37,406 bases of DNA from IMG/VR virus record IMGVR_UViG_3300035102_000132, positions 1 through 37,406 of that record; one strand, 5' to 3'. The DNA comes from a virus (lineage: Duplodnaviria > Caudoviricetes). Each line of letters begins with the position of its first letter. Positions within the stretch are counted from its first letter, which is position 1. This document shows, piece after piece, positions 1 through 37,406 of this stretch. Below the pieces are notes generated by a model that did not search any database, was not told the DNA's origin, and was given only the letters and a program-made list of their open reading frames with translations. The translations under genes were made by a program, and so were the position numbers.

Positions 1-238
1 TAAAATAAGAACGCCCTGCGTCGTTCTCGCTTTGCTCAAACTATGCAGGGCATTCTGCATAGCTCAGCCAAGCCCCTGGCCAGGCTGAGCGACGCAGAAT
101 GGAGGCGGCGGCAATCAAACAAGCCTCCACAAGCCGCTGATAATGGCAACCCGTTGCCAAGGAATCGAACGAATTACCACAAAAAGTTACCACAAATAAC
201 AATTTGTATAATAACAAACTTCATCGTTCCTTAATGGA

Positions 239-247
239 ATTATACCA
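239..247 (-). promoter_or_regulatory. Possible extended -10 promoter (TGG-TATAAT) pointing toward the structured region at 1-165
   Basis: - strand reads ATATGGTATAAT (TGn + TATAAT); the -35 region is poor. Confidence 0.35.
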
Positions 248-289
248 TATCAAATTAACGAAATAAAAGAAGCCCATAGAGTTATCGGT

Positions 290-694
290 TTACAAAACTA
301 TCAATTCTGCTCGACCATCTACAAGCCTTACCAAGCGATTCATTGCAATTCTACTGCTTACAACTTCCGGCAATCCATCACCGTCTATATCAGCAAAATC
401 AAGCCCAACGAGAATACAGCCGTCAGTGTCTTTGGGCCAGTTGCCGACATGAAACAAAATCCAACTTCGCGCAGGAACGTCTAAAACGTGAAAATGATTC
501 CGGAATTTTACAGAATACCTGGGAACAACATTATAAAAAGCGCTTGGAATACAGCTTATATTTCGTTGGTTGTTTCTCCAGGGCAATTCCAAGGTGGCAA
601 AAGTTCCCACAATGTCATTGTCTTTGAAAACAATTAGCCGCCCTAAAGTGCGGTCTTCAAGTTTGGTAAGCCGGTGCAGCGCAAGTCTTAACAT
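290..694 (-). CDS. DUF5675-family protein, putative endolysin (L,D-transpeptidase-like)
   Basis: TLGRL...TLELPWRNNQRNISCIP and ILFHVGNWPKDTDGCILVG motifs typical of DUF5675; HxGN...GC catalytic-like motif; last gene of the late operon. Confidence 0.8.
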   Translation of the reverse strand: MLRLALHRLTKLEDRTLGRLIVFKDNDIVGTFATLELPWRNNQRNISCIPSAFYNVVPRYSVKFRNHFHVLDVPARSWILFHVGNWPKDTDGCILVGLDFADIDGDGLPEVVSSRIAMNRLVRLVDGRAELIVL

Positions 695-894
695 TAAAAG
701 ATACCTTGCGCCCTGAAATAGTAAGACAAAACTACGCCTAACAAACTACCAAGAGTTGAAAAGCAAACTCCGAGAAACGAAAATACCGCCACCCATATCC
801 TTGGATCGCGTTGTGTTATTTGAAGCTCTTTCACATCAGCCTCCAGATTTTTAATTTGAAATTCAAGTTTTCTATGATAAGGACATTCAGTCAC
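694..894 (-). CDS. Small membrane protein (coiled coil plus one TM helix), holin-like
   Basis: GTG start; hydrophobic C-terminal half (IWVAVFSFLGVCFSTLGSLLGVVLSYYF); stop overlaps the endolysin start (TAATG). Confidence 0.6.
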   Translation of the reverse strand: MTECPYHRKLEFQIKNLEADVKELQITQRDPRIWVAVFSFLGVCFSTLGSLLGVVLSYYFRAQGIF

Positions 895-912
895 GATTTA
901 CCCCCAGGTAAA

Positions 913-1413
913 TTAAAGCCTTAGTCTGATTTTGCGAATTCTATTGATTGCAGCGGCAAGAGTTGAGCCTATGCCTGCAATATCGCCCAGGTAAATCGGC
1001 TTGCCATTAATTGAGGCAATTTTAATGTCATCAACTTCCTTTCCCTCCTTGAGAATCTTTTCGACCTTCTCTTTTGCTTCATTTGAAACTTCCAGGGCTT
1101 CAGATACAGCACCAACTTTTTCTACAAGCTCAGGTTTAAAGGCTCCGTCTTGCATCTTGTCTTCAACTTTTAAAGTATTCACAGCTACATGCAATGCTTC
1201 GGCCCAAGTCTTACCGTCTCTTTTGGCTTTAATAAAAGCAAAAACCAATGACAAAGCAGAAATAAGCCAGGGCAATACCGTCATAACAATTTCAACCCAA
1301 CTAGAAGAATTACTTACAGCAACCTTAGCTTCGTCTGTTGCTGGTGCTCCGAGCACCACAGACTGAATCAAGACAAATGCAACCAAAAGAGTAATAGAAA
1401 TAATTTTTTTCAT
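913..1413 (-). CDS. Membrane protein with N-terminal signal peptide and a TM helix (lysis or assembly accessory)
   Basis: MKKIISITLLVAFVLIQSVVLGA signal-like segment; TM segment WVEIVMTVLPWLISALSLVFAFI; GGAGG RBS. Confidence 0.7.
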   Translation of the reverse strand: MKKIISITLLVAFVLIQSVVLGAPATDEAKVAVSNSSSWVEIVMTVLPWLISALSLVFAFIKAKRDGKTWAEALHVAVNTLKVEDKMQDGAFKPELVEKVGAVSEALEVSNEAKEKVEKILKEGKEVDDIKIASINGKPIYLGDIAGIGSTLAAAINRIRKIRLRL

Positions 1414-1430
1414 AAACTTAGCCTCCGTGC

Positions 1431-3863
1431 TTAGTTAAAATCTACCCAGGAGCCATTTGCATAGCCTCTGAATTTCTGGGTAGTTGTGTCATAATAAATG
1501 TCACCATCACTCGGTGAAGTAGGTGCAGAAGAACGGGCAACATTAATGCTGTCTGCTGTAACTTTGCCTGTTACATCCAGCGCTCCATTTACCTTTTCAT
1601 TCCCGCCAACTATGAGCATATAACCCTCTTCATAACCAGCGCTGCCGATAGTGACATAATCGCCATAAGTGCTTATGAGAGTGGCGGTTCCATTCCGGAT
1701 TTGGCAATACGAACTTGAATTGTTACCCAGGTAGATGCTGCCACCGCCTGATAAAGTTCCACCTGAATAAGTAATTCCAGAAGATGAATCAGAAGGCTTG
1801 GTTATAGAAGTAACATCCCCCGACAATTCACCACCTGAAGCAAACATTCTTCCCCAGGGCAACTTTGCAGAAGGGCTGTCTATCCAGACAGCTATCTGAG
1901 CATAACCAGGGCTATAAAAACCAGAATCAAGGTCTCTATCATGTGGAAAATCTGGATGTTTAAACCCAATAGGCAAAGTAGAGGAGCCTGTAGAGTCTGC
2001 TAAAATAGCTGGTGCGGTTGCGGCAGGCAAATCGGCTATTAAGTTTTCAACCTCAAGTCTTTCAATTGAAGCAGAAGCAACTACAGCCTCAGAAAAAGAA
2101 GCTGGTGGATATACCTCAAGCAATCCTGAACCAGCCGACAAAACTTTGGTGCCTTCTGCATGAAACTCGACCTTGCCACTATTAAAAGAAACTTTTGTTG
2201 TTTCATCTCCAGGCTGATAGAAATTTGCAGCGGTAAAATCATCAGCTTTAACCCCGCCATTAACGTAGAGCCTATAGCCTGCATCAGAAGATGTTCCAAG
2301 CAAGAAGTTTCCGCCGGGGGTCATTCTGAATCTTTCAATTCCTGTCCCATTCTGGATAATAAAAGCGTTCGGCTCATCGGTAGGAGCCAAAAGCCTGACA
2401 TAATGGTTTAATGGATTGCTTCCAGGCGCGTAAGGCGATAACCACAACTGAGCCGGGATTCCTGTTTCAGGAACAAGAACAATCCTATATTTTGTCATTT
2501 CCGGCGCATTAGTAGTGCCGTAGGCATCAGTTATGCCATAACCGGCAAGAGTAGTAGGAGTGTTTTCAAGATATGCAAATTGCTTATTCTGTATGCTGTA
2601 AAAGTTCCAGCTTGCGCTTGTAGGTTTGTTTGTGAGGCTTTGGTAATTTTTTTCGGACAATCCGGACAAAGTGTAACTGGCATTTGTCGGCTTCCCATTG
2701 AGACTTGAAAAGTCCTTTTCAGATAAGCCAGATAGGGTATAGCTTGCGTTAGTAGGCTTTTCATCAAGGCTTGAAAAGTTCTTTTCAGATAAACCCGACA
2801 AGGTATAACTGGCATTTGTCGGCGCTCCTGTAATATCGGCGTAATTAACTTCACCACTCGGAAGAATCTCAACGCCATTTACCGTAAGACTGGCCACGTT
2901 CATATAACCAGACGCATTTATGTTTGTGGTATCTATTCCACCATTAGCAAATAGGGTGCCTGTAACTAGCGCCCATTGCCCAATTGATATACCTTGATTT
3001 GTTGAAATATTTCCATCAGTAACGGTAATACCACCATCAGTTAGAAACAACTCTCTTGCATGAAGATCATAGTTTGTTGAAAGATTGCCAGGAATATAAA
3101 GATCGTCACCGGTAAAACTTAATTTATCTAACTTTTCAACTGAAAAAGTGCCAGTTATGCCATTAAAACCAATAGTAAGCGCAATATTTGCCCCGGTTTC
3201 ATCATAAAAGTAGGAAATTCCATCGATATTAATTGAAGATTTGGGGCATGTAAAAATATAAACAGTTTCAGTTGCCGCACCTGAATACCCTTCGGTATCA
3301 ATTATGAGGTTCGCTGCCGTCAAATTACCCAAAGCAAGTGCAGCTTCCGTTCCATAGTCGTCTCCAGCTTGTCCAATCCTGATGTTTCCGAGAACATTCT
3401 TGCTGCCGGTAAGCCTGAATATTTCAGCTGCCGCGCCTTCTGGAACCAACCGGCCCATTGAATCAATAAACAAACCATCTTTGTTATCAATATGAACCGA
3501 ACCACTAAGATTAAAAATGCCTTGAGGTATTCTTAAAACCGAACCATCAGCCAATTGAGCGCAAGCAGAAGCAAAAGCCGTATAGTCATCAATTCCGTCA
3601 TTAGGTATTGCGCCAAAATCTGTAACATCAATAACTTCTGAGTCACTTAGCCGGATCGCTTTTCTAAAAACTTCAGCGCCAGCAAGATCAATTGATTCTG
3701 TAGCATTGCTTAAGTCTCTCTTTAAGGCATCGGTTATGCCATAACCATCAAGACTATCAGGAGTGTCCTCAATCATAAACCAAGGAGGGCCGGTCATGGC
3801 AAAGCCGCTGGAATTGAATAAAACGAAAACAATCAAGAGAAAAACTAATCTGGTATAACGCAT
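1431..3863 (-). CDS. Tail fibre/tailspike-like protein with pectate-lyase-like beta-helix start, internal repeats and a signal peptide
   Basis: VIDVTDFGAIPNDGIDDYTAF (Pectate_lyase_3-like start); PTTLAGYGITDA fibre motif; ERFRMTPGGNFLLGT shaft motif; C-terminal PTSPSDGDIYYDTTTQKFRGY..W motif. Confidence 0.8.
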   Translation of the reverse strand: MRYTRLVFLLIVFVLFNSSGFAMTGPPWFMIEDTPDSLDGYGITDALKRDLSNATESIDLAGAEVFRKAIRLSDSEVIDVTDFGAIPNDGIDDYTAFASACAQLADGSVLRIPQGIFNLSGSVHIDNKDGLFIDSMGRLVPEGAAAEIFRLTGSKNVLGNIRIGQAGDDYGTEAALALGNLTAANLIIDTEGYSGAATETVYIFTCPKSSINIDGISYFYDETGANIALTIGFNGITGTFSVEKLDKLSFTGDDLYIPGNLSTNYDLHARELFLTDGGITVTDGNISTNQGISIGQWALVTGTLFANGGIDTTNINASGYMNVASLTVNGVEILPSGEVNYADITGAPTNASYTLSGLSEKNFSSLDEKPTNASYTLSGLSEKDFSSLNGKPTNASYTLSGLSEKNYQSLTNKPTSASWNFYSIQNKQFAYLENTPTTLAGYGITDAYGTTNAPEMTKYRIVLVPETGIPAQLWLSPYAPGSNPLNHYVRLLAPTDEPNAFIIQNGTGIERFRMTPGGNFLLGTSSDAGYRLYVNGGVKADDFTAANFYQPGDETTKVSFNSGKVEFHAEGTKVLSAGSGLLEVYPPASFSEAVVASASIERLEVENLIADLPAATAPAILADSTGSSTLPIGFKHPDFPHDRDLDSGFYSPGYAQIAVWIDSPSAKLPWGRMFASGGELSGDVTSITKPSDSSSGITYSGGTLSGGGSIYLGNNSSSYCQIRNGTATLISTYGDYVTIGSAGYEEGYMLIVGGNEKVNGALDVTGKVTADSINVARSSAPTSPSDGDIYYDTTTQKFRGYANGSWVDFN
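2600..2830 (-). repeat. About 3.5 tandem 66-bp (22-aa) repeats PTNASYTLSGLSEKxFSSLxxK
   Basis: Visible directly in the translation and the DNA (CTTGAAAAGT.CTTTTCAGATAA recurs at 66-bp spacing). Confidence 0.9.
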
Positions 3864-3865
3864 GA

Positions 3866-4909
3866 TTAATTTCTCCCCAGATATTCAATAATAAACGCCC
3901 TGGTTCCAAACAGATCATTTTTCAATTGAAAAGCATAAGCATCGGAATCGAAATAAACACAGAGTTTTCCTGCTTCATCTGTTGCAGCGCTGTTAGTTCC
4001 ATACTGCTTAGTTACAGTGTTGCTGCCATTCATAACCACATTTATTGCAGCATCAGTAGTGGTGCAAACAACTCTTAACTCACCACAGGGCATGTTCTGA
4101 CAACCAAGCAAATACATTAAATCGGTTTTTGCACCTGATGTAAGCTCAACCCTTAGAACCTTTCTCATACAATCACTACCTGGTGAAACTGTTTGCTCAC
4201 CGGTAACAGAAGCGCCATCACTATTAAGAGTTAAAGTCGGTGTTCCAGAAATTGTATCTCCAGTTCCTACCGGGTAAAACTCCATAGTATTCCTGCCCGT
4301 GCTACCAGTTGAAAACATTGTCTTGGTAGAAACATTGCCTATAAGCATATTATTCAAGGTATCGCGAAAGTAATTAGCCCCAATGCTTGAAGAAACAACT
4401 TCGGTAATACCATAGCCTGAAAGCGTGGTTGGCGTATTAGTAAGGCTTGAAAAGCTTTTTTCGCTTAAACCCGATAATGTAAAATCTGAATTAGTCGGTA
4501 AGTCTTCTGAGGTAATAGCATCGGTTATTCCATAACCGGACAAGGTGGTTGGTTTGTCGGTAAGGCTTGAAAAGCTTTTTTCGCTTAAACCAGATAAGGT
4601 AAAATCTGAATTAGTCGGTAAATCCTCTGAAGTAATAGCATCGGTTATTCCATAACCGGACAAGGTAGTCGGTTTGTCGGTAAGGCTTGAAAAGCTTTTT
4701 TCACCCAATCCCGCCAAAGTAAAGCTGGCATTATTAGGCAAGTCTGTATATTTGGCTGCATCCAAAATACCAAAACCGGCTAAATCTGTAGGAGTTTCCT
4801 CTACATCTTCCCAGGTTACTTTGCTTTTACTTTGAACAGCAGGCCCGTTTTGAGCAAAAGCCGTTGAAACAGAAAAGATCAGAATTAATGCTAATGCTTT
4901 ATATTTCAT
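3866..4909 (-). CDS. Second tail-fibre-like repeat protein with a signal peptide
   Basis: MKYKALALILIFSVSTAFA|QN (AFA cleavage motif); repeated PTTLSGYGITDA phage-fibre motif. Confidence 0.75.
   Translation of the reverse strand: MKYKALALILIFSVSTAFAQNGPAVQSKSKVTWEDVEETPTDLAGFGILDAAKYTDLPNNASFTLAGLGEKSFSSLTDKPTTLSGYGITDAITSEDLPTNSDFTLSGLSEKSFSSLTDKPTTLSGYGITDAITSEDLPTNSDFTLSGLSEKSFSSLTNTPTTLSGYGITEVVSSSIGANYFRDTLNNMLIGNVSTKTMFSTGSTGRNTMEFYPVGTGDTISGTPTLTLNSDGASVTGEQTVSPGSDCMRKVLRVELTSGAKTDLMYLLGCQNMPCGELRVVCTTTDAAINVVMNGSNTVTKQYGTNSAATDEAGKLCVYFDSDAYAFQLKNDLFGTRAFIIEYLGRN
4400..4745 (-). repeat. Three tandem 120-bp (40-aa) repeats LPTNSDFTLSGLSEKSFSSLTDKPTTLSGYGITDAITSED
   Basis: TAAGGCTTGAAAAGCTTTTTTC occurs at 4441, 4561 and 4681. 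Confidence 0.95.
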
Positions 4910-5325
4910 TCAGAGAACCCCCAAGCACCATCTAAAACAATTACTGTTGACGTTGCAGTTCCAAGAACAGCGCCTACAAAAGTTCCTGCATTTCCGCTCC
5001 AAATATATGGAGGCTCATCTTCTACAACAAGACGACCTACACGGCTTGAACCTGTGGCAATATTTTCATGGTGACCTATAACAAAAGAACCTGAAGCAGC
5101 TCTAAGTTCAAAACCTATGGTGCCATCTGGAAGATAATCAACCAGGTTTACAGGCGTAACATCGTCTATAGTAATTGTTGGTGTAGCAACCTTTTTAAAA
5201 CCAAAATTACACTGTATGGGATTCCCTGACTGAGTAGGCCAATGAGGTTGTTCGGCCTTTACTACACCAGCTAATAGAAAAAACAGCGCCGCAATCATGA
5301 CGGCGCAATAGATGAAACGCTTCAT
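4906..5325 (-). CDS. Beta-rich hypothetical protein with signal peptide; first gene of the fibre/lysis operon
   Basis: MKRFIYCAVMIAALFFLLAGVVKA|EQ; GGAGG RBS; ATGA overlap with the next gene. Confidence 0.75.
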   Translation of the reverse strand: MKRFIYCAVMIAALFFLLAGVVKAEQPHWPTQSGNPIQCNFGFKKVATPTITIDDVTPVNLVDYLPDGTIGFELRAASGSFVIGHHENIATGSSRVGRLVVEDEPPYIWSGNAGTFVGAVLGTATSTVIVLDGAWGFSE

Positions 5326-5373
5326 ATTCTGACCTCCGTGTCAATAAGTTTGAAGCCTCCGGCTTCTATTTAT

Positions 5374-5406
5374 ATTATATCATCTATTATCAGTTTATTG
5401 ATAATA
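5374..5406 (-). promoter_or_regulatory. Extended -10 promoter (TGA-TATAAT, 5382-5374) with adjacent palindromic operator TATTATCA-N6-TGATAATA (5385-5406)
   Basis: Seen in the sequence; the same palindrome occurs at 26608-26629. Confidence 0.65.
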
Positions 5407-8400
5407 ATTTTCTTTTAATTTCCGAACAGAAGCATTCAATTTTTTTTGTAAAATCAGTATTTTTTCCTTCTTTTTGTCTTCTTTTAGCTTACTTTTCTCT
5501 ATTTTCCCGATTTCTTTTCTTGCATGCTTAACTCTTTTGTATATCTTGTGCTTACTCTTCCAGTCCTTAAGCCTACTCAAGTCATTATTTCTTTTGGCTG
5601 CCTGAACTCTCTGCATAATATCAACGTTTTCTCGGAACTCATCATAAACGCCATAATCTCTTGTCTTTCCTGAGAAAACACGGGTTATAGGCATTTCAGA
5701 AGTTTCAAGAGGCTGGCCTTTATATATCTTTTCAGCTGTTTCTAATGATCTTCTGAGAAACTTGCCCGGGCCACCTGCATAGTATTCAAGCAAATATTGA
5801 ACATCTGCAGGTGATATATCTATTTCGCCAGATTCATACTTATTGCCACCGGTGAACCTGTTTAACCAACTAAATAAGTCCACAAGTGTTTTATTAGTTG
5901 TTTCCCAATATCTATGGCTTTCAGGCTCATCAACTCCAAAAGGATTTTTACCTGGCTTGATTTTTCTTCCAGTCCATTCAGAATTTGTATCGAGACTATA
6001 ATAAGACTTAGCTATAGTTGGAACCAAGGAAGCAAACAGGCCCCGGTTATCTCCGCCTATAGGATTAAAAGCATTTACAAAGGCGTTTGCAATGCTGCCG
6101 GCTCCCTGGCCTATTGTTTTGTTTCCGCTCATCATTTCAGAGCCAATTCGACCTACAGTAGGTAAAACATTATATCCGTAAGGCATCGGAAAGCTGAAGT
6201 ATTTACCCTTGGTGCCTGGTCTCATTAAAATAAAATGAGTGTCTTTAATATAATCATCGATTTTATTGTAATAGCTCTTTTCATCGTCATCGTCATAATC
6301 TGACAAAGCCTTGTTAAGCATATCCATCATAAAACCGAAAGTCATCATTGATGCTATTGCTGCTTTACCCTTGTTCGTTTGCCCCAACCTTTTGAGCGAT
6401 TTTATAACAACATAGTTGCCCTGAATGCCTGCATTTGAGAATAAGTAAGCAAGATTCAGCCATTTTCCGGCATCACCTTTTTTATTAAAATCAACTGTGA
6501 GGTTTCTTGCAAAATATGCAGCTTTTTGTTTTGATAATCCGGCTTCACGAGCAACTTTATAACCGGCAAATCTTGAGGCACTCTCGAAAATATCATTTGC
6601 AGAACTGATTAAATTCCCGATCTGTTTTGTAGCAGTCTTGGTTTTAAACCAGGCTGTGTTATTAATTCTTTCTGAAATTTCCTTTTCAAGCTTTGCGGCT
6701 CTATCTTCAAGCTGGAACATTTCTGAATAACCAGTTTTACCACCTTCTTCAAGGTATTCCTTATACAATCTTGTGTTGTCGTTTTTTACGCCTCTAACAT
6801 ATTGGAAACCTGTTTTTATTGCGCCAGGAACGCTTTTTGTTATTTTCGCTGCCATTTTCAAAGAGTCTGAACCTGAAGCATTAACAAAAGCAGTTTGAAC
6901 ATCTCTTGGTAAATTGCGGAACAAGAACTCAGGGCTAAATTGTGTGTGAATTAACCCCATGTAATTACGAAGTGAAAACGCCCATTTAAGCAATGTTCCG
7001 AACTCTTCATCAGGTTTTTTATGTTTAAAAGCACTCTTTAAGTCAGGATCATTGATAAAGATTCCAGTGTCTTGTCCGCCAAATTTTGCATGAACAACAT
7101 TTTCTCTGTCGGTAAACTGGTCTATCCGGTAATCAACTTCACCGGTATTTTCATTAAAAAACTGTTTTACTCGGCCTATATCCAGTTCGTAGACTTCCGG
7201 CAAAGGATTCAATAAAGCCATTCGAGCAAAAGCCTGATAAACTCTGTTATATTCACCACGGCCAAAAGTTACACCTATTGCTTGTTCAGAGTAGGCAAGA
7301 TGATGTTCTGCTTTTGAGACACGCCCTAAAGCTCGCCGATCTAATCGGTTGCCCCCGTCCGGAATGCTCTTTAAGGGAGTGTAATATTTATACTTGTTAT
7401 CAATTATTTCTTTGAGGTCTTTATCAAGCAAATCATATTTAACCTGCATATCAAGTAGTTTGCTGTGCATGTTCCAATACATTCGCCCGGCCTTCATAAG
7501 CTTTTCAAAGCCATGCTTTTTGCTTAACGCCTTTAAAGTCGCTTCTGCTTCTTGATCAGACATACCAGAACCCGCAATACCTTTTAAACGAAATTCAGGA
7601 TTAATGCTTTGTATATAAGCATTTCTCTCTGGCGCGTGCATGGCATAGACAAAGTCATTAAAATCATTATAGGTAATTCCATTTTCTGCCATGTAATCTT
7701 TCAAAGGTTCCAGATACTTCTTTTCAAAGGCTTTTTGTCGATTCTCAATCCTGCCTTTAACATTGGCAAACCTCTCGTAAGCGTTCTGCCAATCAGGGAG
7801 TTTTTTATTAGCCATAGCTTCAATTTCCCTCTGGAGTTTTTGAAGCGGTCTTTTCGAGTCAGCCCAAAACTTAATAAGCTTGTCTTTATAACTTTCCATC
7901 TTGGCGTTAAGGTCTTTTGGTTCTTTTTTCTCTTTTATAGCTTGCTGACTTTTCTCTTTTCTTCCCTGTTCACTGAGGAACCTGTCGGCCTTCTGTTGTT
8001 TTTTAAACTGCCTTTGCTTTTGTCTTTCTTCGCGTAATTGCTTTATCTTTTCTCGTTGCTGCTGCTTTCGCTGCCTAATAGACGCCTGCTGTTGGCTCCT
8101 TTTAAGGCTTTCAAAAATAGTTGATTTTATAGTTTTTCTGGCGGTGCCAATGGTTAAAAAATGCCGGTTTGTTCCAGCCCATTCCCAATGACCTTTAGGA
8201 TTTTTGGTTATCGTTGCAACTGTTTCAACACTTCCTCCAGGAATTAAAAGTTCTAATTCAGCTCTCTTATGATTTATCTTCTTCCATTGCAAATTTTTTG
8301 ATTGGATCAGGCGCGAAAACTTCGCTATTGCTTCTTTTTCTGAGCTTTCCAAGGGTTTGACTTTTTGGCCAGAAAGAGTATCATTTTTAGTAGAAGAGTC

Positions 8401-11400
8401 CGAAAACGGGGCACTTGCCTTTTGGTAATCCCGGAGTCCATCTTTTTGGGCGTAGGACTCTTTCTTTATTTCAATATCAGACAGCGTATGAGTGTGGTAG
8501 TTGTTCTTTTCCCCGTATTGCTTTACTACGAGTTTTACTCGATAATTCTCGCCATCAAACTTAACATTCGTTGAAAGATAATGGATCTTATCAGCAAAAT
8601 TCTTTTTGATTCCTTTGTTTTTGTCATCAACTGAATTTTCGTAAACAGCTTGCTCTACCAACTTATCTAAAATTGGCAGAGAGTGTTTGTGAGTTTCAAT
8701 TTTCTCTTTTCTGTTTTTTCTATAAGCAAGCTGTATAACGGTTTCTTTAAGGCCTTTTCCAACAAATTCAATTTCCGCATTCAGGCTTTCATTGAATACG
8801 CTTTTTCCCTGAAATTTCTCTTTTAACCAATCTCTAATGGCAGATATAGAATCTGTTTTCAATCCATCGGGTAGTTCTACAGGTAATTCAATTATTTCCT
8901 GAGTAGACTTTCGGATCGGCACCTCACTGATAGAACCACGTCTTGGGTTTTTCATGGGTTTGACTTTCTGGCCAGAATGAGTATTATTTTTAGTAGAAGA
9001 GTCTGATGTAAGCACAGGGCTATCTAATCCACTTTTTGTGGTGAAGACGTTCGCAAGGTTTTCTGGGGCAACCCTTTTAACCGTCGCTGTCAGACTCTTT
9101 TCTTTATCTCGGGTGTATTGTTTGTCGCTCAATAGATGAACAGAGCGAACATGGTAACCATCAGGTTTCTTAACTATATCTATTTTTACTTTCGGATTCT
9201 TAAAATAGCGCTTCCCTTCAACCTTTTTAATCAGTCCTTTTAATTGGCCTTTTTCCTCAGTAGCAAAGTCTGGACTTTTCAAGACTTCTTCAACAACGCT
9301 TTTAGCTTCTTCTTGGCTCTTGAAATATTCCGGGTGTCGTTTAAGCAAAAAGTCATAATCTGCAACAACCCTGTTTTTGGGTATTCCAAGCAATTCAAAA
9401 GCCCTGTCACTTGCGGGAACGTTACTGTCCCTCAATGGCTTTTTACCTGAAGGAAGCTGGATAGCACCACGCCTTGGGTTTTTCATGGGCTTGACTTTCT
9501 GGCCAGAAAGAGTATCATTTTTAGTAGATGATGCTCCGGCAGTGGTATCGCCGAAAGGTGTGCCACCCTTATGCTGGAGCATCTTTATTTCTGTCAACTC
9601 AAGTGAATATACTCGGTGCCCGTGCTCTATGCTTTCCTTCGCGGTCATATATGCCGCCGCTTGAGCATCGCCAAAAAGAACCGGCGCGGCAAATCTCTTA
9701 ACAGAAGAGATGTTTGCGTCTCCGGCTTTATCTGGTCCGTTTTCGAGTAACACTGCATGTTTCCACAGTCGGTCTATGCTTGCTGCCGCCGCGTTGTGTT
9801 GTTTGGCGTCAAAGCCATTCTTTTGGGATTTTTCAAGCGCGGTAAGACTAATCAGCTTGTTACGCTGCGTGCTGTTAATTTTGGCTTCGACACCGGTGTC
9901 GAAATTTATCAGCCGTTTTCCAGAAAGTCCTATCAACTTCTGCTTCGCTTCATCTAGCGTGATCTCAGCATTGATTGTTACATCAGAAACAACAGTGGGA
10001 TCGTTGAATTTTTTAACAAGCTTATCTATCTTCTCAGCCATATCAGACTGACCAGTAGTATCACTTGCAGGAACGTTACTGTCCCTCAATGGCTTTTTAC
10101 CTGAAGGAAGCTGGATAGCACCACGCTTACCAAGCTTTTTATTTGCTACCTGAAGGTCTTTCCATAAGCTTCTAAGATGCTTCTTCACAGGCTGGCCGAA
10201 CTGGTTGAACATTTGCCGCGCCCATTGAGCAAAGTTTTTCACGCCTGATCGAATCAATTCAAACCCGCGTTTAACAATGCTTCCCGCTTTTTTCAAACCT
10301 TTGGCGGTGTATCTGGCAACCAGGTATTCAACTGAGTAGAGCGGTTTTTCTGTTCTGGCCGGTTTTTCAATAGTAACCAACTGAGAGTTCACACCGGTTT
10401 GCCTGAAAGCATCTTTACCGGTAAAAGCCTGTCCTAATTCTTCTGATTCGCCTTCAACCTTATCTAACCAGTCGCGGAAATTCTGAGATTCTTTATCGTT
10501 GGCAAAAGTCCAGTGATTACCAGTTATCGCAACAAGTTTACCGCCGGGCTTCAACAGGTCATAAGCTTTTTTAACATGCTTCACGTCTCTGTTTTTACTG
10601 AACGGCGGGTTCATAATGATACGGTCATAGCTTTTGTCGGCTTCGGCTTCAAAACCTTCAAAATCTCGATCAATTATAGTGTGGCCTTTGGCTTTCAAAA
10701 TGTTTCTTAAATCGCCCACAGGCTCTATAACCTCAATATTTGCTTCGGGGTGTGAATTTCGCACAGCATCCGCCAAGTCACCTTTACCCGCCGATGGTTC
10801 CAAAACATTCATGCCCGGCTTTATTTCAAGCTCTTTAACCATTTTTTCTGCAAGTTTCGGCGGAGTAGGGAAAAAGTCCATCCCGTCATATTTCTTGCCT
10901 ACAATAGCCCTTTCAGCTTCTTTTATCGGGTCTGCCTTGCGCTTACCCTCAGAGAGGTTTTTGTATTCAATTAAAGCGTCCGCAAGGTCAGAGTCAGAAT
11001 TTATCCCGGCCTTTTTCAGCTTTTGAAAGTGTTTAATGCTGTCGAGTATTCTTTCTAACTGGTAAGGAACTTTTATTTTCTTTTTGCCAAGGTTGGCTTT
11101 GATTTTTAAAATTCGGTCTATTTGCTCATCGCTCAAGTAAAGATTGCGCTCCCTGTTTTCGTTGCCTATCTTTTCAAGAAATTTTGCAGCGATTTTCATT
11201 CCAGGCAAATCTTTAAGATCATCTGCCGCCATTCTGAACCATTCGCCATAAGGTTTCGGTCTTTCAAAAACAACGTTTTCTCTGATAATATTCTCGGTTG
11301 CCTCAAAGTCTTTTCCGTAAGGCAGGTCGTTTTTTCTTCTGTGGTTGTTTTTTGTGTCTCTCAGCTCATCAATAAAAACCTCAAGGTCTGGTCTTGATTT

Positions 11401-14400
11401 AACATTGCTTAAATACTTAACCTCGCCCTTTTCCATAGCATCGGCTATATTAAGCATGGTTTTTGCAAAGGCTTCCTTTGCTGCTGCATCTGCTTCGGCT
11501 CCTGCCGCCATTCTTGCACGTCTGGCAGTATTGGTTTGCCTGTCCTGGTTCATTTTCTCCTGAGCTTTTTTCAAGAGAGAATTGCCAGATTTTCTAAGCT
11601 TCGCGGCATTCTGCAGAAGTGCCGCATTCTCCGATGTGATTTTAAGTCCAGGCCTTTTGCCTTTCTTGACTTCAACCTGATCTGTGGTTATATTTTTAGT
11701 AGAAGCCTGTGGCGAGAGAGCTGTGTCACCTCGTCGGCCCTTTTGGGTTCTGGAAGTGTTCGTCGTCTTTCCAGACGGGCTTTTGTCTTTTGCAAAGGCT
11801 GTTAATAACCACTTTTTACTTCTCCCGTCCCAAGCAAGACGGACGCTTGCAAAATGATCGTCAGATTCAAGTTTAATCCTGTTTTCGCTTTTTGAAGAAA
11901 TCTTCATATTAAAAAGAATGTTATGAAGATTGTTCAAAACTTCCGGGTGAAACTTGGCTATCTTCGCCAAACCATAACCATTGCTTTTGCCTGTCCCGGG
12001 TTTTCCGTAAACAAGATCAATTTCGCCAACGTCTTTATGATATAGTGCGCCTGGAACTTCCCCAGTCTTTGCCTCAAGAAGTGCCTTAACTGCTTCTTTT
12101 GGCTTGCCGCGATATTCTTCAAAGACAGGGCCAAAGTCACCAGATTTTTGGTATAAGCCCTCAACCTTTTCCGTTTTGGAAACAGTTGAATTCAGCTCAT
12201 TGGCTTTATCTTCAGCGGCTTCTTTTTTGCTGTGCCATGAATACTGTTTACCTTTTGGATCAAGGACACGGTAGCCGCCCTGGAATGGCGCGACTATATA
12301 TTCTGCAAACTCAGGAAATTTTTCATTATATTGCTTGCCAGCTATGGCGTTAGCTTCATCTAAGCCGATTGAGTCTAGAGCTTGTTTTTTTGTAATAAAC
12401 CTTCCGCTATCAGTAATAAAGCCCGACACAAAGTTTTTTTCAAGCTCTGTATAGTTTTCAACAACGCCAGCGTCTAACATTTTATTAAAAGCGTCTGCGT
12501 GAACTTCACCAACATAAACCTTATCGCCTTTTCCACGAAAAGCAGATGCTACAACCGGATCTTTTTTATAGTCATACGTAGGTTCGGGTTGCTTATTAGT
12601 TTGTTTATTTCCAGACTCAGATTTTACGTTAGGCTTTTCAACTTGTAAGGATTCTTCACCAGTTGGGCTTAAGTTTGGTTTCTGCTCTATTGCCCTGCTT
12701 TCTTTAATCAACTTAGCTCTCTTGTTCCACAAAGCATCTTGCCTCTTAGTAAGTTTGGCAATTTGTTTATCAATTTTACTTGTAGCTTCTGCGTTGCTGG
12801 TTCTTACGGACTTTTCAATAAGCCTTTCTCTCTGGGCCTCAATGCTTTTAATTCTTTCAGACAATTGCTCAATCGTATTAAGCTGACTGTCTTTTCTGAG
12901 GTTTTCGTTAGCATCCTGTGTTAATCTTTTTTCGATTCGTGAAGCATCGCCTTCTTTACCAGTCAGGCGTGTAACTCCCTGTTTTTTTACTGATCGTCTT
13001 TCAACTATTTCAATATCCCCTGAAGGCTTGGGAAGCTCTGACTGTATTCTGGTTGGCCGCTGTTCTGCTGCCTTTTTCATAAGCACAAAACCGCCCCTTA
13101 CAGGCGTTACTTCGTGGGACTCTTTAAGCTTGTTCTTTGTCTGGTAAGCCTTGACCGCTTTTTGGGTTTTAAAAGGCTTTCCGCTTTTTAAGGTAATAAA
13201 ATCCTTGTTGTTCCGACTGTCCTTAACAATACTTCCATCAGGTAAAACTGCTTTTCCATCAAAGCCCAACAAAGGAGCCTTAAGAGCAGCCTCTTTGGCT
13301 GGATCATATTCAAATATCTTATGCTTTTGTGGTTCTCCTTCCGCACGTTCCAGCTCTCTAAGTTGCTGGCCTACTTCGCCTTCCGGGAACACAATATTCT
13401 CAGGAGGAGTTAAGCCCCTGCGCTTTAATTCATTGGCAACAATCTGTTTTTGAGGATTAGTTTCTTCCAGATTCCTTGTCTGAACCATAAGGTTAAACAA
13501 CTGTATCGGCGTAGCTTTCTGAATATCTTTCTCAAGTTGATAGAGATGATAATCATCCATGCTGCCTTCAGTTGTCGGATCAAATAAAACCTCTTGTGGC
13601 GTTGAAGTTCTTTCAGCCTCCACCTGGAATGTATCAGCGGTTGCATCCGTGATAGGCTCTGAACCATAAGGTTCTTGTCTCCCTGCCTCTAATTGCTCTC
13701 TCAATATTTCAGCGCGTGATTTAACAACCGCTAACGCCTGCTTTTCTGGAACACTGGCTTTTGAATCGTTAATTTCAACTGCAAGATCGCTAATCTCGCT
13801 ATCAACGTCAGCTTTTAAAGCTTGAGAGGTCATTCTTCTGGCAGCAACATTACCACCACCAAGGACGCCACCAACCAAACCACCGGCCAAAGCCTGAGTT
13901 TCAAGGTCTTTGTAAACCTCTGGCTTTCCTAAATCTGTAATAGTTGCTTTAATTGCCTCCAATGGCGGTTTCTTTGCAAAATGAGGCGTGGCAATCTCTT
14001 CAATACCTTGTAAAACTTCTTCTGTTGATTCACCAAGAATATTTTCACCAATAAACCTTGCAACTGCGCCAGCGGTTCCCTTTTTCCCTGCTTTCTTGCT
14101 GAGTTCAAAAACAGGCTTTTGAAGAACTTTTGCAATCTTGCCCGCATTGCTCCTAAGTGCGTTCATAACACCCTTTGAGGCTCCTTTACCCCCGCCAAAA
14201 GCACGCATTGTTTTAAGAGGAGTTACACCAAGAGAGTTTTCAATCAACCCGTATGGAATAGCCGCTGCAAGCTCAAAATAAGGATTGCCTTCTCTTATTC
14301 CATTAGGGCCGGCTTCAACATTTGCCTGTCTGATTGCCGGAATACCATAAACACCAGTAGTCGATAGAAAAGAAGCTGCAGCATCAGTTAAGGGAGCCAA

Positions 14401-14946
14401 GCCTGCAGCAGAAGGAATCCCTACTGCATTCCTGGCATTGTTTAAAATAGCTCCAAGTTTTGTGCTGCCAGCCATAACAGAGCCTAAGCCTACCGATGTA
14501 GCAAGCATAGGAACATTTTGAAATAAAGCCTGGGAACCAAAGTCCACTAAATTATCAGGATCAGCAGAAGGCGAAATTTTTGCAGATTGATTGCCTATGT
14601 GCTGTGCAGCTTTATCAAGGCTTTTTGCAGCGTCCGGAAAGCCTGCAATATCTGAACCCCAAGCGCCAAGACTTACTCCTGCCTTACCAGTATTAAGGAT
14701 TCCAGAAAAAGTATCTGCAATAGCATTTTTAACTATGCCACGTTTATTGCGTATTTCCTGAGCAGTTGCAGGAGTAGCAGCTTTTTCGGCGTTTGATATA
14801 GCTTCATAAGTCTTTTTCGCCTCTTTTTCAATAACGCCTTTTTCTTCAGGAGTAAGGCTTTTAAAAACATCGCTCTTCTTAAACTTTACAAATTCTTTGT
14901 AAAAATCATGTCTTAAAGATGAAAATTCCTGATTTAAAGCTGCCAT
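5395..14946 (-). CDS. Giant polyvalent protein (3183 aa), probably virion-ejected: PBECR-like RNase, N6-adenine MTase, two LPD3-like domains, a further BECR-like domain, C-terminal LPD38-like region
   Basis: GEIDLVYG...GYGLAKIAKFHPE...WLLTAF (PBECR1-like, ~11785-12142); FFPTP...VLEPSAGKG...IIMNPPF (MTase, ~10360-10880); LPD3-like domains at ~9590-9990 and ~8465-8880; HPEYF-containing domain at ~9100-9400; RNLTVDFNKKG..YLFSNAGIQG..PMPYGYN (LPD38-like). Sits where podoviruses encode their largest ejection protein. Confidence 0.88.
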   Translation of the reverse strand: MAALNQEFSSLRHDFYKEFVKFKKSDVFKSLTPEEKGVIEKEAKKTYEAISNAEKAATPATAQEIRNKRGIVKNAIADTFSGILNTGKAGVSLGAWGSDIAGFPDAAKSLDKAAQHIGNQSAKISPSADPDNLVDFGSQALFQNVPMLATSVGLGSVMAGSTKLGAILNNARNAVGIPSAAGLAPLTDAAASFLSTTGVYGIPAIRQANVEAGPNGIREGNPYFELAAAIPYGLIENSLGVTPLKTMRAFGGGKGASKGVMNALRSNAGKIAKVLQKPVFELSKKAGKKGTAGAVARFIGENILGESTEEVLQGIEEIATPHFAKKPPLEAIKATITDLGKPEVYKDLETQALAGGLVGGVLGGGNVAARRMTSQALKADVDSEISDLAVEINDSKASVPEKQALAVVKSRAEILREQLEAGRQEPYGSEPITDATADTFQVEAERTSTPQEVLFDPTTEGSMDDYHLYQLEKDIQKATPIQLFNLMVQTRNLEETNPQKQIVANELKRRGLTPPENIVFPEGEVGQQLRELERAEGEPQKHKIFEYDPAKEAALKAPLLGFDGKAVLPDGSIVKDSRNNKDFITLKSGKPFKTQKAVKAYQTKNKLKESHEVTPVRGGFVLMKKAAEQRPTRIQSELPKPSGDIEIVERRSVKKQGVTRLTGKEGDASRIEKRLTQDANENLRKDSQLNTIEQLSERIKSIEAQRERLIEKSVRTSNAEATSKIDKQIAKLTKRQDALWNKRAKLIKESRAIEQKPNLSPTGEESLQVEKPNVKSESGNKQTNKQPEPTYDYKKDPVVASAFRGKGDKVYVGEVHADAFNKMLDAGVVENYTELEKNFVSGFITDSGRFITKKQALDSIGLDEANAIAGKQYNEKFPEFAEYIVAPFQGGYRVLDPKGKQYSWHSKKEAAEDKANELNSTVSKTEKVEGLYQKSGDFGPVFEEYRGKPKEAVKALLEAKTGEVPGALYHKDVGEIDLVYGKPGTGKSNGYGLAKIAKFHPEVLNNLHNILFNMKISSKSENRIKLESDDHFASVRLAWDGRSKKWLLTAFAKDKSPSGKTTNTSRTQKGRRGDTALSPQASTKNITTDQVEVKKGKRPGLKITSENAALLQNAAKLRKSGNSLLKKAQEKMNQDRQTNTARRARMAAGAEADAAAKEAFAKTMLNIADAMEKGEVKYLSNVKSRPDLEVFIDELRDTKNNHRRKNDLPYGKDFEATENIIRENVVFERPKPYGEWFRMAADDLKDLPGMKIAAKFLEKIGNENRERNLYLSDEQIDRILKIKANLGKKKIKVPYQLERILDSIKHFQKLKKAGINSDSDLADALIEYKNLSEGKRKADPIKEAERAIVGKKYDGMDFFPTPPKLAEKMVKELEIKPGMNVLEPSAGKGDLADAVRNSHPEANIEVIEPVGDLRNILKAKGHTIIDRDFEGFEAEADKSYDRIIMNPPFSKNRDVKHVKKAYDLLKPGGKLVAITGNHWTFANDKESQNFRDWLDKVEGESEELGQAFTGKDAFRQTGVNSQLVTIEKPARTEKPLYSVEYLVARYTAKGLKKAGSIVKRGFELIRSGVKNFAQWARQMFNQFGQPVKKHLRSLWKDLQVANKKLGKRGAIQLPSGKKPLRDSNVPASDTTGQSDMAEKIDKLVKKFNDPTVVSDVTINAEITLDEAKQKLIGLSGKRLINFDTGVEAKINSTQRNKLISLTALEKSQKNGFDAKQHNAAAASIDRLWKHAVLLENGPDKAGDANISSVKRFAAPVLFGDAQAAAYMTAKESIEHGHRVYSLELTEIKMLQHKGGTPFGDTTAGASSTKNDTLSGQKVKPMKNPRRGAIQLPSGKKPLRDSNVPASDRAFELLGIPKNRVVADYDFLLKRHPEYFKSQEEAKSVVEEVLKSPDFATEEKGQLKGLIKKVEGKRYFKNPKVKIDIVKKPDGYHVRSVHLLSDKQYTRDKEKSLTATVKRVAPENLANVFTTKSGLDSPVLTSDSSTKNNTHSGQKVKPMKNPRRGSISEVPIRKSTQEIIELPVELPDGLKTDSISAIRDWLKEKFQGKSVFNESLNAEIEFVGKGLKETVIQLAYRKNRKEKIETHKHSLPILDKLVEQAVYENSVDDKNKGIKKNFADKIHYLSTNVKFDGENYRVKLVVKQYGEKNNYHTHTLSDIEIKKESYAQKDGLRDYQKASAPFSDSSTKNDTLSGQKVKPLESSEKEAIAKFSRLIQSKNLQWKKINHKRAELELLIPGGSVETVATITKNPKGHWEWAGTNRHFLTIGTARKTIKSTIFESLKRSQQQASIRQRKQQQREKIKQLREERQKQRQFKKQQKADRFLSEQGRKEKSQQAIKEKKEPKDLNAKMESYKDKLIKFWADSKRPLQKLQREIEAMANKKLPDWQNAYERFANVKGRIENRQKAFEKKYLEPLKDYMAENGITYNDFNDFVYAMHAPERNAYIQSINPEFRLKGIAGSGMSDQEAEATLKALSKKHGFEKLMKAGRMYWNMHSKLLDMQVKYDLLDKDLKEIIDNKYKYYTPLKSIPDGGNRLDRRALGRVSKAEHHLAYSEQAIGVTFGRGEYNRVYQAFARMALLNPLPEVYELDIGRVKQFFNENTGEVDYRIDQFTDRENVVHAKFGGQDTGIFINDPDLKSAFKHKKPDEEFGTLLKWAFSLRNYMGLIHTQFSPEFLFRNLPRDVQTAFVNASGSDSLKMAAKITKSVPGAIKTGFQYVRGVKNDNTRLYKEYLEEGGKTGYSEMFQLEDRAAKLEKEISERINNTAWFKTKTATKQIGNLISSANDIFESASRFAGYKVAREAGLSKQKAAYFARNLTVDFNKKGDAGKWLNLAYLFSNAGIQGNYVVIKSLKRLGQTNKGKAAIASMMTFGFMMDMLNKALSDYDDDDEKSYYNKIDDYIKDTHFILMRPGTKGKYFSFPMPYGYNVLPTVGRIGSEMMSGNKTIGQGAGSIANAFVNAFNPIGGDNRGLFASLVPTIAKSYYSLDTNSEWTGRKIKPGKNPFGVDEPESHRYWETTNKTLVDLFSWLNRFTGGNKYESGEIDISPADVQYLLEYYAGGPGKFLRRSLETAEKIYKGQPLETSEMPITRVFSGKTRDYGVYDEFRENVDIMQRVQAAKRNNDLSRLKDWKSKHKIYKRVKHARKEIGKIEKSKLKEDKKKEKILILQKKLNASVRKLKENYYQ
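8357..8384 (+). promoter_or_regulatory. Antisense sigma70-like promoter A: TTGACT-N16-TATCAT
   Basis: Seen in the sequence; one of four homologous copies. Confidence 0.65.
8392..8471 (+). ncRNA. Putative antisense structured sRNA A
   Basis: GAAGAGTCC (8393-8401) pairs with GGACTCTTT (8455-8463); inner hairpins TTGCC-TTTT-GGTAA and GTCCA/TGGGC; U-rich tail. Confidence 0.6.
8929..9003. repeat. Linker repeat family B (SSTKNDTLSGQKVKP[MKNPRRG]); copies at ~8353-8400, 8929-9003 and 9460-9531
   Basis: Near-identical DNA at three domain boundaries. Confidence 0.92.
8960..8987 (+). promoter_or_regulatory. Antisense sigma70-like promoter B: TTGACT-N16-TATTAT
   Basis: Seen in the sequence. Confidence 0.65.
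8995..9107 (+). ncRNA. Putative antisense structured sRNA B
   Basis: AGAAGAGTCTGA (8995-9006) pairs with TCAGACTCTTTT (9090-9101); inner CCAC-TTTTT-GTGG, GACG/CGTC and AAGGTT/AACCCTT helices; U-rich tail. Confidence 0.6.
9407..9472. repeat. Linker repeat A (RGAIQLPSGKKPLRDSNVPASD), copy 1
   Basis: 66 bp with one mismatch against 10061-10126. Confidence 0.95.
9491..9518 (+). promoter_or_regulatory. Antisense sigma70-like promoter C: TTGACT-N16-TATCAT, containing the perfect palindrome CTTTCTGGCCAGAAAG (9495-9510)
   Basis: Seen in the sequence. Confidence 0.65.
9526..9590 (+). ncRNA. Putative antisense structured sRNA C with a GAAA tetraloop
   Basis: GATGCTCCGGCA (9530-9541) pairs with TGCTGGAGCATC (9572-9583); inner GTGGTA-T-CGCC-GAAA-GGTG-TGCCAC hairpin; TTTATTT tail. 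Confidence 0.65.
10061..10126. repeat. Linker repeat A, copy 2
   Basis: 66 bp with one mismatch against 9407-9472. Confidence 0.95.
11666..11694 (+). promoter_or_regulatory. Antisense sigma70-like promoter D: TTGACT-N17-TATATT
   Basis: Same -35 and downstream TTTTTAGTAGA motif as A-C, but a different spacer. Confidence 0.7.
11701..11791 (+). ncRNA. Putative antisense sRNA D, a perfect four-way-junction cloverleaf
   Basis: Closing stem 11701-11710/11775-11784; arms 11711-11735, 11736-11749 and 11750-11774 abut with no unpaired junction bases; six G-U pairs that work only on the + strand. Confidence 0.7.
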
Positions 14947-14961
14947 TATTTTTTATTCCCC

Positions 14962-15924
14962 CTATTTTGCTCTGGTGCGCTTAACTACATTTCTTTCTGG
15001 TGGCTTCAGTAAACCTCTAACCTTCTTGCTAAAATCAAGAAATTTGCTCACAACTTCAGAATTGCCTACCTGGTTGCCCTGGTTCATTCCAAGCTTTTCT
15101 TTTCCTATTTCTTGCATTTGAGCAACAGACTTTTGGTAAATATCCAATGCTTCTTGATAGCGATATTTGTCAGCTGGCTCTATCTTTGAAAGGTCAAAGG
15201 TTCCTGTTTCGTTTTCGTATTTATCCCTGATTTGAGATATAACTTTGATTGTTTCGTCTCTAATCTGTTTGAGTTCTCTGAAGCTGGCTTCACTTGTTCC
15301 TTTTCCTGGGCCTTCTTGCTCCTGGAATACATTCCCAGCAATAGGAGGAAAAGCACCTGCGGTCATTTGGGCCGCACCTGAAACCAGAGGCAAAATTGCT
15401 CGTTGCCCCTCATTCAAAGTCTTTTCAATAAAAGAATTGTCAGGTTTAAATCCATAATCTTCATTACCTGGCTTTACTGCTTCACTTTTGTTCTTCCAGT
15501 AGTTTGAACGGTGTTTAAGTATCTCTTTTTTCAAAGCTTCTGAATTATTGGAATCTCCAAGAAGCTGGGCTTCCAAGTCTGCTTTAGTAAGGCCACCGGG
15601 GATATTGCTTAGAAAAGAATTTAAAGCTTGAGAACTACCTTCTGATAAAGCACCTCGCGCCAATTCTTCTTCTTGTCCTTCTTTTAAAAGCCTGGTTTTC
15701 TTGTTTTCATATTCCTTATCTTTTCGCTTTAGCTTTCTTTTATAATCTTCCTGGTCATATTTTAAAGCCCTTGCGCGGCGTTCTTTCTCTTCCTGGAGAG
15801 CGCGAGAACGCTCAAGGTTGTATAACCTTTGCTCCTCTTTTTTTGCAGTATTCTTTCGCAAGGCATTGCTGGCCCCAGAAACTAATGCTTCAAGAAAATT
15901 TCTTGTAACTCGGCTTGCCATCAA
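14962..15924 (-). CDS. Hypothetical helical protein, probable internal/ejection protein
   Basis: Charged coiled-coil content; lies between the nozzle and the giant protein; ATGA coupling with the upstream gene. Confidence 0.65.
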   Translation of the reverse strand: MMASRVTRNFLEALVSGASNALRKNTAKKEEQRLYNLERSRALQEEKERRARALKYDQEDYKRKLKRKDKEYENKKTRLLKEGQEEELARGALSEGSSQALNSFLSNIPGGLTKADLEAQLLGDSNNSEALKKEILKHRSNYWKNKSEAVKPGNEDYGFKPDNSFIEKTLNEGQRAILPLVSGAAQMTAGAFPPIAGNVFQEQEGPGKGTSEASFRELKQIRDETIKVISQIRDKYENETGTFDLSKIEPADKYRYQEALDIYQKSVAQMQEIGKEKLGMNQGNQVGNSEVVSKFLDFSKKVRGLLKPPERNVVKRTRAK

Positions 15925-16682
15925 TAGCCTCCTTTTAATTCCAGAAGATAATCACGCCAACCTTGATTAATGTCACTTCCATAAGCAGCAGAACCCCTAC
16001 CAGAAGACTTAGGCACACCAGAAGTAGAAATTCCAGAAGCGGCCCCTGCTACTGCGCCAGCTGGCCCGCCGGTCATTCCCCCGATAATAGCCGGAATTGC
16101 AGCTTCAACTAATTTACCAAGAGGACTACCTTGATTAGCCTCTTGCTCAAGGTGCCCCATGTATTTATCTAAAATGTTTCTGCCGCCATTAAAGCCATAG
16201 GCGTTATTAAAGAGGTTGTAATTGTCACGGCCCAGCGATTTGATTACATCAAAAGATTGCCCGGCATTGTTTACCTGGTCTTGAACTTTCTGTCCTTGTA
16301 AGCTCGAAATGCCTCGCGCTTTATTGGCTTGAGTATTCAGCAAAGCCTTCATGTCAATACCTGATCCTGATATTCCTCTATTGGCCATTCTCTTAGAAAT
16401 GGATGCTTCAGCATCTTTAAGGCCTCTATTCAACGATGAAATGCCTTTATTAAAAGAAACGTCAGGTGCTTCCTGTAACTTCTGTAGAAATTTTGCAGCC
16501 CAGCTATTGTTTAATGAAGCAGCGCCCTTGGCTTTATCAATTAAGTTATTTTGAAACTTCTCTTGCTTGTTGCGCTCTGAGCTATATAAGCCTTCAAGCT
16601 CACCTCGCGCTTTTCTGCCGGGGTCTAACAGGTCTTTCCAGCCATTTTCAACGCCTTTCCAGGCTTCTGACAACCATCTCAT
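15921..16682 (-). CDS. Probable DNA-ejection (pilot-like) protein
   Basis: SKRMANRGISGSGI motif and a Gly/Ala-rich hydrophobic C-terminal segment (IIGGMTGGPAGAVAGAASG); synteny. Confidence 0.65.
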   Translation of the reverse strand: MRWLSEAWKGVENGWKDLLDPGRKARGELEGLYSSERNKQEKFQNNLIDKAKGAASLNNSWAAKFLQKLQEAPDVSFNKGISSLNRGLKDAEASISKRMANRGISGSGIDMKALLNTQANKARGISSLQGQKVQDQVNNAGQSFDVIKSLGRDNYNLFNNAYGFNGGRNILDKYMGHLEQEANQGSPLGKLVEAAIPAIIGGMTGGPAGAVAGAASGISTSGVPKSSGRGSAAYGSDINQGWRDYLLELKGGY

Positions 16683-16828
16683 AATTGTTCTCCTCTTGAT
16701 TGTTCAATACGCAATTGCGCGGTTAACTTTGAGATTTCTGTTCCTTGCAAAGCAACTTTCTTCTCAAGCTTGCTAATTTGTGTCTTCAGACTTTTAACCA
16801 ACTGATAAACCTCTTCAATAGTTGCCAT
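16679..16828 (-). CDS. 49-aa coiled-coil protein (MATIEEVYQL...)
   Basis: The internal ATG at 16828 avoids most of the overlap with the upstream gene; heptad pattern; ATGA coupling at 16679-16682. Confidence 0.6.
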   Translation of the reverse strand: MATIEEVYQLVKSLKTQISKLEKKVALQGTEISKLTAQLRIEQSRGEQL

Positions 16829-18689
16829 TGCTCGCGCCCCAATCATGAATTTTTGCGCCTTGTTCGCCAATAAAGCGCATAGAATAGGTCGTATATCTGG
16901 TAGATTTGATTTGAAAGAATTTAGTTTCAACTTCAGAAAGAGAAAAGGTCTTTGAAGTTACAAGATCACCATCACCGAGAATTTCAACAGTAAAGTTGCC
17001 CTCGCCTCGAACATAAAGCCAACGATGAAACTGAACACCGTGCATGCGCCCGTCAACATGGAATTCTTTTGTTCTCCATTTAAAAAGCGGCGTATCTTCT
17101 GAATCTTTATAAGACTCATCGTATAAGCAGAAACCTCTTGTTATTGAGTCATAAACGACATTAAAGCTTTTTTCTTCAACAGCTTGGTTTCCCTCCAGGA
17201 GTTCAAAAACATAATAACGGTTGTCGAGAACCAAGTTTTTATTAGCAGCATTAATGGCGGTATTGTCTGAATATCCTTCTATAGCCAATACGTCTTTTAT
17301 TGGTAAAGAAATATCAATGCCAAGCCTGTTATTAAAAAGCAAGATAGAGTCAGTTTTAATCCCTTCGGCCTTTGTTAAAGCAAGCAACTTTCCTGCAACT
17401 GCTTGCGCTGAATTTCTTGAGAACGCTTCACTTGCCTTAAAGTCTATGCGGCCCATCGAAAAACTGTCTTCATCGTTCCCGTAGAGAATATAGGCTTCTT
17501 GCTTGGTAAATATTGCAAGAGTCTCATTGAATTGAGCCATAGCCACAACATCAGCATTAAATGAAAAAAATGAGCTGGCCTTGAATTCGTTAAATACGTT
17601 TGTTTTAGAGAAATAAACAAAGCCGCCGTTTCCAGAAAGCCCCGGCAATGTTGCAACAAACAACTTGTCTTTATGCAGCGCAATAGAAACAACATCAGTT
17701 GATTCAAGAGGTAAATTAGTATTGCCTATGGTTGCGCAAATCGCTCCAAGTTCGGCATCTGTAGTTTCATCATAAAAAGTTATACTAAATGCTCCCGGGT
17801 CTTTTGTAGCTGTAAGCAAATATTCGTCTGCACCAAAAGGAATCCGATAAATATTAATTTCCAGTCCCGGGATTTCTGATAAAGGGGTTGCCTCTACCAG
17901 TAAGTCTGTAAATTCAATAAAACACTCGCCGGAGTAGGCACTTATGTCATTCTCTGTTATTTCAACATCAAGATATAGCGGCGGTGATTCTCTTTGTTTT
18001 GCCGGATCAAAATAAGTCAGAGCATAAAAGTATTTCCCTGGCTGGTTAAAAACCCTCTTGTGGTTGGTATAAAAATGAAACAAGATTGCAACGGTTTTCC
18101 CGGCCCCCGGATCAGAGGCTAGATTTATTATAATCTTTCCGGCTTCAGGTGAATCTGCATCACCAGCACGCCAAGAAAACTGTGATTCATTTAATCGGGT
18201 TCCATCCAGTGTTACATATTTAAAGAAATAACCCTCCTTGAGATAGCTAACAGGAGTAGAAGTATCCAGGTCTTCAAGGTCGATAACATAGCGATATTGC
18301 CCTGCTACAGTAGTTTTGTTGCCGCCTCGATTAGAATAATCTGTGCCAAAAACCGTATGATGAACTGACAACGAAGTTAGACAACCGCTTGTTGGCGCAG
18401 GAATACAAAACGGCTCGGTATTGGTTGGAGAGTCATAAACCCGAACTTGTCCTCTGGCAGCATAGTTTTCGCCGTCTGAGGGTGTTCTTGCGGTTGGGTC
18501 TATTACTAAATCATCTCCGCTTGGCAATGAAACTTTTCTGCCAGGCACAGCATCATAAATGCCAGCATTAACCTTGAATTCTTTAAACTCAAGATAGCCA
18601 CGGTCTATAGCACAATTAACCATTTCCTGAGCTTCATTATCGCTGATAAAGATAGGGTTGTTTTGATTGAGATAACCAAATTTAATCAT
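16815..18689 (-). CDS. Tail nozzle / DNA-stabilisation-like protein (tail tubular protein B-like)
   Basis: Beta-propeller-like motifs (HKDKLFVA, VYFSKTN, LAIFTKQEAYILYG) and C-terminal FKWRTKEF; follows the adaptor. Confidence 0.7.
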   Translation of the reverse strand: MIKFGYLNQNNPIFISDNEAQEMVNCAIDRGYLEFKEFKVNAGIYDAVPGRKVSLPSGDDLVIDPTARTPSDGENYAARGQVRVYDSPTNTEPFCIPAPTSGCLTSLSVHHTVFGTDYSNRGGNKTTVAGQYRYVIDLEDLDTSTPVSYLKEGYFFKYVTLDGTRLNESQFSWRAGDADSPEAGKIIINLASDPGAGKTVAILFHFYTNHKRVFNQPGKYFYALTYFDPAKQRESPPLYLDVEITENDISAYSGECFIEFTDLLVEATPLSEIPGLEINIYRIPFGADEYLLTATKDPGAFSITFYDETTDAELGAICATIGNTNLPLESTDVVSIALHKDKLFVATLPGLSGNGGFVYFSKTNVFNEFKASSFFSFNADVVAMAQFNETLAIFTKQEAYILYGNDEDSFSMGRIDFKASEAFSRNSAQAVAGKLLALTKAEGIKTDSILLFNNRLGIDISLPIKDVLAIEGYSDNTAINAANKNLVLDNRYYVFELLEGNQAVEEKSFNVVYDSITRGFCLYDESYKDSEDTPLFKWRTKEFHVDGRMHGVQFHRWLYVRGEGNFTVEILGDGDLVTSKTFSLSEVETKFFQIKSTRYTTYSMRFIGEQGAKIHDWGASNGNY

Positions 18690-18700
18690 GCTTTAAAGCC

Positions 18701-19900
18701 TCACAAAACCCAGGGCATTTGAACTGCTGGCTCAATATCTATTTCTGTTTCAGTGAATTTTTCTGCAGGTGAAATGGTTACTTCAAATTGTCTTGAATAG
18801 ATCATGGCCTTCTTTAAATCCTGAGTCATTTCGCCTTCTTTTGACAAAGCAAGGTAAGCGGCCCACTGCCAGCAAACATCATGAAAAAACGTTGGTATTT
18901 CTGGCTCGTCAGTATCGTCAACCAAGGTTTCAGGCAAATAAATATAATCCATTGTTACATCTGTATCTGAAATTCGGCTTGGAACAATATCGCCTGAATC
19001 AGAAGCAGTTAAAGGCTTGTAAATCGTAACCTCTATTGAGCAATCCCCTTCAGCCGGATCGTTTAAAGTAATTAAAAGATCGTTCGTTGAGGGCACAGAT
19101 GCAATAAAGTCACTGGAAGTTAATTTCACTCCGTCCAACATCACCTTGAGGCTGTCAGTAGAATCGTTATAAAAACAATCATTGATAGTTATCGCTGTCT
19201 GGCCTTCAGAAACACTTGCTCCGAACTTTGTCGCGACAACTGCCGAGTTTTGATAGCAAACTTCAACTGGTGCTGTTCCCAAAGAGGTATATGGCAAAAG
19301 TATTCTTGAACTGTCTGCCGGATCAATACTCCAATCGCCTATATTCTGGTAGATACCGCCAATATAAAGATCAATTAAATGTTGATTGCCATAGGGCAAG
19401 GGGATCGGCAACTGAATAACAGCATTACCTTCATACAAAGTTGCAGGAATAGTTTTTAATAGATTTGAAGAGGAGCCGGCAACGCTCAAAGATGGTTTTG
19501 GAAATACCTTTACAAACTGGCTTTCAAAAAACCAGTGAATAGGATCACCTTCCATTTCTCGCCAACCTTGTGTAAACGGATACCCGGTTCCTACCAGATA
19601 TTTCTGATGAGCTGTTCCAGAATATGCAGACTCCAGAAATTTAATACTTTTCTTATCCAGGGGTCGGCCTCTAAACTGAACGCCTATTGGCTCAATAATA
19701 TCTAAAGGCAAAAAATAAGCGCCGCTTTCAAGGTCGCTTTTGTCCAGATAAGCATGTTTTTGTAAAAAATGAGTCCTTTTAACAAACTCAATTAACCCAT
19801 CATTTATGTATTTTTTAAGTTCTGTTTCTGACCAATATTGAGGGCTTGTTGTCTCTGCAAGGACACTTAATAACTTGTTATAAAGCTGAGAGAAATTCAT
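18701..19900 (-). CDS. Head-tail adaptor (tail tubular protein A-like)
   Basis: N-terminal YWSETELKKYINDG and C-terminal LVDDTDEPEIP..FHD...WAAYLALSKEG motifs; follows the capsid gene. Confidence 0.72.
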   Translation of the reverse strand: MNFSQLYNKLLSVLAETTSPQYWSETELKKYINDGLIEFVKRTHFLQKHAYLDKSDLESGAYFLPLDIIEPIGVQFRGRPLDKKSIKFLESAYSGTAHQKYLVGTGYPFTQGWREMEGDPIHWFFESQFVKVFPKPSLSVAGSSSNLLKTIPATLYEGNAVIQLPIPLPYGNQHLIDLYIGGIYQNIGDWSIDPADSSRILLPYTSLGTAPVEVCYQNSAVVATKFGASVSEGQTAITINDCFYNDSTDSLKVMLDGVKLTSSDFIASVPSTNDLLITLNDPAEGDCSIEVTIYKPLTASDSGDIVPSRISDTDVTMDYIYLPETLVDDTDEPEIPTFFHDVCWQWAAYLALSKEGEMTQDLKKAMIYSRQFEVTISPAEKFTETEIDIEPAVQMPWVL

Positions 19901-19915
19901 TTATTGCCACCATTT

Positions 19916-19950
19916 AAAGTTGAGGCGGGCAAGCATCCGCCTACCCGCCC
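19916..19950 (-). terminator. Hairpin after the capsid and small gene (terminator or attenuator)
   Basis: GGCGGGTAGGC-GGAT-GCTTGCCCGCC on the - strand; weak U tract. Confidence 0.55.
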
Positions 19951-19984
19951 AGCCGGTTAAACCATGCAAACTAACATGGAAGCC

Positions 19985-20224
19985 TTACTTTTTACTTTTG
20001 TCTGAGCTAATAGCTTTTGACTTTGTTTCAGACTTTTTGTCTGCTTTGGTGTCTTCTTCCTTGGAAGTTATTTCAACAATTTCAAGCCCCCTGATTTTTG
20101 CTTTCTTACGAAGCATTTTTATATCATCCGGATCGCTTGTGTCATATATGCCATTGTCGAATCGAACAGTATTCCTGTCGTCTCCGGTAATTAGATTCTT
20201 TTTTGTAGTCCAGAATTTAGCCAA
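19985..20224 (-). CDS. Small basic hypothetical protein downstream of the capsid gene
   Basis: TTG start with GGGGG RBS; VRFDNGIYDTSDP motif. Confidence 0.65.
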   Translation of the reverse strand: MAKFWTTKKNLITGDDRNTVRFDNGIYDTSDPDDIKMLRKKAKIRGLEIVEITSKEEDTKADKKSETKSKAISSDKSKK

Positions 20225-20235
20225 TTTAAGCCCCC

Positions 20236-21435
20236 TTATGCTATGACAATTTTTGCGTGGCGTTCAGGTGAAATAAGCTTCAGGCCGGAATCACCTAAAA
20301 TAAGGTCTTTTCTACCATCAATATCTTTCAGTTGAACGTTTTCGTGCCAGCGGTCAGGTTCCATTACCATTTCTTCAACAAGTCCCAATTCCAGGGCAAA
20401 GCCGGTGGGGTCTGGGTAAATCTGGTTCATTGTCATATCAATCATGAAGTCCATATCGCCGTGAATAGTAGAAAGGCGTTTAATATTGACACCAAACTCT
20501 TTTGATCTCGGGCTAACCTCAATACTGATCTTATTAGCCATTACTTCTTTCTGAATCAAGGTTGCAAGTGCACCATTAAGAACCAGAAGCTTTTCGTCAC
20601 CACCATAGCCGTAAGCCATTTCAGCAAATTCCATGAAATAGTTGTAAGTAAAAGAACTCTTGTTATAAACCTGAGTAATAAATCTATCCAGGCCACGAGT
20701 TGTAGTCAGCGGTTTACCATCTGAATCGGTAATTTTATTTCTTTCGCCAATATAATAGGCGCGAGAACGTTCAAGAAGGAACTGATCCCACTCAAACCGC
20801 TTTTTGGTGTCCATTTTGTTAATGTCACCATAATATTTGGTCTGAAGACTTCTGCGGGAAGCGTCTACTGTTCGTTTAAAAGTCTGACAGTAGTTATATA
20901 CTTCGCGCGGTGAATAAGCTCTTGCTTTTGGTGAACCTGAACCTTCAGAAAAGGCATTACTTACAAGTATGATTACATCATCCTCGGTAATGGCTGCAGC
21001 TGAAGAATCACCCCAGCCTCTTACGATAGTCAGGTTGTCGCCTGAAACATTGGTTACACGGCAGGTTTCACCGGTATTGCGGTTGTAAATCAGGTCGTTT
21101 TTGGTGAACATTGCGCCGGTGCCAGTAGTTACAGCAAGAGTAGTTGCGCTATCGCTTATAGTGGTTGCGCATTTTGTCAGCGGATCGCCACAGTCAATAT
21201 CTGCCCATTCAAATTTTTCATTGTGGCAGTTGATAGTTTTTGATCCGACAGCGAAACCTTTTCTCTTAGAAGCCTTGGCCCTGCGCTTCATGGTTATCAG
21301 GCGCAAAATAGCTACAAATGCAGCAAAGTTCGCACGGCGCTGGTAAACCTTCGGATCCATTTCGCGGATTTGCATTGTTGAATCAGTTGTTGTCAGATTC
21401 ATTCCGCGAGTAGAAATGTTGAGAGACATAATCAT
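20236..21435 (-). CDS. Major capsid protein (DUF5309/SU10-like, HK97 fold) with an inserted beta domain; start may be 21429
   Basis: HNEKFEW, AFSEGS, YNYCQTFKRTV, TTRGLDRFI and FG..I....TIHG motifs; follows the scaffold gene. Confidence 0.85.
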   Translation of the reverse strand: MIMSLNISTRGMNLTTTDSTMQIREMDPKVYQRRANFAAFVAILRLITMKRRAKASKRKGFAVGSKTINCHNEKFEWADIDCGDPLTKCATTISDSATTLAVTTGTGAMFTKNDLIYNRNTGETCRVTNVSGDNLTIVRGWGDSSAAAITEDDVIILVSNAFSEGSGSPKARAYSPREVYNYCQTFKRTVDASRRSLQTKYYGDINKMDTKKRFEWDQFLLERSRAYYIGERNKITDSDGKPLTTTRGLDRFITQVYNKSSFTYNYFMEFAEMAYGYGGDEKLLVLNGALATLIQKEVMANKISIEVSPRSKEFGVNIKRLSTIHGDMDFMIDMTMNQIYPDPTGFALELGLVEEMVMEPDRWHENVQLKDIDGRKDLILGDSGLKLISPERHAKIVIA

Positions 21436-21482
21436 AAACCTCCGTGTTATTCTCTAAGCTCTCTCCGAGAGCCGCGTAAATT

Positions 21483-22361
21483 TTAAAAACCTAGTAAATC
21501 GCTCCCATAAACTTCACCTTTTCGTTTGCGTTTAGCGCTGCTGCGCCTTTGGGGTCGTTTATTATCGATTAATCTTCCGTGAACACCTGCAACCTTTTTT
21601 GCCAGCTTGATTAGTCTATCTGGCTTGCCAAGGCTCAAATCTTCCAGAAGAACCAGATATTCACCGCGAGAATTTTTGCTCATACTCTTAAGCAATTCCC
21701 CAAACTTCTTTTTTTGCTCAGGTGTGGTTAGAATTGCATCTACCTGGGTTTCAGCATCTTTCTGTTTTTTAAGCAAAGTCTTTCGCTCTGCTCTTTGAGT
21801 TCTTTCGTTTTTAACTATTTCAATGCCCTTTTGATACTCAGCTTTGCGCTGGTTTTGGGCTTCATTTATGAAATAGTTGTATCTGGCAATATGTTCAGGG
21901 TCGAACTCATCAAAATCACCGAGTTCTTTTTCTACCGCTTCTTTGGCTTCTGTAGCTGTAGCCTGAAAGAATTCTTTGCTGCCTGGAACAAAATCAGGCT
22001 TTATCCTGGCATTTAATTCGTCTTCAAGCGTTGCAAATTCTGAATCATCTTCAGCTTTTTGTTCTTCGCCTTCAACGCTGTCTTTTTCTTCTTCCTGGTC
22101 ATCGTCATCAAAATCAGACTCAGCTAATTCTTCATCATCGCTTGGGTCTTCTTCAGCCTCTTGCTCTTCTTCCTGGTCATCTTCTAACTCATCTTCAAAG
22201 TCATAATCAGAATCGTCATCTTCAGAATCAGTAAAAAGGCCTTCATCATCAGAACCGGCGTCGTCCAAGCCTTCTTCATCTTCACTTACAGTTTCGTCAA
22301 GCTCTTCTTCAAGATTGCCTTCAAGTTCGCTTTCCTGGTTTTCGGCTTCCTTGTCTACCAT
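21483..22361 (-). CDS. Capsid scaffolding protein
   Basis: Very acidic N-terminal half, helical/basic C-terminus; lies between portal and capsid. Confidence 0.7.
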   Translation of the reverse strand: MVDKEAENQESELEGNLEEELDETVSEDEEGLDDAGSDDEGLFTDSEDDDSDYDFEDELEDDQEEEQEAEEDPSDDEELAESDFDDDDQEEEKDSVEGEEQKAEDDSEFATLEDELNARIKPDFVPGSKEFFQATATEAKEAVEKELGDFDEFDPEHIARYNYFINEAQNQRKAEYQKGIEIVKNERTQRAERKTLLKKQKDAETQVDAILTTPEQKKKFGELLKSMSKNSRGEYLVLLEDLSLGKPDRLIKLAKKVAGVHGRLIDNKRPQRRSSAKRKRKGEVYGSDLLGF

Positions 22362-22657
22362 TATTCGCCTCCTTGCGAGTTTGCTTTGAGTGTTTCTTCG
22401 GCTTCTTCACCGTTTAAGATCGCCTTGTTAATGGCTGTCTTAAAGTCTCTAGCTACCTGCATTTCCAATTGTAGCATAAAAACCGGTCTATTATCAATAT
22501 TTTGATAATCAATTAGCGGCATTGTGGAAAACTCATTTTTACACCGCTCTATTATGCTGTCCGCAAGCGTATCTATAACCTCTTTTACCGTCTTGGCCTT
22601 CTTGCCGAAGTCTATCTGCTTCAACATCAAATCACGCTCTTCTTTGGTTAATTCCAT
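22361..22657 (-). CDS. Hypothetical protein between portal and scaffold
   Basis: TAATG coupling on both sides. Confidence 0.75.
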   Translation of the reverse strand: MELTKEERDLMLKQIDFGKKAKTVKEVIDTLADSIIERCKNEFSTMPLIDYQNIDNRPVFMLQLEMQVARDFKTAINKAILNGEEAEETLKANSQGGE

Positions 22658-24639
22658 TATGCCGCCTCCATTTCAACTTGATCTTGAGGTAAGCCTTGTC
22701 CTTGCGCCTGCTGCATACCAGCCATTAAAGCCTTGGTTATCTCAGCGCCTTTTTCTGGTGGAACGTCAGCTGCTTCAAGAATTTGCCCCAGCAACATGGG
22801 TAACTGCTCTACAATTCCCTGGCTTTGCTGTCCGGCCTCTGCTCCCAGGAACTTGTCAGGGTTATTAAATCCCATTTCTTCAATGATCTGTTTTGCTGTT
22901 TCATAAAGTCCTTGCGGTGAGGCTCCGCCAGTTTTCAAAAGCGGTGGCAAAATCTGAGCAAACATCAGCATAAGATTTTGAACGGTGACTTGTTTGTCCT
23001 GCAAACCGATGTTACTGGTTATTTGAACATCGAAATCGCCTTTAATATCATCTGGCCTAAATTCGTAATATTCATTTGTCAGCCTGAAAGTAAATTCTTT
23101 ATCAAGGTGTTTTTTGTTGAGACTAATTAAGTGCTTATAAAGCGGCACTAATCCATTTTCAGCACCATCACGCGCCATTTTTCTAAGTCTTTGCTGACTT
23201 GCAGCCATGATCTTTGAAATACCGGTTGCTGTCTTATTAAGACTGTCAGCATCTAAGCCCTGGTTATACCTTGTTATTCCCGTCTTCTGCTCTGACCATG
23301 TATTTGCAAGCTCGATTAGCGGGAAAGTCTCTTTTGAAATCTCAAATTGGGGTAAAGGCTCCATCAAGTCGCTAATTTTCTTGTTCCCGCTGAGATCAAA
23401 GCGAACAACCTTTTTACCTGCTTGAATATCCTTATTTGCCTTTATCTGGTTGTCGTCTAAGCCTATTTGTCTATCGTTATTGATAGCAGTGTTAATAATG
23501 ATTTGCCTTATCAAAGCTGTTTTAAGGTCTTGAACGTCTTGCAAATAGTCAGCAACGCCCTCTTTCCATTTCTGATAGCTGTTTGCATAAAAGGAAATGG
23601 TAAAGAAAGGGTTTCTGTCATAATCATTTATTTCTGAAAAGAGAACCCGGCCATTACAAATAATTACATGAACGTCTTCCAGCAAGCCGTCTCCGTCAAC
23701 GTCATACTTTCCGTAGCAATCGTATAGCACGCATTTTCTTCTACCTTCTTGGCCTTCTCTCATACTTGCGTCAGAGCTTTCGGGTGGTCTTTCATCTTCG
23801 CCGATGTAGTTTCTTATAGCATCAGAAATTGTATCGAGGCTGCTTACCTGTCCTGAATCTGGATCGATAAAAGGGAAATCGTCTTCAGTGTTTTTAAAGA
23901 TTTTGGCCTTGCCCATTCTGCGAATATCATCATAAAGAACATAGTGCCGGTAACATTCAAAAACGTTTCGCCCTGAATCGTCTGTTTCTGGAAGAAAGAT
24001 GTATTCACCTGGCTTAACATTTCTCATTACCGGCTGATCCTTAACCCTGACCTTTTCTTTAATCAGCAGCTTATAGGTTCCATCCGGAAGAGCTTCTACC
24101 TTTTTGATTATCTTCTCTGCTTCTTCGGGTGGAATTGAATAAAACTCTTCAGCAGTTGCCTGATACCAGTTGAGCTTTTGTTCTTCTCTTACTTCCCAAT
24201 CGAGTTTCATTACTCCAAGTCCAGCTTCAACTGCATCACGAATCCACTGATCGATTAAAACATATCCCTTATTTTGCGTTTGAACCTGGTATTTAATTAC
24301 CTTTTCAAGAACTTCTGGATTGTCTTCAGGTGAGCGCCCGAATATTCCAACTACCCTTTCGGCTCCGAAATAAACCTCAGTAAAGGAAGGCATAAGCCAT
24401 TCAACAATGTCTTTAACATCTGACGAGGAAAAGCTTGAAAGCTTAGACAAGTTTTCAAATTTCTCTGCATAGTAGGCTTTATTGCTATGCAAAAGGTTGT
24501 AACGCAATATAATTGCATCAGCGAGGTTTGCATCAAAATACCGCTCTGCCTCTTCCTTGTCTGCCAACACCATGTCATGTAAATCATCATCGCTGATCTT
24601 GATCTTTTTCGGTCTCTGGTATTCTTCTAATAGCTGCAT
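22657..24639 (-). CDS. Portal protein (podovirus type)
   Basis: DIVEWLMPS, DVDGDGLLE and TGITRYNQGLDADSLNKTATG motifs; follows TerL. Confidence 0.9.
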   Translation of the reverse strand: MQLLEEYQRPKKIKISDDDLHDMVLADKEEAERYFDANLADAIILRYNLLHSNKAYYAEKFENLSKLSSFSSSDVKDIVEWLMPSFTEVYFGAERVVGIFGRSPEDNPEVLEKVIKYQVQTQNKGYVLIDQWIRDAVEAGLGVMKLDWEVREEQKLNWYQATAEEFYSIPPEEAEKIIKKVEALPDGTYKLLIKEKVRVKDQPVMRNVKPGEYIFLPETDDSGRNVFECYRHYVLYDDIRRMGKAKIFKNTEDDFPFIDPDSGQVSSLDTISDAIRNYIGEDERPPESSDASMREGQEGRRKCVLYDCYGKYDVDGDGLLEDVHVIICNGRVLFSEINDYDRNPFFTISFYANSYQKWKEGVADYLQDVQDLKTALIRQIIINTAINNDRQIGLDDNQIKANKDIQAGKKVVRFDLSGNKKISDLMEPLPQFEISKETFPLIELANTWSEQKTGITRYNQGLDADSLNKTATGISKIMAASQQRLRKMARDGAENGLVPLYKHLISLNKKHLDKEFTFRLTNEYYEFRPDDIKGDFDVQITSNIGLQDKQVTVQNLMLMFAQILPPLLKTGGASPQGLYETAKQIIEEMGFNNPDKFLGAEAGQQSQGIVEQLPMLLGQILEAADVPPEKGAEITKALMAGMQQAQGQGLPQDQVEMEAA

Positions 24640-24655
24640 GTTTTGCCCTCCTTGG

Positions 24656-26140
24656 CTACATTGCTCCTGCGCATCTTATGTCGTCATACTCAAAATCTTC
24701 GTGTCTGTGTTTAAATTTTCCATACTCAAGGTTTCCCTGGTTGGCTCTTAAAGTTCCATATTGCAAAGCATCGTGCGGGTGACTGAACTGGTTCTTGTCT
24801 GGAACGTCAGTAAATCTCTCATCACCTGCTACTTGAATACGCCTGTATCTATATCCTCCCAGAAAGCCCCGTCTTAAAATCTTGCATTTTGGAGAAATCA
24901 AAAAAGCCGGCTCACCATCGGTTAACCGGATCATGTATTCTGCAACTGATTCACGCCTGGATATAAAACTGTTTGTTGAAGCAGGCTCGGCATGTTTAAA
25001 CCCAAAAGATCGAACTATCTCAAAACAGGTCTCTTCATCTGTCTGCGCTCTCTGATTGCCTGCCGGATCGCCGACAATATAAATACTGCCGTCATCGAGC
25101 CATTGCCGATATTCAGTATCAATCAAGGGCATTACAGCGTCACGCATGAACTGTTTAATACCCATGTCAGAACTTACAAGCTCATCAATTGCCCGGAATT
25201 GTCCCCGGGGCGACAGCTGAGAAAATATAGCTGCAGGTGTGAGTCCAAAGTCAAAAGACAAGATCAGCGGCAAATTGGTATAAGGCTTCAGAATAGTTTT
25301 CGCGCAATGAAGATCATCGTTGTATTCAGGAAATACAGGTTTGCCTTCCTGGATATTTCCATACTGGCCTTTAATGTAAACTTTTATCCATTCAGCCGTT
25401 TTACCTGGAACCTGGCGTAACCAGTATTCATAACCAAGAGTATGATTGTTAACATTCTCAGCATCTGGATTTGGAACGTAGCCCTGTTCAGGAATGTAAA
25501 TTAAGGCTGGTGGCTGCTGCCAAAATTCCCAGCCAATAGGGGTTTCTTCCTCAGCACACCGATACCACCAATGGTCATCATCAGGCGGGTTCGTGTCCAT
25601 TATGATACCTGACCACGAAGCACCACCATCTGATTTGTTCGGATAACGACCGACACGCCCGGTTAAGCCATCAAGTATAGCTTTGGGAACTTCTCGCGCT
25701 TCGTTGATCCATGATCCAGTAAGTTCAAGAGACAGAAGCTTTTTGACCTGGTCTGGTCTATCGAGTGCCAGAAATAGTATTTCCAGCTCTATGGTTGTGC
25801 CGTCATCCTGTGGCTGCACCATAAGGCCGCGAATAGGTGAATCATAAACAATAGGGCAAGATTCTTCTGAAACCCAATCCTGCCATGTCTTAATCGAAGT
25901 GCTTTTCAGTTCGCCGTAAGTATTCCTAACAATACACCAGCGGCTTTTTCTGATACCGAAAGCGTTAGGTCTTTGCCTGGCTGCACGGCTTAAAATTTCC
26001 ATACAGCAAGCTACTGACTTTCCCGAGCCAATCGGCCCCATTAAACCACGGACAAAAGAGTCTGAGGCATGAAATTTAACCGGTGTCGGCTCCGCGAAGT
26101 AATGTTTAGCCTTTTGCATCTTCGCCTGGCTCCGGATCAT
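24656..26140 (-). CDS. terL: Terminase large subunit
   Basis: Walker A GPIGSGKS, WINEARE Walker-B-like motif, DTNPP; nuclease motifs SFDFGLTP and HPHDALQY. Confidence 0.95.
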   Translation of the reverse strand: MIRSQAKMQKAKHYFAEPTPVKFHASDSFVRGLMGPIGSGKSVACCMEILSRAARQRPNAFGIRKSRWCIVRNTYGELKSTSIKTWQDWVSEESCPIVYDSPIRGLMVQPQDDGTTIELEILFLALDRPDQVKKLLSLELTGSWINEAREVPKAILDGLTGRVGRYPNKSDGGASWSGIIMDTNPPDDDHWWYRCAEEETPIGWEFWQQPPALIYIPEQGYVPNPDAENVNNHTLGYEYWLRQVPGKTAEWIKVYIKGQYGNIQEGKPVFPEYNDDLHCAKTILKPYTNLPLILSFDFGLTPAAIFSQLSPRGQFRAIDELVSSDMGIKQFMRDAVMPLIDTEYRQWLDDGSIYIVGDPAGNQRAQTDEETCFEIVRSFGFKHAEPASTNSFISRRESVAEYMIRLTDGEPAFLISPKCKILRRGFLGGYRYRRIQVAGDERFTDVPDKNQFSHPHDALQYGTLRANQGNLEYGKFKHRHEDFEYDDIRCAGAM

Positions 26141-26600
26141 TTAAAGACTTAGGTTTGCCTCCTAAGTGAAGGACAATGCCAAGCCCGTTAGCGCCCTCAT
26201 GTTTTACTGTGCTTTTGTCCATTCCAAGATACTTAGCAAGGATTTTCAAAGCACCGTTAGCGCCTGCAGCATCAAACTTGTAAATGCCAGTGGGGTTGCC
26301 TTCGTGATCGTAAACAGGCTCCTCCTGGAGACTTCTTTCTATAACCTTTTTGGCTTTTGAAATAACCCATTCTGCCGTCAGCTCGTTTTTCTTTGCAATT
26401 TCGGCCTGTTTCTCTTCTACGGCCTGCTTAACAATAGGAATAGATAAGAGCTGCGCCGATTGCACCTGTGCTGACTTCTTGCTATAACCTGCGCGAATTG
26501 CAGCCTGAGTGCCGTTACAGTCTTTGACATACTCATCAACAAACTTCTGGCGCTTGGCGGGTAGTTGCAGATATGCAGTTTTTTCCGGTTTCTGGCTCAT
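26106..26600 (-). CDS. terS: Terminase small subunit
   Basis: KRQKFVDEYVKDCNGTQAAIRAGYSKKSA (Terminase_2 HTH). Confidence 0.95.
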   Translation of the reverse strand: MSQKPEKTAYLQLPAKRQKFVDEYVKDCNGTQAAIRAGYSKKSAQVQSAQLLSIPIVKQAVEEKQAEIAKKNELTAEWVISKAKKVIERSLQEEPVYDHEGNPTGIYKFDAAGANGALKILAKYLGMDKSTVKHEGANGLGIVLHLGGKPKSLNDPEPGEDAKG

Positions 26601-26607
26601 ACCTTAA

Positions 26608-26629
26608 TATTATCAGATTTTTGATAATA
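26608..26629. promoter_or_regulatory. Palindromic operator TATTATCA-N6-TGATAATA upstream of terS
   Basis: Arms identical to those at 5385-5406. Confidence 0.65.
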
Positions 26630-26653
26630 GATAAAGCAAAGCCTGTGGAAAAC

Positions 26654-26887
26654 TTATTTCTTGCGCTGACCGAAAATTCTGTCGAGAGGATCAAAATTAC
26701 TATTAACAAAGGCCTTTGCTTGTCTAAGAGCGTTTTTCAAATTTCGAAAAGCCAAAAACCCTTTAACTGCTGCTACATCTTCTCTATTGCATTTATAAAG
26801 AATTATGGTTTCGAGACTGTAGTCATACCTGCGTTCAAAAACCTTAGCGATTCTGTTTCTTTTGCTTTGTATACTCAATAGCTTCAA
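26654..26887 (-). CDS. Hypothetical basic protein
   Basis: TTG start with an AGGAG-like RBS; fills the gap before terS; overlaps the upstream ORF by 44 nt. Confidence 0.5.
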   Translation of the reverse strand: MKLLSIQSKRNRIAKVFERRYDYSLETIILYKCNREDVAAVKGFLAFRNLKNALRQAKAFVNSNFDPLDRIFGQRKK

Positions 26888-27086
26888 GCCGCCTTCTCCT
26901 AATGTTTTGCAAAGTCTTAATTGCCGATTCTTCGTTATCGATTGTCTTCAAAACTGCGCTAGGCTGAACTTCAATCACATATCGAACTCGATCCGCGCCG
27001 TATAATCTTTCAAGTTCCTTGTAAAGCTCGATTGTAGTTCCCAGCGTCATTGGCTTACCAAGCCATGCTCTACCGGTTTGATTCAT
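26844..27086 (-). CDS. Hypothetical protein
   Basis: ATGA coupling to the upstream gene. Confidence 0.65.
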   Translation of the reverse strand: MNQTGRAWLGKPMTLGTTIELYKELERLYGADRVRYVIEVQPSAVLKTIDNEESAIKTLQNIRRRRLEAIEYTKQKKQNR

Positions 27087-27481
27087 GCTGCTTTTCCCTC
27101 CTGATCCAGATTAAACAGGTTTAAACCACTCGCACGTATACCAGGGCGGTCTGATAACTTCTGTTCCTGAGAGTTCCGGAACCTTGCACCTGACTTGAAT
27201 CTGGTTTCTTTTGAAGTAGTGTCTGTGGTGCTGGCACTTGAGGCAGGAAAGCTTTCTTTTTCTGCTTCCGGCCATAGTTTCAGATATTCTTGGTGAGCTT
27301 TTACACATTCAAAGTTTCCGCATCCTTTACAGTTGTTACTATCGCATTCAGCATTGAGCCGAGCCTTGATTACAGCGTTTAACACCGCAATTTTCTTTGC
27401 TTGAAGCTCATACTGAGCAAGCAACTCGGCTTTTTTGCGCCTTACCGGGTCTTTATCAAGCCAAGGCTGGTTATGCGGCAT
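27083..27481 (-). CDS. Hypothetical protein with a Cys cluster (CxxxxCxxCxxxxC)
   Basis: GGAGG RBS; coupled within the operon. Confidence 0.65.
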   Translation of the reverse strand: MPHNQPWLDKDPVRRKKAELLAQYELQAKKIAVLNAVIKARLNAECDSNNCKGCGNFECVKAHQEYLKLWPEAEKESFPASSASTTDTTSKETRFKSGARFRNSQEQKLSDRPGIRASGLNLFNLDQEGKAA

Positions 27482-28064
27482 TTTTCTTACCTCCAGGTAA
27501 AGCCTTTAATTTGCCTTTTCCGATTTTTTCTGTCAGCCCGATAAGCTTTTCACTGTCCGGCAATCCGCTTTTTAAGTGAGCAGCGCTCTCAACTATTCCG
27601 CCAGCTTGTCTACTCCGTTCCTTTTCGGCTTTGAAGATCGCTCTAAGCTGTCCTCGGATTACATCTGAATTTTCGCTCTTACAAATATCCAAGTAACCGA
27701 ATCGCCTCACAGCCGCCGCAACAAGAGGACTCTTTTTCTTCAGCCAATCCAGCGCGTCTTTCTCGCGCATGTAGCCGAAGTCTCGCGCCGCTTGAAAGGC
27801 AAGCTCGATAACATCGCCTTCAGTTTCCGTAAGCGTAGGCCTTGCAACCTGCCGGATCAGAGCAATAAAGTTGTCACCTGGATATAACTTTGGCTTTTCA
27901 AGCAAAAACCTTGAAATTGCATTTAAAAAGTCTTTGTCCTCTAAGTCTTTAAACATCGAGAACCACGCTTTATAAATCAATTCCTTGTTGTTGCCAGGCT
28001 CCAACTGCGGATGAACTGAGAATATAACTGACAAGCCTCTTTTAAAGGCTGAATCACTGAGCAT
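27471..28064 (-). CDS. Replication accessory protein (helicase loader/inhibitor-like)
   Basis: AW...FKDL....F..AI....YP pattern; directly downstream of the initiator. Confidence 0.55.
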   Translation of the reverse strand: MLSDSAFKRGLSVIFSVHPQLEPGNNKELIYKAWFSMFKDLEDKDFLNAISRFLLEKPKLYPGDNFIALIRQVARPTLTETEGDVIELAFQAARDFGYMREKDALDWLKKKSPLVAAAVRRFGYLDICKSENSDVIRGQLRAIFKAEKERSRQAGGIVESAAHLKSGLPDSEKLIGLTEKIGKGKLKALPGGKKNAA

Positions 28065-29004
28065 TTTTACTTTCTCCTGACAAATCGAGATTCTTTAAGT
28101 CTTCCAGCCAGTTGCCTTTTGTTCTTTGCTTCGGTTTAGGCTCAAATAACCCTGTCCAGCCGTTAACAATGCTAAGGTTAATAGCTTCGATTGCCTTTGC
28201 CTCACCCATAGCCGCAAGCTTTTTAAGCTGGCGTTTAACAGTTGTTGGAGTTAGCTTTTGCCGTTTTTCTTTCCTGTATTTTTGCCATTCAAGCCAAGCA
28301 AATTGAAACGCTTGGGTATTAAGGCCTTTAGGAAGCTCACAAGTATCAGGGCCTTTGTTTTTCGGTTTAGGCTTAGGTTTTGGTTTGGGCTTTGGTTCAG
28401 GAATAGCATCAGAAAATTTGTTAGGAAAAAAATCAGAGGCATTGAAAATGCCGGTGGTTTCTTTTTTTATTATTTTTTTCTTTCCTTTATTTTCCTTTTC
28501 TTTACTTTCCTTTACTTTACTTTGTTGAAAAATGTCCGCATTTTTACCAGAAATGTTTACATCATGTTTACATTTTTGATTAAAATGTTTACATCCCTCA
28601 TCAATTACCCTGATATTTGTCCACCTGCCAGGATCAACAAGCAAAAACTCTTGTTTTGCTTCTACTTCTTTTCTTCGCTCGCAAGCCTTGAAGTATCTAT
28701 TTTGGATTCCTTTGCTGGTTAAAACATTGAACGAGTTAAAAATGTCTTTATCAAAAAAGTCACGCTTAACCAATTCTTGCACTACATCATTCACTAAAGA
28801 AGGGGTGTATTCACCCGCGCTTTTCGCAAATAAAAGTGCTATGTCCTCATCCCAGTTTATGAAATATCCATTTCGATAGATCTTACATAGAAGCTTGATA
28901 GCGATATTTTCGCCCTTTTCGCCAAACCTGGCGGCAACAAAAGCTATTTTGTCATCGTGGAAAAAATCCACGTCGAATGAGAAAAACTCAATCCCCTTTT
29001 TCAT
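28054..29004 (-). CDS. Replication initiator (DUF4373 / Lin1244-like N-terminus)
   Basis: MKKGIEFFSFDVDFFHDDKI...LLCKIYRNGYF...LTSKGIQNRY; C-terminal W.EW..YRKEK...SIVNGWTGLF. Start reassigned to 29004 (ATGA overlap with the HNH gene). Confidence 0.85.
   Translation of the reverse strand: MKKGIEFFSFDVDFFHDDKIAFVAARFGEKGENIAIKLLCKIYRNGYFINWDEDIALLFAKSAGEYTPSLVNDVVQELVKRDFFDKDIFNSFNVLTSKGIQNRYFKACERRKEVEAKQEFLLVDPGRWTNIRVIDEGCKHFNQKCKHDVNISGKNADIFQQSKVKESKEKENKGKKKIIKKETTGIFNASDFFPNKFSDAIPEPKPKPKPKPKPKNKGPDTCELPKGLNTQAFQFAWLEWQKYRKEKRQKLTPTTVKRQLKKLAAMGEAKAIEAINLSIVNGWTGLFEPKPKQRTKGNWLEDLKNLDLSGESKNAQ
28458..28594. other. Putative replication origin inside the initiator gene
   Basis: Three ATGTTTACAT copies (28553, 28564, 28585) next to a strand-asymmetric T-rich tract (~28460-28525), as in lambdoid origins. 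Confidence 0.55.
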
Positions 29005-29336
29005 GGCTGTTTCCTTGTGTTGCAACTTTTGCATAGGATTTGAAAATTGCCTGCTGTATTTAGCAATTCTATAGGGGTGAAGCCTCTTGCGCACGAATAA
29101 ACAGACTTAATATGATCAATTTGCAGGTTATCTTTACTATGACAAATTGCGCATTGTTTGCCGTCTCGCTCAAAGATGTATTCGCGCACATCTACCCTTT
29201 TTATGAAGCCGCTAGAAGAATTCCTTAATGCCTTAAGTCGAATTTTAAAATTAAGTGATTCCATATCTCTTAAAGTCTTCTTTTGCGGATTCCATTTTGG
29301 GAATGGAACGTCTTCAATATTAACTTGCTTCCCCAT
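29001..29336 (-). CDS. HNH endonuclease
   Basis: RDGKQCAIC...LQIDHI...NFQILCKSCNTRK. Confidence 0.9.
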   Translation of the reverse strand: MGKQVNIEDVPFPKWNPQKKTLRDMESLNFKIRLKALRNSSSGFIKRVDVREYIFERDGKQCAICHSKDNLQIDHIKSVYSCARGFTPIELLNTAGNFQILCKSCNTRKQP

Positions 29337-29340
29337 TAAA

Positions 29341-29796
29341 TTAATCCCTTAGTGTAATTCTTACCCAAACTCCCTGTTGTTCTGGTGTAGTTGTGTAATT
29401 TTTTGTTACCTCTTCGTGACAAATCTGGCTGTCGTCTTGATAAACAAGCCCCGTCATTGCATCTTCCACAGCTCTTGCAAGCTTCATACTGTCCGGTGTT
29501 TTGGTGTGATCATCAGGTGCAGAAGGCTTTACTTCGATACCGTTTGACCTGAAATGACTTTTCGGCCTAAGAAAAAAGAAACAAAGCTCAAGACTTACTC
29601 CTGTGTTTTTGCCTGGAATCTGCCAGTTACATTTTTTTACAGCTTTCTGAGCTTCATTTCTTACATCTGAGCGCCAACAACCAAGGTTTTCAGAACTCAC
29701 GTTCTTAACAAAAGCTCTGTTCGCTTTAGGGTTGTAGATTGCTTTCTTGCTTCCTTGTGTTCTCGGCTTACCCTGAACAAAGAATTCCAGTTTCAT
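29341..29796 (-). CDS. rusA: RusA-family Holliday junction resolvase
   Basis: GKPRTQGSK, RPKSH, PDSMKLARAVEDAMTG..YQDDSQI. Confidence 0.9.
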   Translation of the reverse strand: MKLEFFVQGKPRTQGSKKAIYNPKANRAFVKNVSSENLGCWRSDVRNEAQKAVKKCNWQIPGKNTGVSLELCFFFLRPKSHFRSNGIEVKPSAPDDHTKTPDSMKLARAVEDAMTGLVYQDDSQICHEEVTKNYTTTPEQQGVWVRITLRD

Positions 29797-30011
29797 ACTG
29801 TCATTCCTTCCGGGTATTTTGTTGGCAGCGGTCTGTAGTCATCGCCCGCTGTCTTGTGGCATTCTGGACACTTCATGTCGGGTATAACTTTCCGGTGAAA
29901 ATTAGCGTCATCATATCCGGGTTGATTTTTACCTATAAATCCGCAATGTTCGCATTCATAGTCGGCCCGGAAGTCTCGCCGATGCTGACTAATTATTCTT
30001 TTTATTTTCAT
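29793..30011 (-). CDS. Small Zn-ribbon protein (MKIKRIISQHRRDF...)
   Basis: CEHC...CPEC; ATG at 30011 with AAGGA RBS; ATGA coupling to rusA. Confidence 0.75.
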   Translation of the reverse strand: MKIKRIISQHRRDFRADYECEHCGFIGKNQPGYDDANFHRKVIPDMKCPECHKTAGDDYRPLPTKYPEGMTV

Positions 30012-30033
30012 ATATGCTTTCCTTTCCAAGGCA

Positions 30034-30049
30034 GGGCCGAAGCCCCGCC
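30034..30049 (-). other. GGGC-TTCG-GCCC hairpin (cUUCGg), copy 1
   Basis: Same sequence as at 30538-30555. Confidence 0.7.
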
Positions 30050-30062
30050 GGTTAACCATTCC

Positions 30063-30293
30063 TTAAGAAACGGTAATCCAATCGTCTGCAAGCATATCTG
30101 ACTGACTTGCCAACCAAGGGACAAGTTTGTCATCTGTAGGCTTCATATAGATATAGGGCTGTCTCATCTTTGAGTGTTCATCCGGCTTTTGCAGAGCTAG
30201 CCACATGCCTTTGCCGTTCCAGCCAATTCGAGAAACCTTGTGGCCCTGTCTCATTTTTTCAATTGCTTCACCGAAAGTTAATGTAGGTTCCAT
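30063..30293 (-). CDS. DUF2829-family protein (Tad2-like anti-defence nucleotide sponge)
   Basis: TFGEAIE...G.KV.R.GWNGKGMWL...PYIYMK......VPWLASQSDMLADDW signature. Confidence 0.85.
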   Translation of the reverse strand: MEPTLTFGEAIEKMRQGHKVSRIGWNGKGMWLALQKPDEHSKMRQPYIYMKPTDDKLVPWLASQSDMLADDWITVS

Positions 30294-30326
30294 AAAATAC
30301 TCCTTCGTTAATTTAATTTAGAACAA

Positions 30327-30399
30327 GGCGACTACCGGGAATTGAACCCGAATCTCCAGAGTCACAATCTGGCGCTCTATCCTTTTGAGCTATAGCCGC
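30327..30399 (-). tRNA. tRNA-His(GTG)
   Basis: Acceptor GCGGCTA/TAGTCGC + C73; D arm GCTC/GAGC; CCAGA-TTGTGAC-TCTGG; T arm TCGGG-TTCAATT-CCCGG. No encoded CCA or G-1. Confidence 0.92.
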
Positions 30400-30402
30400 A
30401 AT

Positions 30403-30531
30403 TGGCAAGGGCAGGACTCGAACCTGCAACCTCGGTGCCTCATTACCGTGGGTGGATATTAGCTGCATTTCGGGTAATGAGTGTCCCGCTTCTCAGCTAA
30501 CTTACGCGCCTTCCAATTTCGCCACCTTGCC
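30403..30531 (-). ncRNA. tRNA-like RNA whose anticodon arm is replaced by a ~77-nt insert able to form a pseudoknot
   Basis: Acceptor GGCAAGG/CCTTGCC + A; Leu-like D arm GCG-AAATTGGAAGG-CGC; T arm GCAGG-TTCGAGT-CCTGC. Confidence 0.75.
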
Positions 30532-30537
30532 ATGAAA

Positions 30538-30555
30538 CGGGGCCGAAGCCCCGCC
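30538..30555 (-). terminator. CGGGGC-TTCG-GCCCCG hairpin, copy 2 (terminator or processing site)
   Basis: cUUCGg loop, short U tract; lies just 5' of the tRNA-like RNA. Confidence 0.55.
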
Positions 30556-30564
30556 AAGTAGTTG

Positions 30565-31353
30565 TTAATAGTTTCTGAGAATTAAAAGATTTTTAATGTC
30601 TTTTGTCTTGATTTGGCCGCAAAACTGCATGTATTCATCTTCTCTTACCTGGTCGAGAACCATATCGAACCCTGGCATTGAAAGAGAGAAAAGTATCTGG
30701 CCTTTTTCTTCTTCAAGAATTGGAGTTAAAGCCAAAGAAAACTGGTATTCTATTTCTGATCCGCGAACTATTTTCCCCTGAAAATTTATTTCAGAAGGGC
30801 AAATAGCCTTTTGAGTTGCTCCATTGCTATCAATTTTCTGTTCCCATTGATAAGAACCGGCCTGCTCTCCGTTTTCAAAAATAGGATTGCTGACAAAATT
30901 GATCTTTTTACTTGCTCTAAGCTTTGAAATTGTGTGATAAAGATTTTCAAAATCTGGAACGAAAATTTTTACAGACTCAAGTTGATCAAGCAATTGTCTA
31001 TGGCTGAGCTTCCGGCCAAGAATGTTAATAATGGTTTCCCAAAGATGCGTGTATTCCCTCTGAAAGCGCCAGGTGTCTTGTTCTTCTCCGAGTGTATCAT
31101 CGGTGTAAAATATGCCTCCTGAGCGTTCAAAGATTACTGTCATAAAAGATGCGTCTTGGTCTTCACCATCTCGGCGCACTTGCTCAATTACAGCTTTTGC
31201 AAAACTATCTACGTTACAAACGATTCTGTTAAAAGGTCTATTTCTCGGGACTCTTTTGTAAGTGCCGTTGTTGTCGATATATTGCCCATCGATTGTTTCA
31301 ATTAATTCAGGCTTCTTGAGTGATAAAATTTTACTTATTGCTTCTGCTATCAT
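30565..31353 (-). CDS. YfdQ/DUF2303-like phage protein
   Basis: Size, overall pattern and pairing with the upstream YfdP-like gene; distant resemblance only. Confidence 0.6.
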   Translation of the reverse strand: MIAEAISKILSLKKPELIETIDGQYIDNNGTYKRVPRNRPFNRIVCNVDSFAKAVIEQVRRDGEDQDASFMTVIFERSGGIFYTDDTLGEEQDTWRFQREYTHLWETIINILGRKLSHRQLLDQLESVKIFVPDFENLYHTISKLRASKKINFVSNPIFENGEQAGSYQWEQKIDSNGATQKAICPSEINFQGKIVRGSEIEYQFSLALTPILEEEKGQILFSLSMPGFDMVLDQVREDEYMQFCGQIKTKDIKNLLILRNY

Positions 31354-31715
31354 GCTGCTTCTTCCCCTTTCTTAACTCTTTTAAGTGGTGTCATATTTGG
31401 TAATTTTGCCTGCCTTGGATCTTCAAGGAATAGATTCCCTCGGTTATCGTGATAGAAGGTTCTGCCATCTGCAGGTGGTTCTGGAAGGTTTGTAGAAAGA
31501 TCGCCTTTAATTTCCAGCCTTGCATCATCAACGCGTGCAAAAGAAAGCTTCACGGTAAGTTTGCCTGCTTTTCCGGTAGACAGAACTCTTGTAACAGCGT
31601 CAAGGAATGCTTCTGAAAGCACATCCTCAAAAATGTCTCTACGACCTTTATAACTGCCCTCAATTCTTTCAAGGGTTGAATTAAAAGTAATAGGTTCTTG
31701 TTTATTCACGCTCAT
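31350..31715 (-). CDS. YfdP-like phage protein
   Basis: AV..V..TGKAGKLTVKLSF...LP......FY....GNL..EDPRQ..L pattern. Confidence 0.7.
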   Translation of the reverse strand: MSVNKQEPITFNSTLERIEGSYKGRRDIFEDVLSEAFLDAVTRVLSTGKAGKLTVKLSFARVDDARLEIKGDLSTNLPEPPADGRTFYHDNRGNLFLEDPRQAKLPNMTPLKRVKKGEEAA

Positions 31716-31832
31716 TTTGTCCTTTCTTTTTTTGGGCTGGCCAGGCGCGGGATTTGTCCGGCCTGACCAGAAAGGTAGATTTTATAGCGGTTCAACCCAA
31801 TCCGGCACAGCCTGCGACTGGCTAAAACCCAA

Positions 31833-31970
31833 AGGCCAGAGCGGGATTTGAACCCACCGATTTGCTCGCGGTCTGCTTAATCGCCCCAGGCCTCCTGTCT
31901 GGTATTTCCACATTGCTAATGATTTCCATCCATTTGCCGCTGGCGATACGACTCCATTATCGTTCTGGCC
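31833..31970 (-). ncRNA. Second tRNA-like RNA with an expanded anticodon region
   Basis: Acceptor GGCCAGA/TCTGGCC; D-like ACGA-TAATGGAG-TCGT; ATCGCC/GGCGAT stem enclosing ~55 nt; T arm GTGGG-TTCAAAT-CCCGC. Confidence 0.65.
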
Positions 31971-32049
31971 TGCCGGTCTTTCCCGGCTGTCATCGGTTGG
32001 TTTAATTTGAAAAGCTGCGACGCCCGAAAATTCTCAGCTTTAAATTGAT

Positions 32050-32517
32050 CTACAGGTATGCCCAGCTAAAACCGCCAGCCATATTTATAAGCCCTCTGGC
32101 ACACCTAGAAATGCTTCCGTTATTAATCCCTGTTTTTCTTTGAGCCTCAAGGGTAGATTGGTAAACTTCGCCTGTCTCAAAACATTTCACTTTTTTTCTT
32201 TTGCCAGGATTTAACCCTGTTTTATGAGCATGAAATAGGTTTTCGGAGTAGGTCGCCCACTCAAGATTTTCAACACTATTGTTTTGTTTGTTTCCATCTC
32301 TGTGGTTAACAGTAGGCTTTAGATAAGGATTTGGGATAAAAGCTTCCGCAACAATACGATGCACTTTTTTATGTCGGCTCCCGTTTAAACGAACATATAA
32401 ATAGCCGCCGTGATTTATACTGGGCTTGAGCATTCTTCCTAGCCTTAGGCTTTTAATTCTTCCGTTGCGACTAACTTGATAATGCTCAAAACCCTTGATG
32501 TTTTTCCAGACTTCCAT
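32050..32517 (-). CDS. NUMOD4-HNH-NUMOD1 homing endonuclease
   Basis: EVWKNIKGFEHYQVSRNGRIKS; VHRIVAEAFIPNP...VNHRDGNKQNN..ENLEW; C-terminal HTH. Start reassigned to 32517. Confidence 0.92.
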   Translation of the reverse strand: MEVWKNIKGFEHYQVSRNGRIKSLRLGRMLKPSINHGGYLYVRLNGSRHKKVHRIVAEAFIPNPYLKPTVNHRDGNKQNNSVENLEWATYSENLFHAHKTGLNPGKRKKVKCFETGEVYQSTLEAQRKTGINNGSISRCARGLINMAGGFSWAYL

Positions 32518-32527
32518 TTCAGGGGCT

Positions 32528-33277
32528 TTACTCAACTTCCTGACCAGCCTCGCCGTTATCTTCAAACTGAGCATTTAATTCATCCGCTGCTGAAGTCTTG
32601 GCATCTGGAGTAACATTCACAACTGGTAAATCTGCTACATCGCCGTCTACGATATTTACGCCGGTAATTTGTTCATAAACTGATTTGCGAAGCTTTCTTT
32701 CGCACTTACCGATAATGGCATCAACACCCATTGCTTTGTTTACTTTGATCCCGAACTGTCTAGGCCCATAGGTATCTTCAGTGCCGTTGTATTTCCAGGT
32801 GGCAGAAGCTTCAACGATTGCGCCGGTATCACCTTTCATTGTCGGAACGCCAAAAATCAGACGTAATTCTGTAAGGCCTTCAAGATTCTTGAGTAGGTGT
32901 GTAAAGCCTTCTTTTGTGATATAGCACTTAGCCGAAATAATGTTGAACTGGTTGCCTACCGGCTGAACGCCTCGAAGAACTGCCTCAATCAAGCAGTCTT
33001 TCACAATGTTTTTGCTGTATGGAATGTGCGGTTTTTTGGTTTTCCAGTCAGTTTGGTTCGGGTCTTTGTCGGTTTTGAAACCTAATGACGTATTCATTAA
33101 AGGCATGATCTGATCCATCATGTCATCTGAAATCATGCTTCTAAGCTGGCCGATTCCTGAAGCCATCATAAATGCTTTCTGAAATTGTCCATATTGGTTT
33201 AAAGCTGCTAACGAGCATTGCTGAACAACCTTTTCAAGATCATCACAGTTTTTTGGAACAGGTAAGTTTTTAGTCAC
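32528..33277 (-). CDS. Putative ssDNA-annealing recombinase (RecT/Red-beta-like)
   Basis: CLIEAVLRGVQPVGNQFNII...YITKEG pattern; immediately downstream of the exonuclease. Confidence 0.6.
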   Translation of the reverse strand: MTKNLPVPKNCDDLEKVVQQCSLAALNQYGQFQKAFMMASGIGQLRSMISDDMMDQIMPLMNTSLGFKTDKDPNQTDWKTKKPHIPYSKNIVKDCLIEAVLRGVQPVGNQFNIISAKCYITKEGFTHLLKNLEGLTELRLIFGVPTMKGDTGAIVEASATWKYNGTEDTYGPRQFGIKVNKAMGVDAIIGKCERKLRKSVYEQITGVNIVDGDVADLPVVNVTPDAKTSAADELNAQFEDNGEAGQEVE

Positions 33278-33289
33278 GATTAATACTCC

Positions 33290-34141
33290 TTAAAATTGAA
33301 TTGCCTGGTTTGGATTAATTTCAGGCTGTAATGAATCCAGAAGCTTGTTAGCCCAATAAGGAAGATCAAGCTCTTTGGCTTTCTCCTCATAACAAGGCCA
33401 AGAATCTTTCTGATAACAATCCCACCAGGCGGGGGCTAATTTCTCGGTTTGAAGTCTGCCAAGCTCAAGAGCATTTGGATTGAGTGGAAAAACATTTAAT
33501 CCGAAAGGCTTGGTTTTTTCCTGTGGAATAAGAATGAATTTATTAACATCAAAACCCGCTGCTTTTGCGGCTTCATGATAGATAAAACCTTGAATATGAT
33601 AGCCATACTTAATGTAGTCACGCTGAAAGGAATCTTCTGAAGCATCCCGGCTGGTTTTGTAATCTACAACCGCTTTATAAAATGTGCTTACAATATCCAG
33701 CTTGGCTTTAAATGGCACTCCGAATAAATCAAAGAAAACAACAATTTCAATCGAGTCAGCTTTATCCAGAAAAGAATTGGCTATTTTATGGGCTTTAAAA
33801 GTCTGCCTCATTTGAAGAACAGTTTCATGGTCAGTTTTGCTGATAACTTCTCTATCTCCGGCAAGCCTTAAGAACTCTTCCCATTTCTCTTTCCCTGCTT
33901 TTGTTCTTTTATTAACTTCAGGCGCAACAACATACTTTTCTCGAAAGCTTTCAGGTTCCAGAATTGCTTTGTGTGCAACATTACCAAAGCTTAAAGCGTC
34001 TGATTGTTTATCTTGCTCTGCTTTGTAATGTGCAGGTGACTTTCTGAAGCCACCTTTAATTGCTGACGCGCTGCAGCGGTCTTTAATCGCATGGTATTCT
34101 CGATCTGACATTTTTAATACTTCAACCGGCATATTACTCAC
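33290..34141 (-). CDS. PD-(D/E)XK exonuclease (DUF3799, RecE/ExoVIII-like)
   Basis: EYHA...SASAIK...SPAHY; FG...H..ILEP; KAKLD...VDYKTS; YGYHIQ..Y. Confidence 0.9.
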   Translation of the reverse strand: MSNMPVEVLKMSDREYHAIKDRCSASAIKGGFRKSPAHYKAEQDKQSDALSFGNVAHKAILEPESFREKYVVAPEVNKRTKAGKEKWEEFLRLAGDREVISKTDHETVLQMRQTFKAHKIANSFLDKADSIEIVVFFDLFGVPFKAKLDIVSTFYKAVVDYKTSRDASEDSFQRDYIKYGYHIQGFIYHEAAKAAGFDVNKFILIPQEKTKPFGLNVFPLNPNALELGRLQTEKLAPAWWDCYQKDSWPCYEEKAKELDLPYWANKLLDSLQPEINPNQAIQF

Positions 34142-34145
34142 CCTC

Positions 34146-34331
34146 CTATTGGATATTCCGCATGAAAAGCACCAAAGGCTTTCCAGTTATCTTGTCATTG
34201 TCAAAAACACAGATTGCTACACCTGATTGAAACTCGCGCCTAACCCTGTCGGTTATTTCAGTAGGATCAGCGCCAAGCCTTTTTGCTATTTGCTGCAAAG
34301 TTTCTGGATTTTTTGAAACGGTGGTTCTCAT
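34146..34331 (-). CDS. Hypothetical protein
   Basis: TGATG coupling with alpA; GAGG RBS. Confidence 0.65.
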   Translation of the reverse strand: MRTTVSKNPETLQQIAKRLGADPTEITDRVRREFQSGVAICVFDNDKITGKPLVLFMRNIQ

Positions 34332-34561
34332 CAGGCAGCTTGTTCCTCCTGCTGAGTGAAATACTCAATAAGCTCTTCAACTTCGCTACGCTTCCAAGCT
34401 CTCATTCTTTCACCAAGCTTGAACCCTCTTGAAAGCTTGCCTTCGTTAATCCATTTGTAGAAAGTAGACTTGCCGATACCAAACAGCTTTTGAATGTCTT
34501 TTGCGCGAAGAAAACCTTCTAGAGGAGGGGCAACAGGTTTTTCGGGTTTATTAAGGTGCAT
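34331..34561 (-). CDS. AlpA-family regulator / excisionase
   Basis: FLRAKDIQKLFGIGKSTFYKWINEGKL...KLG.R..AW..SEV. Confidence 0.9.
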   Translation of the reverse strand: MHLNKPEKPVAPPLEGFLRAKDIQKLFGIGKSTFYKWINEGKLSRGFKLGERMRAWKRSEVEELIEYFTQQEEQAA

Positions 34562-34586
34562 TAATATCTCTCCTTTGTTTCTGGCT

Positions 34587-34615
34587 TTGACAGGGTGAGA
34601 CTTCCGGGGTATAAT
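34587..34615 (+). promoter_or_regulatory. Perfect-consensus sigma70 promoter TTGACA-N17-TATAAT, antisense to the early operon
   Basis: Seen directly in the sequence. Confidence 0.88.
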
Positions 34616-34621
34616 TTAATT

Positions 34622-34785
34622 AATAGGGTTTCGGTAGCTGATAGCGTTCTCACCTTTAACGCCAGCAGCCACCTCAACCCCCTTTCTAAATCCCGCTGAT
34701 TTACGGAACTTCCACGAACCAGATCAGCGGGATTTGTATTTGTGGCAGTCCGGCGCTGCAACGCCGAACTACCGCTACCCACACA
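34622..34785 (+). ncRNA. Structured leader or sRNA (three hairpins) downstream of the consensus promoter
   Basis: GGTAGCTG..GCGTT/AACGC..CAGCCACC; AAATCCCGCTGAT/ATCAGCGGGATTT; GTGGCAGT.CGGCG/CGCCG.ACTACCGC. Confidence 0.5.
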
Positions 34786-34797
34786 AAAGGAGCTTGT

Positions 34798-35037
34798 ATG
34801 GATAAATTTACAAAGGCTAAATGCGATGTCTGCAAAGAAACTTTTAAACAAGGCCCTCACGCTTACCCGCTTATTAAGTGCAGCGGTTATGAGATATTTG
34901 TTTGTAAAATCTGCTACGACGGGAACCATGACGGTTGGAATAGCTTTTACGAGAAAGCGGTTATCGAACACTGCCAGAGGAAAGGCATTGGCCTTCCCGA
35001 AAGGAATGCAAAAGGCTTTCTTCCAAGAGAGTTTTAA
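34798..35037 (+). CDS. Small Cys-rich (Zn-binding) protein transcribed against the early operon
   Basis: AAGGAG RBS; CxxC...CxxC; has its own promoter at 34587. Confidence 0.75.
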   Translation: MDKFTKAKCDVCKETFKQGPHAYPLIKCSGYEIFVCKICYDGNHDGWNSFYEKAVIEHCQRKGIGLPERNAKGFLPREF

Positions 35038-35041
35038 GAAG

Positions 35042-35239
35042 TTACTCACTGTAATAAACCGTCCTTCCAAACGCCTGGTGTCTGTATTTGAAAAACGTCA
35101 CGCATTCAAACCAAAGAAACTGAGGCCCTTCGGTGATCCAGAAGTCAAAACCGTTCCATCGCTTTACAGCGCCGAACCAATAGCCCAGAAGACAAAATTG
35201 AATGAAGATGCGACCGGTTTTGACTCTTTTGGGTTTCAT
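35042..35239 (-). CDS. Small aromatic-rich hypothetical protein (MKPKRVK...)
   Basis: ATG at 35239 overlaps the stop of the Cro-like gene (TAATG). Confidence 0.55.
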   Translation of the reverse strand: MKPKRVKTGRIFIQFCLLGYWFGAVKRWNGFDFWITEGPQFLWFECVTFFKYRHQAFGRTVYYSE

Positions 35240-35475
35240 TACGCGGCCTCGCCATTGCAAACCGGTTTGGTTTGTTTACCAAAATCAGGGCAAAAAAAAT
35301 CATCAAGAGCATCTTTGCAAATACGCCACTCGCCGCCAATTTTATAGCCCTTTAACTTACCTTTGTTTAGCCAAGATAAGAAAGTGTTGTGGTGGAACAC
35401 TTCGCCAAACTGGTCTTCGGCATATCTTAAAGCCTCAGAAACCCTCATGGCTTTTCTTGATTTGTTTTTTTTCAT
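35239..35475 (-). CDS. Cro/Xis-like HTH protein (HTH_17-like)
   Basis: T..SWLNKGKLKGYKIGGEWRI...ALDDF; AAGGAG RBS; divergent from the repressor. Confidence 0.85.
   Translation of the reverse strand: MKKNKSRKAMRVSEALRYAEDQFGEVFHHNTFLSWLNKGKLKGYKIGGEWRICKDALDDFFCPDFGKQTKPVCNGEAA
35258..35274. promoter_or_regulatory. Second operator copy CAAACC-N5-GGTTTG
   Basis: Same arms and spacing as the core of 35504-35524. Confidence 0.5.
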
Positions 35476-35498
35476 TTCTTTAACTCCTTACATAATTA

Positions 35499-35527
35499 AC
35501 CATACCAAACCGCTTTGGTTTGGTCAA
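35499..35527 (-). promoter_or_regulatory. Early lytic promoter TTGACC-N17-TATGGT overlapped by operator ACCAAACC-N5-GGTTTGGT (35504-35524)
   Basis: Seen in the sequence between the divergent HTH genes. Confidence 0.8.
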
Positions 35528-35585
35528 GTAAATTTTAAAAAAATGTGAAATTTGTTCTCCAACGATGTATCATGGAGGTATGACA

Positions 35586-36065
35586 ATGTTTTCAGAAAAG
35601 TTAAGCACAGAGCTAGAGCGACGCGGATATAAAACCGTGCGGCAAAAGGCCGATGCCTGCGGTCTAAGCTATGAGCATATGCGACAGGTTTTAAAAGGAA
35701 AGCCTCTTGCAGAAGAAAGAATATTTGAGATAGGCGCAAAATTAAAGCTTTCAGAAGAAATTATTGCATCGCTTGTTGCTAATAAAGTTCTCGAACAAGC
35801 CAAAGAGCCTGCAACCAGAGAAATTTTAAGCAAACTACTTTCTAGTAAGCATTTTCAACGCCCTAGTGAAGACTTCTCTAAGCTGCCGCCAGCACACCCC
35901 GCTTTACAACCAGATACAAACCTGGCTAATGACGAAAAAAAGCTTGTAAAGCTATACCGCCAACTTGACCTTGAAGACAAGGCCGAAATTCGCGGAGAAA
36001 TACGCGGAATGCTTAAGGCGGACAAGTATCAGGGAAAGCCTGGAGTCGATCTTCAGGCGAGTTAA
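35586..36065 (+). CDS. CI-like XRE repressor without an S24 peptidase domain
   Basis: FSEKL..EL..RG...KADACGLSYEHMRQVLKG HTH; C-terminal DEKKLVKLYRQLD.EDK.EI; GGAGG 7 nt before the ATG at 35586. Confidence 0.8.
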   Translation: MFSEKLSTELERRGYKTVRQKADACGLSYEHMRQVLKGKPLAEERIFEIGAKLKLSEEIIASLVANKVLEQAKEPATREILSKLLSSKHFQRPSEDFSKLPPAHPALQPDTNLANDEKKLVKLYRQLDLEDKAEIRGEIRGMLKADKYQGKPGVDLQAS

Positions 36066-36149
36066 AGAAGATCGTTTTTGTGGACTTTCAAAAGAAGCAT
36101 CATTAAAAAATTGTTTAATTCAATAAAATATACAAGTGGAGGAAATCCA

Positions 36150-36680
36150 ATGAAACAATTAAAAAAGCTTGTTCTTTTAACAATTGTATCAACCTGCCTT
36201 TTAATAGGATGCAGCGGTGGCGGGGACGACAGCAGTTCAAACCCAGCAGCGGTTACTGCACCAACTCAGCTTGCATCAGCACAAGAAATCTCAGATAACA
36301 TAGCTGGAACCTGGAGAATGGCCGGAAGTTCAACTACGGATAGTGGCGACACCACAATTACGATGCAAGAATATACCTTCAATGATTCAGGCACAATGAT
36401 TGCCCAAGCTGATGTTTACTCGGCAACCCTAGGGAAACAATTTTGGGATGGCTTCACAAAATTTCAAGTATTAGATGGAAAAATAAAGACTTTTGACGGA
36501 ACGGTAAAAATGTATGAAGTTGATTCTCAAGGAAATAAAGACTTCTTCATGGAAATTTCTGTAGAAGACAGCGAACAAATTGTTGCTGAAATTGACTCAC
36601 AAAAGATGGTTCAATTTAATGCTAAAGAACAAAAATATGAAACTTACTACAAACAGGCAACAGCAGCAAACAACAAGTAA
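36150..36680 (+). CDS. Lipoprotein with a lipocalin-like beta barrel (possible superinfection exclusion)
   Basis: GGAGG RBS; lipobox LLIG|C; IAGTW motif. Confidence 0.78.
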   Translation: MKQLKKLVLLTIVSTCLLIGCSGGGDDSSSNPAAVTAPTQLASAQEISDNIAGTWRMAGSSTTDSGDTTITMQEYTFNDSGTMIAQADVYSATLGKQFWDGFTKFQVLDGKIKTFDGTVKMYEVDSQGNKDFFMEISVEDSEQIVAEIDSQKMVQFNAKEQKYETYYKQATAANNK

Positions 36681-36689
36681 GATTTGACT

Positions 36690-36800
36690 ATGAACTCACT
36701 ATTAAAAATTTTAATTTCAGGCCTGGGCTATCTTGCTGTAGCAATCGTAGCTATTAAGATGCTCAAAGATGTTGTGTTCGTGGACTTCGGGAAACGGTAA
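36690..36800 (+). CDS. 36-aa single-TM peptide MNSLLKILISGLGYLAVAIVAIKMLKDVVFVDFGKR
   Basis: Translated by hand; fills the gap in the + strand operon; weak RBS. Confidence 0.4.
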   Translation: MNSLLKILISGLGYLAVAIVAIKMLKDVVFVDFGKR

Positions 36801-36843
36801 AAGCTGACGATAGAAAAAGAAACGTTTAACCGGAGGCTGTCTT

Positions 36844-37406
36844 TTGCAAACAAAAACCTACAAAATCCTATTTTTTGCGTTCATTTTCACCGTTTTTCAG
36901 TGTGTTCTTTTTGGATCTGCTGCAATTAAAAATAAAATAGATCAGAATGAGCAAATAAAAAAGCTACTCGACGATTATTACGACACCGAGGGGAGAACGA
37001 CCGGCGGTGCAGGCTTTGCTTTACTTATGGGCCGGACAAACACGAACCGAGCCCTTGGGTATCCAGACTCTGGCTATGGAATCAATATGGGCCTCGGCTT
37101 TTCCTTCCGGAAATACTTTAACCAACCGTCAGAATATATCGTGGAGCGAGCAGCTAACAAAGTTTCTGAGAAAACCCCCGATCTAGGAAATCGTCGTTTT
37201 CGTGACAGAGTTAAAGACAGCGTAGGGCAAAGATGGTTTCCCTATGCGGGCTTGTATTCTGTGGCGGTTATTTTACCCGCAGTAGACTGTGGTATGGCGT
37301 ATGATTTTTCAGGTTCCGACGGGAAGGGCGCAATTTTTAATGCGGGAATCTCTGCTGGAGCAGGCCTCGGTCTTATGCCTAATCTAGGCGTCCAGTATTC
37401 ATTTTA
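36844..37406 (+). CDS. Outer-membrane beta-barrel-like protein, ~187 aa; the stop codon is probably cut by the window edge
   Basis: Not in the ORF track. GGAGG + TTG start; signal-like MQTKTYKILFFAFIFTVFQCVLFG; open to the end, finishing ...PNLGVQYSF then TA. Confidence 0.7.
   Translation, partial: MQTKTYKILFFAFIFTVFQCVLFGSAAIKNKIDQNEQIKKLLDDYYDTEGRTTGGAGFALLMGRTNTNRALGYPDSGYGINMGLGFSFRKYFNQPSEYIVERAANKVSEKTPDLGNRRFRDRVKDSVGQRWFPYAGLYSVAVILPAVDCGMAYDFSGSDGKGAIFNAGISAGAGLGLMPNLGVQYSF

What the first reader, a model, noticed from the sequence alone, without database searches (positions are those of the whole stretch)
8353..12142. Candidate new system: each RNase-like domain of the giant polyvalent protein has its own antisense promoter and structured small RNA
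Seen: the same + strand layout occurs four times, each exactly at the C-terminal end of a domain. It is TTGACT-N16/17-TAT(C/T/A)(A/T)T (8357, 8960, 9491, 11666), then TTTTTAGTAGA, then a 55-110 nt segment whose 5' and 3' ends form a 9-12 bp stem, then a U-rich tract. The four RNA bodies differ in sequence but share this architecture. Many pairs are G-U and would be A-C mismatches on the mRNA strand, so the structure belongs to the antisense strand. Promoter D keeps the -35, -10 and start motif with a different spacer, so it is not a simple duplication. No such unit was seen after the MTase or the LPD38-like region. Known: PBECR and several LPD domains of phage polyvalent proteins are predicted BECR-fold RNases, and type III TA systems (ToxIN, AbiQ) use structured RNA antitoxins. 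Inference: each cassette is a toxin domain plus a cognate RNA that keeps it inactive in the lysogen or producing cell, with the domain becoming active after ejection into a naive host. Alternatives are a co-packaged RNP or antisense control of the mRNA. I do not know of a description of this layout.
Basis: partly seen in the sequence, partly recalled or inferred. Interest (0 to 1): 0.95.

Follow-up and report, generated by a model that had tools for sequence, protein, structure and literature searches.

The report
Hidden RNAs shadow phage RNase domains
Inside a giant phage gene, each of four predicted RNA-cutting domains is followed on the opposite strand by its own promoter-like site and folded small RNA; relatives across several bacterial phyla keep this layout, and the RNAs likely act as antidotes that would bind and silence the enzymes (untested).

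Summary
Four + strand promoter-hairpin-U-tract units sit just after four domains (PBECR1, two LPD3, one PBECR-like) of a 3183-aa phage polyvalent protein.

Relatives show the units are selected as RNA genes. The PBECR1-linked RNA is a three-way junction with a double loop-loop pseudoknot: 25 of 28 pairs show compensatory changes, 89.9% of cells pair versus 61.9% shuffled. Its Asp codons are fixed as GAC (45/45 and 23/23; background 173/355). The promoter type follows the host phylum (TAnnTTTG in 22/26 Bacteroidota, 1/28 Pseudomonadota). Antisense promoters follow BECR-class domains (25/46) but rarely other domains (2/59). When the domain is a stand-alone gene, the RNA lies mostly beyond the stop codon. 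No Rfam match; no description found in ten literature searches. A review lists Northern-validated antisense RNAs on H. pylori HP1116, a gene of the same family; I could not map them.

Best reading (0.55): each RNA binds and inhibits its RNase domain, an RNA immunity gene for a virion-delivered toxin. It works like type III toxin-antitoxin but is not in a known family. Transcription here, toxicity and binding are untested, and strict one-to-one pairing breaks down in Helicobacter.

The parts
5395..14946 (-). 3183-aa polyvalent protein gene (P0001), in a podovirus-like virion module; likely an ejection protein
   Evidence: ORF; Pfam PBECR1, MTS, LPD3 x2, LPD38; SU10-type portal, capsid, adaptor nearby; 16815-18689 matches an internal virion protein PHROG
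11761..12114 (-). Domain D: PBECR1, predicted RNase with invariant His and Thr
   Evidence: PF18809 E 2e-10; H56 and T105 invariant in A1; model pLDDT 84.5, best VIA Z 5.3 to a CdiA-CT
11666..11694 (+). Promoter-like site D (TTGACT-N17-TATATT)
11700..11792 (+). RNA D: three-way junction (P1 11702-11709/11776-11783; P2 11710-11716/11730-11736; P3 11749-11755/11769-11775), loops 11717-11729 and 11756-11768 joined by two 3-bp pseudoknot helices, then U tract
   Evidence: model R1 hits only this site in the window with a meaningful score (85.4 bits; next 14.8)
9577..10014 (-). Domain C: LPD3, predicted BECR-like fold
   Evidence: PF18798 E 4e-14; model pLDDT 94.8, best VIA Z 5.4 RelE, 5.3 two CdiA-CT
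9491..9518 (+). Promoter-like site C
9524..9592 (+). RNA C: long bulged hairpin, U tract
   Evidence: z -7.92; UGCCACC kept in relatives in two reading frames
9097..9411 (-). Domain B: unclassified, PBECR2/3-like
   Evidence: no Pfam hit; ESM Atlas 0.90 to PBECR2/PBECR3/MuF_C clusters, a lead only; homologues P0003 and L272
8960..8987 (+). Promoter-like site B
   Evidence: near-identical promoter before a different RNA body behind a domain-B homologue in L272
8993..9108 (+). RNA B: multibranch fold closed by a 13-bp stem, U tract
   Evidence: z -3.31
8461..8889 (-). Domain A: LPD3, a second subtype
   Evidence: PF18798 E 7e-18
8357..8384 (+). Promoter-like site A
8390..8470 (+). RNA A: three-way junction closed by a 9-bp stem, U tract
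   Evidence: z -3.16
8326..9531 (.). 72-nt direct repeats (8326-8397, 8929-9000, 9460-9531) holding promoters A-C; likely cassette joints
   Evidence: family D4
9407..10126 (.). 66-nt direct repeats (9407-9472, 10061-10126; 98%) flanking cassette C
   Evidence: family D6

Best explanation
Each cassette is a predicted BECR-fold RNase domain plus a small structured RNA gene on the opposite strand just behind it, and the RNA likely binds and inhibits that domain, acting as RNA immunity for a toxin that the phage would carry in its virion. Shown: the layout, selection on RNA fold and loop sequence, host-matched promoters, and near-restriction to BECR-class domains. Inferred: the host housekeeping polymerase makes the RNA whenever phage DNA is in the cell, so a producing cell or lysogen would be protected, while a newly infected cell would face active RNase until the incoming genome makes the RNA, or lastingly if the host destroys that DNA. 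Writing the RNA into the linker codons would let domain and antidote move as one in-frame cassette inside a polyprotein, where a downstream immunity ORF cannot fit.
For: (1) PBECR1 RNA, 43 dereplicated sequences: 89.9% of cells paired vs 61.9% shuffled, 25 of 28 pairs compensatory, slid controls 38-49%; pseudoknot pairs alone 97.3% vs 79.9%; the top 20 of 5198 MI/APC column pairs are all structure pairs. (2) Strand: G-U 105 vs A-C 23 cells; consensus energy -27.3 antisense vs -14.9 on the mRNA strand. (3) Synonymous sites frozen: Asp GAC 45/45 and 23/23 vs 173/355 in the domains; Ala GCY 45/45. (4) Promoter follows host: TAnnTTTG in 22/26 Bacteroidota, 1/28 Pseudomonadota, 0/3 Campylobacterota; sigma70-like 18/28 and 3/3; in-domain TAnnTTTG control 0/69. 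(5) Domain class: antisense promoter after PBECR1 19/34, other BECR-class 6/12, non-BECR 2/59. A blind scan of 14 ORFs (106,689 nt) gave 16 antisense hits (14 distinct units) and 0 sense; 13 of 14 follow BECR-class domains, 8 of them by construction. (6) Held-out Helicobacter set: strict extended -10 in 18/25 antisense, 1/25 sense, 1/25 in-domain. (7) Stand-alone genes: stop codon 15-42 nt after the domain, RNA mostly non-coding (7 examples). (8) The RNA lies downstream of the domain, the wrong side to block its synthesis by collision or occlusion (inference), and four copies in one gene would be redundant for silencing. (9) His and Thr of the PBECR active site (PMC5512222) kept in 94/95 representatives by a loose pattern. 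(10) Known type III antitoxins are pseudoknots (PMC4627078); 89.4% of MuF toxin genes have a small downstream ORF as likely immunity gene (PMC5576092). (11) Northern-validated asRNAs HPnc5970 and HPnc6000 on H. pylori HP1116 (review table, PMC8322730); an HP1116/jhp1044-like prophage gene and an H. pylori prophage gene carry these units.
Against: No transcript, toxicity or binding data for any unit. Single-sequence fold z-scores do not separate the strands across relatives (antisense better in 33/54, p 0.16). 15 of 34 PBECR1 domains and 6 of 12 other BECR-class domains had no promoter by my scan, and only 10/34 and 3/12 passed promoter plus fold z < -2. One unit follows a non-BECR region (L127). 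In Helicobacter, RNA types X and Y do not follow whole-domain identity and occur in tandem. PBECR1-type RNAs sit behind other BECR domains in L158 and L160. Fold matches are Z 5.3-5.4, below the level the tool calls clear. 14 of the 26 Bacteroidota rows are one close stand-alone group (embedded rows: 8/12), and 5 of 12 rows from other phyla also carry TAnnTTTG. The loose promoter scan has high in-domain background in AT-rich sets (14/25 and 4/11). About 46% of H. pylori ORFs have an antisense start, and I could not map the HPnc RNAs. Adjacent domain and RNA co-descend by linkage alone. Six LPD3-C RNAs gave no convincing consensus fold.
Confidence: 0.55

Rival explanations
1. Cis-antisense control: the RNAs pair with the late mRNA (or block its transcription) to silence the gene or to exclude superinfecting kin, like STnc6030 of BTP1 or convergent type I antitoxins.
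For: Perfect complementarity is built in. STnc6030 lies antisense to an injection gene and excludes BTP1 (PMC7067206). Earlier scan notes report arrays of such units without the domain (e1-6982212, e1-2668651; unchecked). 3'-overlapping type I antitoxins exist (recalled).
Against: Gives no reason for restriction to BECR-class domains (2/59 elsewhere), four copies per gene, family-specific invariant loops or a pseudoknot that ties up both loops. Stand-alone genes overlap the RNA only near the stop codon.
Confidence: 0.15
2. The RNA is a cofactor or guide: domain and RNA form an active RNP, possibly co-packaged, that recognises a fixed host RNA.
For: Two conserved 7-nt loop cores held by a covarying scaffold; domain-family-specific RNA whose loop motif decays with domain divergence (21/27, 23/46, 3/15, 0/7).
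Against: Loop cores are conserved, not variable as guides usually are; matches to E. coli rRNA and three tRNAs were short and leaned on G-U pairs, with no null run; BECR RNases work without RNA partners (established).
Confidence: 0.13
3. The RNAs are effectors in their own right (decoys for host defence or RNA-binding proteins, like RNA anti-CRISPRs), and the domain processes them or merely travels with them.
Against: No Rfam match, CRISPR repeat and tracrRNA families included; free decoys need not sit behind one domain class.
Confidence: 0.12
4. Duplicated linker or protein-level constraint with no RNA function.
For: Promoters A-C lie in a 72-nt repeat.
Against: Frozen synonymous sites, covariation, promoter switching by phylum, persistence in non-coding DNA.
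Confidence: 0.02

Closest known systems
Type III toxin-antitoxin systems (ToxIN, CptIN, AbiQ; PMC4627078, passages)
   Same: Predicted RNase beside a small pseudoknotted RNA; apparent co-variation of protein family and RNA family.
   Different: Toxin is BECR-class, not ToxN/Kid-like. RNA is single-copy, downstream, antisense, with its own promoter and usually inside the ORF; type III RNAs are tandem repeats upstream, cut by the toxin. Fold is a three-way junction with a double loop-loop pseudoknot, not H-type. Protein is likely virion-delivered.
MuF polymorphic toxins with immunity proteins (PMC5576092, passages)
   Same: Phage head-module toxin domains with a cognate element directly downstream.
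   Different: The downstream element is an RNA gene on the other strand, and it repeats inside one polyprotein.
Polyvalent proteins and PBECR domains (Iyer 2017, PMC5512222, passages)
   Same: The protein is one: PBECR1, LPD3 x2, MTase, LPD38; PBECR in up to 26% of polyvalent proteins; likely injected.
   Different: The main text has 0 hits for 'antisense' or 'noncoding'; no RNA partner or self-protection is proposed in the passages read.
STnc6030 antisense RNA of prophage BTP1 (PMC7067206, passages)
   Same: Phage RNA antisense to an injection-protein gene.
   Different: About 500-786 nt, single, acts by a proposed pairing model; no link to a nuclease domain in the passages read.
H. pylori asRNAs HPnc5970/6000 (HP1116) and HPnc2240/2250 (HP0488) (review table, PMC8322730)
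   Same: Validated antisense RNAs, two per gene, on a gene family that carries PBECR domains; probably unrecognised members.
   Different: No function or structure listed; their positions relative to the domains could not be checked.

Membership tests
Type III TA (ToxIN/CptIN/TenpIN/AbiQ) | Toxin of ToxN/Kid-related family | tested here: not met
   Pfam gives PBECR1 and LPD3, no ToxN-type hit; best fold matches are BECR-type
Type III TA (ToxIN/CptIN/TenpIN/AbiQ) | Antitoxin as tandem repeats upstream, same strand, co-transcribed | tested here: not met
   Single RNA, downstream, opposite strand, own promoter
Type III TA (ToxIN/CptIN/TenpIN/AbiQ) | Pseudoknotted antitoxin RNA | tested here: met
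   For the PBECR1 RNA only, and not H-type; untested for A, B, C
Type III TA (class) | RNA binds and inhibits the toxin protein | not testable with these tools
   Needs rescue and binding assays
Type I TA / cis-antisense RNA | RNA complementary to toxin mRNA | tested here: met
   Antisense within the ORF; overlap with coding sequence shrinks to the terminator region in stand-alone genes
Type I TA / cis-antisense RNA | Small (usually membrane) peptide toxin, one RNA per gene, covering the start or 3' end | tested here: not met
   Four RNAs in mid-ORF of a 3183-aa gene; defining features recalled
PBECR1 (PF18809), domain D | Profile score over cut-off | tested here: met
   41.5 bits vs 27.6
PBECR1 (PF18809), domain D | His in N-terminal helix and C-terminal Ser/Thr | tested here: met
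   H56, T105 invariant in 11 sequences; definition
BECR fold, LPD3 domains A and C | Helix plus 4-5 strand sheet matching BECR structures | tested here: inconclusive
   C: top five VIA rows are RelE, CdiA-CT, a TA toxin and BrnT, Z 4.8-5.4, rmsd 3.2-3.5; A not modelled
PBECR2/3, domain B | Profile or fold match | tested here: inconclusive
   No Pfam hit; Atlas 0.90, recognition 2268
Any Rfam family | Covariance model match | tested here: not met
   Three chance hits elsewhere in 5000-15500; one tRNA in 20 related loci
MuF toxin-immunity | MuF N-terminal domain and downstream immunity ORF | tested here: not met
   No MuF hit; domains are internal

The most novel reading that the evidence does not exclude
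A widespread, undescribed class of phage RNA-protein modules: BECR RNases delivered in the virion, each paired with its own tertiary-structured RNA written in frame into the opposite strand, so that toxin and RNA immunity (or RNA cofactor) shuffle as one cassette. Orphan and tandem RNAs would be an RNA version of orphan immunity genes, and the injected RNase would punish hosts that destroy the phage DNA.
Probability: 0.6. Interest if true: 0.95.

Novelty: new variant of a known kind. Interest (0 to 1): 0.88.

Why it matters
PBECR domains occur in up to 26% of polyvalent proteins (PMC5512222), and how a phage makes such predicted RNases without poisoning the producing cell is open. This gives a testable answer. 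It would extend RNA antitoxins to the BECR superfamily, add many new RNA families hidden inside coding sequence (where intergenic screens do not look), give a likely role to orphan H. pylori antisense RNAs, and supply natural RNase-aptamer pairs. A cultured model exists: Bordetella phage BPP-1 bbp10 carries the PBECR1 unit (87.7 bits; about NC_005357 10064-10173).

Tried and rejected
Expression: no RNA holder listed among 24 runs; eight DNA runs laid as contigs confirm the sequence but cannot show transcription. Direct DNA relatives of domains A and B were scarce: none; one phage; two near-identical loci; L272 came from a promoter pattern (1 relevant of 4 hits). So units A, B and C lack family-level covariation, and six C-type RNAs gave only 4 consensus pairs. 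tRNA anticodon mimicry (UGUCA like tRNA-Asp, UGCCA like tRNA-Gly): set aside, because those bases are largely paired in the pseudoknot or stem. Guide pairing to rRNA/tRNA: nothing convincing. A MuF-C query found no cultured phage. Papers not obtainable: Bischler 2015 and a 2026 BECR classification preprint, 10.64898/2026.08.28.747851, seen only as a listing with 4 PBECR mentions; it and the Sharma 2010 supplements may bear on novelty and on mapping the HPnc RNAs. The Minerva preprint has no BECR or polyvalent mention. No ToxN-type structure appeared among the top 50 fold rows, which is not exclusion. Domain rows that stopped far short of the profile end were left out; loci without the anchor motif or too short were dropped (18 of 159; 3).
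Full report
Setting. The window is a 37.4-kb phage contig held in oil-field metagenomes. ORF 5395-14946 (-) encodes 3183 aa with PBECR1, a methyltransferase, two LPD3 and LPD38, downstream of SU10-type portal and capsid genes. A related LPD38 protein, phi24B gp47, was found in virions and proposed to be ejected (bioRxiv 10.64898/2026.04.10.717836, passages). No integrase or repressor was recognised among the ORFs scanned, so lysogeny is not shown for this phage.

Observation. The strict promoter pattern reaches four hits in 2 of 1000 codon shuffles, with the caveat that A-C share a 72-nt repeat. Each RNA ends at the last codons of a domain: D after PBECR1, C and A after LPD3, B after a domain with no Pfam hit that the ESM Atlas places near PBECR2/3. 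Rfam has nothing. Contigs from other runs cover the units with few differences.

The PBECR1 RNA family. I fetched 217 loci for domain D plus named phage records. In 54 dereplicated loci, a sigma70-like site lay 60-140 nt past the domain on the antisense strand in 18, and TAnnTTTG in 15, against 3 and 0 on the sense strand. The segment folds better than in-domain controls (median z -2.31 vs -0.43, p 3e-7) but not significantly better than its own complement (33/54, p 0.16). From 95 representatives I selected, by protein only, the 45 with an Asp-Thr-Ala tail motif. Its Asp codon is GAC in 45/45 and that of a second motif in 23/23, against 173/355 in the domains, over 31-69% GC. 43 of the 45 were aligned (two with long insertions left out). 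The consensus is a three-way junction with two 13-nt loops, all 22 pairs showing compensatory change. The ends of the two loops pair with each other in two 3-bp helices; with them, 89.9% of cells pair against 61.9% shuffled and 38-49% slid, and the pseudoknot alone gives 97.3% against 79.9%. These shuffles ignore relatedness, and I read the pseudoknot off this same alignment; however, an unsupervised MI/APC ranking puts structure pairs, two of them pseudoknot pairs, in all top 20 of 5198. Strand is settled at family level: 105 G-U against 23 A-C cells, -27.3 against -14.9 kcal/mol. A covariance model hits only unit D in the window, so A, B and C are other families.

The promoters behave as promoters. 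In named genomes the motif follows the host: TAnnTTTG (the Bacteroidota housekeeping element, recalled) in 22/26 Bacteroidota and 1/28 Pseudomonadota; sigma70-like in 18/28 Pseudomonadota and 3/3 Campylobacterota. Fourteen Bacteroidota rows are one close group (embedded rows 8/12), and 5 of 12 rows from other phyla carry TAnnTTTG, perhaps through mis-binning (untested). In a held-out Helicobacter-like genus, a strict extended -10 lay antisense behind 18/25 PBECR1 domains, sense 1/25, in-domain 1/25 (the pattern was tightened after a loose scan gave 24/25 with 14/25 background). Where the domain is a stand-alone gene, the stop codon comes 15-42 nt after it and the RNA lies mostly in non-coding DNA.

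Link to domain class. In 37 polyproteins scanned with Pfam, antisense promoters followed PBECR1 in 19/34, other BECR-class domains (LPD3, PBECR2/3/5, MuF_C) in 6/12 and 59 non-BECR domains in 2 (Fisher p 1.5e-4 for the last two). A blind scan of 14 Bacteroidota-type ORFs gave 14 distinct antisense units and none on the sense strand; 8 follow PBECR1 by construction, 5 of the other 6 follow LPD3, MuF_C or PBECR2, and one follows a weak SprT-like region. Held-out LPD3 domains: 7/11 antisense, 0/11 sense, 4/11 in-domain by the loose scan. The closest C-type loci show promoter and stem by eye and keep UGCCACC in two reading frames. A related phage has the same promoter and a different RNA body behind a domain-B homologue. 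Models of D and C match BECR toxins best, but only at Z 5.3-5.4.

Against strict pairing. The D-type loop motif fades with domain divergence (21/27, 23/46, 3/15, 0/7), which linkage alone could give. In the Helicobacter set, types V and W follow their clades, but X and Y do not, and two loci carry X and Y under one promoter. PBECR1-type RNAs also lie behind a PBECR2 and a distant PBECR domain. This fits action in trans, with spare RNAs as orphan immunity, but also the decoy reading.

Expression. No RNA run holds this phage. A review table of Northern-validated H. pylori RNAs lists two antisense to HP1116 and two to HP0488 (PMC8322730, section 4). HP1116 names the jhp1044-like mosaic family, which Iyer describes as carrying four PBECR domains, and prophage genes of this family in H. 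pylori and H. acinonychis show the unit behind their PBECR1 domains (read by eye; my -10 pattern missed them). That HP0488 is a paralogue is recalled. I could not map these RNAs, so this is a lead.

Mechanism. Silencing needs neither four RNAs per gene, nor a tie to one domain class, nor invariant loops locked in a pseudoknot, and the RNA lies downstream of the domain. A shape recognised by the neighbouring RNase explains these points, and solves the problem that an internal domain cannot have a downstream immunity ORF as MuF toxins do. I put RNA inhibitor at 0.55, cis-antisense 0.15, RNA cofactor or guide 0.13, free decoy 0.12. Every step beyond sequence selection is inferred.

Known and new. 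It works like type III toxin-antitoxin (PMC4627078, passages) but fails the family tests on toxin family and layout. Ten searches found no description; only four held papers mention PBECR, one of which I could not open. Iyer 2017 has no hit for antisense or noncoding. Earlier notes of this scan saw antisense units in other polyvalent genes; the domain-class link, promoter switching and pseudoknot are tested here.

Noticed in passing
L158 3519-3628 (-); L160 2101-2225 (-): PBECR1-type RNA placed behind a different BECR domain and its own linker; possible orphan immunity RNA.
   Followed up: partly
L236, L240, L246, L250: Long units in Helicobacter-like prophage genes; L236 and L240 hold two RNA types under one promoter. 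One gene (G009:C29) has seven PBECR1 domains, each of those examined with a unit.
   Followed up: partly
L203-L218, L139, L144, L146, L216, L220: Stand-alone PBECR1 genes of Bacteroidales with a distinct conserved convergent RNA family (CCAUACAGCG... motif, strong terminator) almost wholly in non-coding DNA; the cleanest test system.
   Followed up: partly
L127 near aa 967 of the ORF at 3746-8335: Antisense promoter-hairpin unit behind a region with only a weak SprT-like hit, the one exception to the BECR link.
   Followed up: partly
P0004-P0152 tails: The antisense promoter leaves a protein footprint (I-x-V[NK]) in 31/99 LPD3 tails vs 8/84 further on; usable to find units without DNA.
   Followed up: partly
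L010 ORF aa 647-734: 2H phosphoesterase with a weak Acb1 hit next to PBECR1.
   Followed up: no
window 5383-5410, 22487-22514, 26606-26633: Three copies of a 28-nt partly palindromic motif at gene boundaries; possible operator or terminator (D8 and I21).
   Followed up: no
window 11232-11615: A co-occurring relative about 85-90% alike appears in several runs over this stretch and diverges before unit D.
   Followed up: no
window 9585-10090 and 10419-10487: Single-contig joints skipping 504 and 67 bases; may come from related phages with another cassette order.
   Followed up: no
window 2522-4803: 66- and 120-nt repeat families in two tail-fibre-like genes.
   Followed up: no
window 34587: Near-consensus sigma70 promoter before the + strand ORFs 34742-37404, which have no useful PHROG hit.
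   Followed up: no
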